Notes under the pieces: model-generated
The model's database searches: none
What the model was told of the DNA's origin: nothing
What the model saw: only the letters and a program-made list of their open reading frames with translations
Program-made: the position numbers and the translations under genes
NCBI GenBank assembly: GCA_963751035.1
Contig: CAVVSW010000005.1
Coordinates: 1,072,425-1,136,424 of the forward strand
Source of the DNA: an uncultured Actinomycetota bacterium
GTDB taxonomy: Bacteria; Actinomycetota; Actinomycetes; JACCUZ01
DNA: 64,000 nucleotides
Direction: 5' to 3'
Part shown: piece by piece, positions 1-64,000 of the stretch
How positions within the stretch are numbered: the stretch's first letter is position 1
Layout of the letters: the number at the start of each line of letters is the position of its first letter

Positions 1-1
1 C

Positions 2-771
2 ACCCTGGAGATCCGCGACCTGCACGTCACCGTCGAGACCGAGGCGGGACCGCAGGAGATCCTGCGCGGGGTCGACCTGACGGTGACGTCCGGCGAGACG
101 CACGCCCTGATGGGCCCCAACGGATCCGGCAAGTCCACGCTCGCCTACTCCATCGCCGGGCACCCGAAGTACACCGTCACGAGCGGCTCCGTGACGCTGG
201 ACGGCGTCGACGTGCTGTCGATGACCGTCGACGAGCGCGCGCGGGCCGGGCTGTTCCTCGCGATGCAGTACCCCGTCGAGGTGCCTGGCGTCTCGGTGAC
301 CAACTTCCTGCGCACCGCGAAGACCGCGGTCGACGGCGAGGCGCCCAAGCTGCGCACCTGGGTCAAGGAGGTCAAGGACGCGATGGAGCGCCTCTCCGTG
401 GACGCGTCCTTCGCCGAGCGCAACGTCAACGAGGGCTTCTCCGGTGGTGAGAAGAAGCGCCACGAGATCCTGCAGCTCGAGCTGCTCAAGCCGAAGTTCG
501 CGATCCTCGACGAGACCGACTCCGGGCTGGACATCGACGCGCTGAAGGTCGTGTCCGAGGGCGTCAACCGGGTGCGCTCCACCGGCGAGGTCGGCGTGCT
601 GCTCATCACCCACTACACGCGCATCCTGCGCTACATCAAGCCCGACTTCGTGCACGTCTTCGTCGACGGCCGCATCGTCGAGGAGGGCGGCCCCGAGCTG
701 GCCGACCGCCTCGAGGCCGAGGGCTACGAGCGCTACGTCGGTCAGCGGCAAGGCGGTCCACTCCCGCATGA
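2..771 (+). CDS. sufC: Fe-S cluster assembly ATPase SufC (5' end outside window; 3' end frame ambiguous)
   Basis: The frame entering from the window edge reads TLEIRDLHVTVET...GETHALMGPNGSGKSTLAY (Walker A), FSGGEKKRHEILQ (ABC signature), ILDETDSGLDIDAL (Walker B) and LLITHYTRIL (H-loop). It is followed by sufS and sufU. The in-frame translation runs past the expected end (...EGYERYVGQRQ) with no stop. A TGA at 769-771 overlapping the sufS ATG lies in another frame, which suggests an indel near 740-765. Confidence 0.85.
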
Positions 772-2030
772 CCACGCTGCTGGGCGACGACCCTGGACAC
801 CGAGAAGATCCGCAAGGACTTCCCGGTGCTCGAGCGGCTCGTGCACGGCGACAGGCCGCTGGTCTACCTCGACAACGCGGCCACGTCGCAGAAGCCGCGG
901 CAGGTCCTCGACGCCCTGACCTCCTACTACGCCGAGCACAACGCCAACGTGCACCGCGGCATCCACGTGCTCGCCGAGGAGGCGACCGCCCTCTACGAAG
1001 GCGCGCGGGACAAGGTGGCCGCGTTCGTCAACGCCGCCGACCGCGACGAGATCGTCTTCACCAAGAACGCGACCGAGTCGCTCAACCTGGCCGCCAACGT
1101 CATGGTCTGGGCTGCGCAGCCACGCGGCCTTCGCCCCGGCGACGAGGTCGTCATCACCGAGATGGAGCACCACTCCAACATCGTGCCGTGGCAGCTCGCG
1201 TGCGAGCGCGTCAGGTGCGACGCTGAAGTGGTTCGGCATCACCGACGAGGGCCGCCTCGACCTGTCCGACATCGACCGGGTGATCACCGAGCGCACCAAG
1301 GTCGTCTCGTTCGTCCTGGTGTCCAACATCCTCGGCACCGTCAATCCCGCAGCCGAGATCGTCCGTCGGGCCCGCGAGGTCGGCGCCCTGGTCGTCGTCG
1401 ACGCGTCTCAGGCGGCGCCGCACCTCCCGCTGGACGTCCAGGCGCTCGGCGCCGACCTGGTCGCCTTCACCGGCCACAAGATGTGCGGCCCGACCGGCAT
1501 CGGCGTGCTGTGGGGCCGCAAGGCAGCTGCTCGAGGAGCTGCCGCCCTTCCTCGGCGGCGGCGAGATGATCGAGATGGTCACCATGGCCAGCTCGACCTA
1601 CGCCGCCGTCCCGCACAAGTTCGAGGCGGGCACGCCGCCGATCGCCCAGGCTGTCGGCCTCGGTGCGGCGGTCGACTACCTGACCGCCATCGGCATGGAG
1701 CAGATCGCCGCTCACGAGCACGCCATCACGTCGTACGCGCTGGAGCGCCTGCAGGCGGTCGATGGGCTGCGGGTCTTCGGCCCGACCAGCGCGGACCACC
1801 GGGGCGCCGCCATCTCGTTCGCGCTGGGCGACCTGCACCCGCACGACGTCGGCCAGGTGCTCGACGACCTCGGCATCGCCGTGCGGGTCGGGCACCACTG
1901 CGCGCGCCCGGTCTGCCTGCGCTTCGGCGTGCCGGCCACGACCCGCGCGTCCTTCTACCTCTACTCCACGCCCGGCGAGGTCGACGCGCTGGTCGACGGG
2001 CTCGAGCACGTGACGAGGTTCTTCCGGTGA
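768..2030 (+). pseudogene. sufS: cysteine desulfurase SufS, reading frame broken about three times (near 795, 1210, 1530); probable sequencing indels
   Basis: One continuous SufS sequence is spread over three frames. The pieces read MTTLLGDDP / LDTEKIRKDFPVLERLVHGDRPLVYLDNAATSQKP...EMEHHSNIVPWQL / ATLKWFGITDEGRLDLSDIDRVITERTKVVSFV...FTGHKMCGPTGIGVLWGRK / ELPPFLGGGEMIEMVTMASSTY...RVGHHCARP...VDGLEHVTRFFR*. These include the typical class V aminotransferase and SufS motifs. Confidence 0.85.
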
Positions 2031-2042
2031 ACCTGGAGACGA

Positions 2043-2497
2043 TGTACCAGGAGATCATCCTGGACCACTACCGCAGCCCTCATCACAAGGGCCTGCGGGA
2101 GCCGTTCGACGCCGAGGTGCACCACGTCAACCCGACCTGCGGTGACGAGGTGACCCTGCGGGTCAGGGTCACTGACGGCGTTGTCGAGGACGTGTCCTAC
2201 GACTCGCTCGGCTGCTCGATCTCGCAGGCGTCGACCTCGGTGATGACCGACCTGGTCGTGGGCAAGCCGGTCGAGGAGGGTCTCGCCGCCCACGACGAGT
2301 TTCTCGCCCTCATGCAGTCGCGTGGCGAGGGCGAGCCCGACGAGGACGTCCTCGAGGACGCCGTCGCGTTCGTCGGCGTCGCCAAGTACCCCGCCCGGAT
2401 CAAGTGCGCCCTGCTGGGCTGGATGGCCTGGAAGGACGCCACGGCCCAGGCCGTGGCCGGCGCACAGCAGCAACCAACGCAGGAGGAGACCGCATGA
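2043..2497 (+). CDS. sufU: Fe-S cluster assembly sulfur-transfer/scaffold protein SufU (NifU/IscU-like)
   Basis: The protein reads MYQEIILDHYRSPHHKGL...VNPTCGDEVTLRV...YDSLGCSISQASTSVMTDLVVGK...ARIKCALLGWMAWKDA. It has the conserved Cys ligands and LPVK-less SufU pattern of an IscU-like scaffold, and lies immediately after sufS. Confidence 0.85.
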
Positions 2498-2847
2498 GCG
2501 ACGCGACTGACATCGCCGCCAGCCCCGCCCCGAGCGGCCCGGCCAAGGTGGAGGACGTCGAGGAGGCGATGCGCGACGTCATCGACCCCGAGCTCGGCAT
2601 CAACGTGGTCGACCTCGGCCTGGTCTACGGCGTGCACGTCGACGACGGCAACGTCGCCACCCTCGACATGACGCTGACCTCCGCCGCCTGCCCGCTGACC
2701 GACGTGATCGAGGACCAGACCAACAGCGCGCTGTCCGGCCTGGTCACCGAGGCGCGCATCAACTGGGTCTGGATGCCGCCGTGGGGGCCCGACAAGATCA
2801 CCGACGAGGGCCGCGAGCAGCTGCGGGCGCTCGGCTTCAACGTCTGA
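2494..2847 (+). CDS. DUF59 (SufT/PaaD-like) Fe-S assembly accessory protein
   Basis: The protein reads MSDATDIAASP...VEEAMRDVIDPELGINVVDLGLVYGVHVDDGNVATLDMTLTSAACPLTDVIEDQ. This is the canonical MIP18/DUF59 fold signature. Its ATG overlaps the sufU stop. Confidence 0.7.
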   Translation: MSDATDIAASPAPSGPAKVEDVEEAMRDVIDPELGINVVDLGLVYGVHVDDGNVATLDMTLTSAACPLTDVIEDQTNSALSGLVTEARINWVWMPPWGPDKITDEGREQLRALGFNV

Positions 2848-2852
2848 CCACA

Positions 2853-3600
2853 TCAACCCGCGAAGGGCTCCACACCCGCTCGGCCGATTGCGGCGGTGCG
2901 GCTGGTCACGCTGAGCCGCGCGAACACATTCTCCAGGTGCTTTCGGACGGTGCCCTCGGAGACGCGCATGCGACGTGCGATCTGAGCATTGGTGAACCCC
3001 GCGGCGACGTACTGCATGACCTCCTGCTGGCGCGGGGTCAGTGGTGACACCCCCAGGCGTTGGCGTTCGGCGGTGAGGTAGGCCGCGTGCAGATGTGGAC
3101 GAAGCAGGGTCAGGATCGCCCGGTCGCGCTCGTCGAAGTCCGGACCGCGTCCGCGTGAGAACAGGAACCGCAGGCTGCGACCTGGCCCGGCGGGAAGGCA
3201 CACCATGATCTCGTGTTCAATGCCGATCGAGCCCGAGGTACTCGTTGTACATGCCGGTCGCATGCCACTGCTGGCTGCGTGCAGAAGTCGCTGATCATCG
3301 TCACCGACTGCAAAGTCGCCAGTGCGGTCCGGATACGAGCACGGCGAGTCCCAGTAGTTCGGCCACCAGGCGTCGCCGTCGAGCTCTCCTCGTTGCTGCC
3401 CGGAAGTTCTTGGGCCGCGAACTCCTCCTGCCGGAGGGTGTCCTGCCCATAGACCTGAAGGTTGTCGCAGGCGATCAGGTCCGCGTAGCTCGTGCAGCAG
3501 AGACCACGGCAGCACCGGCCCATCGTTGTCTCGATCGACGGACCGGACCAGGTGGAGCAGCGCTCGGACGTCGCCGTCGCCGAAACCCAACGACATGGCA
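2853..3600 (-). pseudogene. LuxR-family transcriptional regulator with a C-terminal HTH; upstream part in shifted frames
   Basis: The C-terminus reads LTPRQQEVMQYVAAGFTNAQIARRMRVSEGTVRKHLENVFARLSVTSRTAAIGRA, which is the LuxR/GerE HTH. The N-terminal region continues in another frame (…YADLIACDNLQVYGQDTLRQEE…). The start cannot be fixed. Confidence 0.55.
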
Positions 3601-3743
3601 GCCTCCTCGCCGGACGCGACGCCCTGTGATCGACGCTACGCCTCAAGCGGGTCGGGAGCCATACGCGCAACGTCGTATTCCCCGGACTGCGATCCGGGCG
3701 CAGCGTGAGGGCACCAGTAGCCGCGTAAACGGGAGGCCAAACG

Positions 3744-4055
3744 ATGCAACCACGACTGTTCAAACTGCTGACCGCTGCCGTCGTCGTCACGGCGTGTGTG
3801 GCGGGCCCAATCGCCTTCGCCGGCCCTGGTGGGGCCGACCTGGCCGTAGCCTCCGATCCATCGGTGATCACCTCGTGCAACGTGATCGCTGCGGGGACGA
3901 TCCTCCCTGGTTCTGCGGGGAACCTGACGCGCGACTACGACGCCTGCTGCAGTACCAGGACGGTATGCACGACCAGGTGGCCCGACGCGGGCTGGACATC
4001 GTGGCGAGCTCCCGCGCCTTCGCGCTGCTCGGGACAGCCACAGCGGAAGCATTGA
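3744..4055 (+). CDS. hypothetical small secreted protein (signal peptide; Cys-rich C-terminus); lower GC than its surroundings
   Basis: The protein begins MQPRLFKLLTAAVVVTACVAGPIAFAGPGGADLAVASD, which is a Sec signal-peptide-like N-terminus. Four Cys residues lie in the C-terminal 40 residues. Codon usage is noticeably less GC-biased. No homology was recognised. Confidence 0.35.
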   Translation: MQPRLFKLLTAAVVVTACVAGPIAFAGPGGADLAVASDPSVITSCNVIAAGTILPGSAGNLTRDYDACCSTRTVCTTRWPDAGWTSWRAPAPSRCSGQPQRKH

Positions 4056-4077
4056 TCGCCTACGTGAGCGGTTCGCC

Positions 4078-4806
4078 TCACTCGTCGCTGGTCAGGCGAA
4101 GGCTGCGCAACCGCCAGCCGGCGTACCACGTTGAGCCGACGATGACGACCAGCAACAGCGGGATCGCTGCCCCGAGGCTGACCGCCGAGGTGATCCCCAG
4201 CTGTTCTGCGTCGGAGCCGACAACCTTCTCGGTGATGGCGAGCGACCACTGCTGGATGCTCAACGTCTGAGCCCCGGGCACGTAGCTGCCGACCAGAGTT
4301 TCCCAGATCAGCGCGTAGAGGAGCCCGATGACGACGGCATGCCGGGTCACGACGGCCAGAAGCAGGAACAGGGTGCCGTAGCCGATGCCGGCGATCAGCG
4401 CGCCGACTCCATACCCGACCGCCAGGTTGTCCGACGTCCCGGACAGGACGAGACCGGCGAGCAGCACCGTGACCGACCCGAACACCGTGATGACGGCTAC
4501 AGCAACCACGACCTTGGACAGCACGATCGAGAACCGGCTCAAGGGCTTGGACAACAGATAGACGATTGACCCGTCGTCGATCTCGGGCCCGATGGCACCG
4601 GTGCCGGCGATCAGGCCGAGGAGCGGCACGATCGTGGCGAGCGCGAAGCCACCGAGGATGCCGACGGTGATGTCGGTGTCCTGGCCGGCAAGACCGCGGA
4701 CGAGCGCACACAGAACCAACAGGATGAGTGAGAGGGCAAGGAGCAGGTACGCCCGGCGCCGACCGAGCAGGCTGCGGGCGGTGAGCTGGACGACGGTCGC
4801 GTTCAC
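4078..4806 (-). CDS. ABC-2 family transporter permease
   Basis: The protein is 242 aa with six predicted TM helices (…LLLALSLILLVLCALV…, …VVVAVAVITVFGSVTVLLAGLVL…). It shows the typical ABC-2 permease topology and is translationally coupled to the upstream ATPase. Confidence 0.6.
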   Translation of the reverse strand: MNATVVQLTARSLLGRRRAYLLLALSLILLVLCALVRGLAGQDTDITVGILGGFALATIVPLLGLIAGTGAIGPEIDDGSIVYLLSKPLSRFSIVLSKVVVAVAVITVFGSVTVLLAGLVLSGTSDNLAVGYGVGALIAGIGYGTLFLLLAVVTRHAVVIGLLYALIWETLVGSYVPGAQTLSIQQWSLAITEKVVGSDAEQLGITSAVSLGAAIPLLLVVIVGSTWYAGWRLRSLRLTSDE

Positions 4807-5782
4807 CGCGCCACCAGGTAGGAGAAGACGCTCTCCAGGGACTCATCGGCGGGGGAGACCTCGTACAGGCGGATGTTCGCCCGCTTGGCCAGCTGCGGAA
4901 GCACCCGCACGAAGCTGGCGAAGTCGGTTGCCTGCACGTGCAGGGCGCTGGTCGCCTCCCGGATGCCGGTGGTAGGCCCACCCCGTGCAACCTGCCGTCC
5001 ACCGGTGGGTGCGGCGACCAGCTCGACCGAGGATGCGCTGGCGTCGGCAATGATCGCGGCCGCCAGGGCTCGGTCGTCGTCGGATCGGATCGTGTACTGA
5101 TGCGGGCGCTCGGTCATCAGCTGACGGATCTCGCGAAAGCCGCCGGAGGCGGCGTGCCGGCCCGCCACCATCACCTGGATGTTGCCGGCGATCCGCTCCA
5201 CCTCCTCGAGGATGTGCGAGCTGAACAGCACTGTCCGTCCGGCGTCTCCCATCTCCTGCAGGAGCGCCATCAGCTGGAGTCGCTGACGCGGGTCCATGCC
5301 GTTGAACGGCTCGTCGAGCAGCAGGACGGGCGGGTCGTGCACCAGCGCCGTCGCCATCTTGATGCGCTGCTTCATCCCCTTGGAGTACGTCGAGATGTCG
5401 CGTTCCTGCGCCTCGGTCATGTGCACGGTCTCGATGGCCCGGCGGGCAGCGCCCTCCGGGTCGTCGAGTCGGTGCAGCCGGGCATTGGCCAGCACGAACT
5501 CCCAGCCGCTGACGACGTCGTACATCGCCTCCCGCTCGGGCACGAGTCCCGATCCGGCGGTAGATGCCCTCGTTGCGCCAGACGACCTCGCCGTCGAGGG
5601 TCACCGAGCCGGACGACGGCGGCAGGAAGCCGCCCATCATGTTGATGAGCGTCGACTTGCCGGCACCGTTGGGCCCGAGCAGCCCGGTGACGCCGGGGCC
5701 GATCGACATGGTCACGTCGTTGACCGCGACCACGTTGCCGAACCAGCGCGACACGTTGTCCAGGAGGAGGGTGCTCACTAGA
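4803..5782 (-). pseudogene. ABC transporter ATP-binding protein (frameshift near 5545)
   Basis: The N-terminal part reads [48 protein letters not shown] (Walker A). After a frame switch the C-terminal part reads …DISTYSKGMKQRIKMATALVHDPPVLLLDEPFNGMDP…LFSSHILEEV (signature, Walker B, H-loop). Confidence 0.8.
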
Positions 5783-6661
5783 TCGAGACCTTCCGGTAGC
5801 GGAGGAGCAGGGTGCCGAAGCAGGCCGCGACGATCAGGACGGTGGCGGCGACGAACACGGCGCCGCCGAGGGCACCGGGTGGCTCCGCCTGCAACACCTC
5901 CTCGGCGCCGAGCACCGACGACATCACTCCCTGCACCATGGTGAACGGTGAGAAGAGGCCGGCGTACCCGGCGAAGGTGTCCGCGCCCTCCTCGACCGCG
6001 ATCGCCTGCACGGCGCCCTGCACCCCGGCCAGCACGGCCAGCACCGCGATGATGGCCGCCACCCCGAGGCCGCGGCGCGGTGTGAACGCCGCGATGACCA
6101 GGCCGATGCCGGCGAGGACCAGTGCCAGCGAGCAGGGCGCCGGTCAGGGACCGCAGGTAGTCGGGCACCTGCTCGTCCAGCGGCAGCTTCGCCAGCAGAC
6201 GCGCCGACGAACAGGATGGTGAGCGGAAACGCCAGCAGCACGAACACTGCCGTGGTCATCGCGGCGTACTTGGCCACGACGTAGTCGATGCGCTCCATCG
6301 GCCGTGAGAAGTAGAGCGACACGACGCGGAAGCGCAGGTCGCGCGACACATTGGCGGGCGCCTGACCCGCGACGTAGACCATCACAAGAAGGCTCACGTT
6401 GAGGACGTACGAGGTGTAGTCGCCGACCAGTGCGTCCTCGTTGGTCACCGTCGTGATGACAACGATGATGAACGCGGGCACGCAGATCACGGCCAGCAGC
6501 AGCATCGGCATGATCTTCGACCGGGCGGACCGGCCCAGGCCGTAGGCGCCCTTGGCGCTCTCCAGGAACAGGGCACCTGTGATGTGGCGTCGCCCTGCCC
6601 GCGCGCCGTCGTAGTGCCGGTAGCCGAGGTCGTGGATGACCCCCTGTCCGGTCGTCATCAT
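5775..6661 (-). pseudogene. ABC-2 family transporter permease (frameshift near 6100-6150)
   Basis: The N-terminal frame reads [19 protein letters not shown]…IMPMLLLAVICVPAFIIVVITTV…. The C-terminal frame reads …AAIIAVLAVLAGVQGA…VFVAATVLIVAACFGTLLLRYRKVSI*. The combined product is a roughly 290-aa polytopic permease. Confidence 0.55.
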
Positions 6662-7566
6662 CGGCTCCCGTCGGGCGTGGTGAAGATCTCGGCCATCCGG
6701 TGCCGGCGGCGTTCCATCCGGATGAGGCCAACTCCGAGGCCGGCCACGGTGTCGCGGACGATGTCGTACGTCGTGTCGTCCAGCAGGTCGACCTCGAGCA
6801 GGGTGCCCACCGGCTGGGCGCCCAGCCCGGCTGCGCGCAGGGCGGTGGCGAGCTCGTCGGTGCGCTCCGTGACCTCGACGGCTATCAGCTGGCTCGCGGC
6901 GGTGGCGTCGGCGGTGGACGAGGAGCGCAGCAGCCGTCCCGCATCGATGACCACGATGTGGTCGCTGACCCGCTCGAGCTCACCCAGCAGGTGCGAGGCG
7001 ACCAGGACCGAGATGCCGAAGTCGGTGCCGATCCGACGGATCAACCCGAGCATGTCGTCCCGACCCGCGGGGTCCAGGCCGTTGGTGGGCTCGTCGAGCA
7101 GCACCAGCTGCGGGTCGTGGACGAGCGCCTGGGCCAGCTTGACCCGCTGCTTCATGCCGGTGGAGTAGCCGCCGATCGGGCGGTAGCGCTCCTCGTAGAG
7201 GCCGACGTGCCGCAGCGTGTCGGCCGTGCGTTCCCGCGCGGCTGTCTTGGGCAGCCCCGACATGCGCGCCATGTGGACGACGAACTCCGTCGCCGACACG
7301 TCAGGTGGCAGGCAGTCGTGCTCGGGCATGTAGCCGACGCGCTGGCGGATCGCCGTACCGTCGGTGGCGATGTCGAGGCCGAGCACACTGGCCCGCCCTG
7401 AGGTGGCCGGAAGCAGGCCCAGGATCATCTTGATGAGCGTCGACTTGCCGGCTCCGTTTGCGCCGATCAGGCCGACCACGCCGGGCTCGATCGCGACGGT
7501 GAGCTCCGAGACCGCCGTCACCTGGCCGTATCTCTTGGTGAGCCCCTCGGTCGCAATCAGTGCCAC
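6658..7566 (-). CDS. ABC transporter ATP-binding protein (intact)
   Basis: The protein reads [46 protein letters not shown]…[36 protein letters not shown]…[12 protein letters not shown]. It has all the ABC motifs. It is the first gene of a four-gene ATPase-permease-ATPase-permease operon. Confidence 0.85.
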
Positions 7567-7617
7567 GGCGATGACCCTACGCGAGTAGGGCGGGGCGACG
7601 ACCGAACCGCGCCGGGC

Positions 7618-7818
7618 TCAGTAGTCGCGCTGGCGCACGCTCAGCGGCGGGCAGGCGTCGTGTTCGACCAGGCCATAGATGTTGCGCCGCACGTGATCGG
7701 TGGGCCCGATCCACTGCAGGCAGTCGGGGCAGACCGCGTCAGCATCCACGCGCAGCGCCGCGTCGACGATGACGGGTTCGGCTCGCCGACGCCTGCGCAA
7801 CCGCGGCACAAGACGCAT
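7618..7818 (-). CDS. hypothetical small Arg-rich protein with a CxxC…H…C motif (weak call)
   Basis: A 66-aa ORF reads MRLVPRLRRRRRAEPVIVDAALRVDADAVCPDCLQWIGPTDHVRRNIYGLVEHDACPPL. It sits in the gap between the ABC operon and the metallopeptidase. It could be a zinc ribbon or a chance ORF in GC-rich DNA. Confidence 0.2.
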   Translation of the reverse strand: MRLVPRLRRRRRAEPVIVDAALRVDADAVCPDCLQWIGPTDHVRRNIYGLVEHDACPPLSVRQRDY

Positions 7819-7917
7819 GCGGTCAACCCTGACCCGAAAGAACGTGTCCTTGCCAGACTGCCCGGGTTAAGAACGCGCGACGGTCCGGTTACGGCCGCGC
7901 TGCGGCCACTGATGCGG

Positions 7918-8808
7918 TCAGCTGTTGAACGTGTCGCAGGCGTTGAGGTCGCCCTCCCGGTAGCCGGTGAGGAACCACTTCTTTCGGTCGGCCGCCGAGC
8001 CGTGCGTCCACGACTCCGGGTCGACCCGGCCCTGGGTCTTCTGCTGGATGCGGTCGTCGCCGACCGCCTGGGCGGCGTTGATGGCCTGGTTGAGCTGCTC
8101 CTCGTTGATGGAGACGTTGCCGCGCTTGTCCGAGAGCTTGCTCCACGCCCCGGCGTAGCAGTCGGCCTGAAGCTCCATCGCGATGGACAGCTCGTTCTGC
8201 TGGTCGGGGTTCCTCTGCTGGGCGGCGCGCACCTGGCGCTCGGTGCCGAGCAGCGTCTGCAGGTGGTGCCCCGCCTCGTGCGCCATGATGTAGGCCTCGG
8301 CAAAGCGGCCCTCGGCGCCGAACTGCTCCTGGAGCTGCTTCAGGAAGCCGATGTCGATGAAGATCTCCTGGTCCGGCGGGCAGTAGAACGGGCCCACCTG
8401 GGAGGACGCCTGGCCGCAGCCGGTGTGCACACCCTGCTCGAAGAAGCCAAGAGCCGGCTTCGTGTACTCACTGCCGCGCCGCTTGAACTCCTCGCCCCAG
8501 GTCTCGTTGATCTCGTTGTAGACCTTGATGAGGTAGCAGTCGTCGTACTTGTCGATCGCGCCCTCGGTGTTGCAGCGCGCCGACAGCTCCTCGGCGGACT
8601 CACCGGTGCCCTGCCCCTGCACCTGCCCATCCGGCGGCACCAGCTGGGTGGTGTCGACGTTGCCCCCGCCCAGCACCTGGACGAGCACGTAGATGAGCAG
8701 CCCGACGATCCCTATGCCGCCGCCGCCGATCGCCAGCCCGCCCCCTCGACCCCTGCGGTCGTCGACGCCACCGACGTCGACGTTCTGGTCCGAGAAAGTC
8801 ACGGCCAC
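7918..8808 (-). CDS. putative neutral zinc metallopeptidase (YpfJ / Zn_peptidase PF04228 family) with an N-terminal TM anchor
   Basis: The protein is 296 aa with an N-terminal hydrophobic segment (GIGIVGLLIYVLVQVLGG). It contains the HExxH zinc motif (IMAHEAGHHLQ). The conserved stretch is GPFYCPPDQEIFIDIGFL…QADCYAGAW, typical of this family. Confidence 0.8.
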   Translation of the reverse strand: MAVTFSDQNVDVGGVDDRRGRGGGLAIGGGGIGIVGLLIYVLVQVLGGGNVDTTQLVPPDGQVQGQGTGESAEELSARCNTEGAIDKYDDCYLIKVYNEINETWGEEFKRRGSEYTKPALGFFEQGVHTGCGQASSQVGPFYCPPDQEIFIDIGFLKQLQEQFGAEGRFAEAYIMAHEAGHHLQTLLGTERQVRAAQQRNPDQQNELSIAMELQADCYAGAWSKLSDKRGNVSINEEQLNQAINAAQAVGDDRIQQKTQGRVDPESWTHGSAADRKKWFLTGYREGDLNACDTFNS

Positions 8809-8926
8809 CTCCGGGTTCGGGCGCGCGGGTAGACTCCGGTCATGTCTTCGCCGTCGTGCTGATCAGTGCGCTCGTACCCAGCGGACGAGTGGATCATCCC
8901 GACCGTACGACGCCGAAGGAACCCCA

Positions 8927-10534
8927 TTGATCACCGCCACCGGGCTGGAGCTGCGAGCCGGCCCCCGCCTGTTGCTGGGTTCCAGCACCTTCCGGATCGC
9001 CCCCGGCGACCGGGTCGGGCTGGTCGGGCGCAACGGGGCCGGCAAGACCACCCTGACCCGGTGCCTGTCCGGGGAGGCCCAGCCGGCCACCGGTGAGGTG
9101 ACCAGGTCCGGCAATGTCGGCTACCTCCCGCAGGACCCGCGCACGGGTGACCTGCACGTCCTCGCCCACGACCGGATCCTGTCCGCCCGCGGGCTCGACC
9201 GGGTCCTGCGCGAGATGCGCGATGCCACCGGTGAGATGGCCAGCGCCGACGCCGACACGCATGAGCGCGCGATGCGCCGCTACGCCCGTCTGGAGGCGGA
9301 GTTCCAGGCGGCCGGGGGCTACGCGGCGGAGAGCGAGGCGGCCGCGTTCGCGTCCAGCCTCGGTCTGCCGGAGCGGGTGCTCGGCCAGCAGCTGCACACC
9401 CTCTCGGGCGGCCAGCGCCGGCGCGTCGAGCTGGCCAGGATCCTGTTCGCGGGCGCCGGCTCCGACGCGACCCTGCTGCTGGACGAGCCGACCAACCACC
9501 TCGACGCCGACTCGATCGTGTGGCTGCGCGACTACCTCAAGGGCTACCAGGGCGGCCTGGTCGTCATCAGCCACGACGTCGGCCTGCTGGAACAGACGGT
9601 CAACCGGGTGTTCCACCTCGATGCCAACCGCGGCGAGCTCGACATCTACAACCTGGGCTGGAAAGCCTACCTGGTGCAGCGCGAGACCGACGAGCGGCGC
9701 CGCAAGCGCGAGCGCGCCAACGTCGAGAAGCAGGCGTCGGTGCTCAAGGCGCAGGCGGACCGGATGCGCTACAAGGCGACAAAGGCCAGGGCCGCGCAGA
9801 GCATGGACAAGCGGGCGCAACGCCTGCTGGCGGGCTTGGACGACGTGCGCCGCGCCGACCGGGTCGCCAAGCTGCGGTTCCCCGACCCCGCACCGTGCGG
9901 CAAGACGCCGCTGACCGCCGAGGGCCTGTCGAAGTCCTACGGCTCGCTCGAGGTGTTCACCGACGTCGACCTCGCCATCGATCGGGGCAGCCGGGTCGTC
10001 ATCCTCGGTCTCAACGGCGCCGGGAAGACCACCCTGCTCCGGCTGCTCGCCGGGGTCGAGGAGCCCGACACCGGGACGGTGCTGCCGGGTCACGGGCTCA
10101 AGGTGGGCTACTACGCGCAGGAGCACGAGACGCTGGACCCCCGTCGTACCGTCCTGGAGAACATGCGCTCCGCTGCTCCCGACGTCCCCGAGGTCGAGCT
10201 GCGCCGGATCCTGGGCTCGTTCCTGTTCACCGGCGACGACGTCGACAAGCCGGCGGCTGTGCTCTCGGGCGGGGAGAAGACCCGGCTGGCGCTCGCGACG
10301 CTCGTGGTCTCCAGCGCCAACGTGCTGATGCTCGACGAGCCGACCAACAACCTCGACCCGGCCAGCCGCGAGGAGATCCTCGGAGCGCTGCAGACGTTCA
10401 AGGGCGCGGTGATCCTGGTGACCCACGACGAGGGCGCCGTCGACGCGCTCAGCCCCGAGCGGCTGATCCTGCTCCCCGACGGCGTCGAGGACCTGTGGAA
10501 CGAGCAGTACGCCGACCTGGTCGCCCTGGCCTGA
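8927..10534 (+). CDS. ABC-F family ATP-binding cassette protein (tandem ABC domains; translation factor / antibiotic-resistance class)
   Basis: There are two NBDs. The first carries GRNGAGKTTL…LSGGQRRRVELARIL…LLLDEPTNHLD. The second carries GLNGAGKTTLLRLL…LSGGEKTRLALATL…LMLDEPTNNLD. A charged linker lies between them (…ERRRKRERANVEKQASVLKAQADRMRY…). The likely start is TTG at 8927 (MITATGLEL…). The longer ORF beginning at 8693 overlaps the convergent peptidase and is unlikely. Confidence 0.85.
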   Translation: MITATGLELRAGPRLLLGSSTFRIAPGDRVGLVGRNGAGKTTLTRCLSGEAQPATGEVTRSGNVGYLPQDPRTGDLHVLAHDRILSARGLDRVLREMRDATGEMASADADTHERAMRRYARLEAEFQAAGGYAAESEAAAFASSLGLPERVLGQQLHTLSGGQRRRVELARILFAGAGSDATLLLDEPTNHLDADSIVWLRDYLKGYQGGLVVISHDVGLLEQTVNRVFHLDANRGELDIYNLGWKAYLVQRETDERRRKRERANVEKQASVLKAQADRMRYKATKARAAQSMDKRAQRLLAGLDDVRRADRVAKLRFPDPAPCGKTPLTAEGLSKSYGSLEVFTDVDLAIDRGSRVVILGLNGAGKTTLLRLLAGVEEPDTGTVLPGHGLKVGYYAQEHETLDPRRTVLENMRSAAPDVPEVELRRILGSFLFTGDDVDKPAAVLSGGEKTRLALATLVVSSANVLMLDEPTNNLDPASREEILGALQTFKGAVILVTHDEGAVDALSPERLILLPDGVEDLWNEQYADLVALA

Positions 10535-10553
10535 GATCGACGTACCCACGTTG

Positions 10554-10581
10554 CCGGCGAAACAGAGCGGAAGTTCGCCGG
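10554..10581 (+). terminator. GC-rich stem-loop downstream of the ABC-F gene
   Basis: The left arm ccggcgaa (10554-10561) and right arm ttcgccgg (10574-10581) form an 8-bp perfect stem with a 12-nt loop, 20 nt after the stop, followed by gattgtctct. Confidence 0.35.
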
Positions 10582-10641
10582 GATTGTCTCTGGTAGATCG
10601 GGGGAGTAAAGACGATCATGGGCCTGTCGATCGTGATCTTC

Positions 10642-10649
10642 GAAGGAGG
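10642..10649 (+). promoter_or_regulatory. Shine-Dalgarno sequence (GAAGGAGG) 5 nt upstream of the GTG start at 10655
   Basis: The sequence is cgaaGGAGGcaggtGTGgctgag. The purine-rich SD is complementary to the anti-SD. Confidence 0.5.
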
Positions 10650-10654
10650 CAGGT

Positions 10655-10864
10655 GTGGCTGAGCTCAAGAAGGGTGCCCGGATCACGGGCGGTGACCGCA
10701 GCAAGCTGTCGTCGGACCTCAAGCGCAAGTACACCGCCGGTGCCAGCATCCGATCGCTGGCAGCCGAGACCGGCCGCTCGTACGGGTTCGTGCACCGCAT
10801 GCTGAGCGAGTCCGGCGTGCAGCTGCGCGGCCGCGGCGGCGCCACGCGCGGCAAGAAGCCCTGA
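10655..10864 (+). CDS. small helix-turn-helix domain protein (conserved actinobacterial 69-aa HTH protein)
   Basis: The protein reads VAELKKGARITGGDRSKLSSDLKRKYTAGASIRSLAAETGRSYGFVHRMLSESGVQLRGRGG. It has an HTH (SIRSLAAETGRSYGFVHRML) and is basic. A strong RBS precedes it. Confidence 0.6.
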   Translation: MAELKKGARITGGDRSKLSSDLKRKYTAGASIRSLAAETGRSYGFVHRMLSESGVQLRGRGGATRGKKP

Positions 10865-10866
10865 CA

Positions 10867-11637
10867 CCCTCCGCCGACGGCGTCCGGCTCGATCGCGAGG
10901 GCGACCTCGCGACGCTGACGCTGGACCGCCCCGAGCGGCGCAACGCGCAGACGCCCAGCACCTGGCGCCGGCTGGCCGAGATCGGCCAGGAGCTGCTGTC
11001 GGGTGGGGCGCGCGTGGTGGTCCTGCGCGCCGACGGGCCGTCGTTCTCCGCCGGGCTCGACCGGGCGATGCTGACTCCCGAGGGCGCGCCTGGTGAACCC
11101 ACGTTCGTCGCGCTGGCCGGCCTCGACCCAGCCGTCCTCGACGCGGCCATCGCGACGTTCCAGGAGGCGTTCACCTGGTGGCGTGACGAGCGGATCGTGT
11201 CGATCGCCGCCGTCCAGGGTCACGCCGTCGGAGCGGGTTTCCAGCTCGCACTCGCCTGCGACCTTCGTGTGCTCGCCGACGACGCCCGCCTCTCGATGCG
11301 CGAGCCCAGTCTCGGCCTGGTGCCCGACCTCGGTGGCACCCAGCCGCTGGTCGAGCTGGTGGGCTACCCCAGGGCGCTGGAGATCTGCGCGACCGGGCGC
11401 GAGGTGGCTGCTGCAGAGGCGGCCCGGATCGGCTTGGCCGAGCTCGTCGTACACCCCGCCGATCTCGACGGCGCGGTCGGCGACCTGTGCGCCGCGATCC
11501 TCGCGGCGCCGGCCGACGCCGTACGCGAGACCAAGGCCCTGCTCCGCGCTGCGAGCAGTCGCGGGTACGACGAGCAGCGAGCCGCCGAGCGGGCTGCCCA
11601 GGGCCGGCGGCTGCGCGCGCTGGCGGGGCAGGGCTGA
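10867..11637 (+). CDS. enoyl-CoA hydratase/isomerase family protein (start codon uncertain)
   Basis: The protein reads …LTLDRPERRNAQTPSTWRRLAEIG…VVVLRADGPSFSAGLD…AAVQGHAVGAGFQLALACDLRVLADDARLSMREPSLGLVPDLGGTQ. This is the crotonase fold with its oxyanion-hole motifs. No canonical start codon lies immediately after the upstream stop. The frame opens directly after TGA at 10862-10864. Confidence 0.75.
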   Translation, partial: PSADGVRLDREGDLATLTLDRPERRNAQTPSTWRRLAEIGQELLSGGARVVVLRADGPSFSAGLDRAMLTPEGAPGEPTFVALAGLDPAVLDAAIATFQEAFTWWRDERIVSIAAVQGHAVGAGFQLALACDLRVLADDARLSMREPSLGLVPDLGGTQPLVELVGYPRALEICATGREVAAAEAARIGLAELVVHPADLDGAVGDLCAAILAAPADAVRETKALLRAASSRGYDEQRAAERAAQGRRLRALAGQG

Positions 11638-12792
11638 TGGTCGACCTGCGCCTCACCGACGACCAACGAGCGGTTCGTGACGCGGTGCGCAGCTGGGTGG
11701 AGGCCGTCGTCGTACCCAACGCGTTGCGCAACGATCGCGAGGAGCGCTTCCCGCAGGAGGCGCTCGACGGCCTGCGGCGAGACCGGGTTCGTCGGCATGA
11801 CGATCCCGGAGCGCTACGGCGGCGGGGGAGCCGACCCGCTCACCTACTGCCTGTTCATCGAGGAGCTCGGACGCGGCGACGCCAACGTCCGCTCGATCAT
11901 GTCGGTGCACCTCATGCTCGTCGCCGGCTCGATCGAGCGATGGGGGAGCGAGGACCAACGCGACCAGTGGCTGCCGAGGATGGCGACCGGCGAGGTGCTC
12001 GGCTGCTTCGGGCTTACCGAGCCCGACGCCGGCTCCAACCCCGCCGACCTGCGCGCGAGCGCCGAGGCCCTGCCCGGCGGAGGCTGGCGCATCAGCGGCC
12101 GCAAGGTGTTCATCACCAACGGATCGATCGCGGGCGTCGCCCTGGTGATCGCGCGGACCGGAGATGCGGGGGCGCGCGGGCTGTCGGCGTTCCTTGTTCC
12201 GACCGACCGGCCGGGGTTCACCGCCGTGCCGCTGCACGGCAAGCTCGGACTGCGGTCCTGCGACACCGCCGAGCTCGTCCTCGACGGGGTGGAGGTCGGC
12301 CCGGAGGCACTGCTCGGCGGCGAGGGCGACGGGCTGAAGGTGGCGCTCTCCGCCCTGGACGACGGGCGGATGTCGATCGCGGCGTCCTGCACGGGGCTGA
12401 GCCAGGCGGCACTGGACGCGATGGTGGCCTACGCCGGGTCGCGCGAGCAGTTCGGCAAACCGATCGCCGGCCACCAGCTGGTGCAGGAGATGATCGCCGA
12501 CTCAGCCGTCGACGTCGACGCGTCCCGGCTGCTTACCTGGGCGGCTGCCGACCTCAAGGCCAGCGGCGAGCGGCACTCGCTGGCGGCGTCGAAGGCCAAG
12601 CTGTTCGCCACCGAGGCCTCGATCCGGGTCGCGAACGCCTGCCTGCAGGTCCACGGCGGCTATGGGTACGTCGAGGACTACCCGGCCGCGAAGTTCCTTC
12701 GCGACGCCCGGGTCACCACGCTGTACGAGGGCACCAGCCAGATCCAGAAGCTGCTCATCGGACGTGCGTTGACCGGCATCTCCGCCTTCTGA
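11637..12792 (+). pseudogene. acyl-CoA dehydrogenase (single frameshift near 11770)
   Basis: The N-terminal frame reads MVDLRLTDDQRAVRDAVRSWVEAVVVPNALRNDREERFPQEALDGLRR. After the shift it reads …GFVGMTIPERYGGGGADPLTYCLFIEELGRGDANVRSIMSVH…GCFGLTEPDAGSNP…GGYGYVEDYPAAKFLRDARVTTLYEGTSQIQ. The ATG overlaps the hydratase stop (ATGA). Confidence 0.85.
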
Positions 12793-12908
12793 CCGCTGTT
12801 TTCGCTCTGAGCGCAGTTGTCGGCGCCCCGGCGTACCGTCTCGTACGGGAAGCAGCGCCGCTCCGGCGGTGTTGTCGATCATGAGAACCGAACTCGTGGA
12901 GGACCTGC

Positions 12909-14846
12909 ATGTCGATGTCGCACGGACCGTGGATGGCGATGCGGTCGATGACGCGCGACGGCGACGTGGTCAAGCGCAAGCTCGCTCCGGGCACCATCCC
13001 GCGCATCATCGAGTTCGCCCGGCCCTACCGGCGCGAGATCACCATCTTCTTGGTGCTGGTCGTCCTCGACTCCCTCCTGGTCGTGGCGCTCCCGCTGCTG
13101 TTCAAGGTGGTCATTGACGAGGGCGTGACCAAGGGCAACAAGGACGTCGTTGTGGCCGTCGCGCTGGCCGTCGCCGGGCTGGCTGTCTTCGACGCCCTGC
13201 TGACGCTCTACCAGCGGTTCCTGTCGTCGCGGGTCGGAGAGGGTCTCATCTACGACCTGCGCACCAAGGTCTACGCCCACGTGCAGCGGATGCCGATCGC
13301 GTTCTTCACCCGCACCCAGACCGGCGCGCTGGTGAGCCGGTTGAACACCGATGTGGTCGGCGCCCAGCAGGCGTTCACCTCGACGCTGTCGTCCGTCGTG
13401 TCCAACGTCATCGTGCTGGTCCTGGTCATCGCGACGATGTTGTTCCTGTCCTGGCAGATCACCATCGGTGCGCTGATCCTGACGCCGCTGTTCCTGCTGC
13501 CGGCCCGATGGGTGGGTCGCAAGCTGCAGGCCATCACCCGCGAGGCCATGCAGCTCAACGCCGGCATGGGCACGATGATGACCGAGCGCTTCAACGTGTC
13601 CGGCGCGCTGCTGGTCAAGCTGTTCGGCCGCCTCGACGAGGAGTCGCTCTCCTTCTCCGACAAGGCCGGCAAGGTGCGCGACATCGGCATCAAGCAGGCG
13701 ATGTACGGCCGCATCTTCTTCACGAGCCTGACCCTGGTCGCGTCGCTGGCGACAGCGCTCGTCTATGGCGTCGGCGGCATCCTCGTCATCGACAACACGA
13801 TCGAGATCGGCACTCTCGTCGCGCTGACCGCGCTGCTTGGGCGGCTCTACGGGCCGCTCACCGCGTTGTCCAATGTCCAGGTCGACGTGATGACGGCGCT
13901 GGTGAGCTTCGAGCGGGTCTTCGAGGTGCTCGACCTGCCGCCGATGATCGACGAGAAGCCCGACGCCAAGACGCTCGCGCGTGGGAAGAACGACATCGAG
14001 CTGCGCCACGTAGACTTCCGCTACCCGGCCGCTGACGAGGTGTCGCTCGCGTCGCTGGAGTCAGTGGCTGTGCTCGACCAGGCGCCGAGCCAGGAGGTCT
14101 TGCGCGACGTCTCGTTCATCGTGCCGGCCGGCACGATGACGGCCCTCGTGGGGCCGTCAGGAGCGGGCAAGACCACCATCACCAGCCTGGTCGGACGCCT
14201 GTACGACGTGCGCGCCGGCCAGGTGCTCGTCGGGGGCCAGGACGTCCGTGACCTGACCCTCGACTCGCTGCACGAGGTCATCGGCGTCGTGACCCAGGAC
14301 GCGCACATGTTCCACGAGACCATCAGGACCAACCTGCTCTACGCGCGCCCGGCAGCCACGGACGACGAGCTCACCGAGGCGTTGAAGGCGGCCCAGATCT
14401 GGGATCTCGTCTCCTCCCTGCCGGACGGTCTGGACACGACGGTCGGCGACCGCGGCTACCGGCTCTCCGGTGGCGAGAAGCAGCGGTTGGCGATCGCGCG
14501 CCTCCTGCTCAAAGCGCCCGACATCGTCGTGCTCGACGAGGCGACGGCTCACCTCGACTCCGAGTCGGAGGTCGCGGTCCAGCGCGCCTTGGAGACTGCG
14601 CTGCAGGGCCGAACCTCGCTGGTGATCGCCCACCGGCTCTCGACGGTCCGCGAGGCTGACGAGATCCTGGTCGTCGACGGAGGGCAGATCGTCGAGCGCG
14701 GGACGCATGCCGAGCTGCTCGCCAACGGCGGCCTCTACGCCGACCTCTACATCACCCAGTTCGCGACGCAGGAGCGCGGCGACGACCCTGCGCCGTCATC
14801 CTTCCCAGCGGACCTCGCCGTCGACGAGCGCGTCGGTGGGCTCTAG
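12909..14846 (+). CDS. ABC exporter, fused TMD-NBD (MsbA/type I exporter family)
   Basis: The protein is 645 aa. The N-terminal half has six TM helices. The C-terminal NBD carries GPSGAGKTTI (Walker A), LSGGEKQRLAIARLLLK (signature), IVVLDEATAHLD (Walker B) and LVIAHRLSTV (H-loop). Confidence 0.85.
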   Translation: MSMSHGPWMAMRSMTRDGDVVKRKLAPGTIPRIIEFARPYRREITIFLVLVVLDSLLVVALPLLFKVVIDEGVTKGNKDVVVAVALAVAGLAVFDALLTLYQRFLSSRVGEGLIYDLRTKVYAHVQRMPIAFFTRTQTGALVSRLNTDVVGAQQAFTSTLSSVVSNVIVLVLVIATMLFLSWQITIGALILTPLFLLPARWVGRKLQAITREAMQLNAGMGTMMTERFNVSGALLVKLFGRLDEESLSFSDKAGKVRDIGIKQAMYGRIFFTSLTLVASLATALVYGVGGILVIDNTIEIGTLVALTALLGRLYGPLTALSNVQVDVMTALVSFERVFEVLDLPPMIDEKPDAKTLARGKNDIELRHVDFRYPAADEVSLASLESVAVLDQAPSQEVLRDVSFIVPAGTMTALVGPSGAGKTTITSLVGRLYDVRAGQVLVGGQDVRDLTLDSLHEVIGVVTQDAHMFHETIRTNLLYARPAATDDELTEALKAAQIWDLVSSLPDGLDTTVGDRGYRLSGGEKQRLAIARLLLKAPDIVVLDEATAHLDSESEVAVQRALETALQGRTSLVIAHRLSTVREADEILVVDGGQIVERGTHAELLANGGLYADLYITQFATQERGDDPAPSSFPADLAVDERVGGL

Positions 14847-15317
14847 ACCCAGAGCTCGAGCTACCGCCTTCGATGCCTCGTGCTGCGGATGCACGTGCGC
14901 CACGATGGACGTGACCCCGTGCTCGCGCAGCCACGTGACCATCGCGCGGGCGGCCTCCCGTGCGAACCCCTGACGTTGCTGCCCGGTGCCGATCACCCAC
15001 GCGATCTCGGCGGCGTGCGTGCCGTCCTGATCGGTGACCGTGGCCTGCACGGTCCCGACGGCGTGCCCGTCATCGCGGCGACGGATGACCCAGTTGAGCC
15101 ACCGCTCGTTCCCGTCGCGCGAGTGGCCCCCGACCAGCTGCTCGTACCGCGCTCGCAATTCCTCGCGCGTCGCTGGCCGGCCACCGATGAAGGTGTGCAG
15201 GTCCGGGTCGTCGAGGACGGCGGCCATCTCGTCCGCGTGTTCCACCGCGAGCGGTTCCAGGTGCAGCCGCCCGCTGTCCAGCGACGCCGTCGTCGGCCAG
15301 GTCTCGTTGCCGGTCAC
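14796..15317 (-). CDS. GNAT family N-acetyltransferase
   Basis: The protein is 173 aa and reads …IAWVIGTGQQRQGFAREAARAMVTWLREHGVTSIVAHVHPQHEASKAVARALG. This is the acetyl-CoA-binding Q/RxxGxG/A-like motif of the RimJ/RimL-like class. It overlaps the ABC exporter 3' end convergently by about 50 bp. Confidence 0.7.
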   Translation of the reverse strand: MTGNETWPTTASLDSGRLHLEPLAVEHADEMAAVLDDPDLHTFIGGRPATREELRARYEQLVGGHSRDGNERWLNWVIRRRDDGHAVGTVQATVTDQDGTHAAEIAWVIGTGQQRQGFAREAARAMVTWLREHGVTSIVAHVHPQHEASKAVARALGLEPTDALVDGEVRWEG

Positions 15318-15364
15318 GGCGGCGGGATCTTCTCTAGCGTCGGCGGCTGCCCGAGGGCGATGAT

Positions 15365-17263
15365 GTGCTTATGGCGGCGTACCGGCACGCTTTCGAGCAA
15401 AGCATCTCGGACCCGCAGGGGTTTTGGGCCAAGGCGGCCCAGGGCATCGACTGGCGGACGCCGCCGAAGACGATCCTCGACTCGTCTGCCGCTCCCTTTC
15501 ACCGTTGGTTCGTCGACGGGGTGGTCAACACGTGCGAGAACGCGCTGGACCGCCATGTCGCCGCGGGAAACGGCGAGCGGGTCGCGCTCATCTACGACAG
15601 CCCGGTCACCCAGACAAAACGGACCTACACATACGCCGAGCTGCTGGATGAGACGGCGACCTTCGCGGGTGCGCTCGCGGGGCTCGGGGTGACCAAGGGT
15701 GACCGGGTCGTCATCTACCTGCCGATGGTCCCGGAGGCCGTCGTTGCGATGCTGGCCTGCGCCCGCCTCGGCGCGGTGCACTCGGTGGTCTTCGGCGGAT
15801 TCGCAGCACACGAGCTCGCGGTGCGCATCGACGACGCACAGCCGAAGATCGTCGTGACGGCGTCCTGTGGCATCGAGGTGGCACGTGTGATCGAGTACAA
15901 GCCACTGGTCGACCGCGCGCTGTCCCTGGCGACCCATCAGCCCGACCACGTCGTGCTGTTGCAGCGCCCGCAGGCGCCCGCGCAGCTCGTCGCGCCTCGC
16001 GATCTGGACTGGCACGAGCTGGTCGCCGCAGCCGAGCCGGCCGAATGCGAGCCCGTGGCGGCCACCGACCCGCTCTACGTGCTCTACACCAGCGGCACGA
16101 CCGCCAAGCCCAAAGGCGTGGTGCGTGACAACGGGGGCCACGCTGTCGCCCTGCGCTGGAGCATGGAGAACATCTACGGCATCGGGCCTGGTGACGTGTG
16201 GTGGACGGCGTCGGACGTCGGGTGGGTGGTCGGCCACTCCTACATTGTCTACGGGCCGCTGCTCGTCGGGGCCACGACGGTGCTCTACGAGGGCAAGCCG
16301 GTCGGGACGCCCGACGCCGGCGCCTTCTGGCGCGTGATCGAGGAGTACGCCGTGCAGGCGCTCTTCACGGCTCCGACCGCGATCCGGGCGGTGAAGAAGG
16401 AGGACCCCGACGGCACGCTCCAGGCCGGCCGGGACCTGTCGTCGCTGAACGTGCTGTTCCTCGCGGGCGAGCGGCTTGATCCGGACACCTGGCAGTGGGC
16501 CACCGACCGGCTCGGTGTGCCCGTGATCGACCACTGGTGGCAGACCGAGACCGGCTGGCCGGTCGCCGCCAACCTGCGTGGTCTTGAGCCGATGCCGATC
16601 AAAGCGGGATCACCAACGGTGGCGGTCCCCGGCTGGGACGTGCGGGTGCTGGACCCGTCGGGCGAAGAGGTCCCGGCCAGCACCGAGGGTGCAATCTGCG
16701 TGCGACTGCCGCTGCCACCCGGTGCGCTGGTGACCTTGTGGAACGACGACGAGCGGTTCGTCTCGTCGTACCTCTCGACCTTCGACGGCTACTACCTCAC
16801 CGGCGACGGTGGGTACGTCGACGAGGATGGCTACGTCTACGTGATGGGCCGCACCGACGACGTCATCAATGTGGCCGGCCACAGGCTATCGACGGGCTCG
16901 ATGGAGGCGGTCGTCGCCAGCCACCCCGCAGTCGCCGAATGCTGTGTCATCGGGGTGCACGACGACCTCAAGGGACAGGTACCGCGCGGGTTCGTGGTGC
17001 TCAAGGCTGGGGTCGACATCGACCCGGATGTGCTGCGCGCCGAGCTGGTGCAGCGGATGCGCGACGAGATCGGCGCCGTCGCGTCCTTCAAACGGGTCGA
17101 CGTCGTGGCTGGGCTGCCGAAGACGAGGTCCGGGAAGATTCTGCGCCGCTCGATGCGCGCGATCGCGGACGGTCGTGACGAACCGGTGCCCTCGACGATC
17201 GAGGACCCAGCCGTCCTGGACCTACTCACCCCGACGCTGCGCGGTTCCGTCACAAGGACCTGA
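15365..17263 (+). CDS. prpE: propionate--CoA ligase / acyl-CoA synthetase (AMP-forming), PrpE-like
   Basis: The protein is 632 aa. The N-terminus YRHAFEQSISDPQGFWAKAAQGIDWRTPP…PFHRWF matches the PrpE/Acs N-terminus. The AMP-binding motifs are YTSGTTAKPKG and …TGDGGYVDEDGYVYVMGRTDDVINVAGHRLST…. The C-terminal Lys region GLPKTRSGKILRR carries the acetylatable catalytic Lys. Confidence 0.85.
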   Translation: MLMAAYRHAFEQSISDPQGFWAKAAQGIDWRTPPKTILDSSAAPFHRWFVDGVVNTCENALDRHVAAGNGERVALIYDSPVTQTKRTYTYAELLDETATFAGALAGLGVTKGDRVVIYLPMVPEAVVAMLACARLGAVHSVVFGGFAAHELAVRIDDAQPKIVVTASCGIEVARVIEYKPLVDRALSLATHQPDHVVLLQRPQAPAQLVAPRDLDWHELVAAAEPAECEPVAATDPLYVLYTSGTTAKPKGVVRDNGGHAVALRWSMENIYGIGPGDVWWTASDVGWVVGHSYIVYGPLLVGATTVLYEGKPVGTPDAGAFWRVIEEYAVQALFTAPTAIRAVKKEDPDGTLQAGRDLSSLNVLFLAGERLDPDTWQWATDRLGVPVIDHWWQTETGWPVAANLRGLEPMPIKAGSPTVAVPGWDVRVLDPSGEEVPASTEGAICVRLPLPPGALVTLWNDDERFVSSYLSTFDGYYLTGDGGYVDEDGYVYVMGRTDDVINVAGHRLSTGSMEAVVASHPAVAECCVIGVHDDLKGQVPRGFVVLKAGVDIDPDVLRAELVQRMRDEIGAVASFKRVDVVAGLPKTRSGKILRRSMRAIADGRDEPVPSTIEDPAVLDLLTPTLRGSVTRT

Positions 17264-18023
17264 TCATGCCGCCGTCCACGGCCATCATCATCCCGGTCAC
17301 GTAGGACGCGGCGGGGGAGAGCAGGAACGTGGCGACCCTCGCGAACTCCTCCGGCTCGCCGTAGCGACGCAGCGGGATCTTGGCCTCGTTGTCCTGACGC
17401 GCCTTCGCGGGCTTCCCCGTGGACGCATCGAGCTCGCGCACCCGGTCGGTGTCGATCCGGCCCGGCATCAGACCGTTGACCCGGATGTTGCGCGGTCCCA
17501 GCTCGTCGGCCAACGTCTTCGCGGCCATCGCCAGTCCGGGGCGCAGACCGTTGGACGCTGCCAGCCCGTCGATCGGCTGCTTCACCGACGAGGACAGCAC
17601 GAACGCCAGCGATCCGCCAGTCTCCGGCAGCGTCGACACGACGGCCCGCGCAACCCGCATCGCCCCGAGGAACACCGTCTCGAACCCCGCACGCCACGCG
17701 TCGTCGCTCAGCTGGCTCGCCTGACCCGGAGGCGGTCCACCGACGCTGATCAACGCCCCGTCCAACCGGTCCCAGCGGCCCATCGCGGCCGCGACCAGCT
17801 GGGCCTCGCTGCCCGGATCGGACAGGTCGACCACGACCGGCATCGCGTGGTCGGCGCCGCCCAGCTCGTCTGCCGCCGCGGTCAGTGACTTCTCGTCGCG
17901 GGCACCCATCACCACCCGCGCTCCCTCAGCCACGAGCGCCTGGGCGCAGGCCAGCCCCAGGCCGCGACTGGCTCCCGTCACGACGTACACCCGGTCGGTC
18001 AGTCCCAGATCCATGGCCGACAT
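17250..18023 (-). CDS. SDR family oxidoreductase (short-chain dehydrogenase)
   Basis: The protein is 257 aa. It carries VYVVTGASRGLGLA (TGxxxGxG), the NAG-like region LISVGG and the catalytic S…YxxxK-like motif (…SSSVKQPIDGLAASNGLRPGL…). Confidence 0.8.
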   Translation of the reverse strand: MSAMDLGLTDRVYVVTGASRGLGLACAQALVAEGARVVMGARDEKSLTAAADELGGADHAMPVVVDLSDPGSEAQLVAAAMGRWDRLDGALISVGGPPPGQASQLSDDAWRAGFETVFLGAMRVARAVVSTLPETGGSLAFVLSSSVKQPIDGLAASNGLRPGLAMAAKTLADELGPRNIRVNGLMPGRIDTDRVRELDASTGKPAKARQDNEAKIPLRRYGEPEEFARVATFLLSPAASYVTGMMMAVDGGMIRSL

Positions 18024-18055
18024 CTTGCCGTCACCCCCCGGTTAGGGTGCAAGGC

Positions 18056-18823
18056 GTGCCCGGAACGGCTGATGAAGACGACGTTAGGGCCTGGCTGACC
18101 GCGGCCCGGCGGGTCACCGTCCTGACCGGTGCCGGCATCTCCACCGAGTCCGGCATCCCCGACTTCCGCGGCCCGCAAGGCGTGTGGACCAAGGACCCCG
18201 CGGCGCAGCAGCGCTTCACCTTGCAGAACTACCTCGCTGACCCGGCCGTACGACGTCTGGCGTGGCGCGGCCGGCGGGACCACCCGGCGTGGGCCGCGGA
18301 GCCGAACGCCGGCCATCGCGCCCTCGTCGGGCTCGAGCGCGCGGGACGCTTGCGCGCGATCATCACCCAGAACATCGACGGGCTGCACCAGCGGGCGGGG
18401 AGCGACCCGGCGACGGTCATCGAGATCCACGGGACGCTGTATGACGTCGAGTGCCTCGACTGCGGACGGCGGACCAGCATGCGCGAGAACCTCGACCGGG
18501 TCGATTCTGGCGACGACGACCCGGCCTGCCTGGTCTGCGGGGGCATCCAGAAGGCGGCCACCATCTCCTTCGGCCAGGCCCTGCGGCCGGACGTGCTCCG
18601 TCAGGCCACTCTCGCCGCGGCCGACTGCGACGTGCTGCTCGCGATCGGGACCACCTTGCAGGTGCAGCCGGCGGCGGGTCTCGCCGAGGTCGCCGTCCGG
18701 GCCGGTGCGCGGTTGGTCATCGTCAACCTCGACGCCACGCCGTACGACCCGATCGCCCACGCCATCGTCCGCGACAAGATCGGCGCGGTGCTGCCCCGGC
18801 TGGTCGCCCCCTTCGCGGCGTGA
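18056..18823 (+). CDS. NAD-dependent protein deacylase, Sir2 family (sirtuin)
   Basis: The protein reads VTVLTGAGISTESGIPDFRGPQGVW…ITQNIDGLHQRAG…IEIHGTLYDVECLDCGRR…CLVCGG (Zn ribbon CxxC…CxxC)…LLAIGTTLQVQPAAGL…VIVNLDATPYD. The start is GTG at 18056 (or 18047), just after the divergent SDR start. Confidence 0.85.
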   Translation: MPGTADEDDVRAWLTAARRVTVLTGAGISTESGIPDFRGPQGVWTKDPAAQQRFTLQNYLADPAVRRLAWRGRRDHPAWAAEPNAGHRALVGLERAGRLRAIITQNIDGLHQRAGSDPATVIEIHGTLYDVECLDCGRRTSMRENLDRVDSGDDDPACLVCGGIQKAATISFGQALRPDVLRQATLAAADCDVLLAIGTTLQVQPAAGLAEVAVRAGARLVIVNLDATPYDPIAHAIVRDKIGAVLPRLVAPFAA

Positions 18824-19743
18824 CGATCACCGCGCTGCGGCGCCCGCGCCGGCTGGTGCCCGGAGACCGGGTCGCGGTGGTGGCGCCCAGCGGTCCGATC
18901 GACGCGGACCGGTTGGCCCGGGGAGCCTCGGTGCTGGAGTCCTGGGGACTGGACGTCGTCACCGGTGCGCATGTGCTCGACCGGTCGGCTCACCTGGCCG
19001 GGACAGACAAGGACCGCGCTGCTGATCTCGAGCACGCGTGGTGCGATCCTGAGATCGCCGCCGTCCTGTGCGCCCGCGGCGGATCGGGAGCAACCCGGCT
19101 GCTCGACCTGCTCGACTGGGATGCGATGCTCCGGGCCGAGCCGAAGGTTTTCGTCGGCTACAGCGATGCGACCGCGCTGCACGAGGCGCTCGCCACCCGA
19201 CTCGGGCTCTCCTCGCTGTTCGGTCCGATGCCCGCGGCCCTGCCGTTCGGCGGCGAGTCGCCCGACCAAGCGTCCCTGGACCACCTGCGCACAACCCTCT
19301 TCGAGCCCGAGCAGGTGCAGGTCCTTCGTGGCGACGACGCCACGCGCGTGGTGCCAGGACGGGCCACCGGCGTGACCGTAGGCGGAACGCTGGCTCTGCT
19401 CGCCAGCACCATCGGCACGTCCGAGTCGCGGCCGGCCAGCGGCGGCATCGTGGTCCTCGAGGACATCACCGAACCGGCCTACCGGCTGGACAACCTGCTC
19501 ACCCAGCTGTTGCGCTCGGGTTGGTTCGACGGCGTCCGAGGCATCGCGCTCGGCACCTGGGTCGACTGCGGCGACGACGCGCTCGACACCGTGTGCGCAC
19601 GACTCGAGACCCTCGGGGTGCCGCTGCTCGCAGGTCTGCCGTTCGGCCACGGCGTGCCGCAGCTGACCGTGCCGCTCGGACTCGAGGCCGAGCTGGACGC
19701 CGATGCCGCAACGCTGACGATGGCTGTCCCGGCCCTGGCCTAG
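18820..19743 (+). CDS. LD-carboxypeptidase (peptidase S66, LdcA-like)
   Basis: The protein is about 307 aa and reads VTITALRRPRRLVPGDRVAVVAPSGPID…VFVGYSDATALHEAL…GGTLALLASTIGT…LEDITEPAYRLDNLLTQLLRSGWFDGVRGIALG. This is the S66 family pattern (Ser-nucleophile GYSD region, Glu/His downstream). The GTG overlaps the sirtuin stop (GTGA). Confidence 0.75.
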   Translation: MTITALRRPRRLVPGDRVAVVAPSGPIDADRLARGASVLESWGLDVVTGAHVLDRSAHLAGTDKDRAADLEHAWCDPEIAAVLCARGGSGATRLLDLLDWDAMLRAEPKVFVGYSDATALHEALATRLGLSSLFGPMPAALPFGGESPDQASLDHLRTTLFEPEQVQVLRGDDATRVVPGRATGVTVGGTLALLASTIGTSESRPASGGIVVLEDITEPAYRLDNLLTQLLRSGWFDGVRGIALGTWVDCGDDALDTVCARLETLGVPLLAGLPFGHGVPQLTVPLGLEAELDADAATLTMAVPALA

Positions 19744-21592
19744 CGGGTCTGAGCTGGTCTGCGCTGCGGGCAGATCCGCGGGCCGAGCCATCGGCGCGCT
19801 CGGCGGCGGGACCGACCCGACCGCCTTGCGCCGCCGCCAGGTTGAGCGCGGTGTGCACCAGCGCGAGGTGGCTGTAGGCCTGGGGCACGTTCCCTAGCTG
19901 GCGACCGATCCGCGGGTCGTACTCCTCCGCGAGCAGGCCCACGTCGTTGCGCAGCGCGAGCAGCCGTTCGAAGAGTGCCTCGCCGGCCTCCACCTGGCCG
20001 TCGAGGATCAGCCCGTCCGCCAGCCAGAAGCTGCAGGCCAGGAAGGCGCCCTCGTCGCCGGGCAGGCCATCGACACCCTCGTCGCCGTTGCGGTAGCGCA
20101 GCACGAACGTGTCGTCCATGGTGAGGTCCTGCTGGATCGCCCGCAACGTGCCCCGCACCCGCTCGTCCTCCGGCGGCAGGAAGCCCAGCTGCGGGATGAG
20201 CAGGAGCGAGGCGTCCAGCGCCTTCGATCCGTAAGACTGGGTGAAGGTGTTGCGCTTCGCGTCGTAGCCCTTCTCGCACACGTCGCGGTGGATCGCCGCC
20301 CGCAGCTCGCGCCAGCGGTCGACCGGTCCGTCCAGGCCAGTGGTCTCGACCGTGCGCACCGCCCGGTCGGCGGCCACCCAGGCCAGGACCTTGGAGTGCG
20401 TGAAGTGCTGCCGCTCTCCGCGGACCTCCCACAGCCCCTCGTCGGGCTGCTCCCAGCCAGACTCCAGCCAGTCCATCAGCTTCTTCTGGACCTTCCAGGC
20501 GTCCTCGTTGGGGTCCAGCCCGTAGGTGCGGGCCAGCCACAGCGTGTCCATCACCTCGCCGTAGACGTCGAGCTGGAGCTGGTCGACCGCGGCGTTCCCG
20601 ATGCGCACCGGACGGCTGTCCTCATATCCGGACAGCCATGGCAGCTCGGCCTCCGGGACCCGGCGCTCACCCGCGACGCCATAGAGGATCTGCAGACAGG
20701 ACGGTTCGCCGGCGATGGCGCGCAGCAGCCACTCCCGCCACGCGCACGCCTCGTCGGAGTAGCCGGTCTTGACGAGCGCCTGCAAGGTGAACGTCGCGTC
20801 GCGCAACCAGCAGAAGCGGTAGTCCCAGTTGCGCACTCCGCCGATGTGCTCCGGCAAGGACGTCGTGACCGCGGCAACGATCCCGCCGGTGGGCTGGTAG
20901 GTCATGCCCTTCAGCGTCGCCAGCGACTGCAGGACTGCATCGCGGTAGGGGCCGTCGTACGTGCACTTCGCCGACCATTCGGCCCAGTACTCCCGCGTCT
21001 GACGCAGGGCCTCGAGCGGATCGACGTGATGCGGCTTCTCGAGCCAGGACGGGTGCCAGGTGAGCACGAAGGAGACCTGCTCGCCGGGCTCGACGGAGAA
21101 GTCGGCGTACGACGCGAAGTCGCGCCCGTGATGGGGGACCGTCGAGGCGAGCCAGACCGAGTCGGGCCCGGCGACCGCCGCGATCAGTCCCTCCGTGTGG
21201 CGCACCCAGGGCACGATGCTGCCGTAGTCGAACCGCAGCCTCAGCTCGCTGCGCATCTCCACCCGGCCGGAGAGACCCTCCACGATGCGCACCACGTCGG
21301 GCGCCTCACCGCGTTCGGGCATGAAGTCGGTGACCCGCACCGATCCGGTCGGCGTGTCCCACTCCGACTCCAGGATCAGCGAGCCCTCGACGTACCGACG
21401 CCGGGTGCAGTCCTGTGCATCGACCGGGGAGACGCGCCACTGACCGTTGGTCTCGTCGCCCAGCAGCTCGGCGAAGCACGCACCGGAGTCGAAGCGCGGG
21501 AAGCACAGCCAGTCGATGGAGCCGTTGCGGCGGACCAGCCCGGCGGTCTGCATGTCGCTGATGAGCGCGTAGTCCTCGATGGGGGCGTGCAT
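19740..21592 (-). CDS. glycoside hydrolase family 15 protein (glucoamylase/trehalase-like); 3' end frame uncertain
   Basis: The protein is about 615 aa. It reads MHAPIEDYALISDMQTAGLVRRNGSIDWLCFPRFDSGACFAELLG…NWDYRFCWLRDATFTLQALV…GYEDSRPVRIGNAAVDQLQLDVYGEV…QAYSHLALVHTALNLA. These are hallmark GH15 (alpha/alpha)6 motifs. The listed ORF reads through to 19499. A frame change is needed to hit the stop near 19740. Confidence 0.8.
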
Positions 21593-21601
21593 CCGGCCTT
21601 C

Positions 21602-22366
21602 CTACCCGCTCACCGGTGCAGGCACCGCGACGGCGGGGCCGGGCGCGGACTCGCGCGCCTCCCTGCGAGCGAGCACGACCACACCGCCGAGCGCGATCGC
21701 GGCGAACACCCACCACTGGAAGGCGTAGGCGAGATGAGGGCCCAGCCCCGGGTCGGGCTCGGGCAGCGACCGTCGGGCTCGTGGCAGCGGCGGGTTGCTG
21801 CTCGACCAGCTCGCCGTAGCCGCCGTACACGTCGTACGGCAGCGTCTCGGCGATGGCCGGGACGTCGATGCGACGCACCTGGCCGACGAGCGGGGCTGCC
21901 TTGTGGTCGCTCGGCTCGCTCGGTCGCGCGCGCACGATGACGGTGACCTCGCCGGCGGGCGCGGCCGGGCACCTCGGGTCGGGTTCGGGCGGTCGCCCCG
22001 ACAGGCACCCACCCGCGGTTGACCAGCAGCGCCGGGCCGTCGTCGGTCACGAGCGGGGTCAGGACGAAGTAGCCGGTCGAGCCCTCCAGCGGCCGGTTGC
22101 GGACCAGGACCTCGTGCGCCTCGTCGTAGCGGCCGTGCGCCTCGACCCGCCGCCACTGCTCCGCAGCAGGCAGGGCACGACCGACGCCGAGAAGCGCCTG
22201 GGGGGAGACCGGTTCGGCGGCGACGTTCTCGTGCACCAGGTGGCTGCGGGCCTGCTTCTGGTGGAAGCGGTCCAGCTGCCAGAACCCGAGCGCCACGCAG
22301 CCGGCGGCCACGACGAGCGCGGCCGCGATCAGGCGGAGCCAGCGTGGGCTCAGCAGGAACCGGTAC
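21602..22366 (-). pseudogene. SURF1-family cytochrome oxidase assembly protein (two or more frameshifts)
   Basis: The pieces sit in three frames. The N-terminal piece reads V/MYRFLLSPRWLRLIAAALVVAAGCVALGFWQLDRFHQKQ…LVNRGWVP. The next reads …PLVGQVRRIDVPAIAETLPYDVYGGYGELVEQQ. The C-terminal piece reads …HLAYAFQWWVFAAIALGGVVVLARRE. Confidence 0.65.
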
Positions 22367-22416
22367 ACATCGTTGACGGTAACGCGGCGCCGGAGCCGGG
22401 CACGTAGTCTGGGGGA

Positions 22417-23403
22417 GTGCTGCTCGACACCTTTGGCCGCGTGGCCACCGACCTGCGGGTCTCGCTGACCGACCGCTGCAACCTGCGCTGCACCTACTGC
22501 ATGCCGCCCGAGGGTCTCGAGTGGCTGCCGTCGGACGAGGCACTGACCGACGACGAGGTGGTCCGGTTGGTGGGTGTGGCCGTGTCGGAGGGTGTCACCG
22601 AGGTGCGGTTCACCGGCGGCGAGCCACTGGTCCGTCGCGGCCTGGTCGACATCGTGCGTCGGGTGGCCGAGATGACTCCGCGCCCGCGGATCTCTCTCAC
22701 GACGAACGGCATCGGGTTGGCCCGTACGGCGAGCGCGCTGAAGGCCGCCGGGCTGAACCGGGTGAACGTGTCGCTGGACACCCTCGACGCGCAGCGGTTT
22801 GCCGAGCTGACCCGCCGCGACCGCTTCGCCGACGTCGTCGCCGGGCTCGAGGGTGCGACCGCAGCAGGACTGGACCCGGTCAAGGTCAACACGGTCCTGA
22901 TGCGCGGCGTCAATGACGACGAGGCCGTGGCGTTGCTGCGCTGGTGCCTCGAGCGCGGCTACCAGCTGCGGTTCATCGAGCAGATGCCGTTGGACGCCCA
23001 GCACGGCTGGGACCGCGCCGAGATGGTGACGGCCGCCGAGATCCTCGGGCGGCTGGCGGAGTCGTTCACCCTCACGCCGGCCGGCTCGGAGGACCGGGGC
23101 AGCGCGCCGGCCGAGACGTGGCTCGTCGACGGTGGTCCGGCTCGCGTTGGCGTGATCGGCAGCGTCACCCGGCCGTTCTGTGGGACTTGTGACCGGGTGC
23201 GGCTGACGGCCGACGGTCAGATCCGCAACTGCCTGTTCGCCCGCGAGGAGTCCGACCTGCGCGGCCCGATGCGAGCCGGCGCCAGTGACGACGAGCTCGC
23301 CGCGCGGCTGCGTGCGGCACTGCACGCCAAGAAGGCCGGCCACGGCATCGACGACCCCGGGTTCCTCCAGCCGTCTCGACCGATGTCAGCGATCGGCGGT
23401 TAG
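22417..23403 (+). CDS. moaA: GTP 3',8-cyclase MoaA (radical SAM; molybdenum cofactor biosynthesis)
   Basis: The protein is 328 aa. It reads LRVSLTDRCNLRCTYCMP (CxxxCxxC radical SAM cluster)…VRFTGGEPLVRR…. The C-terminal auxiliary cluster is CGTCDRVRLTADGQIRNCLF. Confidence 0.9.
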   Translation: MLLDTFGRVATDLRVSLTDRCNLRCTYCMPPEGLEWLPSDEALTDDEVVRLVGVAVSEGVTEVRFTGGEPLVRRGLVDIVRRVAEMTPRPRISLTTNGIGLARTASALKAAGLNRVNVSLDTLDAQRFAELTRRDRFADVVAGLEGATAAGLDPVKVNTVLMRGVNDDEAVALLRWCLERGYQLRFIEQMPLDAQHGWDRAEMVTAAEILGRLAESFTLTPAGSEDRGSAPAETWLVDGGPARVGVIGSVTRPFCGTCDRVRLTADGQIRNCLFAREESDLRGPMRAGASDDELAARLRAALHAKKAGHGIDDPGFLQPSRPMSAIGG

Positions 23404-23420
23404 GCACTCGTCGTACGACG

Positions 23421-23633
23421 TCACTGCGGCGTCCACTCGTCCAGCGGCACCGTCTCGCGCAGGAACCCCCGCATCTCGAGGAACTGCGCCAGCTGTTCCC
23501 GGTGCTGTTCGCAGGTCGCCCAAGCCTTGCGTCGCTCCGGGGTGTGCAGCTTGGGGTTGTTCCACGCCAGCACCCAGATCGCCTCGGCCCGGCAGCCCTT
23601 GGCCGAGCAGATGGGTGACTCGTCTGGTTGCAC
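23421..23633 (-). CDS. small conserved actinobacterial zinc-finger-like protein (DUF3499-like); start uncertain
   Basis: The protein reads …ICSAKGCRAEAIWVLAWNNPKLHTPERRKAWATCEQHREQLAQFLEMRGFLRETVPLDEW. It matches the Cx4C…CxxH pattern I associate with DUF3499. The ORF extends upstream to 23732 without an obvious start. Confidence 0.4.
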   Translation of the reverse strand: MQPDESPICSAKGCRAEAIWVLAWNNPKLHTPERRKAWATCEQHREQLAQFLEMRGFLRETVPLDEWTPQ

Positions 23634-23789
23634 GTCGGCAAGTCTCCCAGCCCTGGCGCTGAGCCGCTTCCGCGACAGAAACCGGTGGGAAATGGGCGAT
23701 GCCGGGCAGCCACGGGGGGAGCCGCCCGGCATCGCGTCTACGCGGTCACGGAAGCGTTCTCCGGATCGCTCAGCCGGAGTATTGCACGC

Positions 23790-24112
23790 TTATCTGTCAC
23801 GTGAGGCAGGTCCCTCGATCGCCTTGGGCGTTGTTGCCGTCATGCCCGAAAAGGTCTCGATGCGTTCCCGCCCGCTGTTGGCGAACACGACGGACAGATA
23901 GGGCAGAACGACCGCGGCGGCGATCATCACCCAGCGCAGCCAGCCATCTGTGAAGACCGCGAGCAGGAAGCAGACGGTCCGCACTCCCATGGAAATCAGG
24001 TAGCGGCGGGTCCGGCTGTTGACGTCGTCGCGCACGCCGGGCCGGGCACCCGTGATCTGGTGGATCGGCGGGCGGTCGCGCCGCCAGAGGCTGGCCGGTC
24101 CGCGGAAGGACG
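23790..24112 (-). CDS. DUF3099-like small membrane protein
   Basis: The protein reads …RPPIHQITGARPGVRDDVNSRTRRYLISMGVRTVCFLLAVFTDGWLRWVMIAAAVVLPYLSVVFANSG. It has two TM helices after a basic N-terminus, which is the typical actinobacterial DUF3099 layout. The start is probably GTG near 24112. Confidence 0.45.
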
Positions 24113-24291
24113 TCACTCCTCCACAGTAGGTCAGCCGTGGCGGAACGCACCGTCCAGGATCCTCTGCACCGTGGTGAAAGAGATTCTCCGGCGCAGGTAT
24201 CTGGCAGGGCGATGTATTTCTGGCACCCCGATGACCCTCCCTCCTCGGACGAGTGCACCCGGCACTCAAACAAGGACGGAAGAGGCTCAAC

Positions 24292-24780
24292 ATGAAGCTC
24301 GACTCGATGAAGCGGCGCGTGGCAGCGGTCGGCCTGGTGGCCGCGAGCGTGCTCGCTGGAGTGGGTGCCACCACTGCTCTCGGTGGTGCCGCGCAGGCCA
24401 TCCCGCTGTACGAGAAGTCCTGCAAGCTCGACGTTGCCAGCAACACGGCAGTCAACGGCTGGCGTGCGGTGAACTCGTCAGTGCGCGTGGTGAACAACGT
24501 CGGCCGCTACGTCGTGGTCAACTTCAACGCCGACGCCGGCGTGGACTCCCTCGCGGAGATCCGCCTGGGCTACCGCGTCGACTCCGGCCCGATCCAGCTC
24601 GTCGGTGCGCAGAACTTCGCAAACCACACCGAGTACTGGCAGACCCGGCACAGCATGGTCGTGCTGTCCGTCCCCGCCGGCACCCACACCATCCGGCCGT
24701 ACTGGCGGATCAGCGGTGCCCCTGGCAAGAACGGCATCATCGCGGCTCGCTGCCTGACGGCTGAGGCCTACACGCACTGA
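24292..24780 (+). CDS. hypothetical secreted protein (Sec signal peptide, beta-rich; no recognised domain)
   Basis: The protein reads MKLDSMKRRVAAVGLVAASVLAGVGATTALGGAAQA / IPLYEKSCKLDVASNTAVNGW…RISGAPGKNGIIAARCLTAEAYTH. There is a clear signal peptide with an AQA cleavage site and two Cys in the mature part. A long perfect hairpin follows it. Confidence 0.5.
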   Translation: MKLDSMKRRVAAVGLVAASVLAGVGATTALGGAAQAIPLYEKSCKLDVASNTAVNGWRAVNSSVRVVNNVGRYVVVNFNADAGVDSLAEIRLGYRVDSGPIQLVGAQNFANHTEYWQTRHSMVVLSVPAGTHTIRPYWRISGAPGKNGIIAARCLTAEAYTH

Positions 24781-24789
24781 TCGCCTGAC

Positions 24790-24835
24790 ACGGAACGAGG
24801 GGGTTGGAGCATCGGCTCCGACCCCCTCGTTCCGT
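24790..24835 (+). terminator. 21-bp near-perfect stem-loop (intrinsic-terminator-like) right after the secreted-protein gene
   Basis: The left arm is aCGGAACGAGGGGGTTGGAGC (24790-24810). The loop is atcg. The right arm is GCTCCGACCCCCTCGTTCCGt (24815-24835). There is one G-U wobble. No strong U-tract follows. Confidence 0.5.
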
Positions 24836-24911
24836 TGTCACGAAAACGCGAGTCGCGGGGGCGGGCAGGCGCTGTAATGAGCGGTAGTCGTGAGTGAGGA
24901 GAGATCTTCAG

Positions 24912-25676
24912 ATGCCGAAGTTCGGTGACCAGAAAATCAAGGTCGGTGAGTACTCGAACGGCCGGGCGAAGTACGTCACGCGTCGCCATTACGCCAAGAT
25001 CAAGATGGCCGAGAAGCGACTCGGCTACCCGATCACCGTTGTGCAGGGCAGCTATCACACCGGCGTACCAGCCTCCGCCGGCACGCACGACAAGGGCGGT
25101 TGCCTCGACCTCGCGCCCTTCGAGTGGAAGCGCAAGTGCCGGGTCTTCCGCGAGCTCGGCGACACCGCTTGGCATCGCAGCGCCCGCCCGGACGTGTGGA
25201 ACGAACACATCCACACCGTCGATCTGGGCTGCTCGAACCTCGCTCACATCAGCAAGCAGCAGGTGAAGGACTACCGCAACAAGCTCGACGGTCTGAAGAA
25301 CCCCAAGCCGGACCCCCAGTGGCGGCCGGACCCGATCCCCGAGTTCAAGCTGACCCTCGCCATGATCGGGACGCTGTGGCCACAGAGCAAGGTCCGACGG
25401 GTCCGGCGGGTGGACCTGAACAAGGCCCGCGAGCAGGCCGAGTCCGCAAACCCCACGCCGAATGCCGGCGTGAAGCTGATCCAGCGAGCGCTGAACAAGG
25501 CAATCGGCGCCAAGCTTCTGGTTGACGGCAAGTTCGGCGAGGTCACCAAGAAGGCCTACACCGCGTTTCAGAAGTCGCTCGGCCTCACCGGGGACGACGC
25601 CGACGGTCTGCCCGCACCCTTCAGCCTGGGGAAGCTCTCGAAGACTCGGGGCGCGCGGTTCACGATCACCCAGTAA
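24912..25676 (+). CDS. LAS-superfamily (peptidase M15-like) zinc peptidoglycan peptidase with a C-terminal PG_binding_1 domain; endolysin-like, no signal peptide
   Basis: The N-terminal domain reads …GSYHTGVPASAGTHDKGGCLDLA (HxxGxCxDL = HxxGxAxD-type zinc site)…WNEHIHTVD (ExxH). The C-terminal domain reads …GVKLIQRALNKAIGAKLLVDGKFGEVTKKAYTAFQKSLGLTGDDADGLP, which is the classic peptidoglycan-binding repeat. GC is lower than in flanking genes. Confidence 0.65.
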   Translation: MPKFGDQKIKVGEYSNGRAKYVTRRHYAKIKMAEKRLGYPITVVQGSYHTGVPASAGTHDKGGCLDLAPFEWKRKCRVFRELGDTAWHRSARPDVWNEHIHTVDLGCSNLAHISKQQVKDYRNKLDGLKNPKPDPQWRPDPIPEFKLTLAMIGTLWPQSKVRRVRRVDLNKAREQAESANPTPNAGVKLIQRALNKAIGAKLLVDGKFGEVTKKAYTAFQKSLGLTGDDADGLPAPFSLGKLSKTRGARFTITQ

Positions 25677-25890
25677 GCGGCCGGCGGACGAGCGCACGAG
25701 CGTCGCCCTCCGCTTCGGCGCGAGGGGTGCTGGCGCATCAGCCGGGGTGGGGCTCGGCAAGCCGGCCGACCAGCCGCCTCGATTTGTGCAGGTTTCGACG
25801 ACCGGCCACGCAGTCAGGACTAGCGAGTCACAGAGTGGCGTATTCCGCTGGCAACCAGCCCAATAGAAGAGCAGACTTTCGCCAGGAGCG

Positions 25891-26640
25891 ATGCCGTTGG
25901 AGGTTGCCGTGTCGAATCCGGTTCCTGGCCACACTGTCAAGACCCCCTTCCACAAGCGCGGGCCCGACTGGAAGACCTGCAAGGTCCGTAACAAGGACAC
26001 CAAGGACCAGACGGCGCTGCACACCGGCGTGGACATCCCCGCACCGAAGGGGACTCCCGTGGTCGCCGCCCGCGCAGGTGTGACCAAGCACGTCGACTTC
26101 GGTCCCTCGTTCGGGACCAGACAGCTCGCGGTCCTCTGCGACGACGGGACGGAGGACTTCTACGCCCACATGTCCAGCCGAAAGCCGGGCGGGCGGAAGG
26201 TGAAGGCCGGCGACAAGATCGGCGAGGTCGGGAACTCCAGTAGTACGCCGGGGCTCGGGTTTCACCTGCACTTCGAGCGGCACAAGAAGCACGCGGCGAA
26301 CTGGGGCTGCGGCATCGTCGTCAACCCTGAGCCCTCACTGCGAGCAGGCGAGAACACGAAGGCTGCGAGCAGCCCTCGCGTGCTTCTGTCGGAACTGCGG
26401 TTCGGCACGAAGAGCTCGAACTCCGTCCGACGGCTGCAGAGGACGCTGAACAAGCACCGCGAACCCGAGGACCCGAAGGTGTCGCCCACCGGCAACTACC
26501 TGGTCGACACCGACGCGGCCGTGCGCCGGTGCCAAGAGAGGCACAACTTCGGCGCCGACCCCGTCAAGAAGTCATTCGTCGGGCCACTGCAGGCGGCGCA
26601 CCTGTTCGCCAACACGAAGAACATCGTGGACGACCTCTAA
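25891..26640 (+). CDS. peptidase M23 (LytM-type) family protein with a C-terminal peptidoglycan-binding-like domain; endolysin-like, no signal peptide
   Basis: The HxxxD motif is HTGVDIPAPKGTPVVAARAG. The HxH motif is GNSSSTPGLGFHLHFERH. The C-terminal 80 aa read …VRRLQRTLNKHREPEDPKVSPTGNYLVDTDAAVRRCQERHNFG…, which resembles a PG_binding_1 repeat. Confidence 0.75.
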   Translation: MPLEVAVSNPVPGHTVKTPFHKRGPDWKTCKVRNKDTKDQTALHTGVDIPAPKGTPVVAARAGVTKHVDFGPSFGTRQLAVLCDDGTEDFYAHMSSRKPGGRKVKAGDKIGEVGNSSSTPGLGFHLHFERHKKHAANWGCGIVVNPEPSLRAGENTKAASSPRVLLSELRFGTKSSNSVRRLQRTLNKHREPEDPKVSPTGNYLVDTDAAVRRCQERHNFGADPVKKSFVGPLQAAHLFANTKNIVDDL

Positions 26641-26681
26641 GGGTCACTAACGGAAGAGAGGTGTAGGGCCGCGCCAACGGC

Positions 26682-28088
26682 TCAGGAGGCTTGGCTCACC
26701 GAGGACATGTTGAAGTCGGCGATCCGCCAGGCCGGCATTGCCGTACGGGTGAAGTAGTCGTTCCACTCGCGGGCCAGCGTCCGCTCGGTCAGGCCCACCT
26801 CGGCGAGGCGGCCGAGCAGGGCAACGGGGCTCTCGTTGAACCGGAAGTTGTTGACCTCCGCGACGACCTCGCCGCCTTCGACCAGGTAGACGCCGTCGCG
26901 GGTGAGCCCGGTCAGCAGGAGGGTCTGGGGCTCCACCTCGCGGATGTACCAGAGGCAGGTCAGCAGCAAGCCGCGCTCGGTGTCGGCGATCATCGCCTCC
27001 AGACCCCGGGTCGCGTCGCGCTGACTCGAACAGCAGGTTGTCCACGCCCGGTGTGAACGGCAGGCCGGTCAGCTCGGCCGAGTGCCGCGTCTGCATCAGG
27101 GCGGTCAGCGAGCCGTCGTTGAGCCAGTCGGTCGAGTTGATCGGCAGGCCGTTGTCGAACACCGACTGGGCTGCGTTGGACGAACCCGCGACGACGAACG
27201 GCTCGCACTCGAGCCCCTCTGCGGCGGGGTCGCTCCACATCCGCACGGGCGTCTCGGTGAGGCGCTCGCCCACCCGCGTGCCACCGCCGGCACGGCTGAA
27301 CACGGTTTTGCCGTCGTTGGCGTCACGCGCGACCGAGGACCAGTACTGGTAGATGAGCAGGTCGGCCACGGCGCTGGGAGGGAGCAGCGTCTCGTAGCGA
27401 CCGGCGGGCAGGTCGACGCGCCGCTGCGCCCAGCCCAGCCTGCGGCGCACCTCTGCGTCCAGCGCCGACACGTCCACGTCGGTGAAGTCGCGGGTGCCCT
27501 GGCCCACCCAGGTCGAGCGACTCCAGTCAGCAGACTTCCCGGTCAGCTCGATGCGACCCGACGGCTGGGCGTGGCGCCGGCGGAGACCGGTGGACGTCGC
27601 CAGATAGGCCGTCTCGACATAGTGCTCGGCGAAGCCGAACAGGTCACGCTGGTCGCCGCGGGCAGCCGTGAACGCCTCCCCGAGCGCAGGCGCGACGTCA
27701 CCGAAGACGCCGATGGACGTCTCGGTCGGCGGGTCGTCCCAGGTCGCGTCGGCACCCTCAGCCTCCGGGAGCGGGCGTGCGTCCTCCGCGGACCGCGACT
27801 CCTGGGCCTTGGCCTCGGCGGCGCGCACGATCGACTCGACCTCGTCCAGGCCGACGTTGCTGCGCGAGACCACGCCGGCAGCCGTCCCCTCCTGCCCGCC
27901 GATCGTCGCGATCACGGTGAGGGTCCGCCCGCGGGTCACGCCGTTGGTCGTCAGGGTGTTGCCGGCCCAGCGCAGGTTTGCCTCGCTGGTCTCCTCGGCG
28001 ATCACCACGCAGCCGTCGGCGATGGAGATCTCCAGGGCGCGCTCGGCGAGCTCCTGCGGCCGAAGCGCGGAGCCGGTCGACGCGGTGC

Positions 28089-28092
<4 letters not shown>
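26682..28092 (-). pseudogene. pmbA: TldE/PmbA family metalloprotease modulator (frameshift near 27000)
   Basis: The N-terminal 370 aa (MSTASTGSALRPQELAERALEISIADGCVVIAEETSEANLRWAGNTLTTNG…) and the C-terminal 103 aa (…GLLLTCLWYIREVEPQTLLLTGLTRDGVYLVEGGEVVAEVNNFRFNESP…) lie in different frames. It is translationally coupled to tldD. Confidence 0.8.
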
Positions 28093-30395
<2,303 letters not shown>

Positions 30396-30396
30396 G

Positions 30397-31164
30397 ATGG
30401 GACTGCTCGACGGCAAGCGCATCCTGATCACGGGCGTGCTGATGGACTCGTCCATCGCCTTCCACGTGGCGCGGATCGCGCAGCAGGAGGGCGCCGAGGT
30501 GGTGCTCACCTCCTTCGGGCGCACGATGCGGATCACGCAGACGATCGCCAAGCGGCTACCCAGCACCCCACCGGTGATCGAGCTCGACGCCAGCAACGCC
30601 GATGACTTCGCCGCTATGGCCGACCGGGTGCGCGAGCACGTCGACGGCCTCGACGGGGTGCTGCACTCGATCGGCTTCGCCCCGGAGGCCGCGCTCGGCG
30701 GCAACTTCCTCAACACGGAGTGGCCCGACGTGGCGACGGCGGTGCAGATCTCGGCGTACTCGTTGAAGGCGCTCGCGGTCGCCGCACAACCACTGATGCC
30801 CGCAGGCGGCGCGGTGGTCGGACTCACTTTCGATGCGACGGTCGCCTGGCCGAAGTACGACTGGATGGGTGTGGCCAAGGCGGCGTTCGAGTCGACCGCG
30901 CGCTACCTCGCGCGCGACCTGGGGCCGAAGGAGATCCGCGTCAACCTGGTGGCCGCCGGGCCGCTGAAGACGACCGCGGCCAAGTCGATCCCGGGGTTCG
31001 AGGAGTTCGAGGGTGTCTGGTCGACCCGCGCCCCGCTGACGTGGGACATCTCCGACTTCGAGCCGGCGGCGCGGGCGTGCGTGGCACTGATGTCGGACTG
31101 GTTCCCGCGCACCACCGGGGAGATCGTGCACGTCGACGGCGGCGTGCACGCCATGGGCGCCTGA
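30397..31164 (+). CDS. inhA: NADH-dependent enoyl-[ACP] reductase (InhA/FabI)
   Basis: The protein reads MGLLDGKRILITGVLMDSSIAFHVARIAQQEGAEVVLTSFGR…LDGVLHSIGFAP…YDWMGVAKAAFESTARYLARDLGPKEIRVNLVAAGPLKT. It has the InhA signature, with the catalytic Y and K in YxxMxxAK. It starts 2 nt after the fabG stop. Confidence 0.85.
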   Translation: MGLLDGKRILITGVLMDSSIAFHVARIAQQEGAEVVLTSFGRTMRITQTIAKRLPSTPPVIELDASNADDFAAMADRVREHVDGLDGVLHSIGFAPEAALGGNFLNTEWPDVATAVQISAYSLKALAVAAQPLMPAGGAVVGLTFDATVAWPKYDWMGVAKAAFESTARYLARDLGPKEIRVNLVAAGPLKTTAAKSIPGFEEFEGVWSTRAPLTWDISDFEPAARACVALMSDWFPRTTGEIVHVDGGVHAMGA

Positions 31165-31170
31165 CGGACC

Positions 31171-32892
31171 GTGCCTGCTCCGGCCGAGCCGTCTGCGCCG
31201 TCTGCGCTGGTCGAGCTGCGCGTCCTCGACGGGGCGAACCTCTACTTCCCCCGACCCGCGGTCAAGCTCACCCTCGACCTGACCCGGCTGCTGGCGATGG
31301 ACGAGGGCGCGGCTCGGACCGCTGCGGAGCAGGTCGGGATGCGCGGGGCTCGGCCGGGCGGCGCCGGCACCGGGCTGAGGCAGCGGTTCGCCGCGCGGTT
31401 GGTCGCCGGGCTGGTACGACGGGTGGCCGCCGAGTCGGGGACCACCCGCCTCGCCGTCCGTAGCCGCCCGACCGGTGACCTGCGCCGGATCGTGGTCGCC
31501 TACCCGTGGCGACGCCGCGGACGGGCCGAGGCGCTGGGACTGGCGGTGGCGGCGGTGCTCGACGCCGTGCCGGCGCCGGACCTGACGACCGTGCTGACCG
31601 ACGCGGTGGACTCGGTGCGGTCGGCCGAGCCGGGTGACGTCCCCACCACGCGGCGGCCGCGGGTCCCCCTGGTCGCCGTGACCGGCACCAACGGGAAGAC
31701 GACGACGTCGCGGATGGTGGCCCGGATGGGGCGGTGCGCCGGCCTGGTCGTCGGCTGGTCGTCCACGGACGGCGTCTACATCGACGGTGAGCTCGTCGAG
31801 CCCGGCGACTACTCCGGTCCGAGCGGCGCGGCAGCGGTCCTCGACGACCCACGGGTGCAGCTCGCGGTCACCGAGACGGCGCGGGGCGGCATCCTGCTGC
31901 GCGGCCTCGGTGTGACGCACACCGACGTCTCGGTGGTGACCAACGTCAGCGCCGACCACCTCGGCCTGCAGGGCGTGGACACGGTCGACCAGCTGGCCGA
32001 GGTCAAGGCCGTCATCACCCGGGTGATCCGACCCGACGGCTGGGTGGTGCTCAACGGCGACGACCCGAGGACGTTCGCGATGCGGCTGGCCGCGTCGGCA
32101 CGTGCGGTCGTGTTCTCGCGCGATCCGGACTCGCCCTCGATCCGCCAGGTGCTCAACGAGGGCGGCCGGGCCGTGACCGTGATCGACGGCGCGATCACGT
32201 TCCTGGGCCGGTCGCATCCCGATGCGCTGCTGCCGGTCGTCGACGTGCCGATGACGCTGGCCGGGCTGTCGCACTTCAACGTCGAGAACGCGCTCGCCGC
32301 GACCGCCGCGGGGCTGTCGGTCGGCTTGTCGCGCGAGGCGGTGATCGAGGGACTGCGGTCGTTCCGGCCCGGACCGGCGGACAACCCCGGGCGGATGAAC
32401 GTGTACGACGTGCGCGGCGTGACCGTCGTCCTCGACCTTGCGCACAACGAGGCCGGAGTGGCGGCCCTGGTCGAGGTGCTCCACGGGCTGCGCGCACCCG
32501 GCGGAACCGTCCGGCTGGTGCTGGGCAGCCCGGGTGACCGGACCGACGACATCATCCGCGGCATCGGTGAGCTCGGTGCCCGGGGCGCCGACCGGGTCGT
32601 CATCGGGCACAAGGAGTACTACCTGCGCGGCCGCCCGGCGGAGGAGCTGGCCGGGTTGCTGGTCGCGGGTGCGGCCGCGGTGGGTGTGCACGACGTACCG
32701 ATCCATCCGACCGAGCTCGCGGCCGTGCAGGCGCTGGTCGCCGAGTCGGCGCGTGGTGACGTGGTCGGCGTGATGTGCCACGCCGAACGGACGGCGATCG
32801 AGGAGTGGCTGGCGGCGGAGGGCGCCTCCATCGACGGCCCCGACGAGATCCGCGCCAAGGTCCTGGCCGCCCACCCCCGCTCCTCCACGTGA
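31171..32892 (+). CDS. cyanophycin-synthetase-like protein: CphA N-domain fused directly to a Mur-ligase (M) domain, with no ATP-grasp (G) domain
   Basis: The protein is 573 aa and intact. Residues 12-160 (ALVELRVLDGANLYFPRPAVKLTLDLTRL…RSRPTGDLRRIVVAYPW) align with the N-domain of the neighbouring 921-aa CphA (IIESRVYRGPNLWSYDPAVHLVVELGSL…RSTGIRGQYNVVYGF). Residues 165-573 form a complete Mur-ligase domain. Its motifs are the P-loop VAVTGTNGKTTTSRM, TETARGG, NVSADHLG, LNGDDP, LDLAHNEAG and LGSPGDRTDD, each matching CphA's FEVARGG / NIAPDHLG / LNADDE / VDYCHNAPG / VGAAGDRRDD. The GTG start lies 6 nt after the inhA stop. Confidence 0.75.
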   Translation: MPAPAEPSAPSALVELRVLDGANLYFPRPAVKLTLDLTRLLAMDEGAARTAAEQVGMRGARPGGAGTGLRQRFAARLVAGLVRRVAAESGTTRLAVRSRPTGDLRRIVVAYPWRRRGRAEALGLAVAAVLDAVPAPDLTTVLTDAVDSVRSAEPGDVPTTRRPRVPLVAVTGTNGKTTTSRMVARMGRCAGLVVGWSSTDGVYIDGELVEPGDYSGPSGAAAVLDDPRVQLAVTETARGGILLRGLGVTHTDVSVVTNVSADHLGLQGVDTVDQLAEVKAVITRVIRPDGWVVLNGDDPRTFAMRLAASARAVVFSRDPDSPSIRQVLNEGGRAVTVIDGAITFLGRSHPDALLPVVDVPMTLAGLSHFNVENALAATAAGLSVGLSREAVIEGLRSFRPGPADNPGRMNVYDVRGVTVVLDLAHNEAGVAALVEVLHGLRAPGGTVRLVLGSPGDRTDDIIRGIGELGARGADRVVIGHKEYYLRGRPAEELAGLLVAGAAAVGVHDVPIHPTELAAVQALVAESARGDVVGVMCHAERTAIEEWLAAEGASIDGPDEIRAKVLAAHPRSST

Positions 32893-32937
32893 TCATGCAG
32901 AAGCTGCGCTGATCGAGGGCAGCCAGCCCGGGCAGCG

Positions 32938-33369
32938 CTACATCGGCTCGAGGATGGCGACGGGAATCGTGCGGCCGGCCCGTCTGGCGTACTTCGCCAC
33001 CTCCGGTGCCTGAGCCAGCACCACGTCGTTCCACATCAGGTCACGCTGCTCGCCGACGAGCTCCCTCGGCCGAGCCCGTATCCGCGTGGACCGGATCTGC
33101 ACGTCCGCAACCTCCACCGCGCGCAGGTTGCGGAACCAGTCTGGGTCGCGCGGGGAACCCGAGCCGGTGCCCCAGACGAGATAGCCACCGTCCACATCGA
33201 GATAGCGGACGCACGTGGATCGGGGAATCCCGGTTCGTCGCCCGGGTGTCGTGATCATCAGGACGTGGACCTTCTTGCTGCCACTGGCCATCCGTCCGTC
33301 GAGAGTCCGGTACATCCACACTCCGATGCGGTTCCCGATCCTCGTCATCCGGCGCTTGTCGCTGCTCAT
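32938..33369 (-). CDS. deazaflavin(F420)-dependent nitroreductase family protein (DUF385 / Ddn-like)
   Basis: The protein is 143 aa and reads MSSDKRRMTRIGNRIGVWMYRTLDGRMASGSKKVHVLMITTPGRRTGIPRSTCVRYLDVDGGYLVWGTGSGSPRDPDWFRNLRA…. It has the characteristic split-barrel DUF385 motifs (TTGRKSG-like, DWYRNL). Confidence 0.65.
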   Translation of the reverse strand: MSSDKRRMTRIGNRIGVWMYRTLDGRMASGSKKVHVLMITTPGRRTGIPRSTCVRYLDVDGGYLVWGTGSGSPRDPDWFRNLRAVEVADVQIRSTRIRARPRELVGEQRDLMWNDVVLAQAPEVAKYARRAGRTIPVAILEPM

Positions 33370-33747
33370 CGGATGCCTCCTCTGACCTGACCGGGCCTAA
33401 GCCCACCACTCGAGGCAGGCATCGGCAAGGAGCCCGGACAGCACGGCGCCCCTCCGCCGGCCGGTGGCCGATGAAGGGGCGCTCGCTGATGGTGTGGGTC
33501 TGACTGGCTAGTCGTCCCAGGGACCGTAGTCGTCCATGTACAAGACGTTTCTCCTTCTCACAAGGCCGTCTACGACGCCGCACCGAATCCGATTCAAGCG
33601 TGAATCGCATCAACGTGGCGGAGACGGCCGTTTGGTGCTTCCTGTCCCACACGTACGTCGAGCGTCACACGCTCGGACGGGGAGGGCGCTGGAACCGGAG
33701 AGTCTCGCTCATCCGGGCAGCCGCTTGGTGGACTGCTGGGAACCAGC

Positions 33748-36513
33748 CTACCAGGCGTCCGCGACAACGCCCGATTCGGCTTGGTCATCACGAGGACGGG
33801 GGTGGGTGCCGGCCTGGGCCTGCGAGGACAGGATCTCCAGCTCCGCGAGTACCGGGCCGTGCTTGTCCACGCACAGGACGACCAGGTCGCCGGGGTTGGC
33901 GCGGGCCATCGAGTGGTGCACGGCGGGGATCTCGTCCAGCACCAGCTCGATCTGCTTGCAGCGGGCGCCCTCGGCCATCCGCGCCCGGCCGCCCTCGGCG
34001 ACGAGCTCGGCGGCGACGCCGCGCTTGCGCCCGCGCAGCACCGAGTCCTCCCGGATCACGAGGACGTCGAAGTGCTCGGCGGCGACGGCTCCCAGCTCGC
34101 GGATGTCGTCGTCGCGGCGGTCACCGGCGGCCCCGACCATGCCGATCCGCGAGGGCTTCGCCAGGTCGGTCAACGCGGCGTGGCTCTCGCTGAGCTGCTC
34201 GACGAAGTCACCCAGCATCCGCATCCCCGGAGCGTTGTGGCAGTAGTCGACGATCACGGTGGTCCCGCCGACCTCGATCTGGTTCAGGCGACCGGGGGAC
34301 AGGTAGTAGGACGTGGTGAACGTCCGCAGGCCCTGCCGGATGTCGTGCAGGTGTGCGCCCGCTGCGAAGGCGGCGGCCGCAGCAGCCAGGGAGTTCTGCA
34401 CGTTCATCTTCGCCCGGCCGCCGAACGTCGCCGGGAGCAGGTGGGTCCACGCGAGCTGCATCGACCGGCGGCCGTGCCGGATCACGATCATCTCGCCCAG
34501 CTCGCCGCGCTCGAGGACCACCGCACGCCCGCCGCGACGGCAGTGGTCGTCGATCATCTCGGCGATCTCACTCCCGGTGTCGCCCATCGAGAACCACACC
34601 ACCTGGCCGGAGCACCGGCGGCGCATGGCGCGGACCAGCTCGTCGTCGGCGTTGAGGACGGCGAAGCCATCCCGCGGCACGGCCTCGACGATCACCGCCT
34701 TGACCTGCGCCAGCTGTTCCAGCGTGTCGATGCCGCGCATCCCCAGGTGGTCGGGCGCGATGTTGAGGACCACCGCGACGTCATTGCGTTCGTAGCCCAG
34801 CCCCTCGCGCAGGATCCCGCCGCGCGCCACCTCGAACACCGCGAAGTCGACCCGGGGGTTCTGCAGCACCATCCGCGCCGACTTGGGTCCCGACGCATCG
34901 GCGCGGATCACGAGCCGCTCGTCGATGACGATGCCGTCGGTCGATGTCATCCCGACCTTGCGGCCCATGCCCTTGAAGACATGGGCGATCATCCGCGCCG
35001 TCGTCGTCTTCCCATTCGTCCCGGTCACCGCCACGATCGGGATGCGGCTGGGCGCACCGGGTGGGAAGAGCGAGTCGACGACCGGCTTCGCGACGTACTG
35101 CGCCTCTCCCTCGGTGGGGTGGGTGTGCATCCGGAACCCGGGCGCCGCGTTGACCTCGCAGATCGCGCCGCCGGCCTCGCGCACCGGCTCGGAGATGTCC
35201 GGTGCGATGAAGTCGATGCCGGCGACGTCGAGCCCCACCACGCGAGCCGCCTCCTCGGCGATCTCGACGTTGTCCGGATGTGCCTCGAGCGTCCGGTCGA
35301 TCGAGATTCCGCCGGTGGACATGTTGCCGGTGAGGGTCAGCTTGACCGTCGTACCGGCTGCTGGCACGTCGTCCAGGCCGAGTCCCTGCTCGCGGACGAG
35401 TTCTTCCGCCGCTTCGTCGAGCTTGATGCGCGTCAGGACCTTCTCGTGGCCGTAGCCGCGCCGCGGGTCGGCGTTGGTCTCCTCGACCAGCTGGCGCACC
35501 GTCAGCGACCCGTCGCCGATGACGTGCGCGGGAGTCCGCTCGGCCAGCGCCACCATCTTCCCGCCGATCACCAGCACGCGGTAGTCCTTGCCGGTTATGA
35601 ACGACTCGACCACGACCGAGCCGCGACGTGACTCCGACTCGGCGATCGGGAACGCCGTGGTCAGCTCCGCGTCGTCGGTGATGCCGAGCACGACGCCGCG
35701 GCCATGGTTGCCGTCCAGCGGCTTGCACACGACGGGGTAGCCGATGCGGTGCGCCGCGCGCAGGGCCTGGTCGAGCGTGCGGACCGCCTCGGCCCTCGGC
35801 ACCGGCAGGCCCGCGGCGGCGAGCAGCCGGGTGGTGAGCACCTTGTCGCCGGCGATGTCGACGGCCAGCGCGCTCGTCTTGGACGTCATGGTCGCCCGGA
35901 TGCGCTGCTGGTGGACACCCTGGCCGAGCTGGACGAGGGAGTATTCGTTGAGCCGCAGCCACGGGATGTCGCGCGACATCGCCTCGTCGACGATCGCCTG
36001 GGTCGAGGGGCCGAACGCCGTGCGCTCGGCCGCGATGTGGAAGGCCTCCAGCTCGGCGTCGAAGTCGAAGCCGGGCTCGGCCTGCACGAGGTGGTTGACC
36101 AGGCGTACGGCGAGGTGCCCGGCGCTCAGGCCGACGCGCTCCTCGACGAACCCGTAGACGACGTTGTACTGCCCGCGGATGCCGGTGCTGCGCGTCTTGC
36201 CGCGGCGCAGGTCGTGCCCGGCCTCCTGCTGGAGCTGCAGGGCCACGTGCTCGGCCACGTGGCCCAGCCAGGTGCCCTCCTTGAGCCGCTCGAGGAACCC
36301 GCCGCGCTTGCCGCGCGAGCAGGTGTGCCGGGCGAGATTGGGCAGCGCCTCCATCAGCCCGTCGACGAAGCCGGGGATGGTGTTGCTCGGGTGGTCCTCC
36401 AGCGAGCCGAGCTCGACGACGAGGTGCACAGCGGGGTCGTAGGACCACAGGTTGGGTCCGCGGTATACCCGGCTCTCGATGATGGTCAGGTCGGGGGCGG
36501 CCGGCGGCGTCAC
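33748..36513 (-). CDS. cphA: cyanophycin synthetase CphA (N, ATP-grasp G and Mur-ligase M domains; intact 921 aa)
   Basis: The N-domain reads LTIIESRVYRGPNLWSYDPAVHLVVELGSLEDHPSNTIPGFVDGL. The ATP-grasp domain reads KVLTTRLLAAAGLPVPRAE…GYPVVCKPLDGNHGRGVVLGI…VVVESFITGKDYRVLVIGGKMVALAER…TGNMSTGGISIDRT…ICEVNAAPGFRMHTHP. The M-domain reads IVAVTGTNGKTTTARM…FEVARGG…NIAPDHLG…LNADDE…VDYCHNAPG…GAAGDRRDDD. The GTG start overlaps the cphB stop (GTGA). Confidence 0.9.
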   Translation of the reverse strand: MTPPAAPDLTIIESRVYRGPNLWSYDPAVHLVVELGSLEDHPSNTIPGFVDGLMEALPNLARHTCSRGKRGGFLERLKEGTWLGHVAEHVALQLQQEAGHDLRRGKTRSTGIRGQYNVVYGFVEERVGLSAGHLAVRLVNHLVQAEPGFDFDAELEAFHIAAERTAFGPSTQAIVDEAMSRDIPWLRLNEYSLVQLGQGVHQQRIRATMTSKTSALAVDIAGDKVLTTRLLAAAGLPVPRAEAVRTLDQALRAAHRIGYPVVCKPLDGNHGRGVVLGITDDAELTTAFPIAESESRRGSVVVESFITGKDYRVLVIGGKMVALAERTPAHVIGDGSLTVRQLVEETNADPRRGYGHEKVLTRIKLDEAAEELVREQGLGLDDVPAAGTTVKLTLTGNMSTGGISIDRTLEAHPDNVEIAEEAARVVGLDVAGIDFIAPDISEPVREAGGAICEVNAAPGFRMHTHPTEGEAQYVAKPVVDSLFPPGAPSRIPIVAVTGTNGKTTTARMIAHVFKGMGRKVGMTSTDGIVIDERLVIRADASGPKSARMVLQNPRVDFAVFEVARGGILREGLGYERNDVAVVLNIAPDHLGMRGIDTLEQLAQVKAVIVEAVPRDGFAVLNADDELVRAMRRRCSGQVVWFSMGDTGSEIAEMIDDHCRRGGRAVVLERGELGEMIVIRHGRRSMQLAWTHLLPATFGGRAKMNVQNSLAAAAAAFAAGAHLHDIRQGLRTFTTSYYLSPGRLNQIEVGGTTVIVDYCHNAPGMRMLGDFVEQLSESHAALTDLAKPSRIGMVGAAGDRRDDDIRELGAVAAEHFDVLVIREDSVLRGRKRGVAAELVAEGGRARMAEGARCKQIELVLDEIPAVHHSMARANPGDLVVLCVDKHGPVLAELEILSSQAQAGTHPRPRDDQAESGVVADAW

Positions 36514-37382
36514 CGGTCGTCCTCCTCGGTCTGACGACGGAGCTGGTGAGCGAGGTGGGTCTCGGCGAAGGACAGCAGCCGGCGCTCGCTCAGGTCGAAG
36601 TGGGCACCCTGCGGCAGCGTGTGGACGACGGCGCCGGAGACCAGCATCGGTGCGCCGTGCTCGGCGAGGTGGGCGTCGCTGACCGCATGGGCCGCGTCGA
36701 CGATGAACACGCAGCCCCGGCCGATGACCTCGAGGAACCGGCCGCCCTTGATGACTGCGGCGGTGTCCTCGTCGATGCCGATCCCGACCAGGCTCGGCGA
36801 GCGGGCCGCGAGGGAGAGCAGCCGGCCGTACCGGCTGCGCTGGTCGAAGTGCTGGTCGACCACGACGCCGGGCAGCAGGCCTAGCCCGGCCGACGTCTGG
36901 GTCATGCCTTGGCGCGGGGTGTCGCCCTCGGACCCGAAGGCCACCATGTGCTCGCTGACGACGCTTGCGCCGGCCGACGTGCCGCCGACGACCGCGCCGC
37001 GCTCATAGGCTGCCCGGACCGCGTCGCCGAACCGCGTGCCCGTGATGACGGAGGACAGCTTGACCTGGTTGCCGCCGGTCATGAAGACCGCGTCCACGTC
37101 GGCGAGCTGGTCGGCGACCTGCGGGTCATCGGCCTCGGCCCGGTTCTCGGGGCGCAGCAGGACCGACTCGGCGGCACCGAGGTCGGCGAAGATCGCGTCG
37201 TAGGTGTCCAGGATCTCCGGCCCCAGCGACGAGGCGGTGGCCACGATGGCCACCCGCGAACCGTTGCCGCCGGCCAGCTCCAGGAACTTGCGGAGCACCG
37301 CCTTGCGCCCGATCCGGTCCTCGCCGCCCCCGATGACGAACAGGGTCCCGGCGGCAACCGGCGTGACGGAGCGATGTGGCAC
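36510..37382 (-). CDS. cphB: cyanophycinase CphB (peptidase S51)
   Basis: The protein reads …TLFVIGGGEDRIGRKAVLRKFLELAGG…VAIVATASSLGPEILDTYDAIFADLGA…AVFMTGGNQVKLSSV…GAVVGGTSAGASVVSEHMVAF (Ser nucleophile in GTSAGA)…VVDQHFDQRSRYGRLLSLAA…GIGIDEDTAAVI. The upstream part of the listed 423-aa ORF is Arg/Ala-rich junk. The likely start is GTG at 37382. It is immediately upstream of cphA, giving the cphBA operon order. Confidence 0.85.
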   Translation of the reverse strand: MPHRSVTPVAAGTLFVIGGGEDRIGRKAVLRKFLELAGGNGSRVAIVATASSLGPEILDTYDAIFADLGAAESVLLRPENRAEADDPQVADQLADVDAVFMTGGNQVKLSSVITGTRFGDAVRAAYERGAVVGGTSAGASVVSEHMVAFGSEGDTPRQGMTQTSAGLGLLPGVVVDQHFDQRSRYGRLLSLAARSPSLVGIGIDEDTAAVIKGGRFLEVIGRGCVFIVDAAHAVSDAHLAEHGAPMLVSGAVVHTLPQGAHFDLSERRLLSFAETHLAHQLRRQTEEDDR

Positions 37383-37450
37383 GGCCCTGAGCGTACGACG
37401 TCGGGCACGCTCCGCGTTGCTCGTAGCCACGGGTCGGGCATGATGCGGAC

Positions 37451-37937
37451 ATGCGGCTCTACCTGATGCGTCACGCCAAAGCAGCGTCGGAGGAGGGAGC
37501 GCCCGACCACGAGCGACCCCTGACCGAGCGGGGTGTTGCCGACGCTCGCACCATGGGCCGGTGGTTGCGCGACCACGGTGGCACGCCGGATGCCGTGTGG
37601 TGCTCCTCGGCGCTGCGGGCCCGCCAGACCTGGTCGGCGGTCGCGACGGAGCTGACATCGACCCCGGACGCGCCCGAACCGTCGTACCTGCGCTCGGTCT
37701 ACCAAGCCGGCCCCGGCGACCTGGTCGACCTGCTGCGCGATGTCGCACCCGAGCGTCGAGTCGGTGCTCATCCTCGGCCACAACCCGACTCTGGAGCAGG
37801 CGCTCGCCGGGCTGACGGGGGATCCGCGAGACCTCCCGACGGGCGCGATCGCCGCACTCGACGTGACCGGCTCGTGGTCAGCGCCCACCTCGTTCGAGCT
37901 GGCCGAGCTCGCCACCCCGAAGACGGAGCGGGCGTGA
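37451..37937 (+). pseudogene. sixA: phosphohistidine phosphatase SixA / histidine phosphatase family (frameshift near 37745)
   Basis: The N-terminal frame reads MRLYLMRHAKAASEEGAPDHERPLTERGVADARTMGRWL (RHG motif). The C-terminal frame reads …SVESVLILGHNPTLEQALAGLTGDPRDLPTGAIAALDV…. Confidence 0.6.
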
Positions 37938-38028
37938 GCGACCGGCAGGCCCCCGCGCGGCCCGAGGAGGAACTTCCTGGGCATCAGGTACGTCGGGCTG
38001 AGACAGGACCGGCGATCCCAGCAGGGAG

Positions 38029-41745
<3,717 letters not shown>

Positions 41746-41796
41746 GGCACGCCGAAGGCTACCGGCGGCGTCGACTCGCCGGTCAGCTTCGCCGGT

Positions 41797-43066
41797 CAGA
41801 CGGTGACCGCTGGCCCTTGCCGATGACCACGATCCCGCCGTCGGAGACGGTGAAGCCGCGCTCGCGGTCCTGGTCGAGGTCGACGCCGATCTGGCGCCCT
41901 CGGGGACCACGACGTTCTTGTCGAGGATCGCGTTGCGCACGACGGCGTGCCGGCCGACTGCACGTTGTCCATGAGCACGGAGCCGCGTGACGCTCGGCCC
42001 ACGAGTGGACCTGACGTTCGGGGACACGACCGAGTCGCTCGACGCAGCGAGCCGGAGACGACGACGCCGGGGGAGACCATCGAGTCGACCGCCCGGCCGC
42101 TCCGGCCGCTCCTCGTTGTGCACGAACTTCGCCGGCGGCATCGGGTCGTGCGACGTGTAGATGGGCCAGTCGTAGTTGTAGAGGTTGAAGATCGGGTGCA
42201 CCGAGATCAGGTCCATGTGGGCCTCGTAGAAGGAGTCGAGCGTCCCGACGTCGCGCCAGTAGCCGCGGTCGCGGTCCGTCGAGCCCGGGCACGTCGTTGT
42301 CGCTTGAAGTCGTAGACCTGGGCCGTCGCCCTTGTCGACGAGCATCGGGATGATGTCGCCGCCCATGTCGTGCTTGCTCGCCGGGTTCAGCGCGTCGCGG
42401 CGCAGGGCGTCGAGCAGCACGTCGGTCGTGAAGACGTAGTTGCCCATCGACGCGTAGACCTGCGTCGGGCGCGTCGGCGAGCCCTTCGGCGTCCTTCGGC
42501 TTCTCCCGGAACGCCGAGATCGTGCCGCCCGTCGCTCGGCCGGTCTCGATGACGCCGAACTGGTCGGCGAGCGTCAGATCGGCTGGCGGATCGCGGCGAC
42601 GGTCACGCCCGCGCCCGGACGTCGATGTGCTGGTGCGACCATCTGGCTGCGGGTCCATGCGGTAGATGTGGTCGGCGCCGAAGACGATGACGTAGCTCGG
42701 GCCGCTCGTCGTAGATGAGGTTGAGGCTCTGGTAGATCGCGTCGGCGGAGCCGGCGAACCACCGCGGGCCGAGCCGCTGCTGCGCCGGCACCGGGGTCAC
42801 GTAGTTGCCGAGCAGCGTCGACATGCGCCACGTCGCGGTGATGTGGCGGTCGAGGCTGTGGCTCTTGTACTGCGTCAGCACGACGATCTTGCAGGAAGCC
42901 CGCCGTTGACGAGGTTGGACAGCACGAAGTCGATGAGCCGGTAGATGCCGCCGAAGGGCACCGCCGGCTTGGCCCGGTCGGCGGTCAGCGGCATCAGCCG
43001 CTTGCCCTCGCCGCCGGCCAGCACGATCGCGAGCACCTTGCAGCCATGGCTGAACTTACCGCTCAC
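41797..43066 (-). pseudogene. glgC: glucose-1-phosphate adenylyltransferase GlgC (multiple frameshifts)
   Basis: The fragments read [54 protein letters not shown] / [58 protein letters not shown] / …[13 protein letters not shown]…[13 protein letters not shown] / …MGNYVFTTDVLLDALR…MGGDIIPMLV…RDRGYWRDVGTLDSFYEAHMDLISVHPIFNLYNYDWPIYT… / …AILDKNVVVPEGA…VSDGGIVVIGKGQR. Together they cover the whole of GlgC. It is divergent from glgA. Confidence 0.8.
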
Positions 43067-43112
43067 GGGGCGTCAGCCGAAACACCTGTCGCGACGCGCG
43101 AGTCATCGCGCC

Positions 43113-44310
43113 GTGCGCGTCGACCTGCTGACCCGTGAGTACCCGCCCGAGGTCTACGGCGGCGCCGGCGTGCACGTCGAGTACCTCGCCCGCGAGCTGC
43201 GCGCGCCTGGCCGACGTGCGGGTGCACTGCTTCGGCGCCCCGCGCGACGAGCCGGGCGTCACGGCGTACGACGAGCCCGCCGGGCTCGCCGGCGCCAACG
43301 CCGGCGCTGCGGACGCTGGGCGTCGACCTGGCGATGGCGGCCGGCTGCGCCGGCGCCGACGCTCGTGCACAGCCACACCTGGTACGCCAACATGGCCGGC
43401 CACGTCGCGAAGCTGCTGCACGGCATCCCGCACGTGATGACGACGCACAGCCTCGAGCCGCTACCGGCCGTGGAAGGCCGAGCAGCTCGGCGGCGGCTAC
43501 GCGCTGTCGTCGCTGGGCCGAGCGGACGGCGATCGAGGCGGCCGACGCGGTCATCTCGGTGTCGCGCCGGCATGCGCGACGACGTGCTTCGCTGCCTATC
43601 CCGGCGGTCGACCCCGACCGGGTCGACGTGGTCCACAACGGCATCGACACCGAGGAGTACTCGCCGGACCGCGGCACCGACGTGCTCGAGCGCCAGGGCA
43701 TCGACCCCGACCGGCCGAGCGTCGTCTTCGTCGGGCGCATCACCCGGCAGAAGGGGCTGCCGCTACCTGCTGCGCGCGGCCGCGCTCGCTCGACCCGGCG
43801 GTGCAGCTGGTGCTCTGCGCCGGCGCCCCGGACACCGACGGAGATCGGCGCGGAGGTCACCGGGCTCGTCGAGGAGCTGCGCGGCGACCGCGGCGGCGTC
43901 GTGTGGATCGCACGAGATGCTGCCCAAGCCGGACGTGATCCAGCTCCTGACCCACGCGACCGTGTTCGTCTGCCCGTCGATCTACGAGCCGATGGGCATC
44001 GTCAACCTCGAGGCGATGGCGTGCGAGGCGCCGGTGGTGGCCACCGCCACCGGCGGCATCCCGGAGGTCGTGGCCGACGGCGAGACCGGGCTGCTGGTGC
44101 CGATCGAGCAGGTCGCCGACGGCACCGGCACCCCGATCGACCCCGACCGGTTCGAGGCCGACCTCGCCGCGCGGCTCAACGAGCTGCTCGGCCGACCCGG
44201 CGCGCGCGCGAGCGATGGGCAAGGCGGGCCGGCGCCGCGCCGTCGAGCACTTCTCCTGGGCGGCGATCGCGGAGCGCACGCTGGAGGTCTACCGCTCGGC
44301 TGCTCTGAGC
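43113..44310 (+). pseudogene. glgA: glycogen synthase GlgA (GT4/GT5, actinobacterial type; multiple frameshifts)
   Basis: The fragments read VRVDLLTREYPPEVYGGAGVHVEYLARELR / LADVRVHCFGAPRDEPGVTAYDEP… / …HSHTWYANMAGHVAKLLHGIPHVMTTHSLEPL… / …AIEAADAVISVS…VDVVHNGIDTEEY…VVFVGRITRQKGLP…VFVCPSIYEPMGIVNLEAMACEAPVVATATGGIPEVVADGETGLLVP… / …MGKAGRRRAVEHFSWAAIAERTLEVYRSA. The 46-bp divergent intergenic region is shared with glgC. Confidence 0.75.
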
Positions 44311-45121
44311 CGCCGTCAGGCCGATCGGCCGGCGCGCTGCAGGCGGCTTCAGCGCGCGCCGGGCGCGCCGGTCTCGACGTCGCGCAGCGGCTCGCCGCTG
44401 CGCGGCGCCATCTCGCCCGCGGACACGCTGCGCCGCCGTCGGCTCCGCGGCCAGCTCGACGATCGCGCCGACCCGCGCGCAGCGGCGTCGCCAGCACGGG
44501 CGGCGCGCGCGGGGCGCCGTGGCCGGCAGCGAGGCTGCGTCCGGCGCCGCGGTGCGCCGGCCTGGGCGAGCGCCTCGGCCACCGCCGGGCCGCCACCGGG
44601 CGACGTCGAGGCGGACCAGCTCCTCGGTGGCCTCGCGCAGCGCTGCTGCAGCTCGCGTCGGCCTCCGCGAGACGGCAGCTCGGGAGCGCCGCGGCGTCAC
44701 CGCTGCGCCGATCCAGCGGACGGCGTCCAGGCGAGCCGCGGCTCTCGTCGGCACGCAGGCCGAGGGCGGTCGGCCCGGCGGCCAGCACCGCCTCGCCGGC
44801 CTCGACGGCCAGCTCGTTGAACGCCGCGCGGCCCGGGCAGGCCGGCGACGTCGCCGGGCGCCGGCAGCGCGAGCGCGCAGCCGCGTACGCCGAGGGCGCG
44901 CAGCCGGCCGAGCGCCAGCGTGACGGCGACGTCATCGGCCTCGCCGGGCAGGCCGCTGACACGCGTGGGCGGGTCGTCGGCGCCGGTGATGCGCGTCGGC
45001 GGCCTCGTCCGGGCTCGACGCGCCCGGGCAGGACGGCGTTGCCCCACGCGGCGAGCCGGGCGGCGCGCGGCAGCTCGAGCATCGGCCAGCGAGGCCTGAG
45101 GGCCGCGTCGGTGCTCGTAGG

Positions 45122-45942
45122 TTGCGCGGCGCATGTACTCGACTGCTCCTCGACTCTGCGCGGCGTCTCGGCTGGTGCGCGACGGCGCCCGGCTGCTGCG
45201 ACGACGTCGACTGGAGGTCGCCGAGGGCGAGCGCTGGGTGGTGCTCGGGCCGAACGGCGCGGGCAAGACGACGCTGCTCCAGCTCGCGTCGGCGCAACCT
45301 GCACCCCACGCCGCGGCGACGGCGTCGGATCCTCGGCGAGCACGCTGGGCGCGGTCGACGTCTTCGAGCTGCGGCCGCGCATCGGCCTGTCCAGCGCGGC
45401 GCTCGCCGACCGGCTGCCGGCGAGGGAGACGGTGCGCGACGTCGTCGTCACCGCGTCGTACGCCGTGTCGGGCCGGTGGCGGGAGAACTACGACGAGCTC
45501 GACAGCGCGCGGGCCGCGAGCTGCTCGACGCGATGGGCGTCGGGCCGCCTGGCCGAGCGGCGGTTCGGCACGCTGTCGCGAGGGCGAGCGCAAGCGGGTG
45601 CAGATCGCCCGCGCGCTGATGGCCGACCCCGAGCTGATGCTGCTCGACGAGCCCGCGGCCGGGCTCGACCTGGGCGGCCGGGAGGACCTCGTACGCCGGC
45701 TCGGCGAGCTCGGCGGCCGACCCGGCCGCGCCGGCGCTCGTCCTGGTGACCCACCACGTGGAGGAGATCCCGCCCGGCTTCACCCACGTCCTGCTGCTGC
45801 GCGGCGGGCCGCGTCGTCGCGCAGGGTCCGCTGCGAGACCACGCTGACCGGCGACGACCTGGCGCGAGACGTTCGGCCTCCCGCTGGAGCTGCGAGCGCC
45901 GCGGCGGCCGCGTGGTCAGCCCGCGCGACGCACGGCGCGTGA
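45122..45942 (+). pseudogene. ABC transporter ATP-binding protein (frameshifted; substrate unknown)
   Basis: It reads …LEVAEGERWVVLGPNGAGKTTLLQL (Walker A) / …VFELRPRIGLSSAALADRLPARETVRDVVVTASYAVSGRWRENYDELD… / …[37 protein letters not shown]…LVLVTHHVEEIP. These are the ABC motifs spread over at least three frames. The antisense strand shows the typical ABC shadow ORF. Confidence 0.6.
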
Positions 45943-45996
45943 TCCGCACTCGCCAGGCGCCGGACCGCCTAGGATCGGCCATACGGATCGAGGACG

Positions 45997-46445
45997 ATGG
46001 ACTGACTGGGCGACAACGCCTGGGCGCTCTGGCTCGGCCTCGCCGTCGTCCTCGGCTGCATCGAGGTGACCACGCTCGACCTCACGTTCCTCATGCTGGC
46101 CGCCGGCGCGCTGGCCGGCGCCGGCGCGGCCGGGCTCTGGGCGCCCCGTTCGCCGTGCCGGTGGTCGTCGCGGTCGTGCGTCTCGGTCGCGATGCTGGCC
46201 GTCGTCCGCCCGGTCGCGCTGCGGCACCTGCGCACGCCCGCGGCGACCCGCACCGGGACCGCCGCACTGGTCGGGCCGGAGGCCGTCGTGATCGAGCGCA
46301 TCGACGCCCACGGCGGCCAGGTCAAGCTCGCGGGCGAGGTGTGGTCCGCCCGATCGTACGACCCGCACGTGCGTCATCGAGCCGGGCCGCAACGTCGACG
46401 TCGTGCAGATCGACGGCGCGACCGCGGTCGTCTACGAATCGGAGA
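45997..46445 (+). pseudogene. NfeD-family membrane protein (in-frame TGA at codon 3 and one frameshift)
   Basis: The frame reads ATG GAC TGA CTG GGC GAC AAC GCC TGG, that is, M D * L G D N A W A L W L G L A V V L G C I E V T T L D L T F L M L A A G A L A G…. The NfeD family expects MDWLGDNAW. The C-terminal OB-fold reads …GQVKLAGEVWSARSYDPHV…IEPGRNVDVVQIDGATAVVYESE. It is followed by its SPFH partner. Confidence 0.6.
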
Positions 46446-46451
46446 TCGTGA

Positions 46452-47389
46452 ATGGAGTCACATCATCGCCCTCGGTCATCGCCGCGCGTCGCTCGTGCTC
46501 CTGGTCCTGGTGGCCCTGGCCAAGACCGTGCGGATCATCCCGCAGGCGCGGGCCGGCGTGGTCGAGCGGCTCGGCCGCTACAGCCGCACGCTCAACCCGG
46601 GCCTGACCGATCCTGGTGCCCGTTCATCGACCGGCTCCGCCCGCTGATCGACCTGCGCGAGCAGGTGGTGTCGTTCCCGCCGCAGCCGGTCATCACCGAG
46701 GACAACCTCGTCGGTCGGCATCGACACGGTCATCTACTTCCAGGTGACCGACCCCAAGGCGGCGACGTACGAGATCGCCAACTACATCCAGGGGGTCGAG
46801 CAGCTCACCGTCACGACGCTGCGCAACGTCGTCGGCGGCCTGAACCTCGAGGAGACGCTGACCTCGCGCGACCAGATCAACGCGGCGCTGCGCGGCGTGC
46901 TCGACGAGGCGACCGGCAAGTGGGGCATCCGCGTCAACCGCGTCGAGATCAAGGCCATCGACCCGCCCGCCTCCATCCAGGACTCGATGGAGAAGCAGAT
47001 GCGCGCCGAGCGCGAGAAGCGCGCCACGATCCTCACCGCCGAGGGCTTCAAGGCAGTCGCAGATCCTCACCGCCGAAGGCGCGCGGCAGTCGTCGATCCT
47101 CAAGGCCGAGGGCGACGCGCAGGCCGCGGTGCTGCGCGCCGACGGCGAGGCGCAGGCGATCCAGCAGGTCTTCGACGCCATCCACGCCGGCAACCCCGAC
47201 CAGAAGCTGCTGGCCTACCAGTACCTCCAGATGCTGCCGCAGATCGCCCAGGGCGACTCCAACAAGGTGTGGATCGTGCCGAGCGAGCTCGGCGAGGCGC
47301 TCAAGGGCATCGGCGGGATGCTCGGCGGCGGGCGGAGCGGCGAGCCGGGCGATGCCGTTCCGCCGAAGCCACCGATCCAGCCCGCCTGA
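46452..47389 (+). pseudogene. SPFH/band-7 (stomatin/prohibitin-like) protein (several frameshifts)
   Basis: The fragments read …LVLLVLVALAKTVRIIPQARAGVVERLGRYSRTLNPGL / …FIDRLRPLIDLREQVVSFPPQPVITEDNLV / …IYFQVTDPKAATYEIANYIQGVEQLTVTTLRNVVGGLNLEETLTSRDQINAALRGVLDEATGKWGIRVNRVEIKAIDPPASIQDSMEKQMRAEREKRATILTAEG / …AEGDAQAAVLRADGEAQAIQ…LLAYQYLQMLPQIAQGDSNKVWIVPSELGE…. Confidence 0.75.
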
Positions 47390-47393
47390 GCGC

Positions 47394-47867
47394 TCACCAG
47401 AGCAGGCTGGGGACGAACGCCAGCAGACCGAACCGGCCGAGGCGCCCGGCGAACGCGCTGATCAGGAACAGGTGTGGGCGCATCGCGGTCGACCCAGCCA
47501 TCGGCGAGACGACCACCAACGGTGGAACGCTGACCAAGGCACTGACGCCGACGACCGCCGCAAGGTGGCGCGGGTGCTTCGCGTCGAAAGAGTCGACCTT
47601 CGTGAGCAGCCGGTTGTGGAGCAGCCGGTCCAGAAGGCGCACGCGGCGGCGCAGCACCTTGACCCGCACCGCCAGGAAGACCAGCAGCTTGCCGGCCGCC
47701 TGACCGCACGCAGCGGTGATCGCGACCGCGATCGCCCACTCCGGCGACGTACTGGCGGCCACCGTCAGGGCGACGACCATGGCCTCGGGTGGTCCCATGG
47801 GCACGATGGCGGTTGCGAAGGAGGCAAGGAGCAGGACCGCGAGTACGCCGACTGCGACCGCGGTCAT
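47394..47867 (-). CDS. small polytopic membrane protein (DedA/VTT-like; weak assignment)
   Basis: The protein is about 157 aa, reads MTAVAVGVLAVLLLASFATAIVPMGPPEAMVVAL…AGKLLVFLAVR…LLAFVPSLLW, and has four TM helices. The ATG overlaps the upstream gene's stop (ATGA). The listed ORF's upstream extension is Arg-rich and unlikely. Confidence 0.4.
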   Translation of the reverse strand: MTAVAVGVLAVLLLASFATAIVPMGPPEAMVVALTVAASTSPEWAIAVAITAACGQAAGKLLVFLAVRVKVLRRRVRLLDRLLHNRLLTKVDSFDAKHPRHLAAVVGVSALVSVPPLVVVSPMAGSTAMRPHLFLISAFAGRLGRFGLLAFVPSLLW

Positions 47868-48553
47868 GATGCGCTCGCCAAAGCGCAGCCTACCGGGGCA
47901 GGAACGCCCATCCGATGCAGGCGGATCAGTGAGGTGACCTTCACACCGGTGATGGCCACCACGAGTGCGATGCAGGCCACCGGGGACCTCGTCGTGAGCA
48001 TCAGGAGCACCAGCGCGCCGCTGTTGAGCGCCTTCCCCGGCGTTGACCAGTTCCACGCGTACAGCGCCCGGTCGACGAGGTAGAAGTAGTTCAGCGACCG
48101 GAGCGGCCAGTTCAGGAATGCCAGGGAGAGATGGGCGTCGAGCACCATGAACTGGAAGAGGAAGAGCGCGATCGGCACGAGCATGTCGTGCTGCAGGTGT
48201 CCGTAGGACAGGTAGTAGACCGCGATGCACAAGCGGTCACTGACGATGTCCAGGACGGCGCCCGCCCGGGTCTCCTCGTCCCGTCGCCTCGCGACGATCC
48301 CGTCGGCCATGTCGCCCACGCAGTGGATCGCCAGGCCGGCGAAAAGCAGCTCTGGGCGGCCGGTCGAGATCGACAGCGTGACCGCGGCGAGACAGCCGGC
48401 GGTCCTGGCCAACGTGACGGCGTTCGCGAGGGTGAGGATGTTCTCGGTGGGCTCGGTCAGGCAGCCGTGGTGGCCGCACTCTGCGGGCGCCGGGGCGACG
48501 TGAGCCGCTGTCGTCCCCTGTCGTTTGGCCGGGTTCGTCGTCGCTGTGCTCAT
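47864..48553 (-). CDS. CDP-alcohol phosphatidyltransferase family protein
   Basis: The protein reads …LAIHCVGDMADGIVARRRDEETRAGAVLDIVSDRLCIAVYYL, which matches the D-G-x2-A-R-x8-G-x3-D-x3-D signature. It is about 230 aa with multiple TM helices. Confidence 0.7.
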   Translation of the reverse strand: MSTATTNPAKRQGTTAAHVAPAPAECGHHGCLTEPTENILTLANAVTLARTAGCLAAVTLSISTGRPELLFAGLAIHCVGDMADGIVARRRDEETRAGAVLDIVSDRLCIAVYYLSYGHLQHDMLVPIALFLFQFMVLDAHLSLAFLNWPLRSLNYFYLVDRALYAWNWSTPGKALNSGALVLLMLTTRSPVACIALVVAITGVKVTSLIRLHRMGVPAPVGCALASAS

Positions 48554-48707
48554 GACCGCTCCTCGTCCTTCTGCCGATGACTCGACCGTCGCGGAGCGGC
48601 GCTGGGCCAGACAGCCGGGTGACGGCCGAGTTGGCGAGGGCTAACCAGGCCGGGGGATGGGGATTGCCTCCTTGCCACGCCCCGGGCGAACGCGCACGAT
48701 CGGCCAC

Positions 48708-50906
48708 ATGAGCGGTTGGAGCTGGCCCGTGGTCCGTGCCATCGCCGCGTTGTCGGTGCTCGTGAGCATCACGGCCCTGGTGTTGGCCGACGTCCTCTCA
48801 CAAGCGCTACCGGTGGAGACGATCAACCTGTCGGTGATCTCCGCCGGAGCTGCAGTCATGTCGGTCCTGCTCCACCGGTTCACCCCGGACAACAACGTGT
48901 GGCGGGTCCTCCTGCTGATCGCTGTGGTCGGATCGGTCGCGGTCGTCCTCTTCGCGTTGGCACGGAACACGGCCGGGCGACCCGAGGCACTGATCGGAGC
49001 CGTGTGGCTCGCCGACGTCGCGCTTGCGGTGTCGTGGATGCTCTTCTTCGGACTCTTTCCCGACGGTCACCGCCCGATCCAGAGGTGGCCGGCGCTGGTG
49101 CTCGGGTCGGCGCTGGTGCTCACGGCGGTGTCTGTCGTGGCATGGCTCTCCGCACCTGACGGTGCCTCGCTCCCCGTCCCCGGCCACCTGCCGGGGGTAA
49201 CCACGGCCGAGGGCGCTGGCGTCCATGAATGGGCCGCCCGCACGGCAAGCGTCCTCGTTGGCGTCCTGCCATTCGTTGCCGCGGTGTGCTTGCTCCTGCG
49301 TTACCCCCGATCTGGCCCGTTGGTCCGTCAGCAGATCAGGGTGGGGGCAGCAGGTCTGAGCGCCGGAGTCCTGCTCGAGGTCGCGCTGCTGTGGACGCTG
49401 CCCGGTGTCGAGGCGGGGAAGGTGCACTTCGCGGTCGCGTTGGTGGCGGTCGCCGTGGGGGCCTTCGGGGTGGCGGCCGCGTTGCTGCGGTGGCGGTTGT
49501 GGGTGGTCGACCAGGCACTGCCGCGGGCGGTCGTGTTAGGCGCCTGCTCGGCGGGGTTCACCGCGGCGATCGTCCTGGTGGCAACCATCGCCACCGGTGG
49601 GCTGCGCAGGGAACAGGTGCAGGGAGCGGTGCTCGCCGCGGTCCTCGTGACTGTCCTTGTCCAGGGCTACAGCCGTCGGTTGGAGCCCTGGGTGCGCGAG
49701 ATCGTCTACGGCAAGCGTCCCGGCGGGTACGCCGTGCTCGTCGGTCTCGCCGACGGGTTGGCCGCGGAAGGCGCCGACGCTGCATCGGGCCGGATCGCCG
49801 ACGCGGCGCGTCGCGCCCTGGCGGTGCCCTGGGCCGTCCTCTGGGCGCCGACCGCCCGACCAGGGGTGTACCGACTCGCGGCCAAGGCGGGCGACGTGCA
49901 GGCGGCATACGTGGTCCGCCTCGGCGAGGACGAGTTCCTCGGGACCCGTCCGGCGCGGCTGCTCCCAGCCGACGCGCCACGCTCCGAACTGCCAGGGGAC
50001 TCCGCGGCCTCGGCCGTCCTGTCTGCGGCTGCGCAGCCGTGGGCGGTCCTCGTTGTCGGGCAACGGCGTGGTGAGCCGCTGACCGACGGCGACCTGGAGC
50101 TCCTCACGGTCATCTGTCGCGAGGCCGAGCTGGCACACGACAACCGCCTGCTGCTCGGCGAGGTGGCAGCCAGCATGGAAGAACTGCGCGAGCAGGCGCA
50201 CGAGCTGCAGGTGTCGCGCCAACGCCTGGTCGCGGCCCAGGACGAGGAGCGCCGTCGCATCGAGCGCGACCTCCACGATGGAGCCCAGCACGAGCTGATC
50301 GCGCTGGCCGGCCAGTTGCGTCAGCTCGCGCGCGGCCCTGCTGTGCCGGCGGGCACGTTCGACGAGCTCGCCGACCAGGCCGAGCAAGCCGTGTTCAGCC
50401 TGCAGGACCTGGCCCGCGGCATCTACCCCAGCGTTCTGACCGACCACGGTGTCGCGGCGGCCATCCGGTCGTATGTCGCTCGGATGCCCCTCGACGTCGT
50501 ACTGGAGATCGCCCCCGCAAGCAGCCGCCGCCGGTGGGCGACGGAGCTGGAGGTCGCTCTCTACTTCGTGGCTGTCGAAGCGCTCGGGAACATCCGCAAG
50601 CACGCACATGCGACGACGAGCACGGTCACTCTCGCCGAGCGCGGTTCGAGCATCCTGCTGGAGGTCCACGACGATGGGGTCGGCTTCGACCAGGGCAACG
50701 TGGCGGCCCGCAGCGGTCTCCAGCACATGTCCGACCGGATGGCGGCCCTGGGCGGGACGCTCGTCGTCGAGTCCCGGCCCGGAGCGGGGACCTGGGTCAC
50801 CGCAACGGTTCCCAGCACCGTGCCGTCGGATCTCCTCGATGGGGATCTCAGCGGCCCGATGCCGACTCCCTCAGATACAGCAGCACGGCCTGCACCCGGC
50901 GGTTGA
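48708..50906 (+). CDS. sensor histidine kinase (polytopic N-terminal sensor + HisKA_3 + HATPase_c; NarL-family partner)
   Basis: There are roughly eight TM helices in the N-terminal 330 aa. HisKA_3 reads QDEERRRIERDLHDGAQHELIAL. The HATPase reads …ALGNIRKHAHAT…EVHDDGVGFD…GLQHMSDRMAALGGTLVVESRPGAGTWVTATVP. The ATG at 48708 (MSGWSWPVV) is more plausible than 48657. Confidence 0.8.
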   Translation: MSGWSWPVVRAIAALSVLVSITALVLADVLSQALPVETINLSVISAGAAVMSVLLHRFTPDNNVWRVLLLIAVVGSVAVVLFALARNTAGRPEALIGAVWLADVALAVSWMLFFGLFPDGHRPIQRWPALVLGSALVLTAVSVVAWLSAPDGASLPVPGHLPGVTTAEGAGVHEWAARTASVLVGVLPFVAAVCLLLRYPRSGPLVRQQIRVGAAGLSAGVLLEVALLWTLPGVEAGKVHFAVALVAVAVGAFGVAAALLRWRLWVVDQALPRAVVLGACSAGFTAAIVLVATIATGGLRREQVQGAVLAAVLVTVLVQGYSRRLEPWVREIVYGKRPGGYAVLVGLADGLAAEGADAASGRIADAARRALAVPWAVLWAPTARPGVYRLAAKAGDVQAAYVVRLGEDEFLGTRPARLLPADAPRSELPGDSAASAVLSAAAQPWAVLVVGQRRGEPLTDGDLELLTVICREAELAHDNRLLLGEVAASMEELREQAHELQVSRQRLVAAQDEERRRIERDLHDGAQHELIALAGQLRQLARGPAVPAGTFDELADQAEQAVFSLQDLARGIYPSVLTDHGVAAAIRSYVARMPLDVVLEIAPASSRRRWATELEVALYFVAVEALGNIRKHAHATTSTVTLAERGSSILLEVHDDGVGFDQGNVAARSGLQHMSDRMAALGGTLVVESRPGAGTWVTATVPSTVPSDLLDGDLSGPMPTPSDTAARPAPGG

Positions 50907-51534
50907 CGTCGTCGCGCTCGGTGAGAGCCAGTTTCGTGAACACGGCTGCGATGCGCTTCTCGACCGTCCCTGTCGCCAGATGCGTCTCTGCAGCAATGCC
51001 AGCATTGCTGTAGCCCTCAGCCATCAACCGCAGGACGTCCAGCTCGCCGTCGCTGAGCTGCGACAGGGGTGACCCGGGCTTTCCGGCCCGCTGCGTGAGC
51101 AGCCGCTGCACGATCGCTGGGTCCAGGACCGATCCGCCCGCTGCCACCTCGTGCACGGCGCGGACGAGCTGCTCCGCGTCACCAACCCTCAGCTTGTGCA
51201 GATAGGCGTAGCCGGCGACACCGTCGGCGAACAGCGACCAGATGTACTCCTCGTCGTCGTGCTGTGACAGCACGACGACGCCGCAGCTCGGCAACATGGC
51301 TCGGATCGCGTGCGCCAGGTCGATCCCCTCAGTCGTGTGGGTCGGCGGCATCCGGATGTCGGTGAGGAGCACGTCGGGCTTGACGCGTTCGGCCAGCTCC
51401 ATCGCCTCGACCGGGTCCGCCGCGCAGCCAACGACCTCGATGTCGGGCTGCTCGGCCAGAAGCCGCCGTAGGCCTTCGCGCGTCACGAAGTGGTCCTCCG
51501 CGACCAGCACCCTCACCCGGGCCGTCACCCGCAC
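50848..51534 (-). CDS. two-component response regulator, NarL/LuxR family
   Basis: The receiver domain reads VRVLVAEDHFVTREGLRRLLAE…PDVLLTDIRMPP…VVVLSQHDDEEY. The LuxR HTH reads LSDGELDVLRLMAEGYSNAGIAAETHLATGTVEKRIAAVFTKL. It converges on the kinase gene. Confidence 0.85.
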   Translation of the reverse strand: MRVTARVRVLVAEDHFVTREGLRRLLAEQPDIEVVGCAADPVEAMELAERVKPDVLLTDIRMPPTHTTEGIDLAHAIRAMLPSCGVVVLSQHDDEEYIWSLFADGVAGYAYLHKLRVGDAEQLVRAVHEVAAGGSVLDPAIVQRLLTQRAGKPGSPLSQLSDGELDVLRLMAEGYSNAGIAAETHLATGTVEKRIAAVFTKLALTERDDVNRRVQAVLLYLRESASGR

Positions 51535-51640
51535 ATGATGGCACTGCCGGGCTACCCGGGCGGGTTGTGATGGTTAACCCGGCCGAAGCAGTTGGGCAGC
51601 CACGCTGTGAGGATGGCTCAGGCAGGCAGAGCATCAAACG

Positions 51641-53240
51641 GTGAGCACAGTCGAGCTCGAACTCGCGGCGCCCAGGCTTCGCCGCCGGGATGTCGCTGTG
51701 GCTCTCGCCTTCACCACCGTGCTCGCCGTCTATCTGCTCGCGCCACCTCGGGTTCCCGACCTGGCCGCACAGGTTGCCAGGACGGAGCTGGTGCACCGGG
51801 TCGGCCTGACCGTCTGGTGGCAGGGCTGGTTCGGCGGTCTACACCTGCCGACCTACAGCGCGCTCAGCCCGATCGTGATGTCGGTGTTGACGCCGCCACT
51901 GACCGGCGCGCTCGCCGCGGTCGCCGCGGCTGCTGCGATGTCGCGGCTGCTCCGTTGCTCGATGCGACCGACGGCCGGGATGAGCGCCTTCCTGATCACG
52001 GATACGGCGAACCTCGTCGACGGACGGATCACCTTCGGTGTCGGCCTCGCGACCGGGCTCTGGTGCCTCGCCGTCATGGAGCGGAGGCCGTCGCGGTCGC
52101 GGGCCTGGGCGACCGGTTCTCTTGCGGTGCTCACCTGCCTGGCCAGCCCGCTTGCTGGCTTGTTTCTCGCGATGGCGATGGTGACGCAGCTCCTGGTAAG
52201 GCGGGCACCGGTGGGCCACTACATCGCGGTTGTCGTGCTCGTCGTGGGGAGCCTCGCGGTCACTGGCGTGCTCTTCCCCGGCGTGGGGTCGATGCCGTTC
52301 GACCCCATCACCGTGTTGCCGGCGCTGGGCTGCGCTGTGTGCGTCGCGGTGTTCTGTCGTGACCCGCGAATCCGGGTCGGCGCACTCGTGTACCTGGTCA
52401 TGCTGGCGGCCTTCCTCGCCTATCCGGGTGCCGTCGGCATGAACGTCACCCGCCTCGCGTGGGTCTTCGCCGCGCCGCTCGTGGTCGCCTGGGCACCGCT
52501 GCCGCGCCGGACCGTCGCAGTTCTGGCCCTGGCCGTGGCGCTGCTTCCCGGCTATCGACCTCGGTCGGCAGCTGGTTGCCGCCTCGGACCCGAGCTCGCA
52601 GTCGGCGTTCTACCGTCCCCTGGCCGCCGCGCTCGCGGCCGACCAAGCGGCGCGCCCGCACACACTCGGTCAGCGCGTCGAGGTCGTGGACACGCGCAAC
52701 CACTGGGCATCGGCACAGATCGCCAGGCATCACGCACTGGCACGCGGGTGGGAGCGGCAGGCCGACCGGGCGAACAACCCGCTCTTCTACGCCCCGGGCC
52801 GGATCGACCCGGCGAGCTACCGCGCCTGGCTCTCCGAGCTTGCCGTCGGCTGGGTGGCGGTGCCCGAGGCTGAGCTCGACTACGCATCGGTCAGCGAGGC
52901 CGCGCTGGTGTCCACCGGCCTGCCCTATCTGCAAGTGATCTGGTCGAACGCGGACTGGACGCTCTACCGGGTGCTGGACGCTCCCGGTCTGGCGACGCCC
53001 GGCACTGTGCTGGAGATCGACGACCGGGGACTGACGATCGCCGCGCATGCCACCACGGTCAGGTTGGCGCTGCGCTGGTCTCCCTATCTCGTCGTGACCA
53101 CCGCGTCGGGCCGGGCCGTGCCGGGTTGCGTCGGGGAGCGAGACGGGTGGACGTTCATCAACGTCCCGGAACCGGGCACCTACCGGGTCGTGGCCGACTT
53201 CGACGGCCAGCTGCGTCGTAGCCAGTCACGGTGTGGCTGA
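51641..53240 (+). pseudogene. large integral membrane protein with a C-terminal extracytoplasmic domain (GT-C-like glycosyltransferase candidate; one frameshift near 52560)
   Basis: There are about ten TM helices (…VALAFTTVLAVYLLAPP…, …LAVLTCLASPLAGLFLAMAMV…), followed by a roughly 180-aa soluble domain (…NHWASAQIARHHALARGWERQADRANNPLFYAPG…LPYLQVIWSNADWTLYRV…). The family was not resolved. Confidence 0.45.
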
Positions 53241-53251
53241 GCGGTTCGCGG

Positions 53252-54323
53252 TCAGGGCTTCGCGGCGAGCTGCCCGGCGATCTTGAGCACCAGGGCGACG
53301 TACCAGTCGGCGTGGTTGTAGTGCCAGATCGCTCGAGCGAGGGCGCGAAGGTCCGCGGCCGCCACCGTTCGCGCAGAGGTAGTGGGCGGCGGAGAAGATC
53401 GCGTCGGCCGGGTTGTTGATGTCGGCGAACCCGTCCCGGTCGCCGTCCACGCCGTACGCCGCGAAGGTCGCCGGCATGAACTGCATCGGTCCCTGGGCGC
53501 CGGCGTACGAGACGTTGGTGTTGCGGCCGTGGCCCGTCTCCACCTGGCCGATCGCCGCGAGCACGCTCCAGGGCAACCCCTTGCAGGTGCGCGCCGCGGC
53601 CACGTAGAGCGGCCGGAAGTCTCTCGGGACCGCTGTGGCGTGGGCGGTGGCCACCCGCTCGGCAGCGGAACGCGCGACGCGGGCCGCCAGCGCACGGATT
53701 CGCGCGGCGGCAGCCTCCGCATCGGCCAGCTTCTTCGCCCGGGCACTCAGCCGGGACAGGGTGTCAGCGGCGCTGGCGAGCAGCGCCTGCAGCTCGTCGT
53801 AGCGCTGCGCGACCTCGGCCGCCGTGACCACCGCGCCCTCGGCGTCTGTCTCCAGCGAGCCCGCCCGGGCGAGCAGGGTGGTCGACGCCGACCGGCTGTC
53901 GGAGGCGTCGGCCCCGCCGACCTGGACGATGCGCTGCACGTAGGCGACCCGGCGCATCGCGTCCGCGACGCTGCTCGCGTCCAGCACGCTCGCGTACAGG
54001 GCGGCCGACCCGCCGGCCATGTAGAGCGCCCGGACCCGGCCGTTGTAGGTCCGGCGCGCCCCGGCCGCTTGCCGCAGGGCCGCGTCGGCATCGACGTCGG
54101 CGCTCACACTCTTCGTGACGTTGTGCGCGAGCTGCCCCAGGGCCTTCTCGTAGGCCCGCATCGCCCGGTCGACCCGGGGCTGCAGCGCCGCGACCTCGGC
54201 GGCGGCCCGCTGGGCGGCCTGTTTGGCCTGGGCGGCGGACTCCGCGCGCGCCGGGGCGACCGGCAGGCTCCCAAGCAGCAGGACGCCGGCGAGCAGCAAG
54301 ACCAGCCGCCGCGGAGAGGACAC
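53252..54323 (-). pseudogene. secreted lytic-transglycosylase-domain protein with an N-terminal coiled-coil (frameshift near 53330)
   Basis: The signal peptide reads MSSPRRLVLLLAGVLLLGSLPVAPARA. A long Ala/Gln-rich coiled-coil follows. The SLT domain reads …CKGLPWSVLAAIGQVETGHGRNTNVSYAGAQGPMQFMPATFAAYGVDGDRDGFADINNPADAIFSAAHYLCANGG. The C-terminus continues in another frame (…WHYNHADWYVALVLKIAGQL). Confidence 0.7.
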
Positions 54324-54437
54324 GTTTCATACCTCGGCCGGGGTCGAGAGTGCCTTGACCGGCCAACTGGGGCACCAGGCGCCCCAAGGGAGTGCAATGC
54401 CTTCGCATAGAGTCCGCGCGGTGAGTGGGGCGCGCGC

Positions 54438-55199
54438 GTGACGGCACTGGAGATGCTCGCCGTGCTGCTGGCAGGCACGGCCGCCGGTGCGGTGAACGCA
54501 ATCGTCGGGTCGGGAACCCTGATCACGTTTCCCGTCCTCTTGGCCGTCGGCTACCCGCCGGTGCTGGCCAACGTCAGCAACACCGTCGGTCTCACCCCTG
54601 GCTCCATCAGCGGGGCGATCGGCTACCGGACCGAGCTCGCCGGCCAGCGCGCCCGCCTGGTCAGCCTCGGGGTCGCGTCCGTCCTCGGCGGACTCACCGG
54701 GGCGGTGCTGCTGCTCACGCTGCCGCCCGGGGCCTTCACGGCGATCGTCCCGGTGCTCATCGCCATCTCGCTGGTGCTCGTCGTGCTTGCGCCCCGGCTC
54801 TCCCGCCGGCTCGCGGCGGCCCCGGATGCGGAGGGGCCGCCAGCGCGAGGGGGGCCAGCCCTGCACGCGGGTGTCTACGGCGCGGGCATCTACGGCGGCT
54901 ACTTCGGCGCGGCTCAGGGGGTGTTGCTGATCGGACTGCTCGGGGTGTTCCTCCACGAGGACCTGCAGCGCATCAACGCCGCCAAGAACGTGCTCGCCGC
55001 GCTCGTCAACGGGATGGCCGCGCTGGTCTTCGTGGTGGCCACCGACGTCGCCTGGGCGGCCGCGGGCCTGATCGCCGTCGGGTCGGTCATCGGCGGGCAG
55101 CTCGGAGCGACGGTCGGCCGGCGGGTGCCGTCGCCGGTCCTGCGCGGACTGATCGTCCTCGTGGGTGTCATCGCGATCGTCAAAATCCTTGCCGGGTAA
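54438..55199 (+). CDS. TauE/SafE (DUF81) family anion exporter
   Basis: The protein is 253 aa with two homologous 4-TM halves. It reads …VNAIVGSGTLITFPVLLAVGYPPVLANVSNTV…, and contains GG-rich helices. Confidence 0.7.
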   Translation: MTALEMLAVLLAGTAAGAVNAIVGSGTLITFPVLLAVGYPPVLANVSNTVGLTPGSISGAIGYRTELAGQRARLVSLGVASVLGGLTGAVLLLTLPPGAFTAIVPVLIAISLVLVVLAPRLSRRLAAAPDAEGPPARGGPALHAGVYGAGIYGGYFGAAQGVLLIGLLGVFLHEDLQRINAAKNVLAALVNGMAALVFVVATDVAWAAAGLIAVGSVIGGQLGATVGRRVPSPVLRGLIVLVGVIAIVKILAG

Positions 55200-55331
55200 G
55201 CCGGCCAGCCGCCTGCACCCTCCTCCTTTAGTCAAGTCCTGCCCATGATCCGGTGTGCAAGCCCCCAAGACCTGCGGAGTCCCCTGTGCAGTCCGTACGG
55301 TCTCGACTACGCCGAGTAGTGGGGAATGCAT

Positions 55332-55880
55332 ATGTCAGTCGCCACGATGCTTGTAGTCACCGATGACCTGCGCGAGCAGGCCTGGAAGCTCTACCGGGAG
55401 GCGTTCGACCCGCTGCGGCACACCGCCGTGCAGCGGCACGTCATGTACGACGACGAGTTCGACGCCGTGATGGCCGATCCTCGGGTGGACAAGTACCTCA
55501 TCTACGACGCTGACGGCACCCTGCAGGGGCTGGGCACCATCACGAACATCATCGAGTCGATGCCGCTGGTGTCTCCGGAGTACTTCGCCACCCGCTGGCC
55601 TGAGCGCTTCGCCGAGGGCCGGGTCTACTACATCGGCTTCGTCGGGGTGCATCCCAGCGCACACGGGAGCGGCATCTTCGCCGAGCTCGTGCATGCGATG
55701 ACAAGCGTGGTGGCGGCGTGTGACGGGATCGCCATCCTGGACGTCTGCCGGCACAACCTCCAGAAGCTGCACCTGCCGCGGATGATCTCCATCCTCGCGT
55801 CGACGTGGGCACCCCACGTCGAGATGGTCGACCTGGACGCCCAGACCTACATCGGCTACGACTTCATGCGGGCCGGCTGA
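55332..55880 (+). CDS. hypothetical protein (possible GNAT-fold)
   Basis: The protein is 183 aa. The stretch …RVYYIGFVGVHPSAHGSGIFAELVHAM… resembles GNAT motif A. No confident family was assigned. Confidence 0.35.
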   Translation: MSVATMLVVTDDLREQAWKLYREAFDPLRHTAVQRHVMYDDEFDAVMADPRVDKYLIYDADGTLQGLGTITNIIESMPLVSPEYFATRWPERFAEGRVYYIGFVGVHPSAHGSGIFAELVHAMTSVVAACDGIAILDVCRHNLQKLHLPRMISILASTWAPHVEMVDLDAQTYIGYDFMRAG

Positions 55881-58149
55881 GCGCCGTCTCGAAGACGCAG
55901 TCCTCCGCCGGCACGGGGCGTCCGAACAGCCAGCCCTGACCCAGCCGGACGCCCAGCCGGTGCAGGAGGTCGCGCTGGCCGGGAGTCTCGATGCCTTCCG
56001 CGACGACCTGCATGCGCATGGCGAAGGACATCGCGACGATCGCCCGGACGATCTCCTCGTCGTCCGAGTCCTGCTCGATCCCGGACACGAACGAACGGTC
56101 GATCTTCACCTCGCTGACGGGGAAGCGGCGAAGGTGGCTCAACGATGAGTAGCCGGTGCCGAAGTCGTCGACGGCCAGCAGGACCCCGACGTCGCGCAGG
56201 CGGTTCAGCAGGACCGCGGAGCTCTGCGGGTCCGCCATCATGGCCGACTCGGTGAGCTCGAGGACGAGGAGGTTGGCGGGCACGTCGTGGCGGAGCAGCT
56301 CGGCCTGGACATGCTCGACCAGAGCGGTCTCCTGCAGCTGCCTGGCCGAGACGTTCACGGCCATGAAGAGGTCTTGACCGGCGGGGCGGATTCCGGCCGC
56401 GCGCCATGTCGCCAGCTGGCGGACTGCCTCGGAGACCACCCACTCGCCGATCTCGACGATGAGGCCGGTCTCCTCGGCCACCGGGATGAAGTCGAGCGGG
56501 GAGATCATCCCCTTGCCGGGATGCGCCCAGCGCAGCAGTGCCTCGAAGCCGCGCGTCGCGCCGTCCTCGATCGAGACGATCGGCTGGTAGTGAAGGATCA
56601 GCTGGTCCCGGTCAAGAGCGTGCCGCAGGGCGAGCTCGGTCTCGACCCGGGCCCGGACCGAGTCGCGCATGGTGCTGTCGAACACGATGCACCGGTTGCG
56701 CCCACCGTCCTTGGCCCGGTACATCGCCGTGTCGGCGTCGCGCAGGAGCCCTTCTGCCGTTGCCGGGAAGACTGAGCGCGCCATGCCGACGGAGACCGTG
56801 GTGACCAGGGAGGTGTCCGAGACCGTCAACGGCCGGCGGAACGCGTCGATGACGTCGGCGGCAAGCATCTGGCCGTCACTGCCGCCTCCCGGCCCGACGA
56901 ACCGGGCCAGCACGAACTCGTCGCCACCGATGCGAGCGATGACATCGCTCGGGCCGGTGATGCCGAGCAGCCGCTCGGACGCGGCCACCAGGACGCGGTC
57001 CCCGACGTGGTGCCCCCACGAGTCGTTGACGAGCTTGAAGCCGTCGAGGTCGAGGAACAACAGGTCGACATGCCCTCCGCTGGTCTCGCCGCGGGCGATC
57101 AGGGCGTCAACCCGCTCGACCAGGTGGGGCCGGTTCGCCAGGCCGGTGAGAGCGTCGCGCGTGGCCTGGTGACGCAGGCCTACCTGCGAGCGCGCGTATC
57201 CGCGCACGGCACCGACCGCCCGGACGAGCAGGAGCAACGTCACGAGCGCGCCGCTGGTGGCGCCGATCCAGATCGCGGCGCTCGAGTGTGCCCAGCCGAC
57301 GACCACCGTCGGGGGAAGCAGCACCGCTCCGCTCAGCAGTGCGAGGCGGGACCGCGACCACGCTTGAACCGGGCGCTCCTGCGTCTCGGTCAGCGAGGCC
57401 ATCGAGGGATGCAGGGCGGCGGCGCCCAGGAAGGCGAATCCGAACACGAACGGCAGGTCCAGCAGCGGCGACCCGACCAGGTGACCCTGCGTGCCGATGT
57501 AGGCATATCCGAGGTCTCCGGTGAGCGTTCCCAGGGTCGCTCCGGTGAGGAACCAGTACGACGTGACGCGGTTGGCCGAGGTCCAGGACAGCAGCAGGAT
57601 CACGAACAGCACACACACGTCGATGACCGGGTAGACGCCCTGCAGCAGGGCGAACGGCGAGAGGTCGCCGTACGTGGCCGTGGGCAGGGTGAAGACGACG
57701 AGGGCGACGGCACCCGCCGCGATGACGACGATCAGCCCGTCCAGCAGCTCGTGCAGCCCACCGCGTACGCCGCGCCGGGTTCGCAGCATGGTGATGAACG
57801 CCGCCAGGACGAGGCCGTAGCCGGAGAGGGTGGCGACGTCGGCCAGCGGGGCCAGATGAGTGCCCACCAGCACCTGCCGCAGCACCGCGCCGAGGATGAA
57901 GACACCGCAGGATGCTGAGTAGAGCGTCCACGGCAGCCGGCTGGAAGGGTGGTTGCGGGCCCGTCCGACGAGGATCAGGACCGTGCTGCCCACGCCGACG
58001 ACCGTGAGCGGGAGCGCTGCCCAGGCGGAGTTGCGCAGGGCCACGAGGAGCTGGGCGAGCAGAACCGCCAGGCCGACGTAAGACCACGCCAGCAGCGCTG
58101 ACGTGTCTCGCCGATCCTGGTCGCCAGCGCCGAGCCGGGTGGCACGCAT
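55864..58149 (-). CDS. membrane-bound diguanylate cyclase/phosphodiesterase (MASE-like 8-10 TM sensor + GGDEF + EAL)
   Basis: The protein is 762 aa from MRATRLG. GGDEF reads …ATRDALTGLANRPHLV…DLDGFKLVNDSWGHHVGDRVL…ARIGGDEFVL (intact). EAL reads …QPIVSIEDGATRGFEALLRW…VSARQL…LVLELTESAMM…VDDFGTGYSSLSHL…VKIDRSFV…EGIETPGQ (catalytic residues present). The upstream 156 codons of the listed ORF are unlikely. Confidence 0.85.
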   Translation of the reverse strand: MRATRLGAGDQDRRDTSALLAWSYVGLAVLLAQLLVALRNSAWAALPLTVVGVGSTVLILVGRARNHPSSRLPWTLYSASCGVFILGAVLRQVLVGTHLAPLADVATLSGYGLVLAAFITMLRTRRGVRGGLHELLDGLIVVIAAGAVALVVFTLPTATYGDLSPFALLQGVYPVIDVCVLFVILLLSWTSANRVTSYWFLTGATLGTLTGDLGYAYIGTQGHLVGSPLLDLPFVFGFAFLGAAALHPSMASLTETQERPVQAWSRSRLALLSGAVLLPPTVVVGWAHSSAAIWIGATSGALVTLLLLVRAVGAVRGYARSQVGLRHQATRDALTGLANRPHLVERVDALIARGETSGGHVDLLFLDLDGFKLVNDSWGHHVGDRVLVAASERLLGITGPSDVIARIGGDEFVLARFVGPGGGSDGQMLAADVIDAFRRPLTVSDTSLVTTVSVGMARSVFPATAEGLLRDADTAMYRAKDGGRNRCIVFDSTMRDSVRARVETELALRHALDRDQLILHYQPIVSIEDGATRGFEALLRWAHPGKGMISPLDFIPVAEETGLIVEIGEWVVSEAVRQLATWRAAGIRPAGQDLFMAVNVSARQLQETALVEHVQAELLRHDVPANLLVLELTESAMMADPQSSAVLLNRLRDVGVLLAVDDFGTGYSSLSHLRRFPVSEVKIDRSFVSGIEQDSDDEEIVRAIVAMSFAMRMQVVAEGIETPGQRDLLHRLGVRLGQGWLFGRPVPAEDCVFETALSRPA

Positions 58150-58233
58150 GAACCTGCCTTCTTTTTCGTCCCGTCTGTGATTCGGCGGAAAGGACGATGC
58201 GGTTGAGCGAATCGGATGGGCCAGGATCGGCTC

Positions 58234-59058
58234 ATGACGGTCCGTGTCACAGCCCCCGGGGACCCCCGGCTGGGGGACTACCTGCGCCTGACGGACGTCG
58301 CTCTGCGCCGGGTCAAGGAGCCGGCCGAGGGCATGTTCATCGCCGAGGGGGAGAAGGTCATCCGCCGGGCTCTCGCGGCGGGCTACCCGCTGCGCTCGCT
58401 GCTGCTGGAGGAGAAGTGGCTCGACGGCCTCGCCGACGTGGTCGCGGCGACCGATGTCCCGGTCTACCTGGCCGACCGCGAGGTGCTCGACGCGGCCACC
58501 GGGTACGCCGTGCACCGGGGCGCCCTGGCGGCGATGTCGAGGACCGCCCTGCCGGAGGCCGCGGAGCTGATCGCCGGAGCGTCCCGGCTCGCCGTGCTCG
58601 AGGACGTCAACGACCACACCAACGTCGGGGCCATCTTCCGGGCGGCCGCGGGACTGGGCGTGGACGCGGTCCTGCTGACTCCCCGCTGCGCGGATCCGCT
58701 CTACCGCCGGGCCGTCAAGGTGTCAATGGGCGCGGTGTTCGCCCTTCCCTATGCCCGGCTGGACTCCTGGCGCTCGGGGTTGGACCTGCTGCGTGATGCC
58801 GGGTTCACCACGGTCGCGCTGGCCCCCGGCGAGGGGTCGCTCACGCTGGCTGAGCTGGCCGAACAGCAGCAACCCAGACTCGCCCTGCTGCTGGGCGCCG
58901 AGGGCACCGGGCTGCGCCCGACGACGATCGCCGACGCCGACCTCTCGGTGCGGATCCCGATGACCCGCGGGGTCGACTCGCTGAACGTGGCGGCGGCCGC
59001 AGCCGTGGCCTTCTACGCCACGGCCGCGACCGGTCACGAGCGTCAGAGCCGGCGGTAG
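58234..59058 (+). CDS. TrmH/SpoU-family RNA 2'-O-methyltransferase
   Basis: The protein reads …RLAVLEDVNDHTNVGAIFRAAAGLGVDAVLL…LLLGAEGTGL…RIPMTRGVDSLNVAAAAAVAFY. It has the SPOUT motifs and an N-terminal substrate-binding domain. Confidence 0.75.
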   Translation: MTVRVTAPGDPRLGDYLRLTDVALRRVKEPAEGMFIAEGEKVIRRALAAGYPLRSLLLEEKWLDGLADVVAATDVPVYLADREVLDAATGYAVHRGALAAMSRTALPEAAELIAGASRLAVLEDVNDHTNVGAIFRAAAGLGVDAVLLTPRCADPLYRRAVKVSMGAVFALPYARLDSWRSGLDLLRDAGFTTVALAPGEGSLTLAELAEQQQPRLALLLGAEGTGLRPTTIADADLSVRIPMTRGVDSLNVAAAAAVAFYATAATGHERQSRR

Positions 59059-59893
59059 CGGACCTCCGCGAACGAGTAGGCGCCGAAGCAGATCAGACCG
59101 AGGGCGGCGAGGCCGAGCAGGAACTTGCCGAACGGTGCCTCAGCCAGGCTCTTCAGGGCAACGTCGACGCCCGATGCCTTCTCGGGGTCGTGGTCCATGG
59201 CGGCCTTGATGACCAGGCCACCCACCAGCGCGACGACCGCGCCACGTCCCACGTAGCCGACCTGGCCGAGCCGACGGACCACGTCGTACGTGCGCGGGCT
59301 CATCTCGCCGGTCTTCAGCTGCTCCTCGAAGTCGGTCTTGAGCCCGCGCCACGCCAGCGCGATGCCCACCCCGATCAGCACCAGGCCGATCACGAGCACG
59401 ATCGTCTCGCCACCGTTCGCGTTGAGCAGGCTGGACGAAAGGTCGCCGCCGCTGCTGCTGCCCGATCCGGTCGCGATCCGCACTGCCGTCACGGCGAGGA
59501 AGATGTTGATCAGGCTGCTCGCGATTGACTCGACGCGCTTGACCGTGCGCTTCTTCTCGTCGGTCACCTCACGGCGGCCCCAGATGCCCTCGCCGAGGCG
59601 CCAGAGGCCGTAGGCCAGCAAGCCGGCGGCGACGATCCACAGGAGCGAGCGGCCGAAGGGCTGCTCCGCGATCTTGCTGAGGGCTCCCTTCTGGTCCGTC
59701 TGTTCCGAGTCGCCGAGGGCCACCTGGATGGCGAGGGCGCCGACCAGGATGTAGATCAAGCCGCGGGCGGCGAGCCCGACCCGGGCGGCGCGGGCGAGCC
59801 AGTCGCTGTCAGCGGCGCGCGACGCGGCCGCGCGAGGGCTGTCGGTGGCGGTGTCGGTCGGGTGGTCGGTGGGGCGGGCGGGCACAGTCACAG
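59043..59893 (-). CDS. DUF1206-domain membrane protein (three repeats of a 2-TM unit); start uncertain
   Basis: The repeats read …WLARAARVGLAARGLIYILVGALAIQVALGD…, …IASSLINIFLAVTAVRIA… and …RRLGQVGYVGRGAVVALVGGLVIKAA…GLAALGLICFGAYSFAEVRYRRL. The N-terminus of the listed ORF is Arg-rich and out of character. Confidence 0.5.
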
Positions 59894-60007
59894 CGGGACT
59901 CCTCGATGCCGGGACGCAACGTGCCCGAACCCCTACCCCGGGATCCGGCGCGGAAGCCCCTGCTCGCCTACGATCACGAACCAGGGACGACCAGGAGGGG
60001 AGTCGGC

Positions 60008-61219
60008 GTGCCACTCGGACGGCGCACCGCCGCAGCGAGCGTGTGCCTGCTGTTGCTCGCGGCCTGTGGCTCGGGCGACGGCGGGCAGACGGTCCCGCGG
60101 GCCGACGCCACGTCGGTGAGCACCCCCACCTCCACCACATCCAGCGCGACTGCCTCGGACGAGCCGTCGTCTACGCCACTGCGCGCCGGCGAACGGTTCC
60201 TCGACCTGCCCATGCCGGACGGCGCCTACTCGCCGGTCGCCCCGCGGGGCGGCAAGGACGAATACCGCTGCTTCCTGCTTGATCCCGACCTCGGCGAGGA
60301 CACCTTCGTCACCGGCGCGGAGGTCCTGCCCGGACGCGTCGAGATCGTCCACCACGCGATCATCTTCCGGGTCGGGCCGGACGAGGTGGCCACGGCCGAG
60401 CAGGCCGACCAAGGAGACCCGGGCACCGGCTGGACGTGCTTCGGGGGCACCGCGTTTCCCGGCCGTGGCGGGGCGAATGTCGTCAGCGCGCTCGACTCGG
60501 CGCCGTGGCTGTCCGCCTGGGCGCCGGGTGGCGGGGAGAACGTCTTCGGCCCCGGCACCGGGGTGCTGCTGGAGGCCGGCAGCCGGCTGGTCCTGCAGGT
60601 CCACTACAACCTGCGCAACGGCGCGGCACCCGACGACAGCGGCCTGCGGCTGCGCCTTGCCGACGGCACGGCCGACCTCGACCAGCTGCAGACGATGCTG
60701 CTGGTGGCGCCCGTCGAGCTGCCGTGCGCCAAGGGGGAGACCGGCACCCTGTGCGACCGCGAGACCGCGGTGCTCGACCTCATGCAGCGCTTCGGCGCGG
60801 GATCGGGAGCGACCGTCGCGGGTCTTCAGCTGCTGTGCGACGGCAACGTGGCCAAGCCGCGCGCCGGGTCGACGCAACGCTGCGACCGGCGCGTGAACAG
60901 CCCGATGGTGGTCCGTGCAGCCGCCGGTCACATGCACCTGCTCGGCCGCTCGATCAAGATCGAGCTCAACCCCGGTACGGCGGGCGCGCGGACCCTGCTC
61001 AACCGGGCGGTGTGGGACTTCGACAACCAGCGGGCCACGCCGCTTCCCAAGCAGGTCCGGGTGGCCCGCGGAGATGTGCTCCGCGTGACGTGCACCCACG
61101 ACGCCGGCCTGCGCCAGCTGGTCCCGGAGCTGGAGGACGAGCAGCCGCGCTACGTCACCTGGGGCGAGGGCACGTCCGACGAGATGTGCCTCGGCATCGT
61201 GATCTACACCCGCCCCTGA
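60008..61219 (+). CDS. lipoprotein with a PHM/DBH-like type-II copper monooxygenase signature
   Basis: The lipobox is LLLLAACGS. The candidate CuH ligands are VEIVHHAIIF (HH), with a further H downstream. The candidate CuM ligands are AAGHMHLLG (HxH) and TSDEMCLGIV (Met). Conserved Cys pairs are present. It is about 400 aa. Confidence 0.5.
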   Translation: MPLGRRTAAASVCLLLLAACGSGDGGQTVPRADATSVSTPTSTTSSATASDEPSSTPLRAGERFLDLPMPDGAYSPVAPRGGKDEYRCFLLDPDLGEDTFVTGAEVLPGRVEIVHHAIIFRVGPDEVATAEQADQGDPGTGWTCFGGTAFPGRGGANVVSALDSAPWLSAWAPGGGENVFGPGTGVLLEAGSRLVLQVHYNLRNGAAPDDSGLRLRLADGTADLDQLQTMLLVAPVELPCAKGETGTLCDRETAVLDLMQRFGAGSGATVAGLQLLCDGNVAKPRAGSTQRCDRRVNSPMVVRAAAGHMHLLGRSIKIELNPGTAGARTLLNRAVWDFDNQRATPLPKQVRVARGDVLRVTCTHDAGLRQLVPELEDEQPRYVTWGEGTSDEMCLGIVIYTRP

Positions 61220-62205
61220 CTCCCGCGAGCGTGCCAGCGGGCGAGCAGGTCGGCTTCGCGGTCGGGGTCGAGACCTGGCTGGTCCGGCTGCTTCTCGTCG
61301 CGCAGCCAGTCCAGGGTGTCCCGGACGGTCTCGGTCAGGGGGCGGGGCCGGAGGCCGGTGGCCAGTGCCGCGCCGGGGTCGGCGGCCATGATCAGGGCGC
61401 TCGGGTCGGCGCCGCTCCACAGCGGCAGCGTCCCGTCGTCGAGGCCGTCCTCCACGAGGAAGGCGGCGTCCACCCAGCTGAGCGTCGTCCCGGCGGGAGC
61501 GACCGTCTCCCGGATCGCCTCGAGCTGGTTGCCGAAGCTGAACGGCGGTGCGGGGCTGACCGCGTGGTAGGCCCCCGCCTCGCCCTGCTCGAGCAGGCCG
61601 ACCGCCCAGGAGGCCATGTCACGGGCGTCGATGACCTGGGCCGGGGCGTCGGCCGGGCCGGGTGCGAGCACCTCCCCGCCTCGAGCCAACCGCTGCACCC
61701 ACCACGGGAAGCGCCACGTGTAGTCGTCGGGACCGACGACGTAGGTCGGCCGCACGATCACCGTTCCTGACCCGAACCGCTCGACCGTCGCCCGCTCGCA
61801 CAGCACCTTCAGCCCGCCGTATGTCTCGCCAGTCACCTCCTCGGTCGTCGGGTCGTCGAGCTCGAGCAGCGCGGCGTCCTCGGTGTAGCCGGGCGCCTCC
61901 GGGGTCGCGTACGCCGACACGCTGGAGATGAGCAGGTAGCGGCCGGCCCGGCCGCCGAGCGCGTCGGCCAGCGAGTGGACGTGCCGGGGCACGTACGCGC
62001 AGGTGTCCACGGTGGCGTCCCAGCTGCCCTCGGCCAGCTCGGACAGGTCGCCGTTGCGGTCGCCCGTGCGCCGCTCGACCTGGGGGAACAGCTCCGGGCC
62101 GGTCTGTCCGCGGTGGAACACCGTGACGTCGTGGCCGGCGGTGAGTGCCGCGTTGACGATGTGCCGGCCGACGAACCGGGTGCCACCGATCATCAGGATG
62201 CGCAT
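61204..62205 (-). CDS. NAD(P)-dependent epimerase/dehydratase family protein (atypical SDR)
   Basis: The protein reads MRILMIGGTRFVGRHIVNAALTAGHDVTVFHRG (GxxGxxG Rossmann)…YGGLKVLCE… and is 333 aa. Confidence 0.7.
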   Translation of the reverse strand: MRILMIGGTRFVGRHIVNAALTAGHDVTVFHRGQTGPELFPQVERRTGDRNGDLSELAEGSWDATVDTCAYVPRHVHSLADALGGRAGRYLLISSVSAYATPEAPGYTEDAALLELDDPTTEEVTGETYGGLKVLCERATVERFGSGTVIVRPTYVVGPDDYTWRFPWWVQRLARGGEVLAPGPADAPAQVIDARDMASWAVGLLEQGEAGAYHAVSPAPPFSFGNQLEAIRETVAPAGTTLSWVDAAFLVEDGLDDGTLPLWSGADPSALIMAADPGAALATGLRPRPLTETVRDTLDWLRDEKQPDQPGLDPDREADLLARWHARGSQGRV

Positions 62206-62214
62206 GCCGGAACG

Positions 62215-63288
62215 CTATCCGGGGACCTCGGTGATCCCGTGCAGGGTCACCCCGTCCAGGTCGAGCACGAACGCCGCGCCGTGTGCCTTCGACGGCGTAT
62301 GCGCACCCGCGGGGACCGACCCGGCGAGGACCCGGTCCACCACCCGAAGGACGCTGTCGGCCGTCAGCGAGTAGCCGTTCGGAGTCGTCATCGATCCGGT
62401 CACGGTCCTCCCGCTCGTCGACCGTGCCTCGACGAACACCTGGTAGGTGCTCCGACTCCGGCGTTCCTCGTCCGGCCCGGTCACCCGGCGGGAGGCCGCA
62501 GCGCCCAGCACCCGACGTACGGCGGGATGCTGCGCGAGGGGTTGGGTCAGTCGCTGCAGGAGCGAGGTGCTGCCGGCACCGGGGAGGTAGGTGTAGGTGA
62601 CGATGTCGCGCACTCCCGTGGAGTGGAATGCCGTGCTGACGTCACCCCAGGGGATCGACGTGACGGTGACCGGTCCGGAGGCGAAGTCAGCCGTACGGCG
62701 ACGCCACCCGGCCGGCACCGACACGATGCGCCCGTCGACGCGGGCCCGGCCGCCGGTGCCCATGCCCTCGACCGCGGTCCGGGCGGTGCCCGGGCTCAGG
62801 CCGCCGCCGGCCCGGAACGCGATGTCCAGGGCGCTGGCCTCGGGCAGCTGCTCGACGACCATCGCGGCCAGGCAGTCGGTGGGTATGACGTCGAAGCCGC
62901 TGCCGGGCAGCAGCGCGACCCCCGCGTCGCGGGCCTCGTCGTCGCGGGCCTCGTCGTCGCGGGCCAGGACCGCCTCCAGGACGTCGATCTCGCCGGTGAT
63001 GTCCAGGTAGTGGGTGCCGGTGGCCAGACACGCGTCCACCATCGCCTTCGAGGTGGCTGAGAACGGGCCCGCGCAGTGGGCGACCGCATCGATCCCGGTG
63101 AGACCGGCAAGCAGGTCCGCCGAGTGGGACAGAGGGAACGCCTTGTGCTCGAGCCCGAGCCGGGCGCCGAGCTCGGCGAGGGCGCGCTCGTCGCGACCGG
63201 CCAGCAGCGGGCGGTGATTGCGCTGCACCGCCAGCTCCGCGACCAGCCGGCCGGTGTAACCGTTGGCGCCGTAGATCAGCCAGGTCAT
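62215..63288 (-). CDS. saccharopine dehydrogenase-like NAD(P)-binding oxidoreductase
   Basis: The protein reads MTWLIYGANGYTGRLVAELAVQRNHRPLLAGRD…HCAGPF…. This is the N-terminal Rossmann fold plus the C-terminal Sacchrp_dh-like region. It contains the ARDDEARDDEARD tandem repeat. Confidence 0.7.
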   Translation of the reverse strand: MTWLIYGANGYTGRLVAELAVQRNHRPLLAGRDERALAELGARLGLEHKAFPLSHSADLLAGLTGIDAVAHCAGPFSATSKAMVDACLATGTHYLDITGEIDVLEAVLARDDEARDDEARDAGVALLPGSGFDVIPTDCLAAMVVEQLPEASALDIAFRAGGGLSPGTARTAVEGMGTGGRARVDGRIVSVPAGWRRRTADFASGPVTVTSIPWGDVSTAFHSTGVRDIVTYTYLPGAGSTSLLQRLTQPLAQHPAVRRVLGAAASRRVTGPDEERRSRSTYQVFVEARSTSGRTVTGSMTTPNGYSLTADSVLRVVDRVLAGSVPAGAHTPSKAHGAAFVLDLDGVTLHGITEVPG

Positions 63289-63316
63289 GGGGCCGAGCGT
63301 AGGGTTCGTGCGCTTG

Positions 63317-64000
63317 TTAGACGGCCACGGGGAGGCAGTCGGCGTCTTCGACATCATCGCGGCCGAGAGCGTCGAGCTCGGCGCAGTCAGCGGGGATCTC
63401 GTCCACTCCGAAGGGGAGTGGCTCGGCTGCCTCGGCGTCGACGCGTCGGCGTGCCGCCAGCCGCCCGGCGGCGTGGTGCCCCACCAGGACCACCGCGGCG
63501 CCGGCGACGGCGTCGAGCAGGTAGTGGTTCGCGGTCGCCATCACGACCAGGGTGATCAGCGCGGGGTAGGTCCAGGCCCACCGGCGCAGCAGCCTGCTGC
63601 TCGTGTTGGCCCGTACCTGGAGCGCACACCACAGCGCCCAGCCGACATGCAGCGACGGCAGCGCGGCGTACTGGTTGCTCAGGCCCTCCATGCCACGGGG
63701 GGCGCTCGCGGCCTCGCCCCACCAGCCCCAGTCGCTGAAGACAGCCATCGTGTCGAGGAAGGCAGCGGCGTCGAGCAGGCGGGGAGGGGCGGTGGGGAAC
63801 AGCCAGAAGCCGACCAGGCCCAGGGCGGTGGCGAACAGCAGCGCGTTGCGGCCGCGGCGGTAGCCCTCGCGGTGCCGCACGGCGAGCCAGACCAGGACAA
63901 TCGGGGTCACGAGGTAGTGCAGGCTCGCGTAGACGTAGTCCGCGAGAACGGCGAGCAGGGGTACGGCGTGGACCGCCGAGTTGAGCGGGCGCTCGATGTC
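63317..64000 (-). CDS. PAP2-superfamily membrane phosphatase/phosphotransferase (5' part beyond window end)
   Basis: The protein reads …AALPSLHVGWALWCALQ…MATANHYLLDAVAGAAVVL, which carries the PAP2 motifs (PSLH, SGH-like, H…D). The ORF runs off the 3' end of the window on the minus strand. Confidence 0.6.
   Translation of the reverse strand, partial: DIERPLNSAVHAVPLLAVLADYVYASLHYLVTPIVLVWLAVRHREGYRRGRNALLFATALGLVGFWLFPTAPPRLLDAAAFLDTMAVFSDWGWWGEAASAPRGMEGLSNQYAALPSLHVGWALWCALQVRANTSSRLLRRWAWTYPALITLVVMATANHYLLDAVAGAAVVLVGHHAAGRLAARRRVDAEAAEPLPFGVDEIPADCAELDALGRDDVEDADCLPVAV

Follow-up and report, generated by a model that had tools for sequence, protein, structure and literature searches.

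Two predicted zinc peptidases resembling phage endolysins are encoded next to each other, and beside a gene for a secreted protein, on the chromosome of an uncultured actinobacterium of ~70% GC. We asked where these genes came from and whether they still serve their host. ORFs for three consecutive + strand genes, as an earlier note on this DNA had described, were found at 24292-26640 of the window, by which we mean the whole stretch of 64,000 nucleotides that was analysed. The reading we favor, and hold to be probable, is that genes 2 and 3 are phage-type endolysins that were captured on the chromosome and remain functional, and that gene 1 encodes an unrelated secreted protein of predicted jelly-roll fold.

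A variable islet between conserved genes

In a comparison with the related locus L004, blastn homology stops at window position 24133 and restarts at 26698, with 2,565 bp in the window against 318 bp in L004. This variable islet (24134..26698, unstranded) extends from the start region of a gene for a DUF3099 membrane protein of 108 aa (23790..24116, - strand; Pfam PF11298, E 3.6e-25) to the stop codon of the conserved pmbA/tldE (26682..28092, - strand; Pfam PmbA_TldD_3rd). In the latter, the reading frame seems to be shifted near 27018: when the intact PmbA of L175 is the tblastn query, frame -2 gives way to frame -3 between 27019 and 27017. The DUF3099 gene is kept in relatives with the islet and in relatives without it, and the neighbouring genes to ~6 kb on either side are housekeeping genes.

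The three genes are missing from the closest reference genome, and 79 further actinobacterial loci with these flanks lack them too: within 10 kb of the 80 GTDB loci that share the fabI-fabG-tldD-pmbA...moaA synteny, there were 0 homologues. Absence of the islet from L004 and the GTDB loci at a syntenic site with conserved flanks is a feature of horizontal transfer and, with no orthologues at the locus in related genomes, the genes are acquired rather than core, as had been suspected. Among close relatives (91-95% nucleotide identity), genes 1 and 2 are constant, and the slot between gene 2 and pmbA occurs in four states: it is empty or holds a GlsB-like membrane protein, an EAL protein or the M23 gene. 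Gene 3, which is missing in L001, L002 and L175 and present in L174, is an insertion polymorphism. The relatives diverge exactly from the gene-2 stop codon to the pmbA stop codon, and no repeats were seen by eye at these two junctions. The spacer between genes 2 and 3 is 214 nt in the window versus 63 nt in the otherwise collinear L174; a segment of ~150 nt (25690..25846, + strand) has no counterpart in L174 and no second copy in the window or the loci compared. We conclude that the islet is a flexible site at the convergent junction of the DUF3099 gene and pmbA/tldE, and that its three genes are not one unit but were acquired separately. The hairpin that follows gene 1 and the intergenic gaps of 131 and 214 nt speak for separate units.

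We looked for the machinery of mobile elements. Neither in the window nor in the relatives does an integrase, relaxase, transfer gene or other phage gene lie near the islet, and the whole 64 kb contains no tRNA and no Rfam match. Beside the islet there is no holin-like gene, the window has no adjoining same-strand gene for a small transmembrane protein, and tblastn of the window with three small membrane proteins from related loci gave no match. The claim that integrase, tRNA, holin and phage genes are all lacking nearby was therefore borne out.

Base composition and codon usage

The region had been described as lower in GC and richer in AT-rich codons than its flanks. The GC content of 24134-26698 is indeed 0.655 versus 0.708 for the window, making it the lowest 2.5-kb segment; only 0.9% of sliding windows are as low, and total GC is not homogeneous. 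The codons, however, are not AT-richer. In each of the three genes GC3 is 0.88, close to that of the 28 window genes used for comparison (z -0.1 to -0.2), a CAI-like index stands at background (z +0.4, +0.1 and -0.45), and Lys is encoded 52 times by AAG and once by AAA. The dip is located at codon positions 1 and 2 and results from the amino-acid composition of Lys-rich, basic proteins, Lys making up 8-11% of genes 2 and 3 versus 1.8% in the background (z 6-8). Because codon usage is fully host-like, composition provides no evidence of recent import; host-like codons fit long residence as well as they fit transfer between similar high-GC genomes. Of the signs of horizontal transfer that we looked for at the islet (deviant codon usage or GC3, an integrase, a tRNA), none was present, and the evidence for acquisition is comparative, based on presence and absence, rather than compositional.

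All three genes are under purifying selection, with dN/dS of 0.13-0.22 at dS 0.18-0.26 (0.19 for gene 1, 0.135 for gene 2 and 0.22 for gene 3).

Gene 1, a secreted protein with a predicted jelly-roll fold

Gene 1 (24292..24780, + strand) encodes 162 aa and, as expected from the earlier reading, is secreted: its Sec-type leader, with cleavage at AQA|IP, is conserved across the family, an N-terminal hydrophobic segment being found in 71 of 91 members. The mature form of ~126 aa has a pI of 9.3 and two conserved cysteines (C44 and C154). It has no match in Pfam, NCBIfam, PHROG or PADLOC. The core of an AF2 model has pLDDT above 90, and the best Foldseek matches in the PDB are the TNF-like lectins PLTL and BC2L-C-Nt, Pgp3, C1q and CBM folds (E ~1e-6, TM 0.5-0.68, the upper value on the target). 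The predicted fold is a TNF/C1q-like jelly-roll, or beta-sandwich. In this predicted fold, and in being small and secreted, gene 1 resembles the bacterial lectins Photorhabdus PLTL and the N-terminal domain of Burkholderia BC2L-C, and C1q-like proteins of the Bacillus exosporium are likewise represented among its best structural matches. Sequence identity to the TNF/C1q-like lectins is ~10%, the likeness resting on the predicted fold; the jelly-roll is a common fold, and CBM folds score nearly as high.

Homologues of gene 1 elsewhere stand alone, with 0 in viral contigs. The gene is followed by a terminator-like hairpin lacking a U tract (24786..24843, + strand; -52.2 kcal/mol, z = -10.3 versus shuffles in RNA folding), which was missed by a consensus terminator scan. 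Judging from the model, gene 1 would be a candidate glycan-binding protein that is unrelated to the lysins and shares the islet with them by chance.

Gene 2, a predicted LAS-motif peptidase with a PG_binding_1 domain

The ORF of gene 2 was called at 24894-25676. Because its homologues all begin with MPKFGD, we place the start at 24912 (24912..25676, + strand), giving a predicted leaderless peptidoglycan hydrolase of 254 aa and pI 10.05; close homologues are ~254 aa long, and the AF2 model has a mean pLDDT of 91.9. The protein had been proposed to join a LAS-type peptidase, with motifs HxxGxCxD and ExxH, to a PG_binding_1 domain. The second half of this proposal is secure: PG_binding_1 lies at aa 185-226 (25464..25589, + strand; Pfam PF01471, E 4.7e-6, 27.1 bits versus a cut-off of 23), Foldseek matches it to the corresponding domains of 1LBU, 5NM7, 4XXT and 6TCI, and by tblastn the C-terminus is 30-42% identical to C-termini of Streptomyces phage endolysins.

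The catalytic domain (aa 1-144; 24912..25343, + strand) has the zinc-ligand pattern of LAS enzymes, H-x(3-6)-D with a downstream H-x-H, here H59-x2-G-x-C-x-D66 and E98-H99-x-H101. In three family alignments (36, 57 and 90 sequences) H59 and D66 never vary; H99 and H101 are likewise fixed in two of them, and at least 90% of sequences have them in the third. Gene 2 itself has ExxH (E98...H101), but the position of E98 is variable (E/A/H/W/P/G) and the motif is not a family feature; the conserved signature is Hx6D...HxH, with HxxGx(A/C)xD conserved and HxxGxAxD as the family consensus.

The databases searched do not classify this domain. No match came from Pfam, NCBIfam or the sequences of the PDB, nor, for gene 2 itself, from PHROG, and the Pfam M15 models give no catalytic-domain match at E <= 0.01 in gene 2 or 57 viral relatives. 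Two of 36 homologues show a weak Peptidase_M15_3 match (E 0.08). The only significant M15_4 match, in P0388, is at aa 69-133 and outside the gene-2-like domain at aa 172-297; the coexistence of this domain with a canonical M15_4 suggests a different bond specificity. In an hhalign comparison with the M15 endolysin Ply500, the HxxGxxxD and His motifs were aligned at a probability of 1% and E 0.05, which is not significant, and Foldseek of gene 2 against the PDB aligned the PG-binding domain only. The LAS assignment is thus a prediction from the motifs and the order of secondary-structure elements. We note that the domain is widespread, phmmer (E <= 1e-3) finding it in 1,417 representatives of clusters formed at 50% identity, and that its partner domains in the family are GH25, CHAP, LysM, SLT, PG_binding_1 and a phage minor tail domain. 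We suggest that this N-terminal part of gene 2 may define a distinct, uncharacterised family of LAS-type peptidoglycan peptidases; ~1,400 representatives, frequent occurrence in uncultured actinophage-like contigs and coexistence with M15_4 are the grounds for this suggestion.

The signature Hx6D...HxH is shared with LAS enzymes such as VanX/VanY, Ply500 and the T5 endolysin, and the zinc D-Ala-D-Ala carboxypeptidase of Streptomyces albus G (MEROPS M15A, PDB 1LBU) shares with gene 2 both this signature and PG_binding_1, the latter by sequence profile as well as by Foldseek. The carboxypeptidase differs in its domain order, which is reversed in gene 2, and in its leader, which gene 2 lacks; gene 2 also differs from these enzymes in having no Pfam M15 match. 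Some distant members of the gene-2 family are secreted and do show the 1LBU order (signal peptide, then PG_binding_1, then catalytic domain). The order in gene 2 is that of the phage members, unlike that of the secreted bacterial members.

Gene 3, an M23 peptidase

Gene 3 (25891..26640, + strand) encodes a leaderless M23 peptidase of 249 aa and pI 9.8; translation from an alternative GTG at 25909 yields 243 aa, the length on record. Peptidase_M23 (PF01551) is matched at aa 43-134 (E 4.6e-17, 62.4 bits versus a cut-off of 28.7), and residues H44xxxD48, H93 and H125xH127 are intact and conserved across 46 homologues. Both the profile score and the full residue set place it in the M23 (LytM/lysostaphin) family, in agreement with the original assignment. 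That assignment had included a peptidoglycan-binding-like C-terminus, for which PG_binding_1 at aa 176-223 scores below threshold (E 1.2e-3, 19.4 bits versus 23); several homologues have a recorded PF01471 match, and we regard a divergent PG_binding_1-like wall-binding module as probable at best. The catalytic domain starts at about residue 3, and the N-terminus has a conserved NPVPG. Gene 3 thus shares the HxxxD, H and HxH set and a significant Pfam match with lysostaphin/LytM-type peptidases, and differs from them in the early start of its catalytic domain with the NPVPG N-terminus, in its divergent C-terminus and in having no signal peptide, SH3b or LysM.

Absence of export signals

Neither peptidase had appeared to carry a signal peptide, and none appears on the corrected gene starts. 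The stop-to-stop ORFs leave 0 and 8 extra upstream codons, so that no signal peptide is possible on genes 2 and 3. In their families an N-terminal hydrophobic segment is found in 6/196 gene-2 members and 0/81 gene-3 members. Wall-binding lysins are usually strongly basic, and the islet proteins, with pI 9.3-10.1, are strongly basic also.

Relatives in phages and in other chromosomes

The resemblance of the two leaderless zinc peptidases to endolysins was upheld in that both families have phage-borne relatives. A protein in a phage contig (P0015) shares with gene 2 42% identity and the layout of LAS and PG-binding domains; holin-like 2-TM ORFs stand on either side of it in a lysis cassette, with terminase and portal genes alongside. 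The gene-2 catalytic domain occurs in 77 IMG/VR loci; some of the proteins are small and of lysin size, and in the others, 1,100-2,200 aa long, the domain stands at the C-terminal end. A relative of gene 3 on an IMG/VR contig (L173; 49% identical) follows tape-measure and tail-fibre genes, and the gene 3 M23 domain is ~35% identical to mycobacteriophage lysin A. No phage relative closer than ~50% identity was found. The closest homologues that were placed (60-95% identity) are all chromosomal and none is phage, so that either the capture took place long ago or the donors are phages yet to be sampled; in other chromosomal contexts, close homologues of each gene are singletons.

Like the lysin A proteins of actinophages, genes 2 and 3 are leaderless and have an N-terminal peptidase followed by a PG-binding (gene 2) or PG-binding-like (gene 3) C-terminus. 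They differ in being chromosomal, with no holin, lysin B or phage genes nearby, in having been acquired separately, and in being under host purifying selection with host codon usage. The setting that marks a phage endolysin (phage genome, lysis cassette and holin) is that of P0015 and is not found in the window. The adjacency of two different peptidase genes had been considered unusual. The two genes are adjacent, but this is less remarkable than stated, since a lysin A function divided between two neighbouring genes is known from actinophage lysis cassettes (PMC9671378) and since the genes here are separate insertions.

How the lysins may act, and what else they could be

Purifying selection, host-like codons and intact catalytic residues suggest that genes 2 and 3 are still functional. 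Of the three separately acquired genes of the islet, at least gene 1 is followed by a terminator-like hairpin of its own. Genes 2 and 3 would be made in the cytoplasm without a leader, each as an N-terminal zinc peptidase with a basic C-terminal module that presumably binds peptidoglycan, and would cut peptide bonds in the stem peptide or the cross-bridge. As there is neither a Sec/Tat signal nor an adjacent holin, only two routes to the wall would be available: loss of the producer's membrane integrity, as in LytA-like autolysis or neighbour-killing release, or non-classical export by an unlinked, holin-like function. Their likely role would be conditional autolysis or the lysis of kin or competitors rather than routine wall growth. 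Pneumococcal LytA-type autolysins are leaderless, have phage ancestry and reach the wall without Sec. Like genes 2 and 3, they are chromosomal and combine phage-lysin-like catalytic and wall-binding modules; they differ in being amidases rather than metallopeptidases and in binding by choline-binding repeats, and the resemblance is a functional analogy only.

The most substantial alternative is that these are housekeeping autolysins for growth, division and cell separation, exported by an unrecognised signal. Purifying selection, host codons, the constancy of genes 1 and 2 among close relatives and the existence of classical secreted enzymes among distant gene-2 family members would all agree with this. 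Yet the genes are missing at the locus in the nearest reference genome and 79 other actinobacterial genomes, gene 3 is present in only some close relatives, 190/196 gene-2 and 81/81 gene-3 family members lack a leader, and the domain order fits the phage members, not the secreted bacterial ones; we consider this reading unlikely. Much less credible still is a decaying remnant of a prophage lysis cassette with no present function. The phage-type leaderless layout, the phage-borne relatives of both families and the strain variability of the region are what such a remnant would leave, but dN/dS is 0.13-0.22 with every catalytic residue intact, codon usage is fully host-like, no other phage genes, integrase or tRNA are nearby, genes 2 and 3 came separately, and close homologues are singletons in other chromosomal contexts.

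VanX, a cytoplasmic dipeptidase, is a LAS enzyme, and leaderless proteins might, like VanX or LdcA, be cytoplasmic peptidases for peptidoglycan precursors or recycled muropeptides; a Peptidase_S66 (LD-carboxypeptidase) gene does lie ~5 kb off in relatives. We judge this improbable, as both proteins carry predicted peptidoglycan-binding modules aimed at the polymeric wall, both are strongly basic, the relatives of these proteins are phage lysins with fused GH25, CHAP or LysM domains, and the genes are variable rather than core. Slightly less plausible is a role as cargo of an integrative or conjugative element, in which the enzymes would be wall-piercing hydrolases for DNA transfer. One gene 3 homologue (L095; 52% identical) has an RHH-Fic pair, a tyrosine integrase, an excisionase-like HTH gene and a TrwC relaxase within 3-6 kb, but the M23 gene and the relaxase are on opposite sides of the integrase, and the M23 gene may therefore sit outside the element. 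Mobile-element genes are missing from the other contexts examined, those of L090 and L091, and near our islet neither the window nor the relatives have an integrase, relaxase or transfer gene. An abortive-infection module, in which phage-triggered lysins lyse the cell early, would account for a variable islet with predicted leaderless lytic enzymes; with no PADLOC match for the three islet proteins or the flanking small proteins, and no sensor or regulator gene in the islet, we give it the least credence of all. Capture of phage-type lysins as working host genes is the reading that we retain. The proposal that the islet is not a prophage and was probably domesticated, with no phage genes nearby, survived all of the tests run.

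Significance for lysin biology

If this interpretation is right, the islet offers a clean case from nature of phage lysins that persist as working genes of their host, at a chromosomal hot spot of a lineage without cultured representatives. How leaderless lysins without a linked holin reach the wall is a real question, and one already known in biology; apart from the gene 2 domain family, the islet lysins are captured phage genes of an ordinary sort. In practical terms they are of value for enzyme discovery. Gene 2 opens a large LAS-motif family that is undescribed in Pfam, NCBIfam and PDB sequences, and gene 3 contributes a compact M23 peptidase that probably carries a PG-binding module; because they are basic, small and modular, both are suitable candidate lysins against actinobacterial walls. 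Chromosomal leaderless copies of this kind could provide uncultured actinobacteria with a holin-independent, regulated route to autolysis or neighbour killing. The wider proposal, that the gene-2 domain is a distinct LAS-type family and that such copies mark this route, is one that we put forward tentatively.

Gene layout and composition of the islet

The ORF listing and a GC3 frame analysis agreed with the earlier note in placing three genes in a row on the forward strand. Gene 1 (24292-24780, +) encodes a secreted protein of 162 aa. Gene 2, the peptidase with the LAS motif and a PG_binding_1 domain, lies in an ORF at 24894-25676 (+), whose start we set at 24912 because the homologues (~254 aa) all begin at MPKFGD. 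Gene 3, the M23 peptidase, occupies 25891-26640 (+), with an alternative GTG at 25909 that yields the 243-aa form recorded for the source contig. The neighbors are housekeeping genes: GH15, SURF1, moaA, a small conserved ORF and then a DUF3099 membrane protein (23790-24116, -) on the left, and pmbA/tldE, tldD, fabG and fabI on the right. The pmbA/tldE gene (26682-28092, -) is frameshifted near 27018, where a tblastn alignment with the intact orthologue from L175, a contig of a close relative, jumps from frame -2 to frame -3 between 27019 and 27017; either the source MAG is misassembled at this point or the gene is truly a pseudogene.

The gaps within the trio (131 and 214 nt) would allow separate transcription units. 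A hairpin closing gene 1 (-52 kcal/mol, z -10.3 against shuffles) was picked up by RNA folding only and missed in the terminator scan; hairpins 3' of genes 2 and 3 did not rise above shuffles, and scans for sigma-70 promoters and U-tract terminators gave no match. About 150 nt of the spacer between genes 2 and 3 (25690-25846) is missing in the otherwise collinear L174, a contig of a close relative (spacer of 214 vs 63 nt); the fold of this segment is unremarkable, and we rejected a repeat element, there being zero further copies in the window and the fetched loci. We likewise rejected a riboswitch (for instance of the cyclic-di-AMP class, which precedes wall hydrolases) or any other RNA element in the long spacers, since no Rfam match reached the gathering threshold across the 64 kb.

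The islet was originally described as having lower GC and AT-richer codons than its flanks. Windowed analysis bore out the first part: the segment at 24134-26698 has a GC content of 0.655, against 0.708 for the whole window, and is the lowest-GC 2.5-kb stretch within it, with only 0.9% of sliding windows equally low. The codons told otherwise. GC3 is 0.88 in each gene of the trio, the background value being 0.89 ± 0.06 (28 genes); lysine codons are AAG in 52 cases and AAA in one; and a codon-adaptation index built from the window's own genes places genes 1, 2 and 3 at background (z +0.4, +0.1 and -0.45). The GC deficit falls at codon positions 1 and 2; lysine makes up 8-11% of the products of genes 2 and 3 vs 1.8% in the background (z 6-8), and all three products are basic (pI 9.3-10.1). 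Because GC3 and codon adaptation are host-like and the deficit lies at positions 1 and 2, base composition is uninformative on recent import, and recent foreign DNA is ruled out as a reading of the composition.

Acquisition at a variable slot

To place the islet among related genomes, we took advantage of a TldD scan with one genome per GTDB species, which returned 80 loci, the closest being from an uncultured Actinomycetota MAG with ~80% TldD identity (L004). The arrangement fabI-fabG-tldD-pmbA...moaA is common to many of these loci, including most of those from Streptomyces. The earlier note had asked whether orthologues occupy the same locus in relatives, as core genes would; homologues of genes 1-3 occur within 10 kb in 0 of the 80 GTDB loci, and the islet at 24134-26698 corresponds to 318 bp in L004.

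Genes 1 and 2 are present in every contig from very close relatives (91-95% nucleotide identity); what varies is the content of the slot between the stop codons of gene 2 and pmbA. The slot is empty (57 bp) in L002 (6452-6509); it holds a GlsB/YeaQ/YmgE-like membrane protein in L001 (slot 6762-7266, gene 6881-7135), an EAL-domain protein with two small ORFs in another state (L175 7388-9333, L176, 47-kb contig), and the M23 gene in the window (25677-26681) and in L174. Divergence begins exactly at the stop codons of the two convergent genes. Homologues of the GlsB-like gene stand at the equivalent pmbA-moaA position in many Streptomyces loci (e.g. L020 13079-13309 and L048 13141-13386), and this gene probably filled the slot originally and was then lost or exchanged in the lineage to which the window belongs. 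As these relatives all keep genes 1 and 2 and differ in the slot, the islet was built up in two or more insertions, at a junction of convergent genes prone to recombination. The absence of tRNA and integrase genes nearby, as first read, was upheld: the tRNA scan of all 64 kb was empty, and no integrase was noticed at the islet, nor were obvious flanking repeats seen by eye.

To estimate selection, the three genes were paired with those of L174, an Illumina contig that has them all; L001 and L002 were left out because their genes are fragmented, apparently by many frameshift errors. By the Nei-Gojobori method, dN/dS was 0.19, 0.135 and 0.22 for genes 1, 2 and 3, with dS of 0.18-0.26. All three genes appear from these sequences to be functional and not debris.

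Gene 1 encodes a conserved secreted beta protein

The product of gene 1 has a Sec-type leader ending AQA|IP, two conserved cysteines and a very strongly conserved core (e.g. VVVNFNADAGV and RPYWRISG), and has zero matches in any profile library searched, PADLOC included. In a crude hydrophobicity screen, 71 of 91 relatives carried an N-terminal hydrophobic segment. An AlphaFold model from 48 homologues has a confident all-beta core, whose best Foldseek matches in the PDB are TNF/C1q-like jelly rolls (E ~1e-6, identity ~10%); the matches include the lectins PLTL and BC2L-C-Nt, chlamydial Pgp3, Bacillus exosporium proteins and CBMs. The model thus points to a TNF/C1q-like jelly roll as a statement at fold level only, and a secreted glycan-binding protein would be a reasonable guess and no more. 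Homologues with 67-76% identity occur as single genes in a metagenome contig (L084 8001-8489, between rplY-pth and prs-glmU) and in Terrabacter (L087 6001-6501). Members of this family are small, secreted and highly conserved, and they move among chromosomal sites.

Gene 2 carries an unclassified catalytic domain

The PG_binding_1 domain of gene 2 (aa 185-226) exceeds the Pfam cut-off. Over its last 110 residues the protein shares 30-42% identity with the C-terminal ends of endolysins from Streptomyces phages, and its PHROG matches fall in the C-terminus only. The N-terminal 145 residues matched nothing in Pfam, NCBIfam or PDB sequences, and Pfam had no match either for the catalytic domain in 57 viral relatives and in 90 diverse ones. 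A phmmer search over 1.84 billion representatives found 1,417 relatives of this domain at E <= 1e-3. Across the family alignments Q45, S55, T58, H59, D66 and R89 are invariant, with H99 and H101 fully or almost fully conserved; the signature SAGTHDGGGxxD...HxH has the Hx6D + HxH layout of LAS zinc peptidases. The ExxH motif read earlier is present in this protein, although its E98 is not conserved among relatives. In an AF2 model (pLDDT 92), D66, H99 and H101 are predicted to sit on strands whose order would fit a LAS site.

An hhalign comparison with the M15 endolysin Ply500 lined up the metal motifs at a non-significant probability of 1%, and a comparison with the gene-3 family was not significant. 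Bridging the domain to Pfam M15 through diverse relatives was without success, a profile search of PDB sequences returned PG-binding domains only or no match, and a full-text literature search for AGTHDGGG had no match. The family member P0388 (384 aa) has a Peptidase_M15_4 domain (aa 69-133), a gene-2-like domain (aa 172-297) and PG_binding_1 (aa 328-366). Because P0388 holds a true Peptidase_M15_4 as a separate neighboring domain, the gene-2 domain appears to be a family of its own and not a divergent M15_4; the two different LAS-motif domains suggest different bond specificities. Because gene 2 has the LAS signature and endolysin architecture but the profile test for Pfam M15 families failed, we file it as predicted to work like a LAS/M15-type lysin and keep it out of M15.

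An endonuclease/exonuclease/phosphatase domain (PF03372) is fused in 22 of the 90 diverse representatives aligned (P0281-P0424, alignment A5), an odd partner for a peptidoglycan peptidase.

Gene 3 and the leaderless state of both enzymes

Gene 3 is a standard M23 peptidase (E 4.6e-17) and a new member of that family; H44xxxD48, H93 and H125xH127 are all preserved among 46 homologues. The C-terminal module resembles PG_binding_1, scoring under the Pfam cut-off here and with a match on record for several homologues.

The suggestion that both peptidases are leaderless held, because their stop-bounded ORFs extend upstream by at most 0 (gene 2) and 8 (gene 3) codons and so cannot encode a leader. 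By the crude hydrophobicity screen, an N-terminal hydrophobic segment is present in 6/196 relatives of gene 2 and 0/81 relatives of gene 3.

Phage relatives

The gene-2 catalytic domain is encoded at 77 IMG/VR loci, at 28-51% identity, both in small lysin-sized proteins and C-terminally in proteins of 1,100-2,200 aa, with GH25, CHAP, LysM, SLT, PG_binding_1 and a phage minor tail domain as partners. P0015, 42% identical to gene 2 with an identical two-domain layout, is encoded on a phage contig (L092) adjoining terminase and portal genes; with a 2-TM ORF upstream and ORFs of 60 aa (2 TM) and 31 aa (1 TM) downstream, its surroundings are a classical lysis cassette. A gene-3 relative of 418 aa (49% identity, with an extra C-terminal domain) lies downstream of tape-measure and tail-fibre genes in an IMG/VR contig, and the M23 domain of gene 3 shares ~35% identity with mycobacteriophage lysin A and with domains found in tape-measure proteins.

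No phage relative was found above ~50% identity, and all placeable close homologues (52-77% identity; L003, L090, L091 and L095) are chromosomal singletons. In L003 (3799-5650) a 72% homologue of gene 2 lies in a housekeeping region between ftsK/rodZ-like and miaB-pgsA-cinA genes, beside a 225-aa protein with weak DUF4287/AHSA1 matches and a 73-aa protein that looks holin-like, with two hydrophobic stretches by eye (one by hydrophobicity scan) and a charged C-terminus. In L095 (7001-14396) a 52% homologue of gene 3 lies a few kb from an RHH-Fic pair, a tyrosine integrase, an excisionase-like HTH and a TrwC relaxase, either inside or beside an integrative conjugative element.

We rejected a conserved module of genes 1-3: gene-1 homologues stand alone and are absent from IMG/VR, and gene-2-like and M23 domains occur together, no more than 2-3 kb apart, in a sole viral genome among the 77 loci, IMGVR_UViG_2865859272_000007 (L143, L166). 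A defence system was also rejected, with no PADLOC match. Two peptidases in tandem had been thought unusual; here they came by separate insertions, and we do not regard the arrangement as exceptional because Gordonia phages are known to carry two lysin genes side by side, each with a single function (PMC9671378).

Function and significance

These comparisons identify genes 2 and 3 as predicted leaderless, basic, two-module zinc peptidases with peptidoglycan-binding tails, kin of phage lysins and kept by selection in a variable chromosomal slot. Both enzymes would bind peptidoglycan and cut its peptide part. Because there is no Sec/Tat signal and no linked holin, they may reach the wall when the producer's membrane fails, causing autolysis or, on release, lysing neighbors; alternatively, an unlinked holin-like route could export them. 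The membrane-failure route would have its analogues in leaderless autolysins with phage ancestry and in bacteriocin-like prophage lysins. Holin-like export is reportedly reviewed in the context of PMC9671378 and in PMC9527704.

We believe that this overall picture, captured phage-type lysins acting and reaching the wall in these ways, is on balance the probable one; our doubts lie mainly with the biological role and with the route of export. An inert prophage remnant would share the kinship with phage lysins, to be read alongside the purifying dN/dS values, and fits no better. Nor does a pair of housekeeping autolysins, set beside the 80 loci that lack them, or cargo of a conjugative element, set beside a variable slot at which no integrase was noticed. 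Cytoplasmic muropeptide peptidases would agree with the missing leaders, and the peptidoglycan-binding tails must be considered with them; this reading, like that of an abortive-infection module, gives no better fit than captured lysins.

Chromosomally captured phage-type lysins are already known as a class, and the newest element here is the large unclassified catalytic family to which gene 2 belongs.

What the first reader, a model, noticed from the sequence alone, without database searches (positions are those of the whole stretch)
31171..32892. Cyanophycin-synthetase paralogue reduced to N-domain + Mur-ligase domain (no ATP-grasp domain), with intact ligase motifs
A canonical cyanophycin synthetase (CphA1) has three domains. 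The N domain holds the growing polymer. The ATP-grasp G domain adds Asp to the backbone. The Mur-ligase M domain adds Arg to the Asp side chain. The 573-aa protein here has a recognisable CphA N domain. Its motif RVxxGxNLxxxxPAVxL and its C-terminal RxTGxxxxxVVxYxF/W both align to the neighbouring full-length CphA. Straight after it comes a complete M domain in which every catalytic motif is conserved: the GTNGKTT P-loop, ExxRGG, NxxxDHLG, NxDD, DxxHN and GDR. The whole G domain (about 300 aa) is missing. It was removed cleanly at the domain boundary, not by a frameshift, and the ORF is intact. I do not know of a characterised enzyme with this N+M-only architecture. Three roles seem plausible. 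It could be a dedicated side-chain (beta-carboxyl) amino-acid ligase that decorates poly-Asp or existing cyanophycin, possibly with a residue other than Arg. It could be a primer-processing partner for the adjacent CphA. Or it could act on an unrelated carboxylate polymer. Whatever the role, its activity would be coupled to the upstream fabG1-inhA operon rather than to cphBA.
Basis: partly seen in the sequence, partly recalled or inferred. Interest (0 to 1): 0.85.

Follow-up and report, generated by a model that had tools for sequence, protein, structure and literature searches.

The report
Cyanophycin synthetase paralogue lacking ATP-grasp domain
This intact gene encodes a cyanophycin-synthetase relative that keeps the polymer-holding N domain and the side-chain (Arg-adding) ligase domain but has no backbone-building domain; it belongs to an apparently uncharacterised family found beside normal cyanophycin genes in at least five bacterial phyla, so it probably finishes or modifies the nitrogen-storage polymer.

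Summary
Window 31171-32892 (+) is an intact 573-aa ORF with strong coding signal. Residues 164-542 are a complete CphA-type Mur-ligase (M) domain with every catalytic motif. Residues ~10-157 are a remote homologue of the CphA N domain, supported by profile and fold comparison but invisible to Pfam. There is no ATP-grasp (G) domain, only a ~12-residue linker.

It is neither a one-off nor a recent deletion. Hundreds of ~545-585-aa homologues exist in Actinomycetota and Chloroflexota. A sister subfamily occurs in Myxococcota, Acidobacteriota and Xanthomonadales-type Gammaproteobacteria. In an NJ tree the G-less proteins form a clade apart from CphA1 M domains, with moderate support.

In 12 of 13 informative actinobacterial/Chloroflexia-type loci a full cphA1, usually with cphB, lies within 10 kb. 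In Nannocystis and Luteimonas the G-less gene directly follows cphA1 on the same strand. The fabG-inhA linkage is confined to Actinomycetota.

The N-like domain lacks the Cx19HxxEH peptidase motif and is strongly basic.

Most likely it is a stand-alone ATP-dependent amino-acid ligase acting on Asp side-chain carboxylates of cyanophycin. That activity is inferred, and the amino acid added is unknown. I found no description in the searchable literature. It is a new variant of a known kind, of moderate to high interest.

The parts
31171..32892 (+). Complete ORF of the G-less CphA paralogue (573 aa, GTG start, TGA stop)
   Evidence: GC3 0.92. Full-length homologues at 63-93% identity.
31198..31641 (+). 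CphA-N-like domain (residues ~10-157). Secondary structure is beta-beta-alpha-alpha-alpha-beta-beta-alpha-alpha. It is basic (net +8, 23 Arg) and has no Cx19HxxEH motif.
31642..31659 (+). Core of the short linker that takes the place of the ~300-aa G (ATP-grasp) domain of CphA1
   Evidence: Alignment ends. No ATP-grasp Pfam hit.
31678..32310 (+). Mcore (Pfam Mur_ligase_M, residues 170-380). Contains ExxRGG (31873-31890), NxxxDHLG (31942-31965), K279 and NGDD (32053-32064).
31684..31704 (+). ATP-binding P-loop GTNGKTT (residues 172-178)
32389..32775 (+). Mlid (Pfam Mur_ligase_C, residues 407-535). Contains DLAHN (32434-32448), GDR (32533-32541; the family has GDRT where CphA1 has GDRR) and YLRGR (residues 484-488).
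33748..36513 (-). Neighbouring full-length cphA1 (921 aa; N with Cx19HxxEH, plus G, plus an intact M), convergent with the finding
   Evidence: TIGR02068 1160 bits against a cutoff of 850. Pfam results. M domain intact at 65 of 67 conserved positions.
36510..37781 (-). cphB cyanophycinase (Peptidase_S51). The ORF as listed has a ~140-aa N-terminal extension, so the true start is probably internal.
   Evidence: TIGR02069 221.9 bits against a cutoff of 126.6. Also.
29391..31164 (+). fabG-like and inhA-like SDR genes immediately upstream. inhA stops 6 bp before the finding's start codon, so co-transcription is likely.
   Evidence: The same arrangement occurs in L001-L007, L009, L083 and L084. No terminator-like or promoter-like site found between 29000 and 34000.

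Best explanation
The gene encodes a functional member of an old, conserved family of 'G-less' cyanophycin-synthetase paralogues. Each consists of a catalytically silent, CphA-type N domain packed against a complete, catalytically competent Mur-ligase-type M domain (Mcore + Mlid).

The proposed mechanism follows the M-domain step of CphA1. [quoted passage not shown] An amino acid then attacks the acyl-phosphate to form an isopeptide bond. Arg is the default assumption, and Lys or another amine is possible.

Without a G domain the protein cannot extend the backbone. It must therefore work in trans on chains made by the neighbouring CphA1, filling in, completing or diversifying side chains.

Shown here: the architecture, the conservation of catalytic residues, the family distribution and the gene linkage. 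Inferred: the substrate, the amino acid added and the in-trans mode of action.
For: 1. The catalytic machinery is kept. 56 positions that are >=90% conserved in 74 CphA1 M domains are identical in 43 family members. Only six such positions differ. 50 positions are shared by both G-less subfamilies and CphA1.
2. The closest sequence and structure matches are CphA1 M domains, not MurC-F, MurT or FolC.
3. The N-like domain has the CphA N fold. In the full-length model it is placed on M as in SuCphA1 (pTM 0.80; TMq 0.75-0.77 over N and M).
4. [quoted passage not shown] N + M is therefore a self-sufficient substrate-binding unit.
5. The loop NLYFPR is invariant. It corresponds to the hydrophobic N-domain loop that contacts M in SuCphA1 (PMC9262961).
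6. Gene linkage. A full cphA1, usually with cphB, lies within 10 kb in the window, L001, L003-L009, L042 (Chloroflexia), L083 and L084. The sister subfamily follows cphA1 on the same strand: directly in N. exedens (amidohydrolase-cphB-cphA1-G-less, 22-bp gap) and in Luteimonas (cphB-cphA1-G-less, 10-bp gap), about 170 bp downstream in L088, and about 2 kb downstream (P-loop to P-loop) in Plesiocystis L045 and the acidobacterial L049.
7. The neighbouring CphA1 has its own intact M domain. The paralogue therefore adds a function and does not replace a dead domain.
Against: There is no biochemical evidence, and substrate and product are inferred by homology only.

Two homologues show no cph genes within 8-10 kb: L010 (Sphaerobacteraceae) and L087 (Thermoanaerobaculia).

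Several family-specific features differ from CphA1. The N domain is strongly basic (mean +7.5 against -4.8 for CphA1 N domains). GDRR becomes GDRT, D803 is lost, and S545 becomes G. These could mean a different acceptor or a different amino acid. The sister subfamily has largely lost the NxDD motif.

In Actinomycetota the tight operon-like link is to fabG-inhA, not to cphA1, which lies convergent.

It is unclear why a cell with a complete CphA1 would need extra M activity.
Confidence: 0.5

Rival explanations
1. It is a stand-alone Mur-type ligase or polymerase with a product of its own. It might make beta-Asp-Arg or short primers from free amino acids. It might instead build or decorate a different acidic polymer or small peptide, as CapB/PgsB or FPGS do by repeated additions at a single Mur-ligase site. 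On this reading the link to cyanophycin is only metabolic, through the shared Asp/Arg pool.
For: Mur-ligase-family enzymes can act iteratively without a second domain (established knowledge of CapB and FPGS; both are listed as family members in PMC11915815). The N domain is strongly basic, unlike the acidic CphA1 N domain, which would suit a purely anionic substrate such as naked poly-Asp. Family-specific changes sit near the GDR motif of Mlid. Some members have no cph genes nearby.
Against: Nearly all residues conserved in CphA1 M domains are retained. The N-M arrangement that forms the cyanophycin cleft is retained. Adjacency to cphA1 recurs in five phyla.
Confidence: 0.2
2. Its role is tied to fatty-acid (FAS-II) metabolism rather than to cyanophycin. 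It would be co-transcribed with fabG-inhA and would ligate an amino acid to some carboxylate related to lipid or cell-envelope synthesis.
For: There is a 6-bp gap to inhA in the window. The fabG-inhA-N+M order is the same in L001-L007, L009, L083 and L084. Fused inhA-N+M ORFs appear in metagenomes (P0115; P0126). In L084 an ACBP gene overlaps the 3' end of the gene.
Against: The adjacency is confined to Actinomycetota, where the whole region is a conserved chromosomal block: TldD/PmbA ... fabG-inhA ... cphA1-cphB ... Rv1486c-like. It is absent in L008, L081, L042, L010 and the whole sister subfamily. The M domain is specifically CphA-like.
Confidence: 0.1
3. It is a non-enzymatic or regulatory partner. 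It would co-assemble with CphA1 through N/M contacts and tune oligomer state, primer handling or granule formation.
For: CphA1 and CphA2 oligomerise through M/G and N contacts, and the CphA2 N domain serves stability only (PMC10273328; PMC9427784). The N-like domain is catalytically dead.
Against: The P-loop, the Mg/acyl-phosphate residues, K279, DHLG and GDR are invariant across subfamilies that are only ~39% identical. That pattern is hard to explain without catalysis.
Confidence: 0.1
4. It is a decaying remnant of a disrupted cphA.
For: It is shorter than CphA1 and lies beside a full cphA1.
Against: The ORF is intact with GC3 0.92. The ~545-585-aa length is conserved in hundreds of representatives. 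The proteins form a separate clade. There is no ATP-grasp fragment upstream.
Confidence: 0.02

Closest known systems
Cyanophycin synthetase 1 (CphA1; TIGR02068; structures 7LG5, 7LGM, 7WAC)
   Same: It has the same M-domain type: 36-39% identity, with 56 of 62 CphA1-conserved M positions identical. It has the same N-domain fold and the same N-on-M packing. It occurs in the same gene neighbourhood.
   Different: It has no G (ATP-grasp) domain, so it cannot polymerise the backbone. Its N domain lacks the Cx19HxxEH peptidase motif and is basic instead of acidic. It scores 386 bits against the 850-bit family cutoff. Its Mlid has GDRT where CphA1 has GDRR.
Cyanophycin synthetase 2 (CphA2; 7TA5, 8FXH)
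   Different: The reduction is the opposite one. CphA2 keeps an active G domain and a truncated, inactive M domain, and it repolymerises beta-Asp-Arg. This protein keeps a complete M domain and has no G domain. PMC10206079 describes CphA2 as a cyanobacterial enzyme; the G-less genes surveyed here were in other phyla, and none lay beside the cyanobacterial cphA1 loci sampled.
MurE/MurF-type Mur ligases
   Same: It has the same central and C-terminal domains and ATP-dependent acyl-phosphate chemistry: P-loop, DHLG His, a Lys (K279) that I take, from general Mur-ligase knowledge rather than any test here, to correspond to the carbamylated Lys of MurD/E/F, and the GDR Arg.
   Different: Scores are weak (95 bits or less against cutoffs of 257-1023). 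The N-terminal UDP-binding domain is replaced by the CphA N fold. It is not located in a cell-wall (dcw) cluster.
Betaproteobacterial tandem cphA pairs (seen in L080)
   Same: They are another case of two CphA-family genes side by side with divided or degenerate domains.
   Different: Both of those genes keep a G domain. One of them has a degenerate M domain without a P-loop. They are not G-less.

Membership tests
CphA1 (cyanophycin synthetase, TIGR02068) | Full-length match above the curated cutoff (850 bits) | tested here: not met
   386.4 bits, covering model positions 472-854 only. The neighbouring gene scores 1160.8.
CphA1 (cyanophycin synthetase, TIGR02068) | ATP-grasp G domain that extends the Asp backbone | tested here: not met
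   No ATP-grasp Pfam family is hit. CphA1 residues ~171-471 have no counterpart.
CphA1 (cyanophycin synthetase, TIGR02068) | Mur-ligase M domain (Mcore + Mlid) with catalytic residues | tested here: met
CphA1 (cyanophycin synthetase, TIGR02068) | CphA N domain (PF18921 fold) | tested here: met
CphA1 (cyanophycin synthetase, TIGR02068) | N-domain Cx19HxxEH metallopeptidase motif (primer-independent CphA1s) | tested here: not met
   The aligned segment reads RQRFAARLVAGLVRRVAAE. The neighbouring CphA1 has C..HVAEH.
CphA1 (cyanophycin synthetase, TIGR02068) | Makes cyanophycin from Asp, Arg and ATP | not testable with these tools
   Needs an enzyme assay.
CphA2 | Active G domain plus a truncated, inactive M domain | tested here: not met
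   The G domain is absent, and the M domain is complete with intact motifs. Definition from PMC10273328.
Mur ligase superfamily (PF08245 + PF02875) | Central and C-terminal Mur-ligase domains above the gathering scores | tested here: met
   71.6 against 24 bits and 51 against 28.4 bits.
Mur ligase superfamily (PF08245 + PF02875) | Membership of a named cell-wall, folate or MurT equivalog (MurC-F, FolC, MurT, Mpl) | tested here: not met
   All of these score far below their cutoffs in NCBIfam.
CapB/PgsB poly-gamma-glutamate synthetase | Sequence match to CapB-type models | tested here: not met
   No CapB/PgsB family appears among the 25 best of 29 NCBIfam hits listed, nor among the Pfam hits.
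G-less CphA paralogue family (defined here) | ~545-630 aa, N-like domain + complete CphA-type M domain, no G domain, forming a clade apart from CphA1 M domains | tested here: met
   The NJ bipartition separating G-less proteins from CphA1 appears in 19 of 30 bootstraps.

The most novel reading that the evidence does not exclude
G-less CphA paralogues would be a third, so far unrecognised functional class of cyanophycin-family enzymes, alongside CphA1 and CphA2. They would be dedicated in-trans side-chain ligases that repair naked Asp residues or install a residue other than Arg, or that act on poly-Asp. They would thereby set the composition and solubility of the storage polymer in Actinomycetota, Chloroflexota, Myxococcota, Acidobacteriota and Xanthomonadales-type bacteria.
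Probability: 0.3. Interest if true: 0.8.

Novelty: new variant of a known kind. Interest (0 to 1): 0.62.

Why it matters
Cyanophycin biosynthesis is currently explained by two enzyme types. CphA1 has all three domains. CphA2 keeps an active G domain and has a dead M domain. A conserved paralogue with the complementary reduction, sitting in cph clusters of several phyla, implies an extra biosynthetic step that current models and genome annotations miss. These proteins are labelled 'Mur ligase family protein', 'UDP-N-acetylmuramyl tripeptide synthase' or, wrongly, 'cyanophycin synthetase'.

If the protein is a free-standing side-chain ligase, it would be a ready tool for making tailored cyanophycin or decorated poly-Asp. 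It would also separate the M-domain reaction from the G-domain reaction for mechanistic study. The hypothesis can be tested directly with one recombinant protein and existing synthetic primers.

Tried and rejected
- Pfam, NCBIfam and PDB-sequence HMM searches for the N region found nothing. Only profile-profile and fold comparison detect it.
The nearest relatives are metagenomic Actinomycetota at 93% identity or less, and named genomes (Kribbella, Nocardioides, Terrabacter) at 51-62%.
- The idea that the paralogue compensates for a dead M domain in the neighbouring CphA1 is rejected. That M domain is intact at 65 of 67 conserved positions.
- The idea of a recent G-domain deletion from the resident cphA1 is rejected. 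Identity to actinobacterial CphA1 (0.39) is hardly higher than to CphA1 from other phyla (0.36), and the G-less proteins cluster together.
- The first NJ tree seemed to break monophyly. The intruder, L034, turned out to be a G-less protein itself.
- Betaproteobacterial tandem cphA pairs were examined as possible relatives. They keep their G domains and are a different arrangement.
- The weak DUF4938 hits in two sister-subfamily members are below threshold and overlap the P-loop region, so they are not informative.
- The promoter and terminator scan of 29-34 kb found nothing either way.
- Ten full-text literature searches found no description of this architecture. Key subscription papers could not be read, namely Sharon et al. 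2021 and the older Steinbüchel-lab genome surveys.
- The first tree script timed out.
Full report
**1. What is at the coordinates**

Window 31171-32892 (+) is an uninterrupted ORF of 573 codons, from GTG to TGA. Its GC content by codon position is 0.78/0.53/0.92, like the other real genes of this ~70% GC window. The upstream neighbour is an enoyl-ACP-reductase (inhA-like) gene that stops 6 bp before the start codon. A fabG-like gene precedes that. Downstream lie three genes on the minus strand:
- a small F420H2-dependent quinone reductase gene (32938-33369);
- a full-length cphA1 (33748-36513; TIGR02068 1160 bits, cutoff 850);
- cphB (36510-37781; TIGR02069 222 bits).

**2. The M domain**

Pfam finds Mur_ligase_M (residues 170-380) and Mur_ligase_C (407-535), both above threshold.

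The best NCBIfam match is cyanophycin synthetase (E 2.6e-115). It covers only model positions 472-854 and scores 386 bits, far below the 850-bit cutoff. MurC-F, FolC, MurT and the other named ligases score much lower.

BLASTP against the neighbouring CphA1 aligns residues 164-536 with 490-881 at 39% identity. A family profile searched against PDB sequences again aligns only with the M domains of the CphA1 structures.

I compared 43 family members with 74 CphA1 M domains taken from loci in many phyla:
- 56 positions that are >=90% conserved in CphA1 are identical in the family. They include the P-loop, ExxRGG, NxxxDHLG, K279, NxDD, DxxHN, GDR and the LRG segment of the YLRGR motif.
- Only six CphA1-conserved positions differ: T523S, S545G, A622G, R800T (so GDRR becomes GDRT), D803 and F815A.

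The catalytic apparatus is therefore intact. The chemistry should be that of the CphA1 M domain. The six differences leave room for altered substrate specificity.

**3. The N-terminal 160 residues**

These residues are strongly conserved within the family: LVELRVLDGxNLYFPRxAxKLTLD, RPG..G.G.RQRFA, GTxRLAxRxRP and VVAYPWR. Ordinary sequence-model searches do not recognise them. Pfam PF18921 gives no hit even at E<=10, and NCBIfam gives nothing.

A profile of this region was searched against 1.84 billion representative proteins.
- It retrieved only 323 proteins at E<=0.001.
- Among the best 150 listed, most are fragments, and the eleven of 500 aa or more measure 535-745 aa.
- No ~900-aa CphA1 appears among those 150.

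The domain is therefore family-specific at HMM level.

Three independent tests nevertheless place it with the CphA N domain:
- HHalign of 43 N-termini against 71 CphA1 N domains gives probability 94.9%, E 4e-8 and 147 aligned columns (residues 10-157 against 8-170).
- An AlphaFold model of residues 1-162 has pLDDT 93.8. Its 13 best Foldseek hits in the PDB are exclusively CphA1 and CphA2 N domains.

The full-length model (pLDDT 86.4, pTM 0.80) aligns to Synechocystis CphA1 over both N and M at once. The alignment spans ~880 columns, TMq 0.75-0.77, and the G domain is simply unmatched. N is thus predicted to sit on M as it does in CphA1.

The aligned 'active-site helix' reads RQRFAARLVAGLVRRVAAE. 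The neighbouring CphA1 has C-x19-HVAEH at this place, which is the metallopeptidase motif that makes primers (PMC9262961). The N-like domain is therefore not a peptidase.

It is also strongly basic. Net charge is +8 in the window protein and averages +7.5 in the family. CphA1 N domains average -4.8, and the co-resident one is -5.

**4. No G domain**

There is no ATP-grasp hit. The N-domain alignment ends where the CphA1 G domain begins, at its 'GPS' motif. The M alignment resumes ~10 residues later. The one caveat is that the N-domain homology is remote, not 'recognisable' from sequence alone.

**5. It is a family, not an accident**

The homologue search returned thousands of hits. The best 120 are mostly 560-590 aa long, and all but a few truncated or fused entries cover 97-100% of the query at 63-93% identity. 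They come from Actinomycetota: Mycobacteriales, Nocardioidaceae, Acidimicrobiales. Sources label them 'Mur ligase family protein' or 'cyanophycin synthetase'.

A genome scan added Kribbella, Nocardioides and Terrabacter, plus two Chloroflexota (L010, L042) at 37-39% identity over the full length.

One sequence that I had first mistaken for a CphA1 M domain (L034, a Nannocystis MAG) proved to be a 563-aa G-less protein. Using it as a query revealed a second large subfamily of 555-630 aa in Myxococcota and Thermoanaerobaculia. Further members occur in Luteimonas (Xanthomonadales), Plesiocystis and an acidobacterial MAG. Its N-terminus shares only the first beta-hairpin and helix with CphA1 N domains (HHalign 81%, 51 columns).

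In neighbour-joining trees of M domains (128 sequences):
- both subfamilies are monophyletic, in 16/30 and 30/30 bootstraps;
- together they form one clade apart from all CphA1 M domains, in 19/30 bootstraps.

Mean identities agree with this. G-less proteins are 0.36-0.39 identical to CphA1, whereas CphA1s are 0.43-0.47 identical to each other. The G-less architecture is therefore old and was not produced by a recent deletion in the resident cphA1. Support for the deepest split is only moderate, and the tree is unrooted.

**6. Gene neighbourhood**

In Actinomycetota the block is (TldD/PmbA)-fabG-inhA-[G-less]-(0-3 small genes)-cphA1(-)-cphB(-). It recurs in the window, L001, L003-L007, L009, L083 and L084. 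L083 also carries an Rv1486c-like gene. The block therefore corresponds to the M. tuberculosis fabG1-inhA region (Rv1483-Rv1486c numbering from my own knowledge, not from a tool), here with cph genes added.

Three contexts lack fabG-inhA. L008 still has cphA1-cphB. An Acidimicrobiales contig also lacks fabG-inhA but ends right after the gene. In Chloroflexia L042 the order is M20 peptidase(-) | G-less(+) | cphA1(-) cphB(-).

In the sister subfamily the gene follows cphA1 on the same strand:
- Nannocystis exedens: amidohydrolase-cphB-cphA1-[G-less], with a 22-bp gap;
- L088: cphA1-[G-less], about 170 bp apart;
- Luteimonas: cphB-cphA1-[G-less], with a 10-bp gap;
- Plesiocystis L045 and acidobacterial L049: a second P-loop gene about 2 kb downstream of the cphA1 P-loop.

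Two members (L010, L087) have no cph genes within 8-10 kb.

Among the 69 loci centred on a CphA1 from other groups (Bacteroidota, Cyanobacteria, Betaproteobacteria and others), three carry an adjacent G-less gene (L018, L045 and L049). A fourth, L057, has a second P-loop gene that my classifier could not assign.

The association that recurs across phyla is therefore with cphA1/cphB. The fabG-inhA association is lineage-specific, although it probably does determine transcription in this genome. The gap is 6 bp, no terminator or promoter motif was found, and occasional fused ORFs occur in metagenomes.

**7. Mechanism**

In CphA1 the M domain phosphorylates the beta-carboxylate of the newly added C-terminal Asp and ligates Arg to it. 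[quoted passage not shown] A protein made of N + M keeps that whole binding unit.

The hydrophobic N-domain loop that contacts M in SuCphA1 corresponds to the invariant NLYFPR here.

The neighbouring CphA1 has a fully conserved M domain. The paralogue therefore adds a capability and does not replace a lost one.

The best-supported model is a stand-alone, ATP-dependent amino-acid ligase that acts in trans on Asp side chains of cyanophycin or poly-Asp made by CphA1. I put this at about 0.5.

Two things cannot be decided from sequence:
- which amino acid is added;
- whether the target is the C-terminal Asp, internal naked Asp residues, or unmodified poly-Asp.

The basic N domain and the GDRT, S545G and D803 changes hint at a difference from CphA1. 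Rivals are listed separately: an autonomous Mur-type ligase or polymerase (0.2), a fatty-acid-linked role (0.1), a non-catalytic partner (0.1) and a pseudogene (0.02).

**8. Comparison with known systems and novelty**

It is not a CphA1. The G domain is absent, the score is below the family cutoff, and the peptidase motif is missing.

It is not a CphA2, which keeps an active G domain and a truncated, dead M domain (PMC10273328).

It is a member of the Mur-ligase superfamily, with the CphA N fold in place of the usual UDP-binding domain 1.

Ten full-text searches and seven cyanophycin, Mur-ligase or genome papers read for this point gave no description of a G-less CphA. A Lysobacter genome paper describes only a 'two-gene cphA-cphB cluster'. 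A Mur-family phylogeny notes two divergent sequences, annotated as MurE and MurF, that it treated as CphA.

The library lacks many subscription papers, so prior mention cannot be excluded. I class the finding as a new variant of a known kind. It is the complementary counterpart of CphA2, and it is directly testable.

Noticed in passing
window 33748-36513 (-), plus L001 and L004-L008: Most actinobacterial CphA1s that co-occur with the G-less gene deviate at two M-domain positions that are >=90% conserved in other CphA1s: Y529 to V (not in L008) and G538 to A or S. The G-less paralogue in this window keeps the consensus Y203 and G212, though the Tyr is not universal (Terrabacter L005 has V). This may indicate subfunctionalisation. 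It is not seen in Nannocystis CphA1.
   Followed up: partly
P0115, P0126, P0146 (metagenome proteins): These ORFs fuse an inhA-like SDR, or part of one, to the N+M protein (825, 408 and 535 aa). They could be real fusions or assembly and gene-calling artefacts caused by the 6-50 bp gap.
   Followed up: no
P0151 (745 aa): This family member carries an extra C-terminal TPR_5 domain after the M domain.
   Followed up: no
L080 4230-9167 (Acidovorax): This is a betaproteobacterial tandem cphA pair. The first gene has an N domain with Cx19HxxEH, a G domain and a degenerate M domain with no P-loop or Mlid. The second gene is a full N+G+M without the peptidase motif. It represents a different way of dividing CphA functions between two genes.
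   Followed up: partly
L042 6679-7899 (-): In the Chloroflexia cluster an M20 peptidase gene lies divergent from the G-less gene, next to cphA1-cphB. It may be a dipeptidase for cyanophycin breakdown. The cphA1 in this MAG appears frameshifted.
   Followed up: no
window 36510-37781 (-): The cphB ORF as delimited has a ~140-aa Arg/Pro-rich N-terminal extension before the Peptidase_S51 domain (residues 147-349). The true start codon is probably internal. It would still overlap the cphA1 stop by 4 bp.
   Followed up: no
window 42945-45749 (+): A 934-aa ORF starts with a sequence that, by eye, resembles a GlgA/GT4 glycosyltransferase (not tested with a family search) and then continues as Arg/Ala/Pro-rich low-complexity translation. 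The region is the most GC-rich of the window (78% at 44-46 kb), and no ORF passed my codon-position GC filter between 41.5 and 47.1 kb. Frameshifts or overlapping frames are possible.
   Followed up: no
window 26647-29597 (-): A TldD/PmbA metallopeptidase gene pair lies just upstream of fabG. The same pair sits in the same place in L084 and L085, so it belongs to the conserved actinobacterial block.
   Followed up: no
sister subfamily (P0271-P0390, L018, L086, L088): The Myxococcota/Xanthomonadales-type G-less proteins keep GDRRDDD as CphA1 does. They have largely lost the NxDD motif (N621 to G, D624 to S) that the actinobacterial subfamily retains. The two subfamilies may differ in how they bind the acceptor.
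   Followed up: partly

Follow-up and report, generated by a model that had tools for sequence, protein, structure and literature searches.

The question that this locus raises is whether a pair of genes resembling cphB and cphA, encoded by an uncultured actinobacterium, amounts to a working system for making and degrading cyanophycin, a polymer that stores nitrogen, and whether other genes nearby belong to it. Within the window, that is, the whole stretch of 64,000 nucleotides that was analysed, the sequence makes it very probable that a Sporichthyaceae-like actinobacterium has here a cyanophycin cycle module that is both native and functional. The cphBA pair itself is already documented; the less expected feature of the locus is a conserved neighbouring gene, a paralogue of CphA that has no G domain. 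The pair, its domains and its internal signal are arranged as follows.

36510..37382, minus strand: cphB, cyanophycinase, 290 aa from the GTG at 37382; Pfam Peptidase_S51
36521..36527, minus strand: Shine-Dalgarno-like GAGGAGG, within the 3′ end of cphB, 7 nt upstream of the cphA GTG
33748..36513, minus strand: cphA, cyanophycin synthetase 1, 921 aa, GTG start
36019..36513, minus strand: CphA N domain, about residues 1-165; PF18921, 134 bits
35044..36018, minus strand: CphA G domain (ATP-grasp), about residues 166-490; RimK, CPSase_L_D2 and ATP-grasp Pfam families
33748..35043, minus strand: CphA M domain (Mur-ligase-like), about residues 491-921, including the stop codon; Mur_ligase_M and Mur_ligase_C

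The integrity of the two genes, their family membership, their catalytic residues and their conserved order can be read directly from the DNA and its relatives. Because DNA of about 70% GC yields long spurious open reading frames, the length of a frame is not proof of a gene: spurious frames as long as 555 to 772 aa run across the cph locus in other registers, and a mechanical cphB frame reaching up to 37781 is rejected as an artefact caused by the base composition. The identity of cphA and cphB therefore rests on profile scores. CphA, whose start is the first start codon of its own frame, scores 1160.8 bits against the TIGR02068 equivalog (cutoff 850; model positions 2-859 of 862) and 1094 bits against NF010623 (cutoff 877), and CphB scores 221.9 bits against the TIGR02069 equivalog (cutoff 126.6; model positions 1-248 of 250). 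With both genes above their equivalog cutoffs at the coordinates listed, the intact pair proposed by the sequence-only reading stands. That reading had also remarked on frameshifted genes around a frame-intact pair, and alignment bears this out: serB is broken into five frame segments, and an ABC ATPase gene, Band7, SURF1, an Rv1486c-like gene, a capA-like gene and glgC are broken as well, whereas one frame suffices to align each of moaA, fabG, fabI, the paralogue, cphA and cphB (cphA at 75% identity to the CphA of locus L083 over residues 1-906).

CphA presents the three domains in the order N, G (ATP-grasp) and M (Mur-ligase), with Pfam matches to PF18921 (Cyanophycin_syn) at residues 31-144, ATP-grasp families at 221-330, Mur_ligase_M at 496-714 and Mur_ligase_C at 741-881. 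Its collinear alignment with the solved Synechocystis CphA1 7LG5 (826 bits, E 2.8e-247, residues 11-880, about 47% identity) upholds the claim of a full-length, 921-aa enzyme with intact motifs in every domain. In the N domain, the translation gives the C-x19-HxxEH motif as C65-x19-H85-V-A-E88-H89 (TCS...GHVAEH), and C65, H85, E88 and H89 are invariant across 28 actinobacterial CphAs; the motif, as defined for this domain, marks a primer-independent subclass that comprises 83% of CphA1s (PMC9262961). In the G domain, KPLDGNHGRG, NMSTGG and EVNAAPGFRMH are kept relative to 7LG5, the first and last being identical to it, as is the equivalent (DYRVLV) of R309, which is essential in CphA1; the position of E215 is occupied by D, a conservative change (for the roles of R309 and E215, see PMC9427784). 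The ATP/Mg site of the M domain is complete, with the P-loop GTNGKTT (K499/T500) and equivalents of T522, E558, R731 and H748, the roles of which have been described (PMC9427784); across 26 CphA sequences, the conservation of K499, T500, E558, R731 and H748 is 90% or higher.

CphB aligns with the solved cyanophycinases 7UQV (179 bits, 1.7e-51) and 3EN0 (166 bits, 1.7e-47). The Ser of GTSAGA, already noticed as the S51 nucleophile, the His of DQHF and the Glu of GIDEDT all align to the motifs of these two structures, and VVDQHFDQRSRYGRLL and GIGIDEDTA match the same motifs in both. These residues we take to be the catalytic Ser132, His174 and Glu201, with R178, R180 and R183 in the pocket, as reportedly assigned by Law et al. 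2009. An alternative in-frame GTG at 37430 would give 306 aa, so the start is uncertain by 16 codons. Whichever start is used, some 12 residues precede the catalytic domain, and by inspection they contain no hydrophobic segment and no apparent signal peptide, which would suit the intracellular type of the enzyme rather than CphE, which has a secretion signal. The 4-nt overlap of cphB and cphA that had been reported, GTGA at 36513..36510, is real and is preceded by the GAGGAGG ribosome-binding site; the site and the overlap together suggest translational coupling, and both this coupling and co-transcription of the two genes are probable. A search around the operon for promoter or terminator consensus sequences found none.

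The cphBA order recurs well beyond the window: of 80 related loci from several actinobacterial orders, 79 have cphB immediately upstream of cphA, and the fabG, fabI, sixA and serB backbone reappears in those related loci whose flanks extend that far. The nearest relative is a Sporichthyaceae MAG (95%), and the CphAs of cultured Intrasporangiaceae and Dermatophilaceae are 72-76% identical to the window CphA; over dozens of species in several orders, the proteins are 72-95% identical, with invariant catalytic residues. The cphBA genes have a GC content of 0.70-0.72 and a GC3 of 0.87, like their neighbours, in keeping with the earlier view that they are not an obvious recent transfer. Composition and a position conserved over several actinobacterial orders point to vertical inheritance rather than recent transfer; by these measures the pair is native to the host lineage and its cluster is old within Actinomycetota.

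One earlier implication, that of rarity, was overstated. Actinomycetota cphA and cphB have been tabulated by Sharon et al. 2023 (PMC10206079), Singleton et al. 2022 (PMC9123174) and Farmer et al. 2023 (PMC10687191). Published counts for the two genes stand at 35 complete genomes of Actinomycetota and at 48 of the 69 genomes related to Tetrasphaera. As here, glgA, glgC and serB are published neighbours (PMC9123174, PMC10687191), and both cph genes are expressed in related Tetrasphaera metagenome-assembled genomes (PMC10687191). The window pair, useful for annotation, extends a known distribution by one lineage, that of Sporichthyaceae-like actinobacteria from soil or sediment, which is not surprising. 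For Tetrasphaera and Phosphoribacter, polyphosphate-accumulating bacteria of wastewater treatment, cyanophycin has repeatedly been put forward as the storage compound that is missing, and cultured relatives, Knoellia, Terrabacter and Phycicoccus elongatus among them, carry the same cph cluster; in the published accounts consulted (including PMC12455942), accumulation in actinobacteria is proposed, and a chemical demonstration was not found.

The analysis supports the presence, in the pair, of every testable defining sequence feature of CphA1 and of intracellular cyanophycinase; enzymatic activity, polymer accumulation and regulation are what we infer from sequence. In the cycle that we propose, CphA would use ATP to make multi-L-arginyl-poly-L-aspartate: its G domain would extend the poly-aspartate backbone and its M domain would attach arginine to every aspartate side chain. 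The metallopeptidase-like C-x19-HxxEH site of the N domain would cut the polymer into primers, as in Synechocystis CphA1, and because CphA carries this site we predict that it needs no added primer. CphB, a probably intracellular S51 serine peptidase, would release beta-Asp-Arg dipeptides. Neither IadA nor IaaA, both of which were looked for, is encoded within the 64-kb window, and the dipeptidase of the final step would be encoded outside it.

Facing cphA on the opposite strand is a gene on which the sequence-only reading was silent.

31171..32892, plus strand: CphA paralogue without a G domain ("MurL", a name coined here), 573 aa

Only 7 bp separate its start from fabI, with which, as with fabG, it is co-directional; it converges on cphA, with a gap of 855 bp to the cphA stop codon. 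Its product consists of a degenerate CphA-type N domain and a CphA-type M domain (core and lid); Pfam finds no ATP-grasp domain in it, and the CphA1 fold alignment skips the G domain. The N-terminal profile matches that of the CphA N domain (probability 86.6%, E 4.5e-6), and in the profile alignment the Cys and the His/Glu/His of C-x19-HxxEH are absent, with a 9-residue deletion there. The paralogue is 38-39% identical to the M domain of the window CphA, and 74 M-domain positions, including all ATP and Mg ligands, are conserved and identical in the two families. Its AF2 model (pLDDT 91.9) finds its best fold matches among CphA1 structures (TMq 0.78-0.80, compared with 0.55 for MurE). The family-specific differences, given as paralogue/CphA, are KExxYLRGR/RE-DxxxRGR, FRPx/TFTTS, GPxGA/GPxSA and ILLRGL/ILREGL, and these motifs sit near expected substrate sites.

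Three existing assignments were considered for this protein and rejected. The database label 'cyanophycin synthetase', which would make it a CphA1, is unjustified, since the ATP-grasp domain is absent and TIGR02068 is matched only partially, with 386 bits (cutoff 850) over model positions 472-854. Assignment to CphA2 fails on a full M domain, and assignment to the peptidoglycan ligases MurC-F on Mur equivalog scores far below their cutoffs and on the poorer MurE fold match.

The paralogue adjoins cphA in 67 of the 80 actinobacterial loci, and 65 of these 67 have fabI on its far side in the same orientation. This recurrent arrangement, the 7-bp spacing, one database protein (P0115) in which fabI and the paralogue are fused, and a homologue at L090 with no cphA within 5-8 kb would all suit a Mur-type ligase of a fabG-fabI operon, serving the envelope or a cofactor, unrelated to cyanophycin and brought near cphA by the conserved backbone only. 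Such a ligase seems unlikely to us in view of the distant homologues in unrelated genomic contexts, six of seven of which adjoin cphA: at L084/85, L086, L087, L088, L089 and L091 the homologue abuts cphA with no fabG or fabI and amid unrelated surrounding genes. The two genes are co-directional at L087, L089 and L091, and at L091 they form an operon of iadA-like, cphB, cphA and paralogue genes in which the paralogue overlaps cphA by 4 nt. It also counts against an unrelated ligase that a cyanophycin analogue has been modelled between the N and M domains of CphA1, both of which are present in the paralogue (PMC9427784).

The paralogue is likely to be a companion gene of cyanophycin metabolism; it most likely belongs to this pathway, in which, by hypothesis, it would act on the polymer as a side-chain ligase in its own right. 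The fuller proposal, of a third cyanophycin enzyme that is ATP-dependent and carries a CphA1-like N+M polymer-binding module, we judge to be evenly poised between right and wrong. If it is right, the enzyme might arginylate bare aspartate side chains, attach another amino acid, or assemble with CphA1, and many 'cphBA' clusters of Actinomycetota and other phyla would be three- or four-gene systems (iadA-like, cphB, cphA and paralogue). The gene is commonly mislabelled 'cyanophycin synthetase' or a second cphA copy, which inflates gene counts in surveys; should it modify or complete the polymer, it may be relevant to engineered cyanophycin production.

A further reading, in which CphA makes a non-classical polymer (e.g., one rich in lysine, ornithine or glutamate), perhaps with the paralogue attaching a second side chain, draws on the incorporation of these three amino acids by CphA1 enzymes in heterologous hosts (PMC8050183) and on a paralogue that keeps the catalytic core and differs from CphA1 near expected substrate sites. 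We consider it improbable, given that the Synechocystis enzyme to which the window CphA is about 47% identical is Asp/Arg-specific, that all conserved M-domain positions are kept, and that the motif differences do not by themselves signify a change of substrate. That the intact pair is a conserved but physiologically marginal relic, the lineage storing little polymer or none, is most improbable: cphA expression is very low in Ca. Phosphoribacter of a full-scale plant, and the same paper calls the importance of the polymer in situ unknown (PMC12455942), but the identity and invariant catalytic residues across dozens of species indicate purifying selection, and expression of cphA and cphB is comparable to that of glgC and ppk1 in laboratory reactors (PMC10687191).

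Set beside known systems, the window CphA resembles the N-G-M enzymes of Synechocystis sp. UTEX2470 (7LG5, 7LGJ, 7LGQ; full-length alignment, 826 bits) and Trichodesmium (7WAC-7WAF; full-length alignment, 770 bits), with which it shares the ATP-grasp and Mur-ligase catalytic residues and the primer-generating C-x19-HxxEH site. Unlike the solved CphA1s, it carries about 11 inserted residues in the M lid and has D in place of E215; its C-terminal tail, about 40 residues long, is variable, and its host is an actinobacterium. CphB likewise resembles the cyanophycinases 3EN0 (Synechocystis), 7UQV and 7UQW in its S51 fold family, catalytic motifs and aligned R-x-R-x-x-R pocket, with moderate sequence divergence from the solved cyanophycinases (179 and 166 bits). 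The closest published gene cluster is the 'Group 2' cphA cluster of Tetrasphaera/Dermatophilaceae, with cphB directly upstream of cphA and glgA, glgC and serB near (PMC10687191, PMC9123174), although the lineage here differs, the nearest relative being a Sporichthyaceae MAG. That cluster also contains a second, shorter gene annotated cphA, expressed less than cphA in Tetrasphaera, which its description counts as a cphA copy, leaving the absence of ATP-grasp unmentioned (PMC10687191).

What the paralogue has in common with Mur ligases such as MurE and MurF is the central ATPase domain, the C-terminal domain and the P-loop. Coverage by Mur-ligase profiles and by solved chains of MurE begins only at about residue 135, the N-terminal region being a diverged CphA-type N domain, and it scores 250 bits to CphA1 against at most 61 bits to any Mur ligase. 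Its conceptual counterpart is CphA2 (7TA5, 8FXH), likewise a reduced CphA derivative found beside CphA1. In CphA2 the N and G domains are retained and M is truncated, which agrees with the window CphA matching CphA2 chains over residues 149-582 only. The paralogue is its architectural opposite, with N and M kept and G absent.

The cphB-cphA pair, which the sequence-only reading had proposed as an intact cyanophycinase-cyanophycin synthetase unit, consists of two genuine ORFs by equivalog scores and alignment to solved structures, and its interpretation is supported by sequence scores, residues, and conserved context. The locus is laid out as follows.

29694..31164 and 44765..47305: conserved actinobacterial backbone (fabG, fabI ... 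Rv1486c-like, ABC, NfeD, Band7), also present in the comparison locus L083
31171..32892 (+): 573-aa CphA paralogue, starting 7 bp after fabI
32938..33369: small F420H2-dependent reductase-like gene, between the paralogue and cphA
33748..36513 (-): cphA
36510..37382 (-): cphB
40.5-41.7 kb: serB
~41.7-42.9 kb: glgC
from 42.9 kb: glgA

The 921-aa cphA ORF matches the NCBIfam cyanophycin synthetase equivalog TIGR02068 with 1160.8 bits (cutoff 850) over model positions 2-859 of 862, and its Pfam content comprises the Cyanophycin_syn N domain, ATP-grasp families, Mur_ligase_M, and Mur_ligase_C. Residues 11-880 are collinear with Synechocystis CphA1 (7LG5; 826 bits, ~47% identity), and Trichodesmium CphA1 scores 770 bits. 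With residue roles in the G (ATP-grasp) and M (Mur-ligase-like) domains taken from PMC9427784, the equivalent of the essential R309 is kept in the G domain, KPLDGNHGRG and EVNAAPGFRMH are the same as in the Synechocystis enzyme, and E215 is conservatively replaced by D; the M domain retains the P-loop (counterparts of K499/T500) together with T522, E558, R731, and H748. The N domain carries a complete C-x19-HxxEH motif (C65...H85-V-A-E88-H89), which forms a cryptic endo-cyanophycinase site whose cleavage supplies primers, making CphA1 primer-independent (PMC9262961); C65, H85, E88, and H89 are invariant across 28 actinobacterial CphAs. The claim of a full-length enzyme with intact motifs in all three domains thus holds.

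CphB matches the cyanophycinase equivalog TIGR02069 with 221.9 bits against a cutoff of 126.6. In alignment with the cyanophycinase structures 7UQV and 3EN0, the GTSAGA serine motif already noted, DQHF, GIDEDT, and an R-x-R-x-x-R pocket are all retained. These motifs are taken to be the catalytic triad and specificity pocket. On inspection, CphB has no obvious secretion signal. Its originally assigned start, the GTG at 37382 (290 aa), stands as one of two candidates, the other being the in-frame GTG at 37430; a mechanical ORF reaching 37781 is an artefact. The GTGA overlap of the cphB stop with the cphA start is seen directly at 36513..36510, with a GAGGAGG stretch 7 nt ahead of the cphA GTG. 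Consensus scans for promoters and terminators across 32800..37600 returned no match, nor did Rfam and tRNA scans of the entire window, and inspection of the 68-bp cphB-sixA intergenic region by eye alone revealed nothing convincing as a GlnR-type nitrogen box. No plausible ORF of the window encodes an IadA (amidohydrolase) or IaaA (asparaginase_2) that would serve as the third enzyme of the pathway. An M28 peptidase gene (38102..39031, +), situated between sixA and a capA-like gene, occurs near cphBA in none of 80 related loci; it is therefore a lineage-specific insertion and was dropped as a dipeptidase partner.

The GC content of the window is uniformly high (0.66-0.78), so that long spurious ORFs arise, among them ORFs of 555, 616, and 772 aa in several frames over the cphBA locus, and ORF length is no proof of a gene. 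At the GC maximum (44001..46000, 0.78) several long ORFs overlap; the 934-aa ORF at 42945..45749 has a glycosyltransferase domain match limited to its first ~390 residues, and gene content past glgA is probably obscured by frameshifts. The frameshifted neighbors reported around intact cphBA are real: compared with the intact genes of L083, serB is broken into five frame segments and the ABC ATPase, Band7, SURF1, and Rv1486c-like genes are also split, and Pfam matches reveal fragmented capA-like and glgC genes. Single-frame alignment to L083 was obtained for moaA, fabG, fabI, the paralogue, cphA, and cphB. Selection was rejected as the reason for this intactness, since the breaks are clustered, being dense at ~38000..47400 and in SURF1 at ~21600..22400, with ~22400-37400 clean. 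Many of the closest relatives are named 'MFD…bin…' and look like one large metagenome project. Because the breaks cluster and relatives hold intact copies of the broken genes, local assembly error fits better than pseudogenisation or decay.

When one genome was scanned for each species, 480 loci proved to encode relatives of the window CphA, of which the best 80 were analyzed. Within these 80, CphA identity ranges from 72 to 95%, 79 loci are labelled Actinomycetota, and the top relative (95%) is a Sporichthyaceae MAG; the others include many soil MAGs, Nocardioidaceae, Kribbellaceae, and Jiangellales, together with the cultured carriers Knoellia, Terrabacter, Intrasporangium, Phycicoccus, Pedococcus, Oryzobacter, and Humibacillus. 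The sole exception in label, L016 (JAJAYQ010000006.1; 83% CphA identity), is a 'Spirochaetaceae bacterium' MAG with the actinobacterial order sixA, cphB, cphA, paralogue, fabI, and its contig is probably mis-binned. As 79 of the best 80 loci have cphB immediately 5' of cphA in the same orientation, relatives share the flanks (sixA divergent; fabG and fabI on the far side), and cphBA matches neighboring genes in GC and GC3, the view that the pair is native rather than recently transferred is well supported. The cluster sits inside the conserved actinobacterial backbone. This backbone presumably corresponds to fabG1, inhA, hemZ, Rv1486c, Rv1487, and Rv1488 of M. tuberculosis, which is not known to carry either cphBA or the paralogue.

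The paralogue is convergent with cphA, their stops 855 bp apart, and is labelled 'cyanophycin synthetase' by JGI and 'Mur ligase family protein' by NCBI. It matches TIGR02068 at model positions 472-854 only (386 bits), no ATP-grasp domain was detected in it, and in its M part it shares 38-39% identity with the M domain of the window CphA; it scores 250 bits to CphA1 structures versus at most 61 bits to any Mur ligase. Its first ~160 residues have no Pfam match; a profile of 28 orthologues is nevertheless collinear with the CphA N-domain profile (hhalign probability 86.6%, E 4.5e-6, 142 columns), and the C-x19-HxxEH site is missing from this region. An AlphaFold2 model built with 70 homologues (pLDDT 91.9, pTM 0.89) has CphA1 chains as its top solved-structure matches (query-normalised TM-score 0.78-0.80), against only 0.55 for MurE. 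Because these alignments cover N and M and skip G, the predicted fold identifies the paralogue as CphA1 minus its G domain. The paralogue and CphA families are old and separate: identity between them is 32-42%, and the nearest neighbor of every sequence belongs to its own family. In the M domain, 74 positions reach at least 90% conservation with the same residue in both families, every ATP and Mg ligand among them, and the family-specific differences lie in motifs that probably face substrates. Database proteins also include an enoyl-ACP reductase domain joined to the paralogue (P0115, 825 aa) and CphA-type M domains with long extra regions (P0136, 972 aa; P0267, 1109 aa).

In 67 of the best 80 loci the paralogue lies downstream of cphA and convergent with it, 66-6718 bp away (median 910 bp); 11 of the 13 loci without it have <1.7 kb of downstream sequence, and for L015 a paralogue protein, P0013, is recorded on a contig of equal length and so probably lies farther off on the same contig. 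Such adjacency could be backbone synteny. Distant homologues (37-48% identity), drawn from an exhaustive search of representatives, bear on this reading, as their surroundings are all different and contain neither fabG nor fabI. Member names of the distant paralogue clusters were of little taxonomic help.

L084/85: paralogue convergent on cphA-cphB, 13 bp gap
L086: paralogue abutting cphA
L087: cphB, hypothetical gene, cphA, paralogue, co-directional
L088: paralogue convergent on cphA-cphB, next to an M20 peptidase
L089: amidohydrolase-S51 fusion, cphA, paralogue, co-directional
L090:5283-6995: 570-aa homologue, aligned over the M domain only
L091:675-7246 (ENA ERZ27257111 k141_292679): amidohydrolase (IadA-like), cphB, cphA (935 aa), paralogue (575 aa)
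L092: too short to judge the cphA neighborhood

In six of seven informative cases these homologues keep cphA nearby in unlike surroundings, and the paralogue-cphA association is therefore kept beyond the backbone. On the side of synteny stands L090, without cphA within 5-8 kb, which is either a counter-example or represents a divergent subfamily whose role differs. The four genes of L091 form one co-directional block in which cphA and the paralogue overlap by 4 nt; in gene content it is an operon for both making and degrading cyanophycin, with one gene added. In L089, positions 1032-2588 encode a 518-aa product that joins an IadA-like amidohydrolase to an S51 cyanophycinase. It lies upstream of the paralogue and of a cphA in fragments, and either the two degradation steps are truly fused in it or it results from faulty gene calling on an error-prone contig.

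Actinobacterial cyanophycin genes have been described before. Thirty-five complete Actinomycetota genomes carry CphA1, every one also with cyanophycinase and IadA or IaaA (Sharon et al., 2023; PMC10206079), and cphA and cphB occur in 48 of 69 Tetrasphaera-related genomes, where cyanophycin was proposed as a storage compound (Singleton et al., 2022; PMC9123174); our literature search turned up no chemical demonstration of the polymer in an actinobacterium. In the Tetrasphaera 'Group 2' cluster, cphB is directly upstream of cphA, both are expressed, and glgA, glgC, and serB lie nearby (Farmer et al., 2023; PMC10687191). Since earlier papers report such pairs and the window has the same serB, glgC, and glgA neighbors, cphBA here belongs to an already documented kind, and its own novelty is low. 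The same study notes 'two copies of cphA', the longer more expressed (Farmer et al., 2023; PMC10687191), and its 'shorter copy' remark was the only description of a G-less CphA met in a search that reached few subscription journals. Because a cyanophycin analogue was modelled by superposition between the N domain and M core of CphA1 (PMC9427784), a free-standing N and M protein may plausibly act, by analogy, as a polymer-directed side-chain ligase. Its architecture is the opposite of that of CphA2.
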